Source: an uncultured beta proteobacterium (lineage in GTDB: Bacteria; Pseudomonadota; Gammaproteobacteria; Burkholderiales; Rhodocyclaceae). Taken from it: DNA of 64,000 nucleotides. A program made the position numbers and the translations under genes. Below the pieces are notes generated by a model. That model was not told the origin of the DNA, did not search any database, and saw nothing but the letters and a program-made list of their open reading frames with translations. The DNA lies in the NCBI GenBank assembly GCA_963823455.1, contig CAWGLO010000002.1:590706-654705 (forward strand). The letters are read 5' to 3'. Within the stretch, counting starts at the first letter, position 1. Each line of letters begins with the position of its first letter. Positions 1-64,000 of the stretch are shown here, piece after piece.

Positions 1-618
1 CTCCTCGACGAACTGCAGGCCATGCTCTGCGCCATTGTCAGCGGCCCGGCGCCGGTCATGCCCAATGATTGGCTGCCGGCGGTGCTCGGGGAGAATCCGG
101 CCTATGAGAGCCAGGCCCAGGCCGAGGAGGTGATCACGCTCGTCATGCGCTTCTGCAATGACATCGCCACCGCCCTGTCCGAAGAGGAGGGGATCAGTCT
201 GATTCTCTACCCCGTGTCGGAGGGAAGCGAGGAACTCGACTTCGCGGCATGGGCCGACGCCTATCTGTACGGCAGCCAGATCGGCGCCGAGGACTGGTAC
301 GAAGCTGCCGGCGAGCATGCCGAGGACCTGTCCGAGTTGATCGAACCGTTCTTCCTGCTGACCGGAAAGCTCAAGGAGGACGCGCAGGCGCAGGGGGAAA
401 GATGGCTGTCGGCGGCGCAGGAGCAACGCGCGCTCGCGCATGCCCGGGAGGACCTGCCGGAACTGGTGACGGCCCTTTATCAGTTCTGGCAGGTGAAGCG
501 TACGCCGGTGCAGAGCTACCAGCGCGCGTCGCCGAAAATCGGCCGCAACGATCCGTGCCCCTGCGGCAGTGGGCGGAAATACAAGCAGTGCTGCGGCTCG
601 CCGGAGAAGTTGCATTGA
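1..618 (+). CDS. yecA: YecA/UPF0149-family protein with C-terminal SEC-C metal-binding motif; 5' end outside window
   Basis: Frame 1 is open from nt 1. The C-terminus [17 protein letters not shown] is the SEC-C motif, and the body resembles UPF0149/YecA. Confidence 0.75.
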
Positions 619-937
619 CTTCGCCGGGTTTCGCTTCGAACCAGGCCGCATAACGGCCGAATAGCGCCCCGCTGCCTGCAGGACTCGCCCCGGCGGCGGC
701 CGCAGACCTGTCGGTCAACGAAAGCTTGAGCCTTTCGTGACGGTGCCGTGACTTCTCGCATCGATACTGGCGGCGTGGTTCGATTGCGGCTCGCGCTGAT
801 ATCGGGCTTCCCGTTGCGGGGCGCTGCTACGGACGCGAGGACGCGGCAGGGAAGATTTCCGATTTGAGTCGATCACCCCGCCACGATCGAACCGGGGAAA
901 ATTCGCCACTTTCGATCCGCCATACACTCTTGATCCC

Positions 938-1438
938 ATGAACCGCCGCCATTTCTTCCGCCGCCTTTTCGCCTTGTTCCTGACCCCCGTGCTGCCGGCA
1001 ACCGGCAAGGAGCTTTCTGCCGTGACACCCCTGACGAAATCCAAGTCCGAATGGAAATCCCTGTTACCCGCCGACCGCTACGGCGTGTTGTTCGAGGAGC
1101 ACACCGAGCGTCCCTTCTCCAGTGCGCTCCACGACGAAAAGCGCAGCGGAACCTATGTTTGCGCCGCCTGCGCGCTGCCGCTGTTCGATTCGACGCACAA
1201 GTTCGACAGCGGCACCGGCTGGCCGAGTTTCCGGGATGCGCGCCCCGGAGCGCTCGGCACCCGGACCGATTTCAGGCTCATCTGGCCCCGCACCGAATAC
1301 CATTGCGCCCGATGTGGAGGCCATCAGGGCCACGTCTTCAAGGACGGCCCGGCGCCGACGGGACTGCGCTATTGCAACAACGGCCTGGCGCTGCAGTTCG
1401 TTCCTGCCACCGACACCTTGCCGCCCCTCGGGTCATGA
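938..1438 (+). CDS. msrB: peptide-methionine (R)-S-oxide reductase MsrB with twin-arginine-like leader
   Basis: Two CxxC pairs (CAACALPLF, CARCGGHQGHVF) and GTGWPSF/RYCNNG motifs. The N-terminus is MNRRHFFRRLFALFL. Confidence 0.9.
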   Translation: MNRRHFFRRLFALFLTPVLPATGKELSAVTPLTKSKSEWKSLLPADRYGVLFEEHTERPFSSALHDEKRSGTYVCAACALPLFDSTHKFDSGTGWPSFRDARPGALGTRTDFRLIWPRTEYHCARCGGHQGHVFKDGPAPTGLRYCNNGLALQFVPATDTLPPLGS

Positions 1439-2094
1439 AACGCGTGCTTCGATCGGCTTGTCTGCTCGTGCTGTTCGCCATCGCCGGCTGCCACACGGCG
1501 CAGCGGGACGCCGCTGTCGCCGATGCCCCGCCGGCGCCTGGGGCCACGGCGATCTTTGCCGGCGGCTGCTTCTGGTGCCTGCAGGCCGACTTCGACCGGC
1601 TTCCCGGCGTGGTGAAGACCGAAGCCGGTTACACCGGTGGGCACGTCCTGGACCCGAACTATGGGCAAGTCAGCGGCGGCGGAACCGGGCACGCCGAGGC
1701 GGTGCGCGTGCTCTACGATCCGGAAAAGCTCAGCTACGAGCGCCTGCTGGACTACTTCTGGCGTCAGATCGACCCCACGGTGACGGGCCGCCAGTTCTGC
1801 GACGTCGGCGACCAGTACCGCAGCGCGATCTTCTACCTGGGGGAGGCGCAGCGCGCCGCGGCGCAGGCGAGCAAGGCGGCGCTCGAAGGCAGCCGCTTCG
1901 CGCACATTTACACCGAGATCGTGCCTGCCGTACGGTTCTATCCTGCCGAGGACTACCATCAGGCGTACTACAGGAAGAACCCGATCCGCTACAACTTCTA
2001 CCGCACGAGTTGCGGCCGCGACGCGCGCCTGGACCGACTGTGGGGCGCGAACCCAGCCAACCCTCGAAGCACGGTCGAGCCGGGACAATGGTAG
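1435..2094 (+). CDS. msrA: peptide-methionine (S)-S-oxide reductase MsrA, lipoprotein-type leader
   Basis: GGCFWC active-site motif and YHQAYY. The leader MKRVLRSACLLVLFAIAGC has a lipobox. The ATG overlaps the msrB stop (ATGA). Confidence 0.9.
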   Translation: MKRVLRSACLLVLFAIAGCHTAQRDAAVADAPPAPGATAIFAGGCFWCLQADFDRLPGVVKTEAGYTGGHVLDPNYGQVSGGGTGHAEAVRVLYDPEKLSYERLLDYFWRQIDPTVTGRQFCDVGDQYRSAIFYLGEAQRAAAQASKAALEGSRFAHIYTEIVPAVRFYPAEDYHQAYYRKNPIRYNFYRTSCGRDARLDRLWGANPANPRSTVEPGQW

Positions 2095-2535
2095 TGCGGC
2101 CGGGCAAGCTGCGGACCGATGCCGTGCGCATGAGTGACCACTGAAATCCGGCCAAGGCCGTTGCTGCTGGATAGGGTTCCCGAACGATTGCTTCGCCGTC
2201 AAGTGCCGCCGTCGTCAGATGGGCCGCCTCGCGGCGAGTACGAGAGGATCGCGGCGTACGCGAGCGTTGCCGGTGAATGCCGGAGCAACGCCCTGGGCCA
2301 GACCTGGGAGGCAGTTCGCGCAGCGCCTCGGCATCGGCCAATCCGGATGCCGGCACGCTATGATCACCACGAATGAAGGCCCGGGCGATCGAGGCGGCGC
2401 TGCTGCACAATTCATTCCGAGTCAATTGTGCCAACGAGGGCGGCTTACCAAGGGCGACATGGCCGGGGATGCACCCCTGAGCCGGTCATGCTCGGGCGCC
2501 ACTGCGACTCGTACCTCGGGCAAGGGTCCTGGCGC

Positions 2536-3471
2536 CTATAGCCCCCGCGCCCATGCCGGGCGCAAGGCAGCCGCTTGTGGACTCTCGATCGCGGCACGCA
2601 CCTGCATCAGCAGACGTTCCTTGTCCGCGTTGAGGGTACCCCTGAGCACCAGCCAGTTCGAAGCGTGGTCGCTCCTGAATACCGTCCGGGCGAGTTCGAG
2701 CTGCGAGAGAAAGCGCTCCATCTCCCGGAACAACCCGTCCGGCGCCAGCGGCTCCCAATCCGGAAAGGCGCTGCGAAAGCGCTCCTCCCCCTTGGGAAAG
2801 GTAACGACCAGCGTCGACAGGTATTCGGGTTGCGCGGCATTCGCGAGCCGCGCGGAGCCGTCCGCATGGCGGGCCGAGAAGGCAGCCCCGCCGAGACCGT
2901 TCAGGATCATCACCGAGCGGCCGATGCCCGCCTGGCGCAGCTTCTGCAGCGCGTCCAGGGTCGAGTCGCGGGTTTCGCCCTTATTCACCAACCTCAGCAC
3001 TTCGTCGTCGCCCGACTCCGCGCCGACATAGGCTAGGGCGAGGCCGGCATCGGCCAACTCGCGCAGTTCCGTCACCGACTTCTTGCGCAGGTTGCGGGGC
3101 AGGCAGTAACTCGAGACGCGGTGCACCGCCGGCATGTGGGTGCGGATGGCGACGAGGATGTCGAGCAGCCGCCGCGTGGGCAGCACCAGGGCATCTCCGT
3201 CGGCCAGAAACACACGGCGCACGTCGGGGCCGAAGCGTTCGCCGCAGCGGCGAATGCTCTCCAGCACCTCATGTTCGTCGCGCGCCCGGAAGCGCTTCTG
3301 CGGTTCCGTATACATCTCGCAGAACGTACAGCGGTTCCATGAACAGCCGTCCGTCACGGGCAGGATCAAGGATCGTGCTTCGCTCGGGGGGCGAAACACG
3401 GGATCGACGTAGCGGACGGGGATTGCTTCGCTCATGCGGGCTGGTTTGCGCTGATGGCGGATGGTGGCCAT
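2536..3471 (-). CDS. radical SAM protein (cluster motif CSWNRCTFC, Cx4Cx2C spacing)
   Basis: PVTDGCSWNRCTFCEMY was read directly from the DNA; the body has the general radical-SAM TIM-barrel pattern. An alternative ATG lies at 3435. Confidence 0.75.
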   Translation of the reverse strand: MATIRHQRKPARMSEAIPVRYVDPVFRPPSEARSLILPVTDGCSWNRCTFCEMYTEPQKRFRARDEHEVLESIRRCGERFGPDVRRVFLADGDALVLPTRRLLDILVAIRTHMPAVHRVSSYCLPRNLRKKSVTELRELADAGLALAYVGAESGDDEVLRLVNKGETRDSTLDALQKLRQAGIGRSVMILNGLGGAAFSARHADGSARLANAAQPEYLSTLVVTFPKGEERFRSAFPDWEPLAPDGLFREMERFLSQLELARTVFRSDHASNWLVLRGTLNADKERLLMQVRAAIESPQAAALRPAWARGL

Positions 3472-3506
3472 TCGGCCTGATGTGCCAGGCCCAGGAACTT
3501 GCCGTC

Positions 3507-4547
3507 TCAGTCTCGACTGAACACCTCATTCAACTGCTGCGTGACGCGAATGAACGTCGTGCGCTTGGACAGTTCCTTGAGTCTGCGCGCGCCCACATAG
3601 GTGCAGGCCGAGCGCACCCCGCCCAGGATCTCCTGCACCGTGTTCTCCACCGGTCCCCGGTAATCGAGGAGCACCTCCTTGCCTTCGGCGGCGCGGTACT
3701 CGGCCACGCCCCCGGCATGGCGCTCCATCGCGGCGCGGGAACTCATGCCGTAGAAACGCATCTTGCGCACGCCGTCGCGTTCGACGATCTCGGCATCACA
3801 CTCGTCGTGCCCGGCCAGCATTCCGCCCAGCATCACGAAATCGGCCCCGCCGCCGAAGGCCTTGGCCAGGTCGCCGGGCGAGGCACAGCCGCCGTCGGCG
3901 CAGATCAGCCCGCCAAGACCATGGGCCGCATCCGCGCATTCGATGATCGCCGACAGCTGCGGATAGCCCACCCCGGCCATCTTCCGCGTCGTGCAGACCG
4001 AGCCGGGACCAATGCCGACCTTCACGATGTCAACGCCGTCGAGGGTGAGCTCTTCGGTCATCTCGCCGGTGACGACATTGCCCGCCATGATCGTCACCTG
4101 TGGGTAGGCCGTGCGCAGCTTGTGCAGGAAATCGACGAACGCCTTGGTGTAGCCGTTGGCGACATCGACGCAGACGTACTCGATGGCCTCGCCGGCTTGA
4201 TCCTTCACCCGGCGGAACTTGTCGTAATCCGGCGGGTTGATTCCCATCGAGTAGAACGCGCTGGAATTGACGGCGAGTTCCCGGAAGAACGCGAGCAGCT
4301 CCGCGTCGCCGTAATGCTTGTGCAGGGCCACCGAGAGCTTGTGCCGGGCCAGCGCACGCGCCATCTCGAAGGTCCCGGTGGCGTCCATGTTGGCAGCGAT
4401 GACGGGGATGCCGCGATACGTGCGCCGCGAGTGGAGGAAGACGAACTCGCGCGAGATGTCCACCTCGGAGCGGGAGGTGAGCGTGGAACGCTTGGGGCGG
4501 ATGAGAACATCCTTGAAATCGAGCTTGAGGTCCTGTTCAATTCGCAT
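3507..4547 (-). CDS. guaC: GMP reductase
   Basis: 346 aa with the typical GuaC N-terminus [23 protein letters not shown], plus IMPDH/GMPR-barrel motifs ([11 protein letters not shown]). Confidence 0.9.
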
Positions 4548-4799
4548 GGCGCGCTCCTGCCCGGTTCATGCGTCGGCCACGACCTGCACGGCGCCACGCG
4601 CCTGCTGCGTCTTGCGTCTGGCCCCGCATGGCGGTCCGGCTATGTGATTTCCTGCCTTCGGAAGCCGATCATATCAGCGCGACGGCGAATCCCTGTGGGC
4701 TGCGCCGATTCCGCGGCCCGGCATGCTTGCATCGCTTGGCTGTTCCGGTGTGCGCTTGCCGCCTCACCGACTGCTCAATCGGTCACGTGCCAACCGCAT

Positions 4800-5501
4800 T
4801 CAGTAGCCGCTGCAGTACTGAAAGTGCATCGGATCCTTGTTGGCGCCAGACCAGCGTCCGCCCCAGGTGAAACCGTAGCCTTCGAACAGCGCCACCAGCG
4901 CCGGGTCCATGTCACCGCGCGTGCCCATCGCGTTGGTGCGCGCGTTCAGGTCGATCGCGATGCCCCAGCTGTGCGTCGAGGGTTTGGACTGGCCGCGCTT
5001 CATGCGCCAGTTGTAGCCGCCCCCATAGGTCTTGACCGATTTCTGCAGGCCCTTGGCCACGATGTCTGCGAACACGTTCTGGAGCAAAGGCGCGATCAGC
5101 TTGTGGCAGCGGATGCTCGAAGCGCTGTGCTGCGGGGCCCAGTCGAGCGGCATCGCAAACGGCATCTTCGCCGACACCATGAACTGGCTCTCCCATTTTG
5201 GGTCGGGCCGGTCGCCATCGCCGACATAATTCCAGATGTTGCCGAAGGTCTGGACGATCGCCTGAAGCCTGTTCGGCGGCGCCGGCCAGGCGGGGACTTC
5301 GCGTACCGCGCGGGCGGCGACGCGCGGCGGATTCAGCTCGCGTACCGACGGGATGTGGATGGCCTGGCCGACGCCAATGTCCTTGGCGTCGAGCAGGCCG
5401 TTGTAGCCGGCAAGCGCGCTGGCAAGCTTGCGGTCACCGAGCAGCCGTTCAGCCACCTTGGCGAGCGTGTCACCTTTTTTCAGGATGTAGGGCTTGGCCA
5501 T
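4800..5501 (-). CDS. LysM domain + M15-family (VanY/M15_4-like) peptidoglycan peptidase, no signal peptide
   Basis: N-terminal LysM (YILKKGDTLAKVAERLLGD...GQAIHIP). C-terminal zinc ligands HSWGIAID and DPMHFQ. GAGGAG lies 8 nt upstream of the ATG at 5501; the track ORF extends to a GTG at 5540. Confidence 0.8.
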   Translation of the reverse strand: MAKPYILKKGDTLAKVAERLLGDRKLASALAGYNGLLDAKDIGVGQAIHIPSVRELNPPRVAARAVREVPAWPAPPNRLQAIVQTFGNIWNYVGDGDRPDPKWESQFMVSAKMPFAMPLDWAPQHSASSIRCHKLIAPLLQNVFADIVAKGLQKSVKTYGGGYNWRMKRGQSKPSTHSWGIAIDLNARTNAMGTRGDMDPALVALFEGYGFTWGGRWSGANKDPMHFQYCSGY

Positions 5502-5536
5502 TGGCAGTATCTCCTCAAGATGCGGTCCAAGTACGG

Positions 5537-5815
5537 TCACTTCTTGCTGCGGCGGGCCTCGCGCCGGGCTGGCGCAGCTACGGGCTCAGCGCCGTGAGGC
5601 GGCGCAGGCCGGTCCTCGCGTGGGCGAACACCGGGGCGGATACGCAGACAAAGTTCGATCAGGCGACTCGCATTGCGGTAGAGCGCCGCGTCGGACTCGG
5701 CCACCGCCAGGGCATCGCAGAAGCGCGACAGCAGTTCCATCTGCGAGACCACCGAGTCAAGCTCAGCGGGCTTGACGGTCACATTGGCGAGTGCCTGGGC
5801 ATAGGCTGCGGCCAC
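5537..5815 (-). CDS. probable C-terminal continuation of the 5763-11522 giant gene, separated by one frame break
   Basis: Its frame reads ...SGQAAFDVVAAAYAQALANV.. straight on from ..LIDGSLGQPG of the big ORF. The two ORFs overlap by 53 nt in different frames. Confidence 0.5.
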   Translation of the reverse strand: MAAAYAQALANVTVKPAELDSVVSQMELLSRFCDALAVAESDAALYRNASRLIELCLRIRPGVRPREDRPAPPHGAEPVAAPARREARRSKK

Positions 5816-8800
5816 GACGTCGAATGCGGCCTGCCCGGACTCCCGGCTGACCCAGACTGCCGTCGATCAGGCGTTCCACCAGCAGCGCCTCGGCCTGCAT
5901 CACGGCACCCCAAAAAGTCGGGCTGCGTGCAAAGCCGAGTTCGGCGCTGCGCCGGCACTGGCGCGCCAGTTCGATTGCCTCCGCCTGACCGGCCTCGTCA
6001 CGCTGCGGCATCAGCGATTCGAGGGCCAGTCGGTTGAGCGCCAGGTTGCTGGAGAACTGGCCGCCGCCCGGGCTGCCCTCGTCACGACCGTAGGCCGCGG
6101 CGCTCTCCCGCAACGCAGCGCGAAGCTCCTGGGCGGCGCTTGGTGCCAGCGACTCGGCCTTGGCCCGGTCTGCCGGCAGCGTTGCCTTGTCGGTGCGTAT
6201 GCGATCGGCTGCCAGGAGGCGCAACGCATACAAGTTCGCCTTGCGCTTGTGGGCGCTGCCCAGCAGCGCGCTGCGTTCAGGGTTGAAGGGCTTCTTCCCC
6301 TGCGCCGCCAGAAGACCTTCGAGCATGCGCAGACGGGTAATCGCCCCCTCGACCAAGGCCTCGGCCGATTCCGTCCCGCTCGCGCCCGACCGGATTTGCC
6401 CGGCCTTCACTGGACGCTTGGCGAGCCGGTCCTTGGCTGGAGCCGACTCGAAGCTTGCGCGGACCTCTTCCCGCGCGCGCTGCTCGCCCAGACGTGCCTC
6501 GACGTTGGCCAGCTTCTCGATGTCGTGGATCGGTACCGAGCCGCCCTTGTCCTCGGCCTGCACCGCGCGCAGCAGTGCCTCGCGCGCCTTGTCGAACTGC
6601 CCGAGTTCATACCAGGTCGCACCGAGCGCCGACTGCAGGCCCGGCACGTCCAGCCAGCCCGGCGGGCAGCGACTCTTCATCATCTCCTCGATGGCCTCGA
6701 CCCCGGCACGGCTGTCTCGGCCGTTCATGCGCTCGCTGCGGCGCGCCAGATCGGCGCGGGAACGGGCCAGTTCGTCCAGCAGTTCCTCGGGAGAGGCGAA
6801 AGGCGACCCGTCAGCCCCCGCCACCCCATCGGCACGTGGTTCAGCGCGCCAGGCCGGGTCGCCATAGGCCTGGAAGGCGCCCCAGGTGATGTCCTGCGAG
6901 TTGTTCTCCCAGACGGCGCGGCGTGCCGCGAACACCGCGTCGCCGAACGGGCGGCGGCGCTGTAGCAGTTCCTGGTAGAAGGTCTCGCCGAAGCGCTGCG
7001 CACCTTGGTCGTCGACGGCCCACCCGGCCACGACGACACAGCGCACACCGATATCGATTAGCTCGCGCGAGACGCTCGCCGCCAGCTTGTTGCCCTGCCG
7101 CCCGACGTCGACCGTTCCGAGATGGCAACAATTGAGGAACACCACATCGGGCACAACCTCCATCGCCTGCACTTCGGCGGCCGTGATGAGCAGACCGTCG
7201 GACAACAGCACGCCACTGCGATGGCGCCCGTCTGCGTGGCGCAGGCCGAACACCCCGTGGGCCGAAACGTGCAGGATGCGCCAGGGCCGGTGGTAAAGCG
7301 CTCCGAGCACGGTGCTCGCCGTGGCACCGCCGATGAGCGGTTTGACGTCATAGCCCATCGCGTTAAGCAGACGCGCCACCGACTCGGCCTCGGCCTGCGC
7401 GCCGGGCAGGTCCGGCGGATCGGACTCGATCTTGGCCTGCGGCGTGGAGAACGCCGCCGCGAAGCCGTTCACCGACGGGTTGCCGATTACCAGCGCAGTG
7501 CGCTCGATGTTCTGCCGCACCTGGCGACGGAACTGCGTCGATGACAGCTGGCGCACGACTGGCATACGCAGCGCGAACGGGCGCTTGTCGTCATCGCCGC
7601 GCTGCGGGTCGTCGGCGAGCATCAGCTCCCACGGCAAGTTGGCCGTGGCGCCGTCGACCACCAGGACCACCCGGTCAAGCTGGCGCGCCGCATCCTTGAA
7701 GTCGAGCGGTACCATCAGCTGGAACAGCATGCGGCCGAAGTCCTCGTTCCACACGGTGTCGTGAATCTGCTGGCGCACCAGGCGCTCGACCAGGCCCGGC
7801 TGGCGCTGCTGCAGCTGCGCCTCGGCGCGCGCGCGCTGGCCGACATAAAGGAAGCGCAGCGTATCGGCGAGTGCCGTGGCCGGGGCATCCCCCTGCCCGG
7901 TTGCGCCACGCGCGTCTTCGCCGTCGGCGGCGGTGACGATCAGACGCGGCCAGTAGCTCGCGCTGCGGCTGTCGAACAAGCGCTGGCGCATGCCCTCTCC
8001 GCGGTCGAGTTCGCGGCTGCACACGAGCTGGGTGTGTTGCTGCTCCGCCTGCGCGGCGAGCCGGCCGGACAGGCTGCGCAGCGCGTAGACCGCGGTGATC
8101 GCGGTATCGAGGTACAACTCGACGATGTCGAGCCGCGAGATGCGGATATTCAGGCGCGTCGTCTCGTAGAAGCGTGCGTTGGCCTCCATCACGCCGCGCA
8201 CCAGCGCCTCGACCGAGGCCTCGACGGTGAGATTGGCCGATGAGTTGTAGCCCAGCAGCAGGGCTGCGAGCGACACCTCGCGGTTATCCTTGCCGAGCAC
8301 ATCGATCACCTGCAGCAGGTAGCGCAGTGCGCCGGCGCGCACCGCCTCGGTGAGGTTGCTCGGGGTCAGTGCGCCGTCGTACCCGCCGAGGCCGGTCACC
8401 ACCGCCCCGCGCAGGCTCCCGCGCGCCCGTTCTGCCTCGTTGGGCGCGCGAAGCACCACCGTCGCAGTGCCTATCGGGCCGGCATACAGGCCCAGGCTGT
8501 GTCGCTCGCTCAGATCCCCCGCGAGCAGTTCGCGGTCGATCAGACCCTGCGGACCTGCGATCGGATCCTGCTCGTAGTGTCCCACCATGATTGGTTGGGC
8601 GAGGAAACGCAGGTCCTTGCACTGCACCCGGACCTCGAGCCGGCGCATGCGGCGCGGCGGCACGCGGTTGCGCAACGAGCCGCCGAGCAAAGCGCGGCCG
8701 ACCATGTCCGGATCGTCCGCGCTCGGCGGACCGGCGTCGTAGCTGACCGGCTGCGGCTGCTCGATAGCACGCGAGACCGGCGGCGCACTCAACAGCCGAC

Positions 8801-11522
8801 TTGTGACACCAGAGGTGAGCAGTTCCGCCAGCGCCGGGAAGTACTCCTTGGTGGCCGGCAGGTCGCCATGCTCGACCGGCATGTACAAGTACTGGCCAAT
8901 CCCGCCGATGCGGCCCGACTCCCAGGTCACCGTGCCGTCGCCGTGCGAGGTGCCGACCATCTTGAGCCGACCGCCCTCCTCGCGCACGCCGCACGGCGTA
9001 TTGCGCCCCACGCCGAACACATAGACGCTCTTCTTCTCGTAATCGGCTGGAAGCGACGGGCGTTGTGTCCCGTCCTGCGACCACAGCCAGGCGGCGGAGT
9101 CGAGCACCGCCTGGGAGGGCTTGCCGACCTTGCCGTTGCCGAACCAGAAGTCCTTGACCCTGGGCTGGAAATCGACCCAGGTCTGTGCCTTCTGGTAGTC
9201 GTAGACGCCCCCGCCGTCGCTCTGGCCCTGGAACATGTCCCTGAAACCGGGTTTGGGCAGCAACTGCAGCGCGCCCCTGAAGCCGGCGACGATGTCGAGT
9301 ACCTCTTGCATGCTGTGCGTCACGTCCAGCCGTACCAGCATGCGCAGCGTGTCGCCCTTGCCGATCAGGTTCTCGACCATCGAGTGCGCGCCCTGGTGCG
9401 GCGTGCCCAGCATCACCAGTCGTGCGCCGTCGCGCGCCATGAGCGCGTCCATCACCGGTCGGCGCTTGTGGATCGCGGCGCGCACCACCAATCCGCCCAT
9501 GCTGTGCGCCAGCAGGCGAATTGGCTGCTGCGTGCGCTTCATCAGCCGGTCGAGAAATTCCCCGAGCCGCTCGCCGAGCGCGTCCAGCGGCTGACGCCAG
9601 TCGTAGGGGAAGCGCTCGACGCGGTGGCTCACTGAGAGCGCCTTACACAGGTCGCCGTAGAGCATGCCGAACAAGTCCTCGGCCTCGATGCCCGGTTTGC
9701 CCCATTCGATCTTGCTCAGGCCGCCGGTCGCGATGTCGGCCGGGTCGAACCAGACGCGGTCCTTCCCATTCCGTTGCAGGTGCGATCCCATCACTCCGGG
9801 CAGCACGACGACCACTGGCCGGTCCGTCGCGAACACGTCACGCGCCGCGGCGGCGAGCGCCGCGGCGTAGTCCTGCGCGCTTGGAAGGGCATGGAATACA
9901 TCGAGCGCGGCCGGGTCGGGTTCGACCAGCCAGTCGCGCAGCGCCGAGCGCGTCCCGACGTTCGTGTAGTAGCGGAAGTGGGAGACGTCGGCACCGCGGT
10001 CGAAGAGCACTCGCGCGCCTGCGCGCGGCGCGATGCCGGCGAGCATGGCGGTGGTGTTGACCACCAGGTCGTTGTCCTCGCGGTCGAAGATCAGCGTGTC
10101 CGTGAGCAGCAGGCCGAGCCGCCTGAGCAGGTTGCCGCCCTGGATGTCCCCGGCGATCACCGACATCGCGAAGCCGGCGCGCACCTGCGCATCGCGCAGC
10201 AGGCGGGCCAGCGGCGAGTCTGGAAGCAGCGCCTCGATGCCGGGAACCAGATGGGGATTGGTGCGGTTCTTCGCGATCTCGATCACGACCCGCTTGAATG
10301 CGGCGTAGTACGGGCTGCCGAAGAAGAACGGCACCTGACCGATCAGCGTGAGCAGACCTGAAAGAAACAGGTCGAAGTTGCCGCTGGCGAGCTTGGTGCC
10401 GTTGGCCGGGCTCGCGGTGCGCACGTAGCGCTGAATGTTGAACTGTTTGTCGCGCAGGACGATGGCCAGCTCGCGAAGCTGCGCCCGGTGCTCGCGGTAG
10501 GCATCGTCGAGCTGCCGGGCCAAGGCCTTGGCAGCGTCGCTATCGGGGTCGGCATCGCCGGTGCCGGGGAGGTTCTTCGGCCGGGCAAAGGCGTCGATTT
10601 GCGCCTCGAAGTCCGTGAGGCACAGCAAGTCCGCCACCAGCCCGCCGCGCGAGTGCGAAACGAGGTTCAGGTGCGCACCCTTGGGCAGCGCACGGGCCAG
10701 GTGCAGGGCGTTCTCAACCGGGCTCTCGGACAGGGTACGATGCTCGAACGCGTAGATACCGCCGGTGAAGTGTCGATCGAGTGCGGACCACAGGTCGCGG
10801 TCCCCGGCGCGCAGCTCGCCGAAGCTGCCCAAAGAACTCGATCCGGTACCATGCACGAAAACCAGCATCGGCAGTTTGTCGGCCGCGGCCTGATCCAGCT
10901 CGTCCTGCCTCGGCGCTTCCAGGTCGTCGGCTTTGCCGCTCGCGCCAACCCAGCGGTACAGGCCTGGCTGCTCGACGAGGCGGCTTTCGATCGCCCACAT
11001 CAGCGCCTTGGTGCCGGCCCAGGTGATTCCCAGCTCAATCGGGGCCAGTCCCTTGTTCTTCAACTCATCGAGGGCGGCGTCGATGATCGGGTCGCTGGTC
11101 TCGCCGGCGACGATGGTGAAGACCTTGCTGACCAGGCCGCCCATCGCCTCGCCCAGACCTCGTCCGGGTGAGGCACCGGCGGCACGCAGTTTCTCGAACG
11201 GGATGGCGCCGTCCTCGATCCAGTCAGGATGGACGCGCTGCAGCGCGTCGAGCAAGCGCGCGGCACTGGTGATCAGGGTACTGCCGTCAGCCAGTTCGAG
11301 CACCACGACCTCGTCGGCCGCCGCCGCATGCTCGTGCGCCGCGGCGCCCTCGGCGCCGCGCGCCGCCGGGCCGACGTCATAGGTGCCGGTAGGACGAAAG
11401 TAGGACGCGGGAAGGAAGGGATCGGCCACCACGCCGGCGGCACGGCTCGCAACGGCGAGCAGCGGCGGCAGAACCGGCGTATCGGCCCGTCCGGTGATCC
11501 TGATCGGGACGGTCTGTGCCAT
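5763..11522 (-). CDS. giant multidomain protein: unknown N-terminus, alpha/beta-hydrolase, LCAT/PGAP1-like lipase, unknown middle region, CHAT protease, helical-repeat tail
   Basis: Motifs VSHSRGG (S291), LLAHSMGG (S674), SHGDGTV (H860), ILHVSAHG (H1422), FLNCCHLG (C1466) and VVAGWAVDD. GAGGAG SD upstream of the ATG at 11522. 1919 aa uninterrupted. Confidence 0.85.
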   Translation of the reverse strand: MAQTVPIRITGRADTPVLPPLLAVASRAAGVVADPFLPASYFRPTGTYDVGPAARGAEGAAAHEHAAAADEVVVLELADGSTLITSAARLLDALQRVHPDWIEDGAIPFEKLRAAGASPGRGLGEAMGGLVSKVFTIVAGETSDPIIDAALDELKNKGLAPIELGITWAGTKALMWAIESRLVEQPGLYRWVGASGKADDLEAPRQDELDQAAADKLPMLVFVHGTGSSSLGSFGELRAGDRDLWSALDRHFTGGIYAFEHRTLSESPVENALHLARALPKGAHLNLVSHSRGGLVADLLCLTDFEAQIDAFARPKNLPGTGDADPDSDAAKALARQLDDAYREHRAQLRELAIVLRDKQFNIQRYVRTASPANGTKLASGNFDLFLSGLLTLIGQVPFFFGSPYYAAFKRVVIEIAKNRTNPHLVPGIEALLPDSPLARLLRDAQVRAGFAMSVIAGDIQGGNLLRRLGLLLTDTLIFDREDNDLVVNTTAMLAGIAPRAGARVLFDRGADVSHFRYYTNVGTRSALRDWLVEPDPAALDVFHALPSAQDYAAALAAAARDVFATDRPVVVVLPGVMGSHLQRNGKDRVWFDPADIATGGLSKIEWGKPGIEAEDLFGMLYGDLCKALSVSHRVERFPYDWRQPLDALGERLGEFLDRLMKRTQQPIRLLAHSMGGLVVRAAIHKRRPVMDALMARDGARLVMLGTPHQGAHSMVENLIGKGDTLRMLVRLDVTHSMQEVLDIVAGFRGALQLLPKPGFRDMFQGQSDGGGVYDYQKAQTWVDFQPRVKDFWFGNGKVGKPSQAVLDSAAWLWSQDGTQRPSLPADYEKKSVYVFGVGRNTPCGVREEGGRLKMVGTSHGDGTVTWESGRIGGIGQYLYMPVEHGDLPATKEYFPALAELLTSGVTSRLLSAPPVSRAIEQPQPVSYDAGPPSADDPDMVGRALLGGSLRNRVPPRRMRRLEVRVQCKDLRFLAQPIMVGHYEQDPIAGPQGLIDRELLAGDLSERHSLGLYAGPIGTATVVLRAPNEAERARGSLRGAVVTGLGGYDGALTPSNLTEAVRAGALRYLLQVIDVLGKDNREVSLAALLLGYNSSANLTVEASVEALVRGVMEANARFYETTRLNIRISRLDIVELYLDTAITAVYALRSLSGRLAAQAEQQHTQLVCSRELDRGEGMRQRLFDSRSASYWPRLIVTAADGEDARGATGQGDAPATALADTLRFLYVGQRARAEAQLQQRQPGLVERLVRQQIHDTVWNEDFGRMLFQLMVPLDFKDAARQLDRVVLVVDGATANLPWELMLADDPQRGDDDKRPFALRMPVVRQLSSTQFRRQVRQNIERTALVIGNPSVNGFAAAFSTPQAKIESDPPDLPGAQAEAESVARLLNAMGYDVKPLIGGATASTVLGALYHRPWRILHVSAHGVFGLRHADGRHRSGVLLSDGLLITAAEVQAMEVVPDVVFLNCCHLGTVDVGRQGNKLAASVSRELIDIGVRCVVVAGWAVDDQGAQRFGETFYQELLQRRRPFGDAVFAARRAVWENNSQDITWGAFQAYGDPAWRAEPRADGVAGADGSPFASPEELLDELARSRADLARRSERMNGRDSRAGVEAIEEMMKSRCPPGWLDVPGLQSALGATWYELGQFDKAREALLRAVQAEDKGGSVPIHDIEKLANVEARLGEQRAREEVRASFESAPAKDRLAKRPVKAGQIRSGASGTESAEALVEGAITRLRMLEGLLAAQGKKPFNPERSALLGSAHKRKANLYALRLLAADRIRTDKATLPADRAKAESLAPSAAQELRAALRESAAAYGRDEGSPGGGQFSSNLALNRLALESLMPQRDEAGQAEAIELARQCRRSAELGFARSPTFWGAVMQAEALLVERLIDGSLGQPGVRAGRIRRRGRSLCPGTRQCDRQAR

Positions 11523-11686
11523 CGGAGGTCTCCTCGTTCTTGTCGGGCCCGTCGGACAACCGCAGCCCGCGCGCTGCGGGCAAATCTAGAGGCAGGTGTG
11601 GGTGTCAGCCGGCACGTATCGCTTGGCCATTTCAACCCCGCGCTTCGATCCCTTGCGGCAGCGCGACGCGATTGCGCCGGCCGGGC

Positions 11687-12589
<903 letters not shown>

Positions 12590-13080
12590 TCTCGCTCTCC
12601 TTCGACTTGGTCGCGCATAGCGCGGACGAACCATAGGCGCGCCGGACCCAGGAAGATCAACGTCCCCCTTATGCTATCAACCGGGAATGTATCGCTGCAT
12701 CATCGAGCGGTCAATCGGACCGGCGCCGCGGAAGTGGTCGCAGCTGACCGGACGATACCGGACCGGTTCCCGAATCATCGCGATACTGCGCTTGATGCAG
12801 TGGTCGTGGTGACGATCCCATATGCCGGGCACGATTATCGGTTTGCAGCACATCGGAATGGCTCGTCCTTTCGGCCGATGCGGGTGATCACCGGGCCGTC
12901 ACGAACTTCGGCTTTCGGGGGCGATGCAGACGCTCAAGTCGTCGCCTGGAACGACACGCGAGCGACCGGAGTTGGCCGCAATCGCCCATCTGGTACGGGC
13001 CGGAGTGGCGAACCCTGGCGGACGGTGCGCGGGGCACACATCGTCCCGACCCTGGCACGGTGGGCCTTGCGCTGCGTGCA

Positions 13081-13479
13081 TCAGCCAGACCGAATGCCAC
13101 TCGCGCGGCCGATCGACAGGAACTCGCCGAGCATGGTGAGCACCCGGCAAACCTTGCAGTCGGAGTCGAAGAAGAACGTTTCCGCAGCGAGCCTTCCGCC
13201 GACACCCTTGTAGTACAGGGTGACGCTGTCTCTCACGAATAGTGTGGTGACGCGCTCGAAGTGCAAATCGGGAATCAAGCGACGTGCGCTGTCCCAATAG
13301 TCGGCTAACGCCGCCTTGCCCCGGAGAATGTCGACAGACTCGCCCGTGACTTCGTGCGTGGCAGGTGCCCATACCTCGAAGTCGTCGGAGACGCGAGAAA
13401 GAAATCGATCCGGATCATGGTTGTTCCATGCCTCGATCCATTCATTCGGGAATTCTCGTACAACCTGTTGATCGATCAT
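13081..13479 (-). CDS. SnoaL/NTF2-like fold protein
   Basis: The pattern EWIEAWNNHDPDRFLSRVSDDFE...LRGKAAL..YW is typical of the SnoaL-like polyketide cyclase/NTF2 family. ATG at 13479. Confidence 0.6.
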   Translation of the reverse strand: MIDQQVVREFPNEWIEAWNNHDPDRFLSRVSDDFEVWAPATHEVTGESVDILRGKAALADYWDSARRLIPDLHFERVTTLFVRDSVTLYYKGVGGRLAAETFFFDSDCKVCRVLTMLGEFLSIGRASGIRSG

Positions 13480-14089
13480 GGATGGCTCCCGCATCTCGGA
13501 AAGTGCTTCGTGGACTTCGCACCGCACAAACCGCCGAGCTTGATTCCTTCAGACTGCCTTCGGCCGACTGCCCGAAACGTCGTCAGGGCTGGGCGCCCAC
13601 CCGCTCGGGGTGAGCGTCCGGCCTCGGCTTGGCGAAACGATGGCGGAGGCACTCCCGACCGGCCCTTGATATCAATGCGCCATGTGGTTGCGCTATGCAC
13701 ACAGCGTGCCACCTGATCCATCTCAAACCTCTGACACGGTGTGCCAGGGGCAATGGCTCGAAGGCGTGAATAGACAGCCGGGGAAAAGCAGTTTGGGGGG
13801 GCGGCCTGAAAGTCGAATGTCCCCACCCAAATTTCCCCGGTCTTGGGGAATTTCCCCACGCCATATACGCCCCAGAATCAACGGCGGAAGGAGCGAGAGT
13901 CAGCACGGCACGGTTCGGCCCCATCGGCCGCCGCTTGTTGTCTAACTGGAGGCCGCCCTCGGGCGATAACCGGCCCTGCGATGGCCATCGTCCCTGACTC
14001 CAAGAAAACGCTCAAGGCGTTGCGATTGACTTTCCGGCCCGGATCTCGTGGCACGGCTGCATCACCCAGGCGCAGCCCAGCGGCACCGG

Positions 14090-14518
14090 TCAATGCTTCA
14101 GTGAAAACGCAGTATCCAAAGCCATGCGCAATCCGTTCTCGTCAACGGTGCCCTCCAGAACGCCCCGACGCGTTCCATCCGGACCAAAGAACACCAGAAT
14201 GCTGTCGTTGACCTGCTGTTCACGGACAAACGCCTTGCCGATTTCCGTGTCGACATCGGCCACCAGCAATTCGACCTTTCCGGCATAGTCCGGGCGGACT
14301 TGATTCAGCGCCGACATCAGGTTCTGGCTGCGTACCGTATTCTTGTTGTGAACGAGTACGGCAACGTTGGAGCCCCGGCCGATCCTGGACAGGTCGTCGC
14401 TGAATCCTTGCGGTAGGCGCGTAATGAAAAAGGCCAGGAACGCTACGGTGGCCGCAATGGCGATCAAGGTGCTGCGCAGCGCGAAGCCGGTCGATGTGCG
14501 ATTCATTGCTTCGGCCAT
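14090..14518 (-). CDS. membrane-anchored thioredoxin-fold-like protein without a CXXC motif
   Basis: One N-terminal TM segment (LIAIAATVAFLAFFI) followed by a thioredoxin-like beta-alpha pattern (VAVLVHNKN...LLVADVD...ILVFFGPDG). No cysteines. Confidence 0.45.
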   Translation of the reverse strand: MAEAMNRTSTGFALRSTLIAIAATVAFLAFFITRLPQGFSDDLSRIGRGSNVAVLVHNKNTVRSQNLMSALNQVRPDYAGKVELLVADVDTEIGKAFVREQQVNDSILVFFGPDGTRRGVLEGTVDENGLRMALDTAFSLKH

Positions 14519-14536
14519 GTCCTACACCGACTGCGA

Positions 14537-14851
14537 TCAACGTTGGTCTGCATCGTCGCGCGAGTCCTCTCGGATCACTTCTCCCTCGATCACGCGCTCG
14601 GCCGCGGGCCGCTCGCGCATCTGCTCCCGGATCTGCCTGCGAAGATCCCTCGTCTTCCACCACAGGTAACCCAAGACCAACAACCCGCCGGTCACCACGA
14701 TCGCGAACACCAGCAACGAAAACATGAACCCCGCGACCAGCAACACGGCACCCACTGCAATCGTCACGACCGTGACCAGAAATCCCGGTGCATGAACGGG
14801 ACGGCTGCCGTCACCCCCCGCGAGTCGCGGTCGTTCCTCCTCCATTCGCAT
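14537..14851 (-). CDS. small two-TM membrane protein
   Basis: ATG at 14851 was verified in the DNA. Two hydrophobic helices (FLVTVVTIAVGAVLLVAGFMF, LLVFAIVVTGGLLVLGYLWW) and a charged tail. It lies directly upstream of 14090-14518. Confidence 0.45.
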   Translation of the reverse strand: MRMEEERPRLAGGDGSRPVHAPGFLVTVVTIAVGAVLLVAGFMFSLLVFAIVVTGGLLVLGYLWWKTRDLRRQIREQMRERPAAERVIEGEVIREDSRDDADQR

Positions 14852-15391
14852 CCCGTTCCTTCCCTCAGGTCCCGGCGCAACCGGGTGTGGCGCGCATCGT
14901 ACCGTATTGGCGGCCGGCGGGATGGCTTGGTTTCCCCGACGACCGGCACACACGCAATCGATACGACCCTCAGCGCAAGCGCCGGACCCTTCGAATCCTT
15001 CAGTAGCGGCGCGCACCGCCGCCGGCAACGCGCGTTGGTGCGCGTCACAATCCGGGAGAAAGGGACGCAACCAATTCAGCGGCGTGCCGCCCGCAAGCCA
15101 TGCTGCCGGTCCTCGCCCTCTTGGCGGCGCTCGAAGTCCTGCGGGAAAGCGAACAACTCCACGACGCACGTGGTGGCACGTGTAGCCGACATCGTCGGCG
15201 GACGCACGGATCACAAGGAACGCAGTGCGCCGCAGCACTATGCAGGGCATTGACTCGCTGTCCCGTTATCGTGTCCAATGCGCGCAGCGACACGCTTCAA
15301 GATGTGAGAACGATGGTGAATGCCCGTTGTTTCGTTCTTGATGTCGGGCCGTAAGGGGATTCTCCCGGACAACCTTCAACAGGAAACGACA

Positions 15392-15595
15392 ATGGCAACT
15401 GGCAAGGTCAAGTGGTTCAATGATGCAAAGGGTTTCGGTTTCATTACGCCGGACGGCGGCGGCGAGGATCTGTTCGCTCACTTCTCCGCGATCCAGGCGG
15501 GCGGCTTCAAGTCGCTCAAGGAAGGGCAGACGGTGTCCTTCGACGTGACGACCGGTCCCAAGGGCAAGCAGGCGTCGAATATCAAGCCCGAGTAA
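15392..15595 (+). CDS. cspA: cold-shock protein, CspA family
   Basis: [34 protein letters not shown] (RNP1/RNP2 motifs), 67 aa. Confidence 0.95.
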
Positions 15596-15610
15596 GCCTC
15601 CCGCCAAGCC

Positions 15611-15645
15611 CAGGAGCCCCGGCAAGCCGGGGCTCCTGCATTTGC
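15611..15645 (+). terminator. probable intrinsic terminator of cspA
   Basis: Perfect 12-bp stem CAGGAGCCCCGG / CCGGGGCTCCTG with loop CAAG, then CATTTG, 16 nt after the stop. Confidence 0.6.
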
Positions 15646-15985
15646 GCGCGGTGTAAGCTCGGCTTCCGGGAACAGACAGGTCACGCACCTGACCTGGATA
15701 TCAACACCCAAAGGGTTTTGATCGGCAGCGCGAAGCCTGGCTGCCAAGTCCCGTTCGAGATCGTCGGTTGGCTCCCTTAACCAGGCCGGCAGACGCTCCG
15801 CCCCGTCCCGAGCGACTGCCGATTCGATGTCGCGCCGCGCTAAGCAGTGTGTTCAAGGTGGCCGGGACAGCAAGCCGGTACGGCAGTTTAGCGGATGCCG
15901 CCGGAGTTGGAACTCACCCGGGACAGCATGGGAACGGCCGCAGCATTCGGGAATAATGACCCTTTGCGGTGAGGGGAGCACAATC

Positions 15986-16423
15986 ATGAGGGCCTCAGGA
16001 AGGACGCGGCGGTCGTACATGCGCCATCCGAGTGGGATTCCGATCGAGATCACCGCCGCAACCGGCGCCGATGCAGGGCGGCGCAGGCTCAGGGATGTCG
16101 GCCTCGGCGGGCTCGCCTGCGAGTCGGCTCAACCGCTTCCGCCCGGAGCCATGGTGAGCGTGCGCATCCCCATTGTGTTCCCGCCGTTCGAGACGCGCGC
16201 CCGTGTCGTCTGGTGCCAGGGACGCGGTGCCGGCTACGAGCTGGGGATGCAGTTTGTCGCCCCCAGGGACGCCTACGCGGCACGCATGGTCGAGCAAATC
16301 TGCCACATCGAGGACTACCGCAACCGTGTGCGCGAAATCGAAGGCCGGGCGCTCGACGCGGAGCAAGCGGCGCTGGAATGGATCAGCAAATATGCGGATG
16401 GATTTCCCGGCTCGCAGGCATAG
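15986..16423 (+). CDS. PilZ domain protein
   Basis: RRSYMRHP...(RxxxR) and D/NxSxxG-like DVGLGGLACES motifs typical of PilZ. Start chosen at the internal ATG 15986 and is uncertain. Confidence 0.65.
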   Translation: MRASGRTRRSYMRHPSGIPIEITAATGADAGRRRLRDVGLGGLACESAQPLPPGAMVSVRIPIVFPPFETRARVVWCQGRGAGYELGMQFVAPRDAYAARMVEQICHIEDYRNRVREIEGRALDAEQAALEWISKYADGFPGSQA

Positions 16424-17053
16424 GGTTCGCCGCAATCCCGGATTCCGCCGAAGTAGCGCAGCAGCCGGTGCGACTGTCGAGCCACACTGTCCCGGCTAGC
16501 GATGGAATAGCAGTGAAGGCCGAACCGCGGGAGACCACCTACACCGTGTCAGAGCAGAGACCCCGGTCGCCCAACCGCAAGCCTACTTGTGCGAAGATCT
16601 CCTGGCGGTGCACGATGGCGCCTTGCAGGCACTCGCCGGTCGGTCGTCTCGATCATCGCCAGTTCCACTCTGGCAACGTCAACAGTGTTCCTGCTCTCGT
16701 CTCCTCCAACCAGTGCCGTCATGCCGGCGAGTCGTATGACGTGATGTTCTCTCCTATGCACTGCAGACGCGTACGATGCGAGACAGATCCCGGGCAGACG
16801 GTCGAGTTCGTGCGAGGCGTGATCAGATTTCCACGCATGGTGTCCGGCAGGAACCCCCCAGCTCGGTAGTGGCAACTGACCACGTCGATGCCGACGCTTG
16901 CGCTATCACCGATGAATCGGTCACCGTTCGCGGGGGCCGGCCCTGCGGGCGAACGTTGCACCGGGATTGCTGCGGCGCACTGGAAGACGGGTCGTCTCCT
17001 TCGTGGTGACGCATAGCCTAACGGCTGGGCGGCCGAGCGAGCCCCGGGGCCTT

Positions 17054-19225
17054 TCATGGCGGTGCGGCTGCGTATATCTTGTGCACGTACTCGTCCAGCA
17101 TACGCGTTGCGCAGAACCGCGGTCCTATGGTGCGCAGGGATGCCTTGATGCGCGCGATCCAGCCGCGCGGGATGCCCGCGGCATCGCGGTCGTAGAACAA
17201 GGGTATGACTTCCCTTTCCAGCAGCTCATACAAGGCTGCCGCGTCGCGGGCATCCTTGAACGCGGCGTTGGCATCCTCCGTGCCGTCGATTGCCCAGCCG
17301 TTGCTGCCGTCGTAGGCTTCGGCCCACCAGCCATCGAGCACGCTTAGGTTCAGCACGCCGTTGAATGCGGCTTTGATGCCGCTGGTGCCGCTCGCTTCCA
17401 GGGGCGGCCGCGGCAGGTTGATCCAGACGCCGCACCCGTTCGTCAGAATGCTTGCCAAGCCCATGTCGTAATCCTCGAGGAAGGCGACCCGGCCGCCGAG
17501 GCGCGGGTCGGACTTCAGATTGAACATGCTGACCAGGACGCGCTTGGCGTCGTCATCCCGGGGGTGAGCCTTGCCGGCGAACAGCAGCTGTATGGGGTGG
17601 GGCGCCTCCAGCAGGCGCAGCATCCTGTCCGGATCCTGGATCAGGAGATGAAGCCGCTTGTAGGTCGCCAGCCGGCGTGCGAATCCCAGCGTCAGCACCT
17701 CGCGATCGAAGGTGTTGGCGGCCTTCCTGGCGTACTGCATTGCATCGCCGCGCGTGAGCCGGTCGGTCACGGTCTTGGACTTGACCCAATGCTCCAGCCA
17801 TTTCGCGTACTCCTGCCGCACAGCCCACAATCGTTCGTCTGGGATCTTGTCAACGCCGTTCCACGTGGCGGGGTCGGTGACCCGCTCCTGGGCATGCCAG
17901 CCTGGTGCGAGGTAATCATCCAGGAGACGACGCATGAGCGGAGATATCCAGCTCGGCAGGTGGACGCCGTTGGTGACGTGAGTGATAGGTACCTCTTCGG
18001 CAGAGCGGCCGGGAAACAGCCCCTGCCACATGCGTCGCGAGATGCCACCATGGATCTTGCTGACGCCGTTGGTCGAGCGGCTCATGCGCATCGCGAGGGC
18101 GGTCATGCCAAAGGGTTCGTCGCGACTGGCGGCGTTGAAACGACCCAGCGAGAGGAAACGTTCCATGTCGCTGCCCAGTCGCCGCGACAGGTCGGGGAAA
18201 ACCGTAGAAATCTCGTCGACGGAGTAGGCCTCATTGCCTGCCGGCACGGGGGTGTGGGTGGTAAAGACGACTCGTCGGCGCACCTTCTCGCGGGCTTCAT
18301 CGAAGCTCGCGCCGTGCTCCATCTCCTGGGCGATCAGCTCCATCGTGGCCGCGGCCGGGTGCCCTTCGTTCATTTGGATGAGGGACGGGGCAATCCCCAA
18401 TGCATCCAGGACGCGTATTCCGCCAATGCCGAGCAGTGCATACTGGGCCAGGCGAATCTGACGATTGCCTTCATAGAGGCGAGCGGTGACGAAGCGCTGG
18501 CGCGGCGTGTTCTCGGGCACTTCGGCGTCGAGGAGAAAGAGCGGGACTCTTCCAACTTCGACCCGCCATACGCTGACCGACACGTCCTCGTCCCAGATCG
18601 GTACCTTGACTGTGAGCGGACGGCCGTCCTCGCGCGTGATCATGACGCACGGGCGGCGCTCGGGATCGGTTTCGTACCAGTACTCGTGCTGCCAGCCCCC
18701 GGCATCGACACGCTGGTGGAAGTAGCCCTTCCGGTACATCAGTCCGACGCCGACCATCGGCAAGGCCCGATCCGACGCTTCCTTCAAGATGTCGCCAGCC
18801 AAGACGCCGAGGCCGCCCGAATAGACTGGCAGAGAGCGATGCAGACCAAATTCGGCGCAGAAGAATGCGATGGGGTGTTCCAAAGAGGCCCCCCCGTCCT
18901 CGCGCGGCGATCGCGCCAGTTGCTCCTCCAAGGCATCGCGCAGGGCCTCCGCGCGCGCAACCAGCGACAGGTCCGATGCTGCCCGTTCCAGCGAATCCTG
19001 AGATGTTTCGTGCAGAAATCGCACCGGATTCTGTCGGCACAAACGCCAGCGGTGGCTGTCAACGGCGCGAAACACCCGCTCACCGTCCGGGTGCCAAACC
19101 CAATGGAAGTTGTAGGCGGCCCGCGCCAGCGGCGCGAGCCGCGCAGGAATGTAGCGGGCGAGCGCCTGCGCCGCCCGCCGCACGTCCTTTGCGCCGTTCC
19201 CGACGCCTTCGTTTCTCTCGTGCAT
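17054..19225 (-). CDS. glgP: alpha-glucan phosphorylase (GT35, maltodextrin/glycogen phosphorylase type)
   Basis: The pattern NFHWVWHPDG..., FFCAEFG, SGGLGVLAGD, TNGVH and ASGTSGIKAAFNGVLNLS matches the alpha-glucan family phosphorylase. The track ORF runs to 19318; the ATG at 19225 is preferred. Confidence 0.85.
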   Translation of the reverse strand: MHERNEGVGNGAKDVRRAAQALARYIPARLAPLARAAYNFHWVWHPDGERVFRAVDSHRWRLCRQNPVRFLHETSQDSLERAASDLSLVARAEALRDALEEQLARSPREDGGASLEHPIAFFCAEFGLHRSLPVYSGGLGVLAGDILKEASDRALPMVGVGLMYRKGYFHQRVDAGGWQHEYWYETDPERRPCVMITREDGRPLTVKVPIWDEDVSVSVWRVEVGRVPLFLLDAEVPENTPRQRFVTARLYEGNRQIRLAQYALLGIGGIRVLDALGIAPSLIQMNEGHPAAATMELIAQEMEHGASFDEAREKVRRRVVFTTHTPVPAGNEAYSVDEISTVFPDLSRRLGSDMERFLSLGRFNAASRDEPFGMTALAMRMSRSTNGVSKIHGGISRRMWQGLFPGRSAEEVPITHVTNGVHLPSWISPLMRRLLDDYLAPGWHAQERVTDPATWNGVDKIPDERLWAVRQEYAKWLEHWVKSKTVTDRLTRGDAMQYARKAANTFDREVLTLGFARRLATYKRLHLLIQDPDRMLRLLEAPHPIQLLFAGKAHPRDDDAKRVLVSMFNLKSDPRLGGRVAFLEDYDMGLASILTNGCGVWINLPRPPLEASGTSGIKAAFNGVLNLSVLDGWWAEAYDGSNGWAIDGTEDANAAFKDARDAAALYELLEREVIPLFYDRDAAGIPRGWIARIKASLRTIGPRFCATRMLDEYVHKIYAAAPP

Positions 19226-19506
19226 GGCCCATCCCCTCCTGATAAGCCGATCAGCGCATGGCAATCTTATGCTCACCGATGCCAGTACTCCAGTCCCCGG
19301 CGAGGAATGTCTGGACAAAACCGGCGAAGATCCCGTTATCCAACGTGGGCCTTACCGGGGACGACATCGAAGCGCGTCGGCGAGCGGGTGGCGGCGATGG
19401 CGGCGCAGCGCCTGGCGTGCCGCCGCGTTGTACCGAAACAAACATGGTCGATGCCCATGCGGCCTGACACAATCTTCGGCTCAGCGACGCAGGAGGGACG
19501 CCGCCG

Positions 19507-20079
19507 ATGCTTGTGCAGGACCTGCATATTCATACCATCTGTTCGCGCGGGGACAGCGCGGTCGTGGCCGAGCAATCCGTCGAACTTGTCGCACAGGTCC
19601 GACATGCCAGAATCGTCGGCATCAGCGATCATTTGGAATACCTGGTGGATGGGCGGATCGATGCCTACGCCGATGCAGTGCGGCAGGCGGGTTTGCGCGT
19701 GGGCACCGAGGTCAACGGGCACACCTGGGTTGCCGCCGCGCGGGAGGTGCCCGTCGAGTACTATGTCGTGCACTGCTACGACACCGATGCTGACTACGCG
19801 GCGCTGGAACGTCTGCTGGATACGGGGAAGCCGGTCATCATCGCTCGCCCGGACGTCCTTGGTACTCGGCTTGAGCGCGTCCCACCTGCCTGCCTGGTAG
19901 AGATCAACAACCGATATATCTGGCGCGGCAACTGGCGGGCCTACTACGCGCCCCACACCCACCGCTTCCGGTTTGTGCTGAGTTCGGACGCGCACCAGCC
20001 CAATTGGCTCAATCAGACCATCGCCCGGTATGTCGCGGATCAACTTGGGATCGAAGAAAGCCTTGTATTCGGGGCCTAA
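19507..20079 (+). CDS. PHP-domain metal-dependent phosphoesterase
   Basis: DLHIHTICSRGDS ... GISDHLEY ... SSDAH histidine motifs of the PHP family. Confidence 0.65.
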   Translation: MLVQDLHIHTICSRGDSAVVAEQSVELVAQVRHARIVGISDHLEYLVDGRIDAYADAVRQAGLRVGTEVNGHTWVAAAREVPVEYYVVHCYDTDADYAALERLLDTGKPVIIARPDVLGTRLERVPPACLVEINNRYIWRGNWRAYYAPHTHRFRFVLSSDAHQPNWLNQTIARYVADQLGIEESLVFGA

Positions 20080-20654
20080 CCGGATAGCGTTTTGTAAGAC
20101 GATCGACTTACACCGTGCGCCAGTGTCGGCCGAATCGCCGGAATTGGTTTGGCTCGCCCTACCGAAGGGAGATTCCGCCGAGACCGGTCACGGGAGACGT
20201 ATCCCGATAGCAGTCGGTTAGTTGGCGTGCGGCATTTCCACGCGCGGGATTGGAGCGATTCCCGCCCGAACGAAAGCGCGGTCGATTGAGATTATTTGTC
20301 CGCCAGCCAGCAGGATTCGGCTCATGTCGCCATCACGTACGCGGCGCCGCAGTGGAATCGCTGGCACATACTCGAGGGGCACCCCTGTCGGCTCTTCGAG
20401 ACGATCGCGTGTTTCGCCCTGTCGCTCGGTGCCGGGAACTCTGGACGGTGCATGACCGAGGACGTGAGAAGCGCGGCCTCTGGTACGGCTGATGAACTGC
20501 AGACCAGCCCGGTCAAACGGGTCGACGCAGCCGCCGCCGAGACTTGGGCCAGGTCCTGTGAGACCGAGCGCTGCCTGACGGTTTCTGCGGCCCTGGGGAC
20601 GAGCGCCGCTTCCGTGGTGGAATTGGGGAAACGGCGGGCGCCGCCGCCTCTGCC

Positions 20655-20683
20655 TGTCCCTCTCCCACGAGGGGAGAGGGAGT
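20655..20683. repeat. core hairpin of repeat family 1 (CCCTCTCCC-N5-GGGAGAGGG), 44 nt downstream of the actP stop
   Basis: Perfect 9-bp inverted repeat at 20658-20680. Confidence 0.7.
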
Positions 20684-20726
20684 CTGCCCATCGAACCGCG
20701 GGACCGGTCGGCCCGGCGTCCGCCGA

Positions 20727-22402
20727 CTAGTGGGCTGCGGCGCCGGCGGCCCCGAAGCCCGTCTGGGCACGCACGTACTGGTCTTCGAAGGCTTCCTTCT
20801 CCTTCGCGGCTCGGGCGCTGGTATCCAGGGTGGATACCAGCCAGGCGACAAAGAACGCCAGCGGCATGGAGAAGATGGCAGGCTGCTCGTAGGGGAAGAT
20901 CGGGTCCTTGTTGCCCAGCACCGTGACCCACACCGCCTTCGAGAGCACGACGATCGCCACCGCCGCCACCAGGCCGGCGATGCCGCCCCACACCGCGCCG
21001 CGGGTGGTGAGACCCTTCCAGTACATGGAGAGGATCAGCACCGGGAAGTTGCACGAGGCGGCGATGCCGAAGGTGAGGCCGACCAGGAAGGCGATGTTCT
21101 GCTTTTCGAACACGATGCCCAGCAGCACCGCCAGCACGCCGAGGCCCAGCGAGGAAATCTTGGACACGCGCACCTCCTCGCCCTCTTCCGCCTTGCCCTT
21201 CTTGATCACGTTGGCGAAGATGTCGTGGGAGATGGCGGAGGCCCCGGCCAGCGCCAGTCCCGAGACCACGGCCAGGATGGTGGCGAAGGCGACTGCGGCC
21301 AGGAATCCCAGCAGGAGGTTGCCTCCCACGGCGTGTGCCAGATGCATGGCAGGCATGTTGCCGCCGCCGATCATCTTGCCGGCGATGTTGCCGCCCTCGA
21401 AGTAGGCCGGGTTCTGGCCGACGATGACGATGGCTGCCAGACCCATCAGGCTCACCACGCAGAAGAAGAAGCCGACGCAGCCGGTGGCGACGACTACGCT
21501 CTTGCGCGCCTCCTTGGCATTGGGTACGGTGAAGAAACGCATCAGGATGTGGGGCAGTCCGGCCGTGCCGAACATCAGGCCGAGCGACAGGGACACCGCC
21601 GAAACCGGGTCTGCCAGCAGGGTGCCGGGAGCCATGATCTTGGGGCCGTCCTTGTGCAGCGATACTGCCTTGGCAGACAAGGGTCTCGAAGCTGAAGCCG
21701 AACTGCGACAAGCGCGATCAGCATCGTCACCGTGCCGCCCGATAGCAGCAGCACCGCCTTGATGATCTGCACCCAGGTGGTGGCGATCATGCCGCCGAAG
21801 GTCACGTAGATCACCATCAGCACGCCGACGATCACCACCGCTATCCAGTACTCCAGGCCGAACAGCAGCTTGATCAACTGGCCGGCGCCCACCATCTGGG
21901 CGATGAGGTAGAAGATGACCACGGTGAGCGAGCCGATCGCGGCCATGGTGCGCACGCGGCTCTGGTCGAGGCGGAACGAGGTGATGTCGGCGAAGGTGAA
22001 TTTGCCCAAGTTGCGCAGCCGCTCCGCCATCATGAACAGGATCACCGGCCAGCCGACGTAGAAGCAGATGCAGTAGATGAAACCGTCGTAGCCCTTGGAG
22101 TACACCAGGCTGGTGAGGCCGAGCAGGGTGGCCGCCGACATGTAGTCGCCGGCGATTGCCAGACCGTTCTGGGTGCCGGTGATGCCGCCGCCGGCGGCGT
22201 AGTAGTCGCTCGCCGTCTTGGTGCGCTTGGCTGCCCAGTAGGTGATGCCCAGGGTCGCCATGACGAACACGAAGAACATCACGATGGCATGAACGTTGAG
22301 GGGCTGCTTCTGCGCCTGTTCCACGACCGGGGCGGCCAGGGCGAGTCCGGCCGCGCAAGCGGCGACGCCGGCAAGGGCGAGTCGGATGAGGGCGCGGCTC
22401 AT
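20727..22402 (-). pseudogene. actP: cation/acetate symporter ActP; frame disrupted twice near 21670-21715 as assembled
   Basis: N-terminal part in frame of ORF 21575-22633 (MSRALIRL...[10 protein letters not shown]...). A short piece [11 protein letters not shown] is in a third frame. The C-terminal part is in ORF 20727-22358 ([15 protein letters not shown]...). Confidence 0.85.
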
Positions 22403-22710
22403 TTCATGGCCTCCTTGACGATTTCGTTGTTGAGATCGTCGAACTCGCTGTTGGCACGACGGATGTAGAGGAAGGTCATGAGCCAGAACAGCAGGATCAT
22501 GCCGGCGCCGATCGGCCAGGCGATGGTGGTGACCAGTCCGGCCGCGAGCGGTGTGGCCAGCACCTTGGGATTGAAGGCGACCACCATGACGAAAGTGAAG
22601 TAGATCCCGAGCACGATTGCCGACAGGCTCCACGCCAGCCGGCTGCGTTTGGTGACCAGTTCGTTGAACTTCGGGTTGTTGCGAATGCGCTCATACACGG
22701 CAGATGACAT
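22399..22710 (-). CDS. yjcH: DUF485 inner-membrane protein (YjcH-like), ActP partner
   Basis: [29 protein letters not shown] and two TM helices. Overlaps the actP start by 4 nt. Confidence 0.85.
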
Positions 22711-22945
22711 CTCGATCCCCCTCCCTGGCGATGGCCGACGACGAATCCCGCAGACTCCGGCACACGATCATGCACAACGCCGGAGTTCTGGTTATGATGC
22801 CATAGATGAGCCTTATCGGCATCGTCGGCACTGCCGGAAACAGCGGCTGGGCAGGACGCTTCCGCCAAGTTCCCATATACAGGCCCGCAGTCCGCTACCT
22901 TCCCGGTTCCCGGCAAGACAGCGGCGCAGGCTGCCGATCGACGAC

Positions 22946-25174
22946 GTGGCGGACAAGTACAAATTCTTCCTCGCACTGAGCGCCTTTCTCGCTCTGCTGG
23001 CGGGCTTCGTCCTGTTGGCGGGCTATGCCTTCTATTACGACGTGGGGTCCGACAACCGGCAGAGCCTCGCTGCGATGATCTCGCCGCGCTTGGAATTGCT
23101 GGCGGGACTGGGCGTGCTCGGCCTCGGCCTGTTCGGAATTCTCTTCGCCGGTGCCTATCACGCCTATGTGCGCGGGCCGCTGCGGCTGGTGGAGGGGCTG
23201 CGCATCATGCTGAACGTCAACCGCAGCCATCGCATCGAGGCTGCGGGACCGGCGGAGGTGCGACTGCTCGCGGAAGCGGTCAACCGGTTCGCGCAGCAGC
23301 ACGAAACGCTGGCGCGCGATCTGGAGGCGAAGGCGGTCCGCGCCCGGGCGTCGGTGGAAGAGGAGAAGAACCGGCTGGCGGCCCTGATGTCCGAGTTGTC
23401 CCAGGGAGTGCTGGTATGCAACAGCGATGGCCGCATCCTGCTCTACAACGAGCGCGCGCGGCAGACGCTGGGGGCCGCCGCGAACGGGCCGGGGGAAACG
23501 ACGGCGCCGCTGATCGGTCTCGGACGATCGATCTTTGCCGTCATCGATCGCAGCCTGCTCACGCACGCCTTGGACCACGTGCGCACCCGCCTGGAGCAGA
23601 ACGAAGCCGATCTGAACGCGCAGGTCGTCACCACCACCCGCGCCGGCCAGCTGATCCGGCTGCAGTTGGCGCCGGTGCTGACGACCAGTTTGCCGCCCGC
23701 TCGCGACCCCGATGCGCACGCTCACGATCCGGGCGACAAGCCGGCGCCGCTGCGGCGCGCCGACTACGCAACGATCAGCGGCTTTGTTCTGACCATGGAG
23801 AACATCACCCGCAGCTTCGAGCGCGACAGCAGGCGCGACGTGCTGCTGCAGTCCCTCACCGAAGGCAGTCGCGCCGCGCTGGGAAACATCCGTGCGGCCG
23901 TGGAAACCCTGCTCGACTACCCGGACTGCGAGCCGCAGCAGCGTGACCGGTTCGTGCGCATCATCAGCGAAGAGACAAGCAGTCTGAGCAGCGCGCTGGA
24001 CCGCACCATGGCCGACTATGCCGATTCGCTCAAGACGCGCTGGCCTCTCGAAGAGATGCTCGGGGTGGACGTGGTGGCTGCCGCGCGGCGTCGCATCGAG
24101 AGCCGACTGGGCCTGCCGACCAAGGTGGAGAATCTCGACAACTCGATCTGGATCAAGGCCGACAGCTACACCCTGATCCAGGCGCTGACCTACTTCGCCA
24201 GCCGCATGCAGGATGAACACGACGTGCGCGAAGTGCGCTTCAGCCTGTCCCGGGAAGGAAGACTGGCGCGGCTGGACCTGATCTGGTCCGGCGCGGTGCT
24301 CTCCTCCCAGACGCTGTACTCTTGGGAGATGGACCCGATGCATGCCGGCGGCGAGGACAGCCCGCTTACCCTGCGCGACGTCGCCGAGCGCCACGGGGCG
24401 GAAGTCGTCTTCGTCACGGAAAAGGCGCGCCACCGAGCCTGCTTCCGGCTCCTGCTGCCGCTCGCCACCCCGCTGCAGCCGGTCGCCGCCGCGCCGATCC
24501 GCTACGGCGACAACCGCCCGGAGTTCTACGACTTCGACCTGTTTCAGCAGCCGGGCCAGACCACCGAACTCGACGAACGCCCGCTCAACGAACTGACTTA
24601 CACCGTGTTCGACACCGAGACCACCGGCCTGGAGCCTTCGGCCGGCGACGAGATCGTTTCCATCGGCGCGCTGCGCATTGTGAACAACCGCCTGCTGCGC
24701 AACGAGAGCTACCAGCAATTGGTCGATCCGCAGCGCCCCACCTCGTGGGTATCCACCAATATCCACGGCCTCACCCACGAACTGCTCAAGGGCCAGCCCA
24801 CCATCGACAAGGTGCTGCCGCGGTTCCACGAATTCTGCGAGGATACGGTGCTGGTGGGCCACAACGCCGCGTTCGACATGCGTTTCCTGCAGATGAAGGA
24901 AGCCCGCACTGGCGTCCGCTTCACCCAGCCGGTGCTCGATACGCTGCTGCTGTCTCAGGTGCTGCATCCTCATCAGGGCTCGCACACGCTGGAGGCGATC
25001 GCGGAGCGGCTGGGCATCATGGTGGTTGCACGCCACACCGCCCTGGGCGATGCCACGGTAACTGGCGAAGCGTTTCTGCGCATGATTCCGCTGTTGGCGG
25101 CGCAGGGCATCCGCACTCTGGGCGAGGCGCGCCGGGCAGCGGAGCGCACGCTCTATGCCCGGGTCGAATACTGA
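22946..25174 (+). CDS. membrane-anchored 2TM-HAMP-PAS-pseudo-histidine-kinase fused to a DEDDh 3'-5' exonuclease (DnaQ/epsilon-like)
   Basis: Exo motifs FDTETTGL, GHNAAFDMRFL and HTALGDATVTGEAF. The upstream DHp-like helix LTEGSRAALGNIRAAVETL lacks the phospho-His. There is no in-frame ATG after the TM region begins, so the start is assigned to the GTG at 22946 and is uncertain. Confidence 0.7.
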   Translation: MADKYKFFLALSAFLALLAGFVLLAGYAFYYDVGSDNRQSLAAMISPRLELLAGLGVLGLGLFGILFAGAYHAYVRGPLRLVEGLRIMLNVNRSHRIEAAGPAEVRLLAEAVNRFAQQHETLARDLEAKAVRARASVEEEKNRLAALMSELSQGVLVCNSDGRILLYNERARQTLGAAANGPGETTAPLIGLGRSIFAVIDRSLLTHALDHVRTRLEQNEADLNAQVVTTTRAGQLIRLQLAPVLTTSLPPARDPDAHAHDPGDKPAPLRRADYATISGFVLTMENITRSFERDSRRDVLLQSLTEGSRAALGNIRAAVETLLDYPDCEPQQRDRFVRIISEETSSLSSALDRTMADYADSLKTRWPLEEMLGVDVVAAARRRIESRLGLPTKVENLDNSIWIKADSYTLIQALTYFASRMQDEHDVREVRFSLSREGRLARLDLIWSGAVLSSQTLYSWEMDPMHAGGEDSPLTLRDVAERHGAEVVFVTEKARHRACFRLLLPLATPLQPVAAAPIRYGDNRPEFYDFDLFQQPGQTTELDERPLNELTYTVFDTETTGLEPSAGDEIVSIGALRIVNNRLLRNESYQQLVDPQRPTSWVSTNIHGLTHELLKGQPTIDKVLPRFHEFCEDTVLVGHNAAFDMRFLQMKEARTGVRFTQPVLDTLLLSQVLHPHQGSHTLEAIAERLGIMVVARHTALGDATVTGEAFLRMIPLLAAQGIRTLGEARRAAERTLYARVEY

Positions 25175-26684
25175 TAGGGCGAAGACGGACTTGAACCTGC
25201 ACGCCGAAGATCCGCCGCTCGACGGAGCGGCGCAAGGGCCGGGTGCCGCGGTGTCGGATGAAGAGCACCGTTCGATCTACAGTCCGCTGTCGGCGTTTCT
25301 GGCGCGCACCCCCATCACCTGTCCCCCCGGACTCCCGGTGCGCCAGGTGCTGGCGCGCATCAACCGCCAGCGCGTCGGCGCCATCGTCGTGGCCGACCCG
25401 CGCAGCGGCGCGCCGCTGGGCATCTTCACGCTTCCCGACTTCGTGCAGCAGGCGGCCTCGCCCGACTATGACCTCGACCAGCCCGTGGACCGGGTGATGA
25501 CGCAGCGATTCGTCGTGCTCGGGCCGGAGGTTGCCGCCCATGACGCGGCGCTCACCATGGCGCGCAGCGGTTTGGGCCACCTGTTAGTAGTAGCGGAAGG
25601 GAGGCTGCTCGGCGTGGTGTCGCAGCACGACCTGTTCAGCCTGCCGCGCACCGGCCTGGGGGAGTTGAGCGGCGATATCCGGGTGGCACGCGACACCGAG
25701 ACGCTGGCCCAGGCGGCGCGCCAGATCCGGCTGCTGGCCGGGCGCATGCTGCGGCAGGGAACCCGCGCCGAGACTCTGATTCAGCTCGTCTCAACCCTCA
25801 ACGATCTGCTCACCATCCGCGTCATCGAGCTGGAGCTTGATCGCCATACCATACCCGAGGTGCCGATGTGCTGGATCGCGCTGGGATCCGAGGGCCGCTT
25901 CGAGCAGACGTTCAGCACAGACCAAGACAACGGCATCATCTTCGTGCCCCCGGAAGAAGGTTCGACGGAGGAGATCCGGCGCGGGCTGTTGCCCTTCGCC
26001 CGGGCCATCAATCTGGGGCTCGACGCCTGCGGCTTCCCGCTGTGCCGGGGAAACATCATGGCGGGCAATCCCCAGTGGTGCCTCAGCCTGGCCGAGTGGA
26101 AGGAGCGTTTCGGCGACTGGATCACGAGGCCGCTGCCCCAGGCCTTGCTCAATGCCACCATCTTCTTCGACTTCCGCGCCATCTATGGCGAGGCATCGTT
26201 GGCGCAGCAGTTGCGCGAATGGCTCTTCGGCGTGGTACCGGAGAACACCCTGTTCCTGCGCTGTATGGCGGAGAACGCGCTCACCTGCCAGCCGCCGCTG
26301 GGCGTGATCCGGGATTTCGTGTTCGATGACAAGGCGTTTCCCCACACCATCAATCTCAAGATGTACGGCTCGCGCCCGTTCGTGGATGCGGCGCGGGTGT
26401 TCAGCCTGGCCCACGGTGTCGCCCACACCAACACCGCCGAGCGCCTGCGCGGCGCGGCCCCGCACATCCAACTCGCCGGCGATGGCCTGATCGCCGTCAC
26501 CGAGGCGTTCTACTTCATCCAGATGCTGCGCCTGCGCCAGCAGATGAATCCGGTTACGCTGCCGGGGGCCGTCAACCGCGTCGATCCGGACCAGCTCAAC
26601 GACATGGATCGCCAGGTGCTGAAGGAATCGTTCCGGAAGGCGCGCCAGGTGCAGGCACGTCTGAAGCTCGCCTACGGTCTGTGA
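25155..26684 (+). CDS. CBS-pair + DUF294 putative nucleotidyltransferase (GlnD-like NTase fold)
   Basis: Two CBS-like segments, then ALGSEGRFEQTFSTDQDNGIIF (GS..D.D NTase motif) and a DUF294 C-terminal helical domain. The start overlaps the upstream stop by 20 nt. Confidence 0.8.
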   Translation: MPGSNTDRAKTDLNLHAEDPPLDGAAQGPGAAVSDEEHRSIYSPLSAFLARTPITCPPGLPVRQVLARINRQRVGAIVVADPRSGAPLGIFTLPDFVQQAASPDYDLDQPVDRVMTQRFVVLGPEVAAHDAALTMARSGLGHLLVVAEGRLLGVVSQHDLFSLPRTGLGELSGDIRVARDTETLAQAARQIRLLAGRMLRQGTRAETLIQLVSTLNDLLTIRVIELELDRHTIPEVPMCWIALGSEGRFEQTFSTDQDNGIIFVPPEEGSTEEIRRGLLPFARAINLGLDACGFPLCRGNIMAGNPQWCLSLAEWKERFGDWITRPLPQALLNATIFFDFRAIYGEASLAQQLREWLFGVVPENTLFLRCMAENALTCQPPLGVIRDFVFDDKAFPHTINLKMYGSRPFVDAARVFSLAHGVAHTNTAERLRGAAPHIQLAGDGLIAVTEAFYFIQMLRLRQQMNPVTLPGAVNRVDPDQLNDMDRQVLKESFRKARQVQARLKLAYGL

Positions 26685-26921
26685 CGGACCGAGCGCGCAG
26701 GCATCGGCGCGAACGCACCGGTTCTCTTCGAAATGCTTCCGGCTCCCGTCACATCGTCCCCGGCTCAAACCGTTGAACCTCTCGATCCCCGATCGATCCG
26801 TGCGTATCCCTGCAATCATTGGCTCCCGGAACCGCTTTCTCGATCATGGCAGCACGGCAACACGCCGCCGTGGCAGCATGTCGGCTATCCAAAGCTAGTC
26901 CATTCATCCGAGAGCCGCTCT

Positions 26922-27366
26922 GCCTGTTCGAGTACCAACCGAAATCCGGCCGCTCCAGACCGGCGAGCTTGAAGATGTCTTCGACGCCCTCGGCAACCAC
27001 CGCGTTGTCGAGAATCTGCTTGAGCACCGCGTTCTTGCGGTCTTGTGCGAGTTTCTTGTCGGTCTCGGTCGCCTTGGCGATCACACTCTTGATCGCCTGC
27101 AAGAACGCGATCTCCTCGCGCAGTTCGATCGCCTCGTCCAAGATGCCGCACAGCGAGAACGCCTTGGGGATCGCCACCACTGTGTCGAACCAGCGCTTTT
27201 TGCCGTCATCCAAACCGAGCAGGAAGTTCGGCGCTGGCAAGAGCAGCGCCACGGCTTGGGTGCGATACGTAGAGTAGTCAAAGCCGTGCAGGATGCCGCG
27301 CGCCACCTCCATCAGCTCCTGGAGCTTGGCGACCGCCTCGGCGGTGTCCAACGTCGGCTGAACCAA
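26922..27366 (-). pseudogene. hsdR: relic of a type I restriction enzyme R subunit (only the DUF3387/C-terminal region, truncated at both ends)
   Basis: LHGFDYSTY...LLPAPNFLL..DDGKKRWFDTVVAIPKAFSLC..DEAIELREEIAFLQAIKS...DIFKLAGLERPD matches the conserved HsdR C-terminal region. The ~800 aa helicase/nuclease part is absent. Confidence 0.75.
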
Positions 27367-27507
27367 CCGTGGACTCTCGCGCTACGCGGCTTCTGGAGAT
27401 GTTGGTGCAGACGGAAGATGTCCGAGATGCGGCAATCAGTATGGCAACCATGCTCGTTGATTTTCTCGGGCCTGGGCGAAGAATCACGCATAAGATGCTG
27501 TTTTATA

Positions 27508-27584
<77 letters not shown>

Positions 27585-27700
27585 CGCCGAGAACGCGCGG
27601 TGGGCTTCCGCTTGGGACTTGCGGAGGTTTGCGCGGGCGCAGTTTACCAGAGTCCGCACGGTGGCTGCCGCCCTGGCGCGGCCGCGCTACAATCCATCGC

Positions 27701-28135
27701 ATGGAACCATCGCGTCACCCGCTACCCGTTCTTGAATCGACCCGCGACCGCATCCGCTGCTTTGTTCGGGACACGCTCGGCTGCGCTTGTCCCGACGCGG
27801 TGTTCGACCGCGCCGACATCGAATTCGCGCCCGCCGACGTCGCCGAGGCGCTGTTCGAAATCGTCGTCGGTGACCGACTGCTGCTTCGCGCCTACCGCGC
27901 GACGACGGGGGCGGGCATCACGGCGCTGCTGAAGAACTGGTTGGATGCGGGAAGGCGCGAGCGCGATGCCCGCGGACTGAACCGTTTCCGCCTCGTGCTC
28001 GCCAGCGAGTCGCCCCGGGCGGTCGAGCAGAGCGTGGCGCCCGCCTTCGAGCAATGGCGCGGCGCCGATGACCGGGTGCATCTGCACGTGCTGGGACTGG
28101 CGCAGCTCGATGGGTTGTTTGCGTCGCCGTGCTGA
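27701..28135 (+). CDS. hypothetical protein (144 aa)
   Basis: ATG at 27701. The frame is coding-like (high GC3) and tightly packed with the downstream genes. No recognisable motif. Confidence 0.45.
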   Translation: MEPSRHPLPVLESTRDRIRCFVRDTLGCACPDAVFDRADIEFAPADVAEALFEIVVGDRLLLRAYRATTGAGITALLKNWLDAGRRERDARGLNRFRLVLASESPRAVEQSVAPAFEQWRGADDRVHLHVLGLAQLDGLFASPC

Positions 28136-28148
28136 GAAGCGGCCAGAC

Positions 28149-28766
28149 ATGTCCCGGCAACGAACGAAGGTTATTGTCCGTCGATCCAGCGTGAGCGCGT
28201 TTGGGGGCGCCCGCCGCGCGGCGGCGATGCTCTTGGCGGCAGTTCTGGCGACGGCTTCGGCCGCGTTGTCAACGGCGGCAGACAAGGAGGCGAAACTCAT
28301 GATGACGATCACATCCAAGGCGTTCGCTCACGACGCTCCGATTCCCAGGTCTTACACCTGCGACGGACAGGACATCTCGCCGCCGCTGGCCTGGAGCGGG
28401 GTGCCGGCCGGTGCCAGGAGTCTTGTGCTCATCGTCGATGATCCCGACGCGCCCGACCCGGCGGCGCCGAAGATGACCTGGGTGCACTGGGTGCTCTACA
28501 ACATTCCGGTCAGCGCCGACGGCCTGCCCGAAGCGATCCCTGCGTCCCGGCTGCCGGCGGGCACGCTGGAGGGCCGGAACGACTGGAAACGCACCGGCTA
28601 CGGCGGCCCTTGTCCGCCTGTCGGACGGCATCGCTATTTCCACAAGCTTTTCGCGCTGGACACGGCGCTCGCCGACCTCGGCCGACCGACCAAGCAGCAG
28701 TTGGAAAAGGCGATGCAGGGCCACATCATGGCGCAGGGCGAATTGATCGGCACCTATCAGCGCTGA
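28149..28766 (+). CDS. YbhB/YbcL-family PEBP (Raf-kinase-inhibitor-like) protein with signal peptide
   Basis: ISPPLAWSGVP...LIVDDPDAP...WVHWVLYNIP...GYGGPCPPVGRHRYFHKLFALD. Confidence 0.85.
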   Translation: MSRQRTKVIVRRSSVSAFGGARRAAAMLLAAVLATASAALSTAADKEAKLMMTITSKAFAHDAPIPRSYTCDGQDISPPLAWSGVPAGARSLVLIVDDPDAPDPAAPKMTWVHWVLYNIPVSADGLPEAIPASRLPAGTLEGRNDWKRTGYGGPCPPVGRHRYFHKLFALDTALADLGRPTKQQLEKAMQGHIMAQGELIGTYQR

Positions 28767-28772
28767 CTATTC

Positions 28773-29949
28773 ATGACGAACGGTCCGAGCGTGCTGCCGG
28801 ATTACGGCGGCGGCAGCATTCTCAACCTGATGCGTTCCGTCGCCGACGCCTGCGGTGTCACCGGTCTGCCCTACGCGCCGGCCCGCGGCATCGATGCCGC
28901 CGATCTGGCGGCGGCGGAGACCATCGTCCTGCTGGTGGTCGATGGCCTCGGGCTCGATTACGTGCGGCATCATGGCGCGGACGGCGCGCTGCGCCGGCAT
29001 TTGCAGGGCCAACTGACATCGGTCTTTCCCTCGACCACTGCCTCCGCCATCACGACCCTCCTCACCGGCGTGGCGCCCCAGCAGCACGGCCTGACCGGCT
29101 GGCACATGTATTTTGCGGAACTCGACCGCATTGCCGCGGTGCTGCCGCTCACCCCGCGGGGCGGGGAGCCCTTCGACTTCGCGCCGGGCGAACTGCCGCG
29201 GCGCCTGTTCAAGCACCGCTCGCTCGCCTCGTCCATGCTGCGGCGTGCCTATGCCCTGAGCCCGATCGACATTGTCGGTTCGGAGTTCAACCGCTTCCAC
29301 ACCGAGGCGTCGATGCGCTGCGGCTATGCCAGCCTCGGCGAAATGTTCGAACGCATCGCCGAGGTGGTCATGGGATCGCCGGGACGCAAGTACGTGTATG
29401 CCTATTATCCGGCACTCGACGCCAACGCCCATGCCTTCGGCATCGCCAGTCGCGCAGGTGGCGACGATTCACGGCGCGGTCGATCATGCCCTGGACCGCC
29501 TGCTCGAACGCATCCGCGGTAGTGACGCCGTCGTCATCGCCACGGCGGATCACGGTTTCATCGATTCCCCCGCCGACCGGCTGATCGAGCTGGAGCGGCA
29601 TGCGCCGCTGGCCGAGATGCTGCTGCGGCCGTTGTGCGGGGAGCGGCGCGTCGCCTACTGCTATGTCAAACCCGATCGGCGCGCCGACTTCGAGGGCTAC
29701 GTGCGCGACCATTTTGCGGAACGGGCCGAGCTGCATCCCAGTCGCGAACTGGTGGATCTGGGCTGGTTCGGCCCCGGCGAGCCTCACCCCAGCCTCGCCT
29801 CGCGCATCGGCGATTACACGCTCGTCATGAAAGGGAACTGGACCATAAAGGACTGGCTGCCGGGCGAGAAGCGTTATCGCCAGATCGGCGTGCATGGCGG
29901 CACCAGCGCGGCCGAAATGCTCGTGCCCCTGGTCGTGGCGCGGGCCTGA
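28773..29949 (+). pseudogene. alkaline-phosphatase-superfamily protein (type I phosphodiesterase/nucleotide pyrophosphatase-like); one frame break near 29440-29460
   Basis: LLVVDGLGLDY, FPSTTASAITTLLTG and HGLTGW in ORF 28773-29522; ATADHGF and GVHGGTSAAEMLVPL in ORF 29272-29949. Confidence 0.7.
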
Positions 29950-29980
29950 GCCGGCGCGATCCCGCCTCCCGGGTGCGGGC

Positions 29981-30556
29981 ATGGAGCAAGGCCGGCGGCG
30001 CCTGACCCATCTCGTCGGCTTCGACGACGCTCCCTTCGAGCGCAGTCACCGCGGCGACGTGCTGCTGGTGGGCGCCGTCTACGCCGGAGCGCGGCTGATC
30101 GGCGTGCTGTCCGGCAAGGTGCGGCGCGACGGCGTCAATTCGACCGTCGCGATCGCCCGCGCCGTGCGCGATTCCCGCTTCTGGCCGCAGTTGCACGCCG
30201 TACTGCTGCAGGGGATCAGCGTCGCCGGCTTTAATGTCGTCAACATAGATCTGCTGTCGCAGACGCTGCAGCGGCCGGTGCTGGTAGTGTCACGGCGGCG
30301 GCCGAACATGGCGGCGATCCGCCGCGCCCTGCTGGAGCATGTACCGGGTGGAAGCCGCAAGTGGGCGCTGATCGAAAAGGCAGGCCCGGTCGAGAGCATG
30401 ACAGGACTGTGGGTGCAGCGCGCCGGCCTTTCGCTGGACCAGGTCGCGCAGGTGCTGCGGGATTCGTGCTGCAACGGCAACGTGCCGGAACCGCTGCGCA
30501 CCGCCCATCTCATCGCCGGAGGCATCGTCCGCGGGGAGAGCCGCGGACGGGTGTAG
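29981..30556 (+). CDS. DUF99 (UPF0215, endonuclease-V-like fold) family protein
   Basis: The pattern GFDDAPF...VLLVGAV..G.....[13 protein letters not shown]...[12 protein letters not shown] is typical of DUF99. Confidence 0.6.
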
Positions 30557-30581
30557 GGGCGCCTCCGCCGCCCATAAGCAG

Positions 30582-30607
30582 GAACGCCGCCCCGAGAGGC
30601 GGCGTTC
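30582..30607. terminator. hairpin between convergent DUF99 gene and rpoD (possible bidirectional terminator)
   Basis: Perfect 10-bp stem GAACGCCGCC / GGCGGCGTTC with a 6-nt loop. The T-tract is weak (CTGCTTATG on the rpoD side). Confidence 0.4.
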
Positions 30608-30633
30608 GTGGCCGGGAGGCTTCGCCTGGGCGC

Positions 30634-32778
<2,145 letters not shown>

Positions 32779-32821
32779 TTCTATGCTTCCTCGCTGGCTG
32801 GATTGGCGGCGGAAAAACCGG

Positions 32822-34620
32822 CTATTTTACTATAATTCGCCTGACCGAAGCCGAAACTCCAAGACGCTGTTTCTGCGCCAGAAGTTGCATGAGCCGCTGA
32901 CGTTCGTCGGCGGTTCAGCCCGCCGCTGCGCTCCTTGGCGTTGAGGGCAGCGATCTCGCGTGTGAGGCCGACCCGGCGCAGCTGTTCGAGCGCATCGTTG
33001 AACACGGTTTCCATTGCTGCCTCGTCGAAATTCTCGGCCGCAAGTTCCGCCACGATTTCGTCGAAAAGCGGCTCGTGGGGGCCGGCCACGGAAATACTCG
33101 ATCACCGTGCCGATGCCGCCGGCGGGCAGTTCGCCGTGGTCCACGGCGTCGCACAGGGCCTGCAGCGCCGCGCCTTCGCGCGTCCGTCGGCGAAGCTGGT
33201 CCAGCGGCAGGCTCGGGCGCCCAGCCCGGCTTCTGCAGCACGATCTTGAGCAGCGTGCGCGAGATCGTCGGCGGCGCGCGCCGCGGCGCGGCGCGCACGG
33301 CGGCGTGCCGCCCGCGACAGCGGCCTGAGTTCGCACAGCGCCTCCACTTCCGCCTGGCGTGACGCGGGTCGGCGTCGGCCAGCGCGTCGCGTGAGTTGCA
33401 CGCGCAGCATCGGCGCCTGGATTCGTCCCAGCAGAGCGGTTTGGCCTCGTGCAGCAGCGCGGCGATCGCCCCTCGGCGCTGCCCATGTCGCCGCGCGAGC
33501 GCAGTTCCCGCAGCAGGAAATCGCGTCAGCGGGCACGGCCTGACTCGCCAGTCGCCGGAAGGCGTCGGCGCCCTGCTCGCGCACGAAGCTGTCGGGGTCG
33601 TGCTCCGGCGGCAGGAACAGGAAGGCGACGCTCTTGTCGTCGGCGAGGTGTTCCAGGCTGGCCTCCAGCGCGCGCCACGCCGCCTTGCGGCCGGCGGCAT
33701 CGCCGTCGAAGCAGAACACGACTCGATTGGCCTGGCGCAGCAGCTTGTGCACGTGGTTGCCGGTGGTCGCCGTGCCGAGCGTCGCCACGGCGTCTGCCGA
33801 CGCCGTGCTGGGCCAGGGCGACCACGTCCATGTAGCCTTCGACGACGATCACCGTGTCGTGCGTCGCGGATGGCCTGTCGCGCGCCTGGGGCAGGCCGTA
33901 GAGTTCGCGTCCTTTCTCGAACAGCGGCGTTTCGGGCGAGTTGAGGTACTTCGGGTCTCGCCCTCTGGCCGATGACGCGGCCGCCGAAGCCGATGACGTT
34001 GCCGCGCTGGTCCAGGATGGGGAACATGATGCGGTCGCGGAAGCGGTCGTAGCGGCGGCCCTGCTCGTTGTCGATCGACCAGCCCGCATCTCCAGCAGTT
34101 GCGGCGCCTGGTAGTCGGGAAACACCGCTCGCAGATTCTGCCAGCCGTCGGGCGCATAGCCGATGCCGAAGCGCGCCGCGATCTCCCCCGTCAGGCCGCG
34201 TCCCTTGAGATAGTCGATGGCCGCGGGCTGCCTTCAGCTGCTCCGGTAGAAGCGCGCGGCGCGCGCCATCAGATCGGTGAGCGGCGCGTTCCTCGGCGTT
34301 CTGCGCCTTGCACGCTCTCGGACGCTGCGCGGGCACCTGGCATGCCGACGGCGGAGGCCAGCTCCTCGACCGCCTCGACGAAGCCGAGGCCGGAGTACTG
34401 CCATCAGGAAGCCGATGGCGCTGCCGTGGGCGCCGCAGCCGAAGCAGTGGTAGAACTGCTTGGACGGGCTGACGGTGAAGGAGGGCGTCTTCTCCGTGTG
34501 GAAGGGGCAGCAGGCCGCGTAGTTGGCGCCGCGCCTTCTTGAGCGGAACGTAGCGCTCGATCGACGTCGACGATGTCGACGCGCGACGAGCAGCTCCTGG
34601 ATGAATGACTCGGGGATCAC
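32822..34620 (-). pseudogene. dnaG: DNA primase DnaG; multiple frame switches as assembled; GTG start
   Basis: Zinc finger [30 protein letters not shown]. Toprim [18 protein letters not shown]. The C-terminus reads ...ERQRLMQLLAQKQRLGVSASVRRIIVK* only after a frame change. Confidence 0.9.
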
Positions 34621-34745
34621 ACCGTCGATATGGGGTTGCCCCGACTTCCTGCCAAGGGCTCTAAGCCATTATAGGCAAGTCGTTCCGGCTTGCCGGGAAT
34701 CCGCCTGCGGCCGCGCTCCATGCCTGCGGCCGGGGCGCCGCCGCG

Positions 34746-35205
34746 TCAGCTGCCGCTCAGGGCCGCCTTGACCCGGGCCGAGACCTCGCCCATGTCGGCG
34801 CGGCCGGCGAGCTTCGGCTTGAGCAGGGCCATGACCTTGCCCATGTCCTGCAGGCCCCTTGGCGCCCGACTCGGCGATCACGGCTGCGGCGACGGCGGCG
34901 TCGATCTCGGCCGGCGGACAGCGCCGGCCGGCATGTAGGCCGGTGAGCACCTCGACCTCGAACTTCTCGACGTCGGCCAGATCCTGGCGCTTCGCCGCCT
35001 CGTACTGGCTGATCGAGTCGCGCCGCTGCTTGAGCATCTTCTCGATCACGGCGACGATGCCGGCGTCGTCGAGTTCGATGCGCTCATCCACTTCGCTCTG
35101 CTTCATGGCGGCCATGAGCAGGCGGATGGCGCCGACAGGCGCGCGGTGTCCCTGGCGCTTCATGGCGGTCTTCATGTCTTCGGTGATGCGGGTCTTGAGA
35201 CTCAT
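34746..35205 (-). pseudogene. yqeY: GatB/YqeY-domain protein; two frame breaks in the C-terminal third
   Basis: [16 protein letters not shown]...; the end ...ADMGEVSARVKAALSGS* is in another frame. Confidence 0.8.
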
Positions 35206-35287
35206 CGATTGTGGCATCCAGAAACGCAAAACAGCCGGCGCCGCCAAAGCGGGGCCGGCGCTTCCTGCCGGTATTCGGGCTGCGGGC

Positions 35288-35500
35288 CTAGTAGAGCTTG
35301 GGCGGCAGCATCTGGCTGCGCAGGCGCTTGTGGTGGCGCTTCACGGCGGCGGCCAGCTTGCGCTTGCGCTCGGAGGTGGGCTTTTCGTAGAACTCGCGCG
35401 CGCGCAGTTCGGTCAGCATGCCGGCCTTTTCGATGGTGCGCTTGAAGCGGCGGATGGCGACTTCGAAGGGCTCATTTTCCTTGACGCGAACACCGGGCAT
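35288..35500 (-). CDS. rpsU: 30S ribosomal protein S21
   Basis: [48 protein letters not shown]..., 70 aa. Confidence 0.95.
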
Positions 35501-35639
35501 TGCTACGTTCCTTGGCGATTGCAGAAAGGGCGAGAGTGTGACCCGTTTCCCCGGAATCCAAGTGCCGGTTCGGACGCATCGCTGCCGGCTCGGGGGACGC
35601 GGCCGCGCCGCGGCTACAATAGCGGCTTTTTCGCCAGCC

Positions 35640-36681
35640 ATGCTTGTCCTCGGCATCGAAACCTCCTGCGACGAAACCGGCGTCGCCCTGTACGACACGG
35701 ATCGCGGCCTGCTCGCGCACGCCGTGCATACCCAGGTCGACCATGCACGAGGCCTACGGCGGCGTGGTGCCGGAGCTGGCCTCGCGCGACCACATCCGGC
35801 GTCTGCTGCCGCTGGCGCGCCAGGTGCTGGCCGAGGCCGGCTGCGGTGATGGCAGACATCGACGGCATCGCCTACACCGCGGGGCCCGGACTGGCCGGCG
35901 CGCTGCTGGTGGGCGCCAGCGTCGCCGAGGCGCTGGCCTATGCCCTGGACGTGCCTGCGCTGCCGATCCACCACCTGGAGGGCCATCTGCTCTCGCCGCT
36001 GCTGTCGCAGGATCCGCCGCGGTTTCCCTTCGTCGCCCTGCTGGTTTCGGGCGGACACACGCAGCTGATGCGGGTGGCGGGGGTCGGCGCTTACGAGCTG
36101 CTCGGCGAGTCGGTCGACGACGCCGCCGGCGAAGCCTTCGACAAGACCGCCAAGCTGCTCGGTCTCGGCTACCCCGGCGGGCCGCGCTGGCGCGACTGGC
36201 CGCGCGGCGGCAGGCCGGGCGCTTCAAGCTGCCGCGGCCGATGCTCGCACAGCGGCGACCTCGACTTCAGCTTCAGCGGCCTCAAGACGGCGGTGCTGAC
36301 CGCGGTGCGCGGCCGGACGCTGACGCGACGCGGAGCGCGCCGATCTCGCCGGCGAGTTCCAGGAGGCGGTCGACGGACGTGCTGGTGGCGAAAGTCGCCT
36401 GGCGCACTGCAGCACTGCGGCCTCGATCAGCTGGTGGTGGCGGGCGGCGTCGGCGCCAATCGGCGCCTGCGGCGAGCGGCTCGATGCGCGAGGCCGGCGC
36501 GCGCCGGCTTCCGCGTGTTCTATCCGGAGCTCGAGCTGTGCACCGACAACGGCGCGATGATCGCCTTCGCCGGCGCCCAGCGGCTGCCGGCCGGGCCTGC
36601 CGGCGCCGGTGCCGGCGCCTTCGCGGTGCGGCCGCGCTGGCCGCTGGCGAACCTGGTTCAGCCGACGGCGGGCCTTCCTGA
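35640..36681 (+). pseudogene. tsaD: tRNA N6-adenosine threonylcarbamoyltransferase TsaD; several frame switches; 3' end uncertain
   Basis: [19 protein letters not shown], then [16 protein letters not shown], then [21 protein letters not shown]...HHLEGHL...VSGGHTQL...[23 protein letters not shown], each in a different frame. Divergent from rpsU, as in E. coli. Confidence 0.85.
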
Positions 36682-37300
36682 GCGCTCTTCTTCTGGCCGA
36701 TCCGGCGTTTCGCGTGCCGGCCGAGCAGGCGCTGGATGTTCGCCGCGGTGGCGCAGTACCAGCAGCGGCCGACATGACGGTCGCCGCGGCGACGTGAGTC
36801 GTCGGCGCCGAAGTACTTGAGGAAGACGAACGGTGCGCACACCGCCGCCGCCACCGCCGCCAGCGACGAGTAGCGGATACAGCGCCGCCACCGCGATCCA
36901 GGCTCCCAGCGCCGCCAGCGCCGATCCAGGCGTTGAAGCCGAGCAGTACGCCGAGCGCCGTGGCGACGCCCTTGCCGCCCCGGAAGCTGCAGAAAGACCG
37001 GGAACACATGACCGAGGAATGCCGCCACCCCGGCGAAGGCGATGGCCAGAGTGCCGGCGCCGCCACTGCGGTCCGTAGCGCTGCGCCAGCCACACCGCGA
37101 GCCAGCCCTTGAAGCGCGTCGCCCAGCAGCGTCAGCAGCGCCGCCGAGCTTGTTGCCGCTGCGCAGCACGTTGGTCGCGCCGGGGTTGCCCGAGCCGTAG
37201 CTGCGCGGGTCGGCGAGACCGAAGGCGCGGCTCACGATCACGGCGAACGGCAGGGAGCCGAGCAGGTAGCCGAGAGGACGAGGAGAAGCGCGGAGTTCAT
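36660..37300 (-). pseudogene. plsY: glycerol-3-phosphate acyltransferase PlsY; several frame switches; 3' end approximate
   Basis: MNSALLL..., [39 protein letters not shown] and ANIQRLL fragments lie in three frames. Confidence 0.8.
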
Positions 37301-37352
37301 GTCAGGTAGATTGGCCTAGAATTGGCAGGATTCTAATCGAGAACGCCGAGGC

Positions 37353-37705
37353 ATGGACTTCATCTTCATCGACGAACTGCGCGTCGAGGCCAACGTCGGC
37401 ATCTATGCCGCGCGAGAAGGCGACTTCGCAGATGCTCGAGATCAGTCTCACCTTCGGCGTGCCGGACGAGGCGGCCGCCCGACGACAATATCGCGCAACA
37501 CCATCGACTATGCCGAAGTGATTGCCCGCATCCGGCATGAGCTGACGGCACACCACTTCAACCTGCTGGAGACGCTGGGCGAGCACATCGTCGCCTGATG
37601 TTCGACGAGTTCGGCGCGCCGTGGGTGAAGATCTCGATCGCCAAGGTGGGGATCATCAAGGGCGTCAAGCGCGTCGGCGTCCACATCGAACGCGGGCGGG
37701 CGTGA
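37353..37705 (+). pseudogene. folB: dihydroneopterin aldolase FolB; at least two frame breaks
   Basis: MDFIFIDELRVEANVGIY..., TIDYAEVIARIRHEL....LLETLGEHIVA, then FDEFGAPWVKISIAKVGIIKGVKRVGVHIERGRA* in another frame. Confidence 0.8.
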
Positions 37706-37763
37706 TCCGCGGGGACTGCGCACCGACGGGGACGGCATGGAGTCCGCCGACTGTGGCGAACGC

Positions 37764-37882
37764 TCATGGAATGCCAGCCTGCCCCGCATGATGAAGGTCC
37801 TTGCCCTGACCGGTTCCCTCACCCCCAGCCCGTCTCCCGGCGGGAGATGGAAGCTTCGAGCGTCGCTGGCGCGACTTTCACG
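37764..37882 (+). repeat. full-length copy (119 nt) of MITE-like palindromic repeat family 1
   Basis: Aligns without gaps to 62643-62761 (18 mismatches of 119 by hand). Contains CCCTCACCCCCAGCCC, a TCTCCCG/CGGGAGA hairpin and AAGCTTCGAG. Ends 2 nt before the ybaK stop codon. Confidence 0.8.
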
Positions 37883-37884
37883 CC

Positions 37885-38376
37885 TTATTGCGGCATGCCG
37901 GCATCGACCAGCTTCGGCTGCAGGATGCGCAGGATGTCGTGGGGATGGACGCCGACGAGAAACCCGCGCCGCCCGCCGTTGATGTAGATCAGCGCCAGGT
38001 CGAGGATGGATTTCTCCATGTACACCGGCAGCGTCTTGCGCGTCCCGAACGGCGAGGTGCCGCCGACCAGGTAGCCGGTGTGGCGCTGGGCGACCTCAGG
38101 CTTGCAGGCTTCCACCTTCTTCACGCCGATCTGGCGCGCCAGTTCCTTGGTGGATACCTTGCGGTCGCCGTGCATGAGGACTACGAGGGGCTTGCGGTTC
38201 TCGTCCTCCATGACCAGCGTCTTGACGACGGCATGCTCCGGGACGTTGAGTTCGCGCGCCGACACCTTCGTTCCGCCATGCTCCTCGTACGCATAGAAAT
38301 GGTTCGAGTGCGCAATGTGGTGGCTGCGCAGGAACTTGGTGGCGGGCGTTTCGGGGCCCTGGTCGTTCTTGTACAT
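37885..38376 (-). CDS. ybaK: Cys-tRNA(Pro)/Cys-tRNA(Cys) deacylase YbaK
   Basis: KTLVMEDENRKPLVVLMHGDRKVSTKELARQIG...GYLVGGTSPFG pattern of YbaK/EbsC. Confidence 0.85.
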   Translation of the reverse strand: MYKNDQGPETPATKFLRSHHIAHSNHFYAYEEHGGTKVSARELNVPEHAVVKTLVMEDENRKPLVVLMHGDRKVSTKELARQIGVKKVEACKPEVAQRHTGYLVGGTSPFGTRKTLPVYMEKSILDLALIYINGGRRGFLVGVHPHDILRILQPKLVDAGMPQ

Positions 38377-38431
38377 GCTTCAAGTGTAGCGCAGAGACGA
38401 ACATGAGCTTTCGGCGCTGCCCCCTGAATTC

Positions 38432-39350
38432 CTACCCGCGCGGATGATGCCGGGCGTGAAGCTGCTTCAGGCGCTCGCGGGCGACATGCGTATAGACCTG
38501 GGTGGTGGAGATGTCGGCATGTCCGAGCAGCAGTTGCACCACGCGCAGGTCGGCGCCGTGGTTGATGAGGTGGGTGGCGAAGGCGTGGCGCAGGACATGG
38601 GGCGATATGCGCGCTGCCGCGATGCCCGCCGCCACGGCGTGGCGCTTGACCAGAGTCCAGAACATCTGCCGCGTCATGCCGCTAGCGCGGGCCGTGACGA
38701 ACACTTCATTGCAGGTCCTGCCCTTCAGCAACTCGGGACGCGCCTGCCGCAGGTAGCGCTCGACCCATTCCTGGGCCACCTGTCCCAGCGGCACCAGCCG
38801 CTCCTTCGAGCCCTTGCCGAAGACGCGCACCACGCCCATGTCCAGACTCAGCTCGAACAGCTTGAGTCCGACCAGCTCCGACACCCGCAGTCCGCAGGCA
38901 TAGAGCACTTCGAGCATGGCGCGGTCGCGCAGGCCGAGGTGCAGTGTCTACGTTGGGCGCGTCCAGCAGGGCCTCCACCTGCGCCTCCGACAGGGTCTTC
39001 GGGAAGCGCTCGGCGGGCGCAGGCGGCTCGATGTTGAGGGTGGGGTCGGCTGCGATGCGGCCGTCGGCGAGAAGGTGGCGGTAGAAGCGGCGCAGCGCGG
39101 ACAGCAGGCGGCGCTGGCTGGTGGCCTTGGCGCGGAGGCTGAAGTCCCGCAGGTAGGCGGCGAGCTCGACCGGTGTCACGGCCGCCAGCGAGACGCGCCG
39201 CGGCACGAGCCAGAGGGCGAACTGCGCCAGATCGCTGCGATAGCCGGCGAGCGTGTTGCGCGAGAGCCCGTGTTCCAGCCAGAGCGTGTCGCAGAAGGCA
39301 TCCAGCAGGACGCTCTCGGACTCCGCCGCCGGCTGGGCGGCGGCGTTCAT
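38432..39350 (-). pseudogene. xerD: site-specific tyrosine recombinase XerD; single frame break near 38940-38950
   Basis: N-terminal half LSRNTLAGYRSDLAQFALWL. The C-terminal half in ORF 38432-38917 ends [42 protein letters not shown], close to E. coli XerD. Confidence 0.85.
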
Positions 39351-39820
39351 CGCGCCCGCTCGTGCGTCAGCAGCCAGCGCTTGACCTCGAGCAGCAGGCC
39401 ACCTCGCGCATGGGCGAAGCCACCCAGGCCCGCCGTTCCGACCACGCGATGGCAGGGCACCACCACCGGATACGGATTCGCGCCGCAGGCCTGTCCAACC
39501 GCGCGAGGGGCGCTGTTCAGTTGCTGGGCGAGCGCGCCGTAGGTGGCCGTCGCGCCACGCGGAATGGCGCGGATCGCCTGCCACACCCGCCGCTGGAAGG
39601 GTGTGCCGCGGGGCTGGAGGGGAAGATCGAAGGATGCGGCGGGATCACGCAGATAGGCTTCCAGTTGGCGGCAGGCGCGCCGCGCCAGTTCGTCCCGGGG
39701 TGCGCGCGCCGGCGTTGTCGGAGGCAGGAACTCGATTTCCGCGATGGCATCGCCGTCGATGCGCACGCCCAGCGCGAAACCGGGCGCGGTCACCACGGCA
39801 TCGAAGCCGGCGTCGCTCAC
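39347..39820 (-). CDS. ogt: methylated-DNA--protein-cysteine methyltransferase
   Basis: TPFQRRVWQAIRAIPRGATATYG and the PCHRVV active site. Its stop overlaps the xerD start (ATGA). Confidence 0.85.
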   Translation of the reverse strand: MSDAGFDAVVTAPGFALGVRIDGDAIAEIEFLPPTTPARAPRDELARRACRQLEAYLRDPAASFDLPLQPRGTPFQRRVWQAIRAIPRGATATYGALAQQLNSAPRAVGQACGANPYPVVVPCHRVVGTAGLGGFAHARGGLLLEVKRWLLTHERAR

Positions 39821-39827
39821 CGCGGCT

Positions 39828-40406
39828 TCAACCGGCCTTGCCGAGCAGCGCCTCTTTCAGGTCGCCCTGGGCCGGTTTTTCGCCGAGCCAGACCTTGAGC
39901 AGGGCGCGGTAGAACTCTTCGCCGGCGATCGCCTTGCCCTTGGGCTGGTCATTCACCGTGAGACGGGTGCCGGCGTCGGGCGCGAAGTCGATCGCGATCA
40001 CGGTGCCCGTGGGCGCCGCGTTGAGCGCCAGCAGCGTGGCCCTGAATTCGTCCACCGCCGGCTTGAGGGCCGCCAGCTCGGCTTCGGTGTGGTTCTTGTC
40101 GATCTGCTCCACCAGCGCGTCGGCGAACTGCTGGGCCGTGAGATCGCGCAGCGTCACGATGCGCACGCGCTTGGCGCCCTTCAGCGCCAGCACCGCATCG
40201 GCGCTGGCCTTCTTCTCCGGCAGATAGAGGCCGATCGAATACACCTTGAAGAAGGCGCGGGTGCGTATCCCCGTCCCGTTGAGGGTGAGCTCGCTGCTCC
40301 CGACCTTGGCCTTGTCCTCGAACTTGACGCCGCCGACTTCCACGGCGGCGGCCGGCAATGCAATCAGGGTGGCGGCGAGCGCCAGGGAGCGCAGGATTTT
40401 GATCAC
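39828..40406 (-). CDS. chalcone-isomerase-like family periplasmic protein (GTG start)
   Basis: Signal peptide followed by LNGTGIRTRAFFKVYSIGLYLPEK. GTG at 40406 is preceded by AAGGAGAAG. Confidence 0.7.
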   Translation of the reverse strand: MIKILRSLALAATLIALPAAAVEVGGVKFEDKAKVGSSELTLNGTGIRTRAFFKVYSIGLYLPEKKASADAVLALKGAKRVRIVTLRDLTAQQFADALVEQIDKNHTEAELAALKPAVDEFRATLLALNAAPTGTVIAIDFAPDAGTRLTVNDQPKGKAIAGEEFYRALLKVWLGEKPAQGDLKEALLGKAG

Positions 40407-40440
40407 GGTCTTCTCCTTGGTTGGTGTTGCAGATGGCAAG

Positions 40441-41715
40441 TCAGGCACGTACCTCGCCGTTGCCCAGCACGATCCACTTCTGGCTGGTGAGGCCCTCCAG
40501 TCCGACCGGGCCGCGGGCATGCAGCTTGTCGGTGGAGATGCCGATCTCGGCGCCGAGGCCGTATTCGAAGCCGTCGGCGAAGCGCGTCGAGGCATTCACC
40601 ATCACCGAGCTGGAATCCACCTCGCGCAGGAAGCGCATCGCCCGCGTGTAGTTCTCGGTGACGATGGCATCGGTGTGCTGGGAGCTGTAGGTGTTGATGT
40701 GCTCGATCGCCTCGTCGATGCCCTCCACCACGCGCACCGACAGGATCGGCGCCAGGTACTCGGTGCGCCAGTCTTCCTCGGTGGCGGCGCTTCATCGTGC
40801 AGCGACCAGCGCGCGCGACGCTTCGCAGCCGCGCAGCTCCACGCCCTTGTCGAGATAGAGCTGCGCCAGTTGCGGCAGCACCGTGGCGGCGACGGCCTGC
40901 GCCACCAGCAGCGTCTCCATGGTGTTGCAGGTGCCGTAGCGGTGGGTCTTGGCGTTGTCGGCGATGCGCACCGCCTTGGCGATGTCGGCATCGTCGTCGA
41001 TATAGACGTGGCAGATGCCGTCCAGGTGCTTGATCACCGGGATGCGCGCCTCGTTCGAGATGCGCTCGATCAGGCCCTTGCCGCCGCGCGGCACGATGAC
41101 GTCCACATATTCCTGCATGGTGATCAGCGCGCCCACCGCGGCGCGGTCGGTGGTCTCCACCACCTGCACCGCCGCCTCCGGCAGCCCGGCGCTGCGCAGG
41201 CCTTCATGCACCAGCGCCGCCAGGGCGCGGTTGCAGTGGATCGCCTCCGAGCCGCCGCGCAGGATGGCGGCATTGCCCGCCTTCAGGCACAGGCCGGCCG
41301 CATCCACCGTCACGTTGGGACGCGCCTCGTAGATGATGCCGATGACGCCCAGCGGCACCCGCATCCGCCCGACCTGGATGCCGGTCGGGCGGTACTTCAG
41401 GTCGCTGATCTCGCCGATCGGATCGGCCAGGGCGGCGATCTGCTCCAGCCCTTCCGCCATCGTGGCCACCGCCTTGTCGGAGAGCGCAAGGCGGTCGAGC
41501 ATCGCCTCCTCCATGCCGGCGGCGCGGGCCGCCGCCACGTCCTCGCGGTTGGCGGCCTTGATCTTCTCCGCGTCGCGGCGCACGGCAGCGGCGATGGCGG
41601 CGAGCGCCCGGTTCTTGTCGTCGGTCGACGCCTTCGCCATCTGGCGCGAAGCCGCTCGCGCCCGGCGGCCGAGGTTCTGTATGTAGTCCTGGATGTTCAG
41701 TGGTTCCGCTTTCAT
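40441..41715 (-). pseudogene. proA: gamma-glutamyl phosphate reductase ProA; two frame breaks near 40740-40800
   Basis: [20 protein letters not shown]...[10 protein letters not shown]...[18 protein letters not shown] in ORF 40792-41994. The C-terminal [20 protein letters not shown]...[36 protein letters not shown] is in ORF 40441-40737. Confidence 0.9.
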
Positions 41716-42734
41716 TTGCCTGCCTTCTTTCCTGTGACCCGCAGCGCGAGCTGGAGAAATTCGTCCCACACGTCTCCCGGCGCCAGCCCCTTGATCATGC
41801 GGTCGATGCGGGCGGCATGGAGCAGGGCGGAGCGCAGGCGCGTCGCCGACAAGCGCCCCAGGGCCTGCCGCAGCGCCTGGGCACGGCGCTCGTCGAACAC
41901 CCGCTCGTCCTTGAGCGCCGCGGCCACCGGCCTGCCGCTGTCCACACTGCCCTTGACTGCCGCCAGGGTGCGCACCTCCGTAGCCAGCGACCACAGCACC
42001 AGCGGCGCCGCCACGCCTTCGGCCCGCAGGCCGTCGAGCAGCCGCGCGCAGCGCCCGGCGTCGCCGGCGAGCAGGGCCGATCGCAGCTGGTCGACATCAT
42101 AGCGCGCGACATTCAGCACCGCATCTTCCACCTGCTCGAAGCGCAGGGCGCCGGCGGGGTGGAGCAGACCGAGTTTCTGGATCTCCTGGTGGGCGGCGAG
42201 CAGGTTGCCTTCGACATGGGCGGCGATGAACTCCAGCGCCTCGCGCGGCGCCGACTGCTGCTGCCGGGCCAGGCGCTGCGCGACCCATTCCGGCAGCCGC
42301 GGCAGTTCCGGCGCGTTCAGTTCGATCACCATCCCGGCCTGCTGCAGGGTGGCGAACCAGGAGGTCTTGCGTGCCTGCCAGTCGAGCTGGGGCAGGGTGA
42401 CGAGGGACACGATGTCCGCGCCGAGGCGGCCGCAGTAGCGTGTCAGGGCGTCCGTGCCCTCGCGCCCGGGCTTGCCGTTGGGAATGCGCAGGTCGATCAC
42501 CTTGCGCTCGCCGAAGAGGGAGAGATTGCCGGCGGCCAGGTGCAGATCGCCCCAGTCGAAGGTGGGACCGGCCACCAGCACCTCGCGCTCGGTGAAACCC
42601 TGGGCACGGGCCGCGGCGCGCACCGCATCGCCCGCTTCCGCCACCAGCAGCGGCTCGTTGCCGTGCAGCACGTAGAGCGCCGCCAAGGGCTGGGCGAGGT
42701 GGGCGGATAGCTGCTCGGGGCGCAGTTGCGGCAT
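41712..42734 (-). CDS. holA: DNA polymerase III delta subunit
   Basis: [27 protein letters not shown] and position after lptE. 340 aa, intact. Confidence 0.85.
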
Positions 42735-42806
42735 GGGGAAGGGGGCTGGCTATGCCGGTTTCGCGCTGACGGCGCGGGGCGGCGCCTCGCGCTTGCGCAC
42801 GGGAAT

Positions 42807-43295
42807 CTATTCGGGCTTCTTCGCCGCGGCGAGCCGCAGCATGATCTGCTGCACCAGGTCGTTCTGCATGTCGCGATAGAGCAGCACTTCCTCCTGTTCC
42901 TTGGCGAGGAGGACCGAATCGCCGAAGGTGTAGTCGCGTTTCAGCACGATCTCGTTCTGGGGCAGGAAATCGCGGCCCTTGACGTCATGGACGCGGAAGA
43001 CGAAGCGGTAGCGCAATTCGAACTCGCGCACCCTTCCCGACGAATCCAGGCTCAGTATCGATTTCTCCTTCGCTTCGGAGACGATGGTGAGCAGCGCCTC
43101 CGCGTCTTTGGGCGTGTCGGCGATGCGGGTGCCGCCGCTGGCCCGGATGCTGCGCCGCAGCGCCGCCCCCAGGTCCGAATATTCCGTGGCGCCGACGTAC
43201 AGGCTCTCGAACGGCAGCGCCCGCGGGCCGCGCAGGTGGAAGCCGCACGCGCTCAGCGCAGCGGCCACGAGAAGTACAAGGAATAGTCGAAGCAC
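42807..43295 (-). CDS. lptE: LPS-assembly lipoprotein LptE (GTG start)
   Basis: Lipobox [10 protein letters not shown] and conserved position between leuS and holA. GTG at 43295 is in frame with the stop at 42807. Confidence 0.8.
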
Positions 43296-43339
43296 GGGTA
43301 GTCCCACCGCTGGAGGATCGGCTCGGAAGTGTGAATCTG

Positions 43340-43495
43340 GGAAAAGCAGTTGACCGCCCGCAACGCAGAGATCGCGGAGGCACAGAGAACGCGGAGCAGA
43401 AGATTCGACGAACACCCGCTGGGTACGCGTGCGTTGATCTGGAGAACTCTGCGTCCTCATGGTTTTCTCAGCGAACTCTGCGTCGAACGAGGTTT
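43340..43495. repeat. inverted GCAGAG-type repeat units filling the leuS-lptE spacer
   Basis: GCAGAGATCGCGGAG... (43365-43412) versus the reverse complement of ...CTCAGCGAACTCTGC (43442-43492), i.e. GCAGAGTTCGCTGAG. Confidence 0.4.
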
Positions 43496-43516
43496 TCAGG
43501 ATGAAGCGACACGCGA

Positions 43517-46400
<2,884 letters not shown>

Positions 46401-46656
46401 CTAATATGCGGCATTGGAGTCCGTCGACGTTCCTTGGCGGCGCCGATCGAGCATCGATGATGCACCAGTCACCGGCATTCTGTCTCCCCTGCCACCGCTT
46501 CCTCCAGCGTCACCGCAAGGCGATGCGCTGGGCGGTCGGCTTGGCCCTGCTGGCGGGGTTTCTGTTCTGGGTAGGCGCCAATGCGCCCCTGGTCACCGCG
46601 CCCCAGATGTGCAAGGTTCTACGGCTGAACGGGGCGCGGCGGACGTCGCGGCAGCC

Positions 46657-46989
46657 TCAGCAGGCTGGGCGGCGACGGGGTGGGGTGGTGAGTCGGGTCC
46701 AGGCGGCGGAGGCCACCAGCAGCGTTCCGTGCCAGGCGATCAGCGGCAGAATGCCGAGACGGGTCTGAATCCGCACCAGGGACGTGAGGGGCGGCTGGCA
46801 GGAACTTGCCCCCTCCGTTTCCAGTCGTTCGAGCAGGCGGTCCATGGCCACCTTCCAGTAGTCCGAAGTTCCGACCCAGCCCGTCTTGTCCGTCGCGTAG
46901 CGCAGGGCGTCCGCCCACAATTTCGTGGCACGCGCCTCGGAAACCCCGTGTTTGCGGGCAAGCCAGGGCAATATCTTGGGTGTCTTCAT
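46657..46989 (-). CDS. hypothetical small protein (110 aa)
   Basis: ATG at 46989 is preceded by AAAGGAGAG. No recognisable domain; the C-terminal half is hydrophobic. Confidence 0.4.
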   Translation of the reverse strand: MKTPKILPWLARKHGVSEARATKLWADALRYATDKTGWVGTSDYWKVAMDRLLERLETEGASSCQPPLTSLVRIQTRLGILPLIAWHGTLLVASAAWTRLTTPPRRRPAC

Positions 46990-47354
46990 TTGTCTCTCCT
47001 TTCGCTCTCGTGCAGCTCGGGTTCCTCGCCCGGCGCACCTCTTCTGGAGGTCCGCGGGACAGGATTGCTGCAACGCAGCAATCAATATGAGACCTATCTT
47101 ACCTGTTATTCGACTCGAACTCGGAAAGGAAGTTGCGGAATATTGGTGCGGTGCAATAGCCGATTCGTCCGAGGTCGGGGATTTCTCCCTTTTTGGGCCA
47201 GCGCCGGTCCTTATCCATTATCTGTAGGGCATCGCAGAGAGAGTGACCGCTCACATTTGAATGTTGCGGGAATGCAACGGAAATCTCCGGGGGTACGACG
47301 GGAGGGGCAAATTGCGGCTTTGCGGGGCCGAAACTACGGGTTCCGCGGAGCGCT

Positions 47355-49919
47355 CTACCTTCCGGGCGCTTCGCCTTCGCATGGACGCAGGGGTTGGTCG
47401 GCCCGCCCCAGCGTGAAGCTGAAGGTGGCGCCTTCGCCGACGGCAGACTCGGCCCACACCAGGCCGCTGTGCCGTCGCACGACGCGCGCCACCGATGCCA
47501 GACCGATGCCCGAGCCTTCGAACTCGTCGGAAGTGTGCAGTCGCTGGAAGGGCGAGAACAGGCGATTGGCGAAGGTCATGTCAAATCCGGCGCCGTTGTC
47601 GCGAACGTAGAACACGCAGTCGCCGTTCTTGTCCTGGCAACCGAACTCGATGCGTGCGTCGTCCATCTTGCGCGTGTACTTCCAGGCATTGCCCAGCAGG
47701 TTCTCCAGAACGACGCGCAGCAACTGGGGGTCGCCGATGGCGGGACAGGTGGGGTGGATCCGCACGTCGACACGGCGTTCGGGCTCCGATTTCTGCAGCT
47801 CGTCCAGGACTTCCCGCGTGATGGCGCCGAGGTCCACGGTGTTCCGCGTCATCTCGTGCCGCGCCACGCGAGACAGCTCCAGCAGGTCGTCGATGAGCGC
47901 ACCCAGGCGCTGCGCCGCGCGCCGCACGCGGCCGAGGTAATCGCGTCCCTGCTCATCCAGCTTGTCGCCATAATCGTCGAGCAGGATCTGGCTGAAGCCG
48001 TCGATGCCCCGCAGCGGCGCCCGCAGGTCGTGGGAGACCGAGTAGGCGAAGGACTCCAGCTCCTTGTTCGCGGCCACCAGATCGGCGGTGCGCTCGCGCA
48101 CCCGCGATTCGAGTTCCGTGTTGAGGCGGCGGATCTCCTCCTCGGCGCGCTTGCGCTCGGTGATGTCGAACGCCAGGCTGAGGACGCATCGTTCGTCGCC
48201 CAATTCCACGATCTCGCCGGACAGCAGCACCGAGCGCCGTTCGCCCGATTGCGTTCGCAGCGCCACCTCGAAATCCCGCACCGCACCGCCGCTCTTGAGA
48301 CCGCTTACCCAGCGCTCGCGTTGGCGCGGATCCTGCCACAGCGCGAGATCGGCGGAAGTACGCCCGACGGCCTGCGCTCGCGACCAACCATAGCTGCTTT
48401 CGAAGGCCTCATTCACATCCAGGTAGCAGCCGTCTTCGATGCGGGTGATCGCCATCGGCACCGGACTGGCGCGAAAGACGGTCGAGAACTTGTGCTCGGA
48501 GCGCCTCAGCTCCTCCTCCGCCCGCTGCCGTTCCAACTCGGCGGCGGCGCGCGCGGCAAAGATGGTCACCACGGTCGCCAGTTCCGGGCTCAGCTCCACC
48601 GGCCGCGTATCCATCACGGTGAGCAGACCCAGCGGCTCGCCCGCCGCGTCGCGCAGTGCCACGCCGTAGTAGCTGTGGACGCCCAGACTGGCCAGGCCCT
48701 TGTCTGCGGGGAACAGTTCCTGGCAGTTGCCGATGCAGATCTCGCCGGCGGCTGCGATCACGTTGGCGCACGGCGTTCCGGCCAGGCGGTAACAGAAATT
48801 GTCCAGATAGCCGTCACCCTTCCAGAAGGCGAGGGTGCCGATCGCCTCCTTGGCGGCGGTCAACTCGCCGACGAAGGCATAGCGCACGCGCAGGGCATTC
48901 GCCAGATGCTGCACCAGGGAGCGGAAGAATTCGGCCCCCGTCTGCCGGCCAGTGCCTTCGACGATCTCGCGCAGGACGCCGGCGGCGGCTTCGCGTTCGG
49001 TGACGTCGCGCAGCATGCCGAGCACCCCGCGCGCTGCGCCAGACTCGTCCAGATCCGGCACCAGAACGATCTCCACGCGCCGGGCACCGCCCGTATTCAC
49101 GCTGTGGACGCGCTCGTAGCGCACCTGCTGCCCGGCAAGGGCGATCGCCATGCGCGGCTCGACGCCGCTGTAGAGACTGGGGCCGAGCACGTCGCGGCAA
49201 TGCTTGCCGATGATCGCATCGGCCTCGACACCGAAGAAGGCGGCGTAGCGGCGATTGGCGAAGCGGCAGATCGTATCCCGGTCGAAGTAACAGATCATCG
49301 CCGGCACGTTCTCCGTCACCAGTTTGAGCTGCGCCTCCCGCGCCGCGCCGGCGCGCACCTCGGTGGCGAGGGCCGACGCCAGCGCCGTCTCCTGCCGGTA
49401 GCGGGCGTGGAAGCTGTCGGTGACATAGAAGGCGATCGCTGCGGCCACCAGCAGGACCAGAGAGTGAATGATCAGGGTCCAGGCTGGGGCGGACGGCGGG
49501 GCGGGGGGCAGCAGATGCCAGGAATCGGCGACGACGAAGCCGAGGCCCGCCGCCAGCGTCATCACGGTGAGGACGAAGGCCTGGCGCGAACCGAGGAACC
49601 AGCCGGCGAGGATGATGATGGCCGGATAGGCGATCACGATCGGCGCCGCGAGTCCGCCGCCCAGCGCCGCCGCCAGGGTGAATGCGAACCAGGAGCCGAA
49701 CATGAGCACGAACAGCGCGTCGCGCACTCTGCCCCGGCGCTGCAGCAAATAGGCGCCGAGCGCCAGCGGCAGCGCGACCGAGATGCCGATGAGCCGGAAC
49801 CACTGTCCCGCAGCGACGAAAGGCAGGGCCACCGCCGCCAGCACGCTGCCGGCCACGACCACCGTGATGGCGAAGCGGACCAGGCGCTGGCCCGCCGCGT
49901 CGGCGGAGAGGTCAGTCAT
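47355..49919 (-). CDS. multi-TM sensor histidine kinase (6TM - PAS - GAF - PAS - HisKA - HATPase_c), no adjacent response regulator
   Basis: H-box FAYSVSHDLRAPLRGI, N-box LLGNAWKY, and G-boxes DNGAGFD and GSGIGLA. ATG at 49919 verified; the track ORF extends to 50027. Confidence 0.85.
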   Translation of the reverse strand: MTDLSADAAGQRLVRFAITVVVAGSVLAAVALPFVAAGQWFRLIGISVALPLALGAYLLQRRGRVRDALFVLMFGSWFAFTLAAALGGGLAAPIVIAYPAIIILAGWFLGSRQAFVLTVMTLAAGLGFVVADSWHLLPPAPPSAPAWTLIIHSLVLLVAAAIAFYVTDSFHARYRQETALASALATEVRAGAAREAQLKLVTENVPAMICYFDRDTICRFANRRYAAFFGVEADAIIGKHCRDVLGPSLYSGVEPRMAIALAGQQVRYERVHSVNTGGARRVEIVLVPDLDESGAARGVLGMLRDVTEREAAAGVLREIVEGTGRQTGAEFFRSLVQHLANALRVRYAFVGELTAAKEAIGTLAFWKGDGYLDNFCYRLAGTPCANVIAAAGEICIGNCQELFPADKGLASLGVHSYYGVALRDAAGEPLGLLTVMDTRPVELSPELATVVTIFAARAAAELERQRAEEELRRSEHKFSTVFRASPVPMAITRIEDGCYLDVNEAFESSYGWSRAQAVGRTSADLALWQDPRQRERWVSGLKSGGAVRDFEVALRTQSGERRSVLLSGEIVELGDERCVLSLAFDITERKRAEEEIRRLNTELESRVRERTADLVAANKELESFAYSVSHDLRAPLRGIDGFSQILLDDYGDKLDEQGRDYLGRVRRAAQRLGALIDDLLELSRVARHEMTRNTVDLGAITREVLDELQKSEPERRVDVRIHPTCPAIGDPQLLRVVLENLLGNAWKYTRKMDDARIEFGCQDKNGDCVFYVRDNGAGFDMTFANRLFSPFQRLHTSDEFEGSGIGLASVARVVRRHSGLVWAESAVGEGATFSFTLGRADQPLRPCEGEAPGR

Positions 49920-50141
49920 GGTCCGGGCCAACAGCTTCGCTTCCTCGTGCACTCCGCCTCTCCCTGGGTTCTGTGAGCGCCCGGTTCGGGCCCCACCCCG
50001 GGATCCCGCTTCGCCGGCCGGGAGCATAGCAAATCTGGCATCCGCCTTGGCTTTCCTCTAAACGAGGGAAGCCGCCTCGCGGCTTTGCCCCGGGGCGAGC
50101 GGTTATACTGTCGGCCTACTTCCGCCGCCGAACTGTCCGCC

Positions 50142-52434
<2,293 letters not shown>

Positions 52435-52494
52435 GAAGGTGTTGGATTACCCGCTCCGGCCGGCGCTTGCGTCAGGGCTGCCGCGACTCCAGGG

Positions 52495-53112
52495 TCAATT
52501 TACGATGGCGTCGATTTCCGCCTGGGACAGGATCTGCGGCACGTAGGCGATGCCCATTTCTTCGATCCTCGTCACGAACGACGTGAGGTGGTTCTTGGAG
52601 CCGTCCATCAGGTTCGCGTACACGAGCAGGATGTCGGCGTGGGTCGCCAGTTCCATCTTCGCCCGGATGTCGCCGATGTCCTTTTCTTCGATCAGGCCGC
52701 CCACCCGCAGCGCCTCGAACAGCGACACCGAACCCTTGGCCACGAGGTCGGTGTACAACTGCTGCAGGACCGGATCCTGAAACACGCCGGGAACGTCCTC
52801 GGCAGCCGGATCCGGTATGCCGTACGTTTCCAGCAGGCGCTTGATCTGGTTGGTGTGGCGCGTTTCGGAGAGGGTGATGTTGTAGAAGGTCCCGTCCTGC
52901 CAGAGTTCATAGAGCCTGGCGTAAACGTCGCGCGCCAGCTTTTCCTCTTCGCGCATGAAGACCAGCCCCTCGATTTCCGCGGCGGAGAGGGGGACGACGG
53001 TCGTTTCCGCGGTGACGGCGGAGCCGTTCCCGGCCTCGGCGATCGGAATCAGGGTTCCCATGCACATCGCTGCGGCCAGAAGCACACGACTCGAACAGGT
53101 TTTCCAGTTCAT
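52495..53112 (-). CDS. DUF2202 ferritin-like domain protein with signal peptide
   Basis: LVFMREEEKLARDVY...ITLSETRHTNQIKRLLETYGIPDP duplicated ferritin-like motif. Confidence 0.7.
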   Translation of the reverse strand: MNWKTCSSRVLLAAAMCMGTLIPIAEAGNGSAVTAETTVVPLSAAEIEGLVFMREEEKLARDVYARLYELWQDGTFYNITLSETRHTNQIKRLLETYGIPDPAAEDVPGVFQDPVLQQLYTDLVAKGSVSLFEALRVGGLIEEKDIGDIRAKMELATHADILLVYANLMDGSKNHLTSFVTRIEEMGIAYVPQILSQAEIDAIVN

Positions 53113-53349
53113 GCTCAGAACCTCCGGATTGGGTTGAGAAACAGGCGAGGGCCATGCGCCGTCACGCACTCACGAGCGATAGATTCTCGCTGACCCGCGT
53201 CAGCCCCCGATTGCCGCTCTGTAACAGCCTGTTTCAGTGTGTAACGTGCCGGCCGGTACCGCCGGCACGGCCTCTGTTGCTACACTGGCGCTCCGGCGCG
53301 CGATGCGCCTCCTGCGCAAGCACCCGTCGACCCCGCCTCCGGCAGACGC

Positions 53350-54135
53350 ATGCACATCCACGCCAATGGCATAGACATACACTACCGGATCACCGGCTCC
53401 GGCCCGTGGGTGACGCTTTCCCATTCGCTCGCCTGCGACCTGACCATGTGGGACGAGCAGGCGGAGGTACTGTCCGGCCGCCATACGGTGCTGCGCTTCG
53501 ACAGCCGCGGCCACGGCAAGTCCGGGGCGCCGCCCGGACCCTACGGGCTGGAACAGATGGCGGACGACGTGATCGGTCTGCTGGATGCGCTCGGCGTGGC
53601 GCGCACGCACTTCGTCGGCCTGTCGATGGGCGGCATGATCGGCCAGCACGTCGCCTTGCAGGCGCCGCAGCGCGTGGCGCGCCTGGTGCTGGCGGACACC
53701 AGCAGCCGCCTGCCGCCGGAAGTGCTGCCGGTGTGGCAGGAACGCATCCGCATCGTGTCGGAGCACGGCATGGAAGCGAGGTCGAGCCGACGCTGGCAGC
53801 GCTGGTTCACCGCGCCCTTCCGCGCGTCGCACCCGCATGTCATGGCACGCATCGGCGCGCTGATCCGCGCCACGCCGGTGGCGGGCTTCATCGGCTGCTG
53901 CCATGCCGTGCCGCAGATCGACGTCGCCGCACGCCTGCGCGGGCTGACGCTGCCGACGCTGATCCTGGTCGGCGACCAGGACGGCGGCACGCCCCCGTCC
54001 ATGGCGCAGGAGATGCACGCGGCGATCGCCGGGTCGGAGTTCGAGCTGATCGCCGGTGCCTCCCATCTCTCCAATATCGAACAGGCGGACCGGTTCAACG
54101 CGCTGCTGCTCGACTTTCTCGGACGTCAGCCGTGA
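53350..54135 (+). CDS. alpha/beta hydrolase, 3-oxoadipate enol-lactonase-like
   Basis: HSLACDLTMWDEQ...DSRGHGKS...FVGLSMGGMIGQ...GASHLSNIE. Confidence 0.8.
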   Translation: MHIHANGIDIHYRITGSGPWVTLSHSLACDLTMWDEQAEVLSGRHTVLRFDSRGHGKSGAPPGPYGLEQMADDVIGLLDALGVARTHFVGLSMGGMIGQHVALQAPQRVARLVLADTSSRLPPEVLPVWQERIRIVSEHGMEARSSRRWQRWFTAPFRASHPHVMARIGALIRATPVAGFIGCCHAVPQIDVAARLRGLTLPTLILVGDQDGGTPPSMAQEMHAAIAGSEFELIAGASHLSNIEQADRFNALLLDFLGRQP

Positions 54136-54180
54136 TCCCCGGCCGGAGCCGGGTTCCCTCCGACCTGCCGCTTACCCAAA

Positions 54181-54776
54181 ATGGATGATTTCTGGCTCAG
54201 CTTCGTGCCGCTGTTCGTGGCCGTCGATGCCCTCGGCGTGCTGCCCCTGTTCCTCGCGCTCACCCACAACATGGAGACGCGCGACGTGCGCCGCACCGTC
54301 TATCGCTCGGTGGCGACGGCGACGGTCCTGGCGCTGGCGTTCGCCGCAGGCGGCCCGCTGGTGCTGGAGTTGCTCGGCATCACGGTGGAGGACTTCATGA
54401 TCGCCGGCGGCCTGCTGCTGTTGGCATTGGCGGTGCGCGAACTGCTCACGGAAAAGGAACTTGCGCACCGCGTCGATGCCGGGGGGCTCGGCGTGGTGCC
54501 GCTGGGCGTTCCGCTCATCACCGGGCCGGCGGTGTTCACCACCTCGATGCTGCAGACGGATCAGTTCGGCCTGTTCCTGGTGATGCCGCCATCCTCGCCA
54601 ACATGCTGATCGTCGCCCTGGTGTTCCGCTTCGGCAATGCACTGCGGCGCGTCCTCGGCAGTTCCGGCGCGAGCATCGCGTCGAAGGTGGCGAATCTCTT
54701 CCTGGCGGCCATCGCCGTGATGATGATCCGCCACGGCCTGGAGGGCCTGCTCGCCGTCGTCGGCGAGGCCGTCTGA
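54181..54776 (+). pseudogene. MarC-family (UPF0056) integral membrane protein; one frame break near 54585
   Basis: FVPLFVAVDALGVLPLFLAL...VPLGVPLITGPA in ORF 54181-54609. The tail ILANMLIVALVFRFGNALRRVLG...AIAVMMIRHGL is in another frame and ends at the TGA at 54774-54776. Confidence 0.75.
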
Positions 54777-54795
54777 GCGGCCGGGGGCGGTGACG

Positions 54796-54898
54796 ATCGG
54801 CGGGCACGGCCCGCCCTACGACTTTGGCACAGGCAAGGATCGGCGGGCACGCCCGCCCAACGGGATGTGGCCTTCGTAGGGCGGGCCGTGCCCGCCGT
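54796..54898. repeat. cluster of three units of repeat family 2 (GGCGGGCACGGCCCGCCCTACG), one inverted
   Basis: Units at 54799-54820, 54841-54862 and 54875-54897 (inverted). Each contains a GGCGGGC/GCCCGCC hairpin. Confidence 0.8.
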
Positions 54899-54904
54899 TT
54901 GACG

Positions 54905-55732
54905 TCAGACCGCCTGGCGCAGCTTTCCCTTCGAGCGGCCTTCCGTCTTGCGATCCACCTGGGCCAGTTCGTCGTGCAGCGCCACGAACTCCTGCGTCAC
55001 CTTGTGGTTGGGCGTCGAGATGGATCATCGGCTGCGCCGACTGGTGCGATTCGCGGATCTTCACCGAGGCCGACAGATAGGAGGTCGAGCACCGGCAGCC
55101 CTTCGTCCACGCAGCGCCTGCACGATCTTCTGCGGCAGCGTTGGCGCGCGCCTGGAACTGGTTGACGATGATGCCTTCGACCGCGAGCGCCGGCGTTGTG
55201 GTCGGCGCGGATCTCGTCCACGTTCTCCATCAGGGCGTAGAGGGCGCGGCGCGAGAAGTCGTCGCAGTCGAAGGGGATGAGGCAGGCGTCGCGCGGCGAT
55301 CAGCGCCGAGCGCGTGTAGAAATTGCAGCGCCGGCGGCGTGTCGATGTAGATGAAGTCGTAGTCGCTCCAGTTCGTCGAGCGCCTCGCGCAGCTTGTAGA
55401 TCTTGTAGCGCGACTCCAGCTTGCCGGCGAGTTCGTCCAGCGTCGGCGCCGGACGGCAGGACGTCCAGGTTCTCGAAGGCGTCGGCGGTGCATGAATTCG
55501 TCGGTCTGCTTCGGCCGCAGGCGGAAGTTCAGCATCTGGTCGAACAGGTCGGCCACGCGTGGCCTGCAGGTCCGCGGCCCGCGTGCCGAGCAGGTACTGG
55601 GTGGAGTTGCCCTGGGGATCGAGATCGACCACCAGGGTGCGCGCGCCCTGCGCGGCGCGCGATGGCGGCGAGGTTGCAGGTGATGGTGGATTTGCCGACA
55701 CCGCCCTTCTGGTTGAACACGACTCTGCGCAT
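54905..55732 (-). pseudogene. orphan ParA/Soj-family ATPase; many frame switches as assembled
   Basis: MRRVVFNQKGGVGKSTITCNLAAI (deviant Walker A), LVVDLDPQGNST and DFIYIDTPPAL fragments lie in different frames. No parB nearby. Confidence 0.75.
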
Positions 55733-55817
55733 GGCTGCCTCACGGGGAAAGTTCCGCCATTGTCTCAAATGCGCGGCGATCGGGGAACGTGGATGGCGGG
55801 CGGTCGCGGCGGAGTAT

Positions 55818-55958
55818 GACGGCGGGCACGGCCCGCCCTACGGGTCGTTGCCACAGGGTGCGGCGGCGGGCACGGCCCGCCCACCGTTGCCACGGCGTGG
55901 TTTTGTAGGGCGGCCCGCGGCCGCCGGGCCAGGCTGGCAGCCACGGCCCGCCCCGCAA
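55818..55958. repeat. cluster of four units of repeat family 2
   Basis: Units at 55821-55842, 55865-55886, 55904-55926 (inverted, degenerate) and 55936-55957 (degenerate). Confidence 0.75.
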
Positions 55959-56041
55959 TGAGGGTCGGATCGCTTACGATGGCCGCCGCTGCCGAAGGCG
56001 GCTAGACTCTCCGCCCACAACGACAACGACCGGAAATCGAC

Positions 56042-58327
<2,286 letters not shown>

Positions 58328-58336
58328 TCGCGGAAA

Positions 58337-58537
58337 ATGCAGCGCGCGCTGATCGTCGTCGGCCTCGTCCTGCTGGCGGTCGGGCTGGCGTGGCCGTGGC
58401 TGTCGAAGCTGCCGTTCGGGCGGCTGCCGGGGGACATCGGCATCGAGCGCGAGGGCTACAGCTTCTATTTCCCGTTGACCACGGGCGTTGTGATATCGGT
58501 CATCATCAGCATCATCCTTTGGATCTTCCGGCGCTGA
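58337..58537 (+). CDS. DUF2905 small membrane protein
   Basis: LPGDIGIEREGYSFYFPLTTGVVISVIISIILW is typical of DUF2905. Confidence 0.75.
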   Translation: MQRALIVVGLVLLAVGLAWPWLSKLPFGRLPGDIGIEREGYSFYFPLTTGVVISVIISIILWIFRR

Positions 58538-58580
58538 CCCACGCGCGCCGCCCGGTCCGGAGCAGACACTGGAGGGAACA

Positions 58581-59561
58581 ATGACTCACGCGATTCGCTT
58601 TCATCAGACCGGCGGGCCCGAAGTGCTGCGCTGGGAAGAGGTCGCCGTCGGCGATCCCGGCGCCACCGAGGCGCGCATCCGGCAGCACGCCTGCGGCCTG
58701 AACTTCATCGACATCTATCACCGCACCGGCCTTTATCCGGTGCCCCTGCCGTCGGGCATGGGCCTGGAGGGCGCTGGAGTGGTGGAAGCCGTGGGCTCGG
58801 CGGTGCGTCACCTGCAGCCGGGCGACCGCGTCGCCTATGCCGGCGGACCGCTCGGCGCCTACAGCCGAGGCGCGCAACATTCCCGCCGACCGGCTGGTGA
58901 AGCTGCCGCAGTCCATCGATTTCACGAGCGCCGCGGCGATGATGCTGCAGGGGCTGACCGCGCTTACCTGCTGCGACGCACCTACCGCGTGCAGGCCGGC
59001 GACACGGTGCTGATCCACGCCGCGGCCGGCGGCGTCGGCCTCATCGCCTGCCAGTGGGCGAAGGCGCTCGGCGCCACGGTGATCGGCACCACCGTCCTCG
59101 GAGGCCAAGGCGCAACTTGCCACGCGCCCACGGCTGCGATCACGTCATCATCTACACGCGCGAGAATTTCGTGCAGCGGGTGCGCGAGATCACCGGCGGC
59201 GAAGGCGTGCGCAGTGGTGTATGACGGCGTCGGCAAGGACACCTTCACCGGCTCGCTCGACTGCCTGCGGCCGCTCGGCATGATGGTGACCTTCGGCAAC
59301 GCCTCCGGCCCGGTGCCGCCGCTCGATCTGCTGCTGCTGTCGCAGAAGGGCTCGCTGTTCGTGACGCGGCCGACGCTGATGCACTACGTCGCCAAGCGCG
59401 CCGACCTGGAGGCGCTGGCGGGCGAGTTGTTCGAGATCGTGGCTTCGTCGGGCAAGGTCCGCATCGCGGTCAATCAGACCTACGCCCTGAAGGATGCGGC
59501 CCAGGCCCAGATCGACCTCGAGGCGCGCAGGACCACCGGCTCCACCGTATTGTTACCATAA
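58581..59561 (+). CDS. qor: NADPH:quinone oxidoreductase (zeta-crystallin family); ORF is open but contains internally compensated frameshifts
   Basis: GLNFIDIYHRTGLYP, VLIHAAAGGVGL and the end RRTTGSTVLLP. Segments ~58866-58965 and ~59095-59215 only make QOR-like sequence in other frames. Confidence 0.85.
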   Translation: MTHAIRFHQTGGPEVLRWEEVAVGDPGATEARIRQHACGLNFIDIYHRTGLYPVPLPSGMGLEGAGVVEAVGSAVRHLQPGDRVAYAGGPLGAYSRGAQHSRRPAGEAAAVHRFHERRGDDAAGADRAYLLRRTYRVQAGDTVLIHAAAGGVGLIACQWAKALGATVIGTTVLGGQGATCHAPTAAITSSSTRARISCSGCARSPAAKACAVVYDGVGKDTFTGSLDCLRPLGMMVTFGNASGPVPPLDLLLLSQKGSLFVTRPTLMHYVAKRADLEALAGELFEIVASSGKVRIAVNQTYALKDAAQAQIDLEARRTTGSTVLLP

Positions 59562-59615
59562 CGGGATCCGGCGCGTTTACCATGCCGGAGGAAATCAGAA
59601 AACAGGGTCGAAACG

Positions 59616-59985
59616 ATGTCGTGGAAAGCAGCAATGGTATTCGCCGCCGCGCTCGCCTGCAGCATGCAGGCCCAGGCGCAGGGGTTGTCGAAGGAACAGG
59701 CCTACACGCCGGCGCAGGCGGCGTATCTCAAGGGTGAAATCCGCAAGGCGCAGGAACGGTTCGTGGAGAACGGCGTCCGCCGTCTCCGGCGTGCCGCAGT
59801 CGAAGATCAAGGAATGGATGGCCACCGACGGCCGCGACGTGCCGCCCAAGGTGAACATCGTGCCGGCGCTGCAGCGCGAGCGCGGCAAGCCGCTGAGCGA
59901 GGAGGAACGCGCCAAGATCCTCGCCGCGGATCAGGAGCGCTACCAGGCGATCGAACAGGCGAAAAAGACCGCGGCGCAGAAGTGA
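59616..59985 (+). pseudogene. small exported hypothetical protein; one frame break near 59775
   Basis: Signal peptide MSWKAAMVFAAALACSMQAQA. The plausible tail ...KIKEWMATDGRDVPPKVNIVPALQRERGKPLSEEERAKILAADQERYQAIEQAKK is in ORF 59494-59985. Confidence 0.4.
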
Positions 59986-60009
59986 CGCGCCGGTCCGCGG
60001 CGACGCGGG

Positions 60010-60066
60010 CCGAGGGACGGGCCGTGCCCGCCAGGTTCGATGCGGCGGCCACGGGCCGCCCTACGA
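60010..60066. repeat. two units of repeat family 2 (one inverted)
   Basis: GAGGGACGGGCCGTGCCCGCC (60012-60032) and GGCGGCCACGGGCCGCCCTACG (60044-60065). Confidence 0.7.
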
Positions 60067-60079
60067 AGCACGATGGCGC

Positions 60080-60599
60080 TCACTGGTGGTTCTCGTCGGC
60101 GTGCGGCCGCAGGCGCTTGACCAAGGGCTGGTGCCCGCGCTTGTACACCATCATGGTGCGGATGAAGGTGATCACCACCTCGCCGTCCTGGTTGTAGCCC
60201 GTGGTCTTGACGCGGACGATGCCGACGTCGATGTTCGACTGCGATTCGCGCTTGTCCAGCACCTCCGACTGCGAGTAGAGGGTATCGCCGTCGAACACCG
60301 GCGCCGGCAGGCGCACTTCGTCCCAGCCCAGGTTGGCGAAAATATTCTGCGATACGTCGGTGACGCTCTGGCCGGTGATCAGTGCCAGGGTGAAGGTGGA
60401 ATCCACCAGCGGCCGTCGCCACGGCGTCTGGGCGGCGTAATGGCGGTCCACGTGGATCGGCGCGGTGTTCTGCGTCAGCAGCGTGAACCAGGAGTTGTCC
60501 ACCTCCAGGACGGTGCGTCCCAGCGGGTGCTGGTACAGCGTCGCCGATCTTGAAATCCTCGTAGAAACGGCCTTGCCAGCCGAGCTTGCCCGACATCAT
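60080..60599 (-). pseudogene. MaoC-like (R)-hydratase / hot-dog fold dehydratase; one frame break near 60545
   Basis: MMSGKLGWQGRFYEDFKIGD, then LYQHPLGRTVLEVDNSWFTLLTQNTAPIHVD in the frame of ORF 60080-60502. Confidence 0.75.
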
Positions 60600-60693
60600 T
60601 CCCTCCATCGCACTGTTTGTTGTTGGTGGCGGCAATTGTGCCGCAATTCCGGCGTCCGCACCCGCCGCGATGGCGCTGTGCTAGATTCCGCCG

Positions 60694-61329
60694 ATGCGGT
60701 CCATCCTCGTCGCCAACCCCAAAGGCGGTTCCGGCAAGACCACGCTGGCGACCAACCTGGCCGGCCATCTGGCGCGCGCCGGGCGGCGCGTGATGCTGGG
60801 CGACATCGATCGCCTGCAGGCGGCGCAGCAGTGGCTGCGGCTGCGCCCCCTGGGCCTGCCCGCGATCCGCGGCTGGGAGGTGGATCGCTCCGATCCCGGC
60901 AAGCTGGCGCGTCCGCCCAGGGACACCACCCACGCCGTGCTCGACTCGCCCGCCGGACTCCACGGCAAGAAGCTTGCCGCCGTGCTGAAGCGGGTGACGC
61001 AGGTGCTGGTGCCGCTGCAGCCTTCGCTGTTCGACATCCTCGCCACCGGCGGCTTTCTCGACGCCCTGGCGCAGGAGAAGGCGATCCGCCAGGGCGAGAT
61101 CCGGGTGGCCATCGTCGGCATGCGCGTCGATCCGCGCACCCGCTCCGCCCACGAGCTGGAGCGCTTCCTGGAAAACTACGATCTGCCGGTGCTGACCTAT
61201 CTGCGCGACACGCAGCTCTACGTCCAGGCCGCGGCCCACGGCCTGACCCTGTTCGACCTGCCGCCCTCGCGCGCGGAGAAGGACCTGGAACAGTGGCAGG
61301 CGATCATCGACTGGATCGACGCGGCATAG
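60694..61329 (+). CDS. orphan ParA-like ATPase (211 aa)
   Basis: MRSILVANPKGGSGKTTLATNLAG (deviant Walker A) and VLDSPAG. No partner gene. Confidence 0.8.
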   Translation: MRSILVANPKGGSGKTTLATNLAGHLARAGRRVMLGDIDRLQAAQQWLRLRPLGLPAIRGWEVDRSDPGKLARPPRDTTHAVLDSPAGLHGKKLAAVLKRVTQVLVPLQPSLFDILATGGFLDALAQEKAIRQGEIRVAIVGMRVDPRTRSAHELERFLENYDLPVLTYLRDTQLYVQAAAHGLTLFDLPPSRAEKDLEQWQAIIDWIDAA

Positions 61330-61348
61330 GACGGGACGCCGCCGGGAT

Positions 61349-61561
61349 TCAGCGCCTCTCCGCCTCCTCGATCGACTTGCGCTGGGCTTCGGCCTGGTCG
61401 GCCAGGGTCTGCTCCACGCCTTTGGCCTTGTCCAGCGCCTTGAGCTGGGGGTCGAACACGCCGGGCGCGGCGGCGGCCGGTTTTTGCGGCGGCGGGGAAG
61501 GGAGTTGACCGCAGGCGGCGAGAAGGAGCGCTGCAAGGATCGGAAGGGAAAAACGATGCAT
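61349..61561 (-). CDS. small lipoprotein (70 aa)
   Basis: MHRFSLPILAALLLAACG lipobox. ATG at 61561 verified. Confidence 0.5.
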   Translation of the reverse strand: MHRFSLPILAALLLAACGQLPSPPPQKPAAAAPGVFDPQLKALDKAKGVEQTLADQAEAQRKSIEEAERR

Positions 61562-61684
61562 CGGGAACGGACTCCGGGCTGGGCGGCAGCGATGGAATCT
61601 ACGCGGCCGCGGAAATCGGGTCAATCCGTCGCCGCCGGATCGGCGCTCGGCTATGCTCCCGCGCTGAACGGAAAGGAGGACGCA

Positions 61685-62635
61685 GTGCGCACGTTTTTGT
61701 TTCTGTTTGCCTGGCTCGCGGCCGCATCGTCGTCGGCCGCGGAATCCCCGGCCACGGTGCCGATGCAGGCGCTGCGGGTGGGCGAGCACACCTGGTACGT
61801 GCAGGGCCAGACCGGCGCCGTTTCGGCCGAGAATCAGGGCTTCATGTCCAACGCCGGCTTCGTCGTCACGGATGAAGGCGTGCTGGTGGTGGACGCCCTG
61901 GGCACGCGGCCGCTGGCGCGCAAGCTCCTGGAATTGATCCGCCGCGTGACCGACAAGCCGATCAAGATCGTCGTCGTCACCCACTACCATGCCGACCACT
62001 ACTACGGCCTGCAGGTGTTCGAGGAGGCCGGCGCCAAGATCTGGGCGCACGAGCGCGGCCAGGACGTGCTGCGCTCGGACGGCGTGCAGGAGCGCCTGAA
62101 GCAGCGGCGCGAAGCGCTGGCGCCGTGGATCGGCGATGACTTCCGCATCGTCCCGGCGCACGTCTGGCTGGCCGGCGACACCGACTTCATTTTCGGCGGC
62201 CTGCATTTCCTGCTGCGCCACGTCGGGCCCGCGCATTCGGCGGAGGACATGGCGCTGCTGGTGGTGGAAGACCTGGTGCTGTTCGCCGGCGATCTGGTGT
62301 TCAAGGACCGCGTGCCCTTCGTCGGCGACGCCGACAGCCGCGCCTGGCTCGGCTCGCTGGACAAGCTGACCGCGCTGCGGCCGCAAGTGCTGGTGCCGGG
62401 CCACGGCGCCCACTCCGATCAGCCGGCCCAGGACCTGAAGCTCACCCGCGACTACCTCCTCCACCTGCGCGCCCGCATGGGCAAGGCGGTGGCCGAATTC
62501 ACGCCCTTCGACGAGGCCTACGCCAAGACCGACTGGTCCGAGTTCGAAACCCTGCCGGCCTTCGCCGACGCCAACCGGCGCAACGCCTACAACACCTACC
62601 TGCTGCTGGAGCGGGAGGCGCTGGAGAAGAAATAG
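61685..62635 (+). CDS. MBL-fold metallo-hydrolase with signal peptide (GTG start)
   Basis: The HYHADH motif and later PGHG. GTG at 61685 is preceded by AAGGAGGA. Confidence 0.8.
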   Translation: MRTFLFLFAWLAAASSSAAESPATVPMQALRVGEHTWYVQGQTGAVSAENQGFMSNAGFVVTDEGVLVVDALGTRPLARKLLELIRRVTDKPIKIVVVTHYHADHYYGLQVFEEAGAKIWAHERGQDVLRSDGVQERLKQRREALAPWIGDDFRIVPAHVWLAGDTDFIFGGLHFLLRHVGPAHSAEDMALLVVEDLVLFAGDLVFKDRVPFVGDADSRAWLGSLDKLTALRPQVLVPGHGAHSDQPAQDLKLTRDYLLHLRARMGKAVAEFTPFDEAYAKTDWSEFETLPAFADANRRNAYNTYLLLEREALEKK

Positions 62636-62642
62636 CTAACGG

Positions 62643-62761
62643 TCATGGAACGCCGGCCACCCCGAAATAGTGAAAGGCCTCGCCATGACCGTTTCCCTCA
62701 CCCCCAGCCCCTCTCCCGGCGGGCGAGGGAAGCTTCGAGAGTCGCTGGCGCGACTTTCACG
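62643..62761 (+). repeat. full-length copy (119 nt) of MITE-like palindromic repeat family 1
   Basis: See 37764-37882. Terminal GTGAAAG...CTTTCAC inverted ends. Ends immediately before the LysR gene stop codon (62762-62764). Confidence 0.8.
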
Positions 62762-63718
62762 TTAACCGCGTCGCAGTTTCACGCCTGCCGCCCGGTTCGG
62801 TGCCACGGGCGGCGGCAGGCCGAGCAGGGCGCGCCGCAGGGACTCCTCCTGCAGCCGCTCCACCAGCCAGTCGAGAGCCTTGCCCCGGTGCTCGTGGCGC
62901 CACGCCAGGTGCATGGGCGCGTCCGGCTTCGGCTCCGCCACCTCGCGCAGCACCAGGCGTCCGGCTGCGGCCTCGCCGCGGGCGATGCGCGCCGGCAGGT
63001 AGCCGACGCCGATTCCCGCCACCTGAGCCGCCACCTTGGCCGCCAGATCGGGCACCGTGAGCACGTCCTGGCCCGAGAGCAGGCCGCTGCTGCGCGCCAG
63101 CAACTGGCGCGACGTGTCGGCCAGGGCGACCGCGCGATGCTGCTGGATGAGGCTGGGCGCGATCGGTTCCGCGGCCACCGCCAGGGGGTGGCCGGGCGCC
63201 ACGGCGAACACGAACTCCGCGGTGCCGAAAGGCCGCGTCTTGAAGCCGCCGCCGGAGGGCGGGTCGCCCGGGGCGCCGATGGCGAGGTCGGCGCGCCCGG
63301 TCTGCAGGGCATCCCAGCAGCCTCCCAGCACCTCGTAGGACAGGCGCAGGCGCGTGCCGGAGGGCTGGCGATAGAACTCTTCCAGCAGCGGCAGCAGCGC
63401 CGCGCAGTCGATGATGGCATCCACCGCGATGCGCAGTTCGCTCTCCCAGCCGGTGGCCACGCGCTTGACCCGGCACTCCAGGTCGCCCGCGGCGCGCAGC
63501 AGGTGGCGCCCTTCGTCGAGCAGCATGCGGCCCGCCGGCGTCAGCAGGGCGCGACGTCCCTGGCGCACGTAGAGGACGACGCCGAGGTCCTCTTCCAGTT
63601 TCTTCACGGCGTGGGTGAGGGCGGAGGGAACCCGGAACAGGGCCTGGGCAGCGGCGGCGAAGCTGCCGCGGGCGTCGATGGCGTCCAGGATCTGCAGCGC
63701 TTCGAGGGAAATCTTCAT
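62762..63718 (-). CDS. LysR-family transcriptional regulator
   Basis: The N-terminal wHTH LQILDAIDARGSFAAAAQALFRVPSALTHAVKKLEEDLG. 318 aa. Confidence 0.9.
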   Translation of the reverse strand: MKISLEALQILDAIDARGSFAAAAQALFRVPSALTHAVKKLEEDLGVVLYVRQGRRALLTPAGRMLLDEGRHLLRAAGDLECRVKRVATGWESELRIAVDAIIDCAALLPLLEEFYRQPSGTRLRLSYEVLGGCWDALQTGRADLAIGAPGDPPSGGGFKTRPFGTAEFVFAVAPGHPLAVAAEPIAPSLIQQHRAVALADTSRQLLARSSGLLSGQDVLTVPDLAAKVAAQVAGIGVGYLPARIARGEAAAGRLVLREVAEPKPDAPMHLAWRHEHRGKALDWLVERLQEESLRRALLGLPPPVAPNRAAGVKLRRG

Positions 63719-63838
63719 GTTGAAAAAAATTGAACGATCACATCAAAAATCGTCGCTTTTATGTCGAGTGCTCCGCCCCTATTATGGATCATGACGTTGA
63801 ACACCGTTCATCGAAATCTTCGAACACAGGAGGCAAAC
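63719..63838. promoter_or_regulatory. divergent LysR/pirin control region with TTGAAC-containing dyads
   Basis: TTGA-N9-TCAA at 63730-63746 and TGAAC-ACC-GTTCA at 63798-63810. AT-rich compared with the flanks. Confidence 0.3.
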
Positions 63839-64000
63839 ATGGTCGAGATCCGCCGCGCCGGTGACCGCGGCCATGCCAACCACGGCTGGCTGGACACCTA
63901 CCACACCTTCTCGTTCGCCGATTACCACGATCCCGAGCACATGGGCTTCGGCGCCCTGCGCGTCATCAACGAGGACTTCGTGGCGCCCGGCAACGGCTTC
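63839..64000 (+). CDS. pirin-family protein, 3' end outside window
   Basis: [52 protein letters not shown] lies 6-7 nt upstream. Confidence 0.85.

Follow-up and report, generated by a model that had tools for sequence, protein, structure and literature searches.

A large protein joining two alpha/beta-hydrolases to a CHAT protease, encoded beside a metacaspase-type gene: a candidate bacterial cell-death or defence module

The minus strand of the window (the whole 64,000-nucleotide stretch of DNA analysed here) encodes a protein of ~1,995 residues in which two alpha/beta-hydrolases precede a CHAT protease core, and a small metacaspase-type gene lies directly upstream. The two genes most likely form an uncharacterised cell-death or defence module. 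More specifically, and only tentatively, we favour a cytoplasmic two-gene "executioner" of the bacterial conflict or programmed-cell-death type, protease-gated and membrane-attacking. No published account of the twin-hydrolase-CHAT architecture was found in a literature search. The features are as follows.

11687..12589, minus strand: metacaspase/orthocaspase-type Peptidase_C14 gene, directly upstream (Pfam E 9e-21)
5537..11522, minus strand: full gene of the ~1,995-aa multidomain protein (listed ORF plus frame-shifted conserved C-terminus)
10878..11522, minus strand: N-terminal beta-rich domain, aa 1-215 (AF2 model)
9843..10877, minus strand: hydrolase 1, aa ~216-560, DUF7379 alpha/beta-hydrolase (Pfam E 2e-27)
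8733..9830, minus strand: hydrolase 2, aa ~565-930, LCAT/PGAP1/DUF676-type lipase-like alpha/beta-hydrolase (Pfam)
8637..8684, minus strand: basic inter-module linker, aa 947-962, GGSLRNRVPPRRMRRL (conservation, pLDDT)
8040..8645, minus strand: middle domain, aa ~960-1161, three-layer alpha/beta/alpha, macro-like predicted fold (AF2, Foldseek)
6843..8033, minus strand: CHAT protease, aa ~1164-1560 (Pfam E 8e-36, profile positions 3-289 of 289)
5537..6797, minus strand: C-terminal helical region, aa ~1576-1995 (TPR-S, conservation profile)
5841..5847, minus strand: 2-nt deletion (frameshift) truncating the annotated ORF (blastn against locus L005; conserved C-terminus in the next frame)
4800..5501, minus strand: LysM + Peptidase_M15_4 gene, endolysin-like, downstream (Pfam)

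The open reading frame at 5763..11522 (minus strand, 1919 codons, GC3 0.85) is a real gene, with more than 1,340 homologues in the homologue search; the best 120 of these are collinear with it, at a query coverage of 78-100% and 61-80% identity. Twin-hydrolase CHAT proteins occur in at least 319 reference species, and those inspected are mostly Burkholderiales. The gene does not end at 5763, as the initial annotation had assumed, because that stop results from the loss of 2 nt around 5841-5847. The deletion shows in blastn against locus L005, which is 98% identical (CAGCCCGGCGAG -> CAGCC-GG-GAG); the final ~25 residues of the ORF are consequently out of frame, and the conserved C-terminus of ~100 residues runs in the next frame down to a TGA at 5539..5537. 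If the deletion were genuine, as the frameshift relative to L005 and all homologues might indicate, the gene in this genome would be a decaying pseudogene without its conserved C-terminal ~100 residues. This is unlikely: the other 1,894 codons are intact with a normal codon bias, an unrelated SSF symporter gene (20727-22633) is likewise split over two frames, and L005, the nearest relative, carries a frameshift of its own at a different place. This pattern fits indel errors of long-read assembly.

Conservation of the catalytic residues was counted among 65 species-level orthologues. In hydrolase 1, the nucleophile Ser291 of VSHSRGG lies at the codon first read for it (10650-10652) and, like His515 (9978-9980), is present in all 65; Asp459 (10146-10148) is invariant, Asp485 (10068-10070) is found in 64, and either may be the catalytic acid. 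The initial annotation called this domain a lipase. The alpha/beta-hydrolase part of that claim stands, with lipases as the nearest structures, but the top Foldseek matches, Geobacillus lipases (E 3e-4, TM ~0.4), make the domain only weakly lipase-like. The domain has a large helical cap with a hydrophobic segment at 383-401 (Kyte-Doolittle maximum window 1.62, at residue 383). Residues 1-215, described at first as unrecognisable, are so by sequence (zero matches in the Pfam search), but in the AF2 model of residues 1-570 (pLDDT 81.6, pTM 0.86) they form a beta-rich domain, predicted to lie against hydrolase 1. The Foldseek matches listed for this model are all alpha/beta-hydrolases, with no fold match for the N-terminal domain.

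For hydrolase 2, the proposed LCAT/PGAP1 relationship is borne out by Pfam (LCAT 6e-6, PGAP1 1e-5, both above gathering scores; DUF676 is also above its cut-off). Ser674 of LLAHSMGG (9501-9503) is confirmed and occurs in 65/65 orthologues. His860 of TSHGDGTV (8943-8945), proposed as catalytic, is ruled out as an active-site residue by its poor conservation (His in 5 of 65, Arg in 48). Asp862 of GDGTV (8937-8939) and His885 of HGDL (8868-8870) are each present in all 65, and the putative triad is Ser674-Asp862-His885. The domain carries the motifs PGVMGSHL, YDWRQP, AHSMGG and GDGTV. In profile comparison with the PDB, the type VI secretion effector Tle4/TplE is matched (4R1D, E 0.008), LPLA2 and LCAT are aligned motif by motif, and GDGTV falls on the GDGTV stretch of LPLA2. 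A PG-x-GS oxyanion stretch, YDWR, an AHSMGG nucleophile elbow and a GDGTV acid motif are common to this domain, LCAT/LPLA2 (group XV PLA2) and Tle4, and judged by these motifs the designation of hydrolase 2 as a probable lipase is well supported, although the PDB E-values are marginal (0.008-0.9). Unlike these enzymes, hydrolase 2 lies inside a 2,000-aa protein, and secretion context and an immunity gene are absent.

The region ~950-1270 had also been set aside as unrecognisable. This holds by sequence (residues ~960-1161 have no match in Pfam or the PDB) but not by predicted structure, in which a macro-like domain is followed by CHAT. The model of the middle domain (pLDDT mostly 78-96) resembles TTHA0132 (2dx6, E 2e-5, TMt 0.74), macroH2A1.1, PARP9 macro 2 and the LAP N-domain in Foldseek; the domain is found in 1,363 clusters and, within this family, invariably N-terminal to CHAT. 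The CHAT assignment itself is upheld by Pfam, and the codons of His1422 in ILHVSAHG (7257-7259) and Cys1466 in NCCHLG (7125-7127) are correct, the dyad being conserved in 65/65 orthologues. The region probably comprises a pseudo-protease sub-domain and an active caspase-like domain, and its loop at 1201-1225 is variable and insertion-rich. Structural comparison ranks Csx29 first (E 6e-13 to 8eex_B), followed by separase, DdvA and SAVED-CHAT (8tl0, E 6e-6), and the modelled domain is accordingly described here as a predicted separase/Csx29-type CHAT. The "TPR-like" C-terminus does consist of helical repeats, which can be refined to Pfam TPR-S with lineage-specific insertions, more helices and a variable Arg/Lys/Pro-rich tail. 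The window protein scores 19-21 bits for TPR-S, short of the cut-off of 27.6; 8 of 17 diverse orthologues are positive (best E 5.7e-11), and the family is precomputed (PF20308) in many homologues. The habit of CHAT domains of being fused to TPR or NTPase sensors offers no contrast and does not distinguish this protein, because it has a TPR-S sensor-type domain at its own C-terminus.

The head and the core divide at the linker. Stand-alone macro-like-CHAT-TPR-S proteins of 900-1,025 aa start at the equivalent of residues ~955-962, directly past the linker, and lack the Arg-rich motif; the lipases are an N-terminal addition on a CHAT-TPR-S core. In fused proteins the linker has the consensus GGSxRNRVPPRxKRRLEV, with Arg at 951, 953, 957, 960 and 961 in 55-61 of the 65 orthologues, and its pLDDT is below 50 at model residues 18-27, which predicts disorder. 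Residues 947-962 are a candidate proteolytic release site.

The neighbouring orthocaspase is real (11687..12634, minus strand): the ORF opens at 12634, and the start is probably Met16 at 12589. The His of its dyad belongs to SGHGG (conserved in 62/63 orthologues) and the Cys to DSCHSG (63/63). The protein is ~60% identical over its full length to GSU0716 of Geobacter sulfurreducens (PDB 3BIJ; phmmer E 1e-83), a bacterial metacaspase-like C14 protein, and is matched by the PADLOC "caspase" model (E 5e-9), while PADLOC defence models gave zero matches to the big protein. Metacaspases and orthocaspases cleave after Arg or Lys. Of 80 related loci, 69 have a C14 gene immediately upstream of the big gene and in the same orientation, and one is adjacent also in a 36%-identical relative (L088), whereas some loci lack it (L001, L018, L042, L043, L079, L084, L086). 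The GSU0716-like family is very large (at least 6,898 matches), and in three other lineages its members have no adjoining CHAT-lipase gene.

In the mechanism that we infer, the C14 protease would be the product of the first gene, and the second would supply an effector head (the N-domain with the DUF7379 Ser-hydrolase, then the LCAT/Tle4-like Ser-Asp-His phospholipase-type hydrolase), tethered by the conserved, disordered, Arg-rich linker to a regulatory and protease core of macro-like domain, CHAT Cys-protease and TPR-S repeat sensor. At rest, the core would keep the lipase head inactive. A trigger sensed via TPR-S and/or the macro-like domain would switch CHAT on; cleavage at the basic linker, by CHAT itself or via the basic-residue-specific metacaspase (compare SAVED-CHAT acting on PCaspase), would free or activate the twin lipases, whose hydrolysis of membrane phospholipids would be lethal to the cell or arrest it. 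The initial proposal that the lipases are cargo activated or released by the protease fits the stand-alone cores, the disordered Arg-rich linker and the upstream metacaspase-type gene.

Several known systems are comparable in part. Csx29/TPR-CHAT of type III-E CRISPR (Craspase), like separase, is a His-Cys CHAT protease fused to TPR-type repeats, and in Craspase the protease is gated by a sensing partner. However, its repeats are N-terminal whereas TPR-S is C-terminal here, the Cas7-11/CRISPR context is absent here, the macro-like and twin-hydrolase modules are extra, and the Craspase substrate is Csx30. In type III-B CRISPR, the SAVED-CHAT gene adjoins a small C14 caspase-like gene, and CHAT cleaves and activates this PCaspase (Steens et al., 10.1101/2023.06.23.546230; 10.1101/2024.10.24.620036); in contrast, the present protein has no SAVED domain, cyclic-oligoadenylate source or CRISPR locus, its sensors would be TPR-S and the macro-like domain, and lipases are added. 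In VMAP/MoxR-vWA ternary systems, a caspase-superfamily peptidase is obligatorily coupled to an alpha/beta-hydrolase gene as predicted joint effectors, the hydrolases being predicted to act on membrane lipids (Kaur et al., 2020, PMC7159879; PMC8195603). MoxR, vWA and VMAP are absent here, hydrolases and CHAT share one chain, and the likeness is at the alpha/beta-hydrolase level. By analogy only, a Macro domain in type II Thoeris perceives TIR-made His-ADPR and switches the effector on; the middle domain here is macro-like by fold only, and the window has no TIR gene.

The same gene pairing can be read as a protease cascade without cargo release, in which sensor-activated CHAT would cleave the C14 pro-caspase, which would degrade cell proteins, the hydrolases staying attached and either acting in parallel or providing membrane anchors or co-effectors that a conformational change or oligomerisation would switch on. 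The conserved CHAT and C14 pairing, the SAVED-CHAT/PCaspase precedent, the compactness of the N-domain and hydrolase 1 as one unit (pTM 0.86) and a hydrophobic cap segment with the potential for membrane insertion argue for it. However, it leaves the conserved, basic, disordered junction motif, missing from stand-alone cores, unexplained, and part of the family has no caspase neighbour; we regard it as doubtful.

In MARTX toxins a CPD occurs together with an ABH phospholipase A1 domain; the clan-CD protease, once activated by a small molecule, cleaves linkers and so sets the alpha/beta-hydrolase phospholipase free. An exported or injected multi-effector toxin of this kind, autoprocessing in the target cell with the caspase and the LysM-M15 protein as fellow toxins, is very unlikely here. 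In its favour, Tle4/TplE is the best PDB sequence match of hydrolase 2, GSU0716-like caspases in other phyla adjoin barnase/barstar, phospholipase C, papain-like, nuclease or phage-tail-like genes, and peptidoglycan-hydrolase genes recur nearby. However, RTX repeats and a C80 CPD are absent (the resemblance is analogy only), neither a signal peptide nor a strong TM segment was found in the big protein, secretion-system, immunity and chaperone genes are not conserved alongside at the 80 loci, and C-terminal TPR-S and TIR-type neighbours are characteristic of systems that sense within the cell.

The executioner module that we favour is also consistent with its surroundings, which vary among the 80 loci around the constant caspase and CHAT-hydrolase pair, a pattern typical of mobile conflict modules: no neighbour besides the caspase is conserved, every other one occurring in at most 16 of 80 loci, and TIR-like/TPR-S and TIR-CHASE2 neighbours recur in several clades. 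Counting against this module are the housekeeping flanks in the window, the lack of a PADLOC match for the big protein, the weak lipase likeness of hydrolase 1, the loci without a caspase, the toxin-like genes beside GSU0716-like caspases elsewhere, which could indicate offensive weaponry, and, if real, the frameshift of this copy. The least probable reading is a housekeeping or developmental role (such as controlled remodelling of membrane lipids, or autolysis that has nothing to do with invaders, with the proteases as maturation or turnover controls), for which the chromosomal setting among housekeeping genes in the window rather than a defence island, strong conservation (61-80% identity) in many Burkholderiales genera and the want of a PADLOC model speak, but against which stand the varying neighbourhood with the caspase alone conserved, the TPR-S, TIR and CHASE2 companions and an architecture that parallels predicted conflict systems.

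The LysM-M15 gene begins ~35 nt past the true stop of the big gene and may be co-transcribed with it here; no signal peptide was found by eye at its N-terminus. It is downstream in just 6 of 80 loci and is thus not a conserved partner. Peptidoglycan-hydrolase genes lie nearby at several loci: in the window, L079 (GH19), L091 and L092.

The large gene and the caspase gene beside it constitute a two-gene cassette in variable surroundings, because the caspase is the immediate upstream neighbour, with the same orientation, in 69 of the 80 fetched loci, while every other neighbour family occurs in 16 loci at most. Relatives of the large protein are found in at least 319 reference species (scanned with one genome per GTDB species), and the family includes the wastewater genera Accumulibacter, Rubrivivax and Roseateles.

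Features of the cassette and its surroundings in the window
11687-12589, minus strand (ORF opening at 12634): the caspase, a Peptidase_C14 metacaspase-type gene
11570-11586, minus strand: GC-rich inverted repeat GCCCGCAGCGCGCGGGC in the 164-nt gap between caspase and large gene, with no T-tract and not called as a terminator
5763-11522, minus strand: the large ORF as it reads in the window, 1,919 codons, GC3 0.85 in a window of 65-69% GC; N-domain, hydrolase 1, hydrolase 2, predicted macro-like domain, CHAT and TPR-S
~5841-5847, minus strand: 2-nt deletion relative to L005, a 98%-identical locus
4800-5501, minus strand: LysM + Peptidase_M15_4 (endolysin-like) gene
20727-22633, minus strand: SSF (sodium:solute symporter) gene, split over two overlapping frames

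The gene recognized in the initial annotation is real, with more than 1,340 database homologues, and every motif quoted there is found at the codon assigned to it. The 120 best listed homologues are collinear with the protein over most or all of its length (78-100% query coverage, 61-80% identity) and are mostly 1,970-2,060 aa long; the best listed ones belong to Rubrivivax, Ideonella, Roseateles/Paucibacter and Piscinibacter, and none of them has a more specific name than 'CHAT domain-containing protein'. The 3' end had been misplaced at the stop at 5763. The last ~25 residues before it (…GVRAGRIRRRGRSLCPGTRQCDRQAR, stop) align with no homologue, and it is the next frame that encodes the conserved ~100-aa C-terminus (…SGQAAFDVVAAAYAQALANVTVKPAELDSVVSQMELLSRFCDAL…RRSKK, stop), up to a TGA at 5539..5537. 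The 2-nt deletion (CAGCCCGGCGAG to CAGCC-GG-GAG) shortens the ORF; since the window is 2 nt short of L005 and the conserved C-terminus lies in the next frame, the full gene is 5537..11522 and encodes ~1,995 aa. The deletion is probably an assembly error, because the unrelated SSF gene is also frame-split (SSF Pfam profile positions 1-169 in 21575-22633, 180-406 in 20727-22358) and the large gene of L005 is itself frameshifted at a different place, near codon 1310. The SSF split, as the second frameshift in the window, suggests that long-read assembly introduced indel errors. Alternatively, the deletion may be a real, recent truncation.

Two serine-hydrolase domains had been read from the DNA, and both match Pfam families above the gathering scores (DUF7379 and LCAT/PGAP1), with invariant nucleophiles.

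Conservation of active-site residues in 65 species-level orthologues drawn from the 80 genome loci
Ser291, hydrolase 1: 65/65
Asp485, hydrolase 1: 64/65
His515, hydrolase 1: 65/65
Ser674, hydrolase 2: 65/65
Asp862, hydrolase 2: 65/65
His885, hydrolase 2: 65/65
His860, hydrolase 2: His in 5/65, Arg in 48/65
His1422 and Cys1466, CHAT: each 65/65

Hydrolase 1 combines a DUF7379 (PF24096) match (E 2e-27, 96.7 bits against a cut-off of 33; aa 220-301 and further stretches), a conserved Ser and His, and an alpha/beta-hydrolase fold. In the AF2 model of residues 1-570 (pLDDT 81.6, pTM 0.86), a beta-rich domain (residues 1-215) packs on hydrolase 1, whose long helical cap includes the protein's most hydrophobic segment. 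That segment, FDLFLSGLLTLIGQVPFFF (aa 383-401, nt ~10320-10376; hydropathy 1.62), is highly conserved and could be a membrane-inserting lid. Among solved structures, Geobacillus family-type lipases and various esterases come closest; because these Foldseek matches are weak (E 3e-4, TM ~0.4), the domain is named an alpha/beta-hydrolase, possibly a lipase. Its acid residue is ambiguous between Asp485, which is situated in a low-confidence loop within an NDLVV motif that presumably resembles PGAP1/DUF676 lipases, and the invariant Asp459, which ends the strand that typically carries the acid in alpha/beta-hydrolases.

Hydrolase 2 matches LCAT (PF02450, 26.1 bits against a cut-off of 21), PGAP1 (PF07819, 25.5 against 24.3) and DUF676 (23 against 20.3) at E 6e-6 to 6e-5, covering just ~85 residues around the nucleophile (aa 636-720). 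In a profile-to-PDB search, its PGVMGSHL, YDWRQP, AHSMGG and GDGTV motifs align with those of lysosomal phospholipase A2 and LCAT, and the best match, 4R1D chain A, is marginal (E 0.008). The 4R1D structure shows the type VI phospholipase effector Tle4 (TplE) in complex with Tli4 (TplEi) (PMC5611513). Because of this motif alignment and the 65/65 conservation, the triad is assigned as Ser674-Asp862-His885, accompanied by the family-typical AHSMG, GDGTV and His after the last strand. His860, which the initial annotation had included in the lipase signature (TSHGDGTV), was dropped as the catalytic His, being His in so few orthologues; Asp862 and His885 are invariant instead. At the sequence level, hydrolase 2 is LCAT/PGAP1-like and a predicted lipase.

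The CHAT domain (PF12770, clan CD caspase-like; aa 1262-1555) matches profile positions 3-289 of 289 with 124.5 bits against a cut-off of 24 (E 8e-36), and its dyad, as originally read, is invariant in 99 homologues as well as in the 65 orthologues. Conservation across homologues, the lack of which the initial annotation named as a refutation, therefore holds for Ser291, Ser674, His1422 and Cys1466 alike. The AF2 model of residues 930-1575 (pLDDT 78.4) matches Csx29/TPR-CHAT (E 6e-13), separase, the CHAT anti-sigma factor DdvA and SAVED-CHAT in Foldseek, with E 6e-13 to 1e-9 for the separase/Csx29-like fold, pointing to a putative Cys-protease of the separase/Csx29 type. The AF2 alignments were built from full-length database homologues and so span little diversity (at least 59% identity).

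The CHAT of Csx29 comprises a ~128-aa pseudo-protease part and a ~200-aa active part in one contiguous sheet (10.1101/2022.08.17.504292). A degenerate CHAT duplicate in the middle region was rejected, as hhalign of 65-sequence profiles (957-1200 against CHAT) gave a probability of 0.1%. Since the Csx29 pseudo-protease is ~128 aa and contiguous and the 957-1200 profile is unrelated to CHAT, the pseudo-protease part is placed in the model at aa ~1164-1290, and aa ~960-1161 would form a separate macro-like alpha/beta/alpha domain. About 190 residues of the predicted model match four independent macro-type structures in Foldseek (E 2e-5 to 1e-4, TMt 0.58-0.74): TTHA0132 (2dx6; E 2e-5, TMt 0.74), macroH2A1.1, PARP9 macro 2 and the leucyl-aminopeptidase N-domain. 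Pfam Macro is absent at E<=10 in 14 members, and the PDB profile search returned only noise. The domain thus has a modelled macro fold but lies outside the Macro family by sequence. Of the regions initially described as unrecognisable, 1-215 and ~950-1270 are still unmatched by sequence, but structure prediction gives them a beta-rich and a macro-like domain, respectively.

The C-terminal region had been described as TPR-like, and at the family level it is assigned to TPR-S (PF20308), which matches at E<=0.01 in 8 of 17 diverse orthologues (best E 5.7e-11) and in the precomputed annotation of many homologues; the window protein itself stays below the cut-off (19.1-21.4 bits against 27.6; aa 1644-1811, broken by an insertion). 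Further helices and a variable basic tail follow. Searches with the whole protein found nothing in NCBIfam and no family at E<=1 in PADLOC-DB v2.

A profile of the middle domain matched 1,363 clusters among 1.84 billion cluster representatives. Members of 1,700-2,190 aa align collinearly with the window protein, at identities that fall to ~31%. Matches of 1,100-1,300 aa were rejected as alternative architectures, being collinear fragments that start mid-protein; the forms taken as stand-alone were limited to ~900-1,025-aa proteins that have an N-terminus of their own and an unrelated gene upstream. These begin, after short N-termini of their own, at window residues ~955-962 and consist of the middle domain, CHAT and TPR-S only. 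At least one of them (P0184, locus L082) is a genuine stand-alone form, because the gene upstream is unrelated and divergently transcribed. The search for cleavage-site-like linkers proposed in the initial annotation yielded one candidate, the conserved basic segment 947-962 at this junction. In fused proteins it reads GGSxRNRVPPRxKRRLEV, is predicted to be disordered and keeps Arg at five positions in 55-61 of 65 orthologues; the stand-alone core proteins lack the Arg-rich motif.

The neighbouring orthocaspase noted initially is confirmed by a Peptidase_C14 match (E 9e-21, 75.1 bits against a cut-off of 21.4), SGHGG and DSCHSG motifs and a dyad conserved in 62/63 (His) and 63/63 (Cys) orthologues. 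It is ~60% identical to GSU0716 (PDB 3BIJ, E 1e-83), and its kinship with the metacaspases of yeast, plants and trypanosomes, which are Arg/Lys-specific, is clear. The generic 'caspase' model of PADLOC matches this gene alone, not the large protein. A scan gave weak evidence of a promoter-like site upstream of the caspase and, equally weakly, found no terminator-like sites on the minus strand between the two genes. The caspase is still present beside a 36%-identical relative (L088) and has no counterpart at L084. At L001 (Ideonella sp. YS5; 6418-9960), the caspase position, 41 nt upstream of the large gene, is taken by a 1,180-aa protein that matches nothing in Pfam.

The reading we tentatively favour, though at less than even confidence, is that a sensor-gated protease frees or activates twin lipases against the membrane, causing conflict-type cell death or arrest. 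TPR-S and/or the macro-like domain would gate CHAT; CHAT, or the Arg/Lys-specific metacaspase partner, would carry out proteolysis, perhaps in a cascade like that from SAVED-CHAT to PCaspase; and a cut at the junction would free or activate the lipases, which would attack membrane phospholipids in a conflict setting. Composition, four intact and conserved nucleophile systems, conserved metacaspase partner, independent core and basic disordered junction are established, and we infer the gating, the cut and the lipid attack. In VMAP conflict systems, caspase-superfamily domains are always accompanied by an alpha/beta-hydrolase gene, and these hydrolases are predicted to hydrolyse membrane lipids (PMC7159879, PMC8195603); the protease-lipase model agrees with both. 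The hypothesis is sharply testable, because four catalytic nucleophiles can be mutated and there is one candidate cleavage linker. A protease cascade without lipase release is possible, if doubtful.

A more specific version of the lipase-release model, which we consider unlikely, has the modelled macro-like domain recognise, as its receptor, a second messenger derived from a nucleotide or from NAD; ligand and TPR-S would switch on CHAT, and CHAT and the metacaspase would cut the basic linker, releasing two phospholipases onto the cell's own membrane as a single-chain 'protease fuse'. If the domain binds such a signal, TIR-type signalling would be linked to CHAT proteases. TIR-domain genes recur beside relatives of the large protein: a TIR-like/TPR-S/MAP3K_TRAF_bd gene (~435-670 aa) lies just 3' of the large gene in ~10 loci (among them L003, L004, L030, L031, L037, L041, L044, L063, L075), Accumulibacter included, and likewise in distant relatives (L086:11556-12911; L088:6229-7536). 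The window has neither this gene nor a separate gene for its C-terminal part. In the long version, that part (~190 aa) has a GAAGGD-type motif, which we take to resemble SLOG domains, and at nine other loci it is encoded on its own, by a gene of ~200 aa. TIR-CHASE2, together with a FecR-domain gene, lies beside the large gene at L042:6546-9730, where it replaces the absent caspase, and at L010 and L014, where the caspase is still directly upstream; at L086:2434-4368, TIR-CHASE2 adjoins the large gene and the caspase is absent.

An exported toxin of MARTX-like or T6SS-like type is more unlikely still. The toxin-like company of GSU0716-type caspases elsewhere speaks for it, but no secretion signal, secretion-system context or immunity gene was found. 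GSU0716-like caspases have at least 6,898 database relatives, and their constant pairing with CHAT-lipase proteins proved untrue in three other lineages. In other phyla they adjoin barnase and barstar (L090), phage-tail-like baseplate genes (L091), or a papain-like C1 peptidase, an Exo_endo_phos nuclease/phosphatase and a Zn phospholipase C (L092). A caspase-barstar fusion (P0275) is also among the matches. An adjacent immunity gene or T6SS (VgrG/PAAR) context, as would be expected of a Tle4-type T6SS effector, is not conserved beside the large gene in the 80 loci. A housekeeping role in lipid metabolism or autolysis is the least probable reading.

Caspase-like proteases run bacterial immunity in Craspase, SAVED-CHAT/PCaspase, type IV Thoeris and the gasdermin proteases, with protein cleavage, pore formation or transcriptional switches as known outputs. 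The lipase-release model, if true, would wire a membrane-lipid-destroying output to protease and sensor in one polypeptide, and the protease-fuse version would give caspase-based immunity a new, lipid-targeting executioner arm. Unlike SAVED-CHAT/PCaspase of type III CRISPR, the large protein has no SAVED domain in the Pfam search, and the neighbours examined, both in the window and at the loci, included no CRISPR/cas genes that were seen. Each domain family is already known, and CHAT-TPR fusions, CHAT-caspase cascades and hydrolase-caspase pairings are published. The particular fusion seen here matches no PADLOC model, and no description of it or of its gene pair was found in the literature on DUF7379, TPR-S with CHAT, or CHAT with lipase/hydrolase. 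No functional characterisation of the GSU0716/3BIJ caspase family was found, and the cassette offers a possible physiological partner context for part of it.

The LysM-M15 gene starts ~35 nt past the true stop of the large gene and has no obvious signal peptide; that TGA shares bases with a GTG at 5540 (aaGTGA). The LysM-M15 gene was rejected as a system component, being downstream in just 6 of 80 loci. Peptidoglycan-hydrolase genes of other families lie near relatives or GSU0716-like caspases (GH19 at L079, M48-LysM at L091, GH46 + PG_binding at L092). On the other side of the cassette, window positions 12600-22400 have GC of 0.62-0.65 and GC3 of 0.70-0.78, both below the rest of the window, and contain SnoaL-like, PilZ and glycogen-phosphorylase-like genes and several unassignable ORFs.
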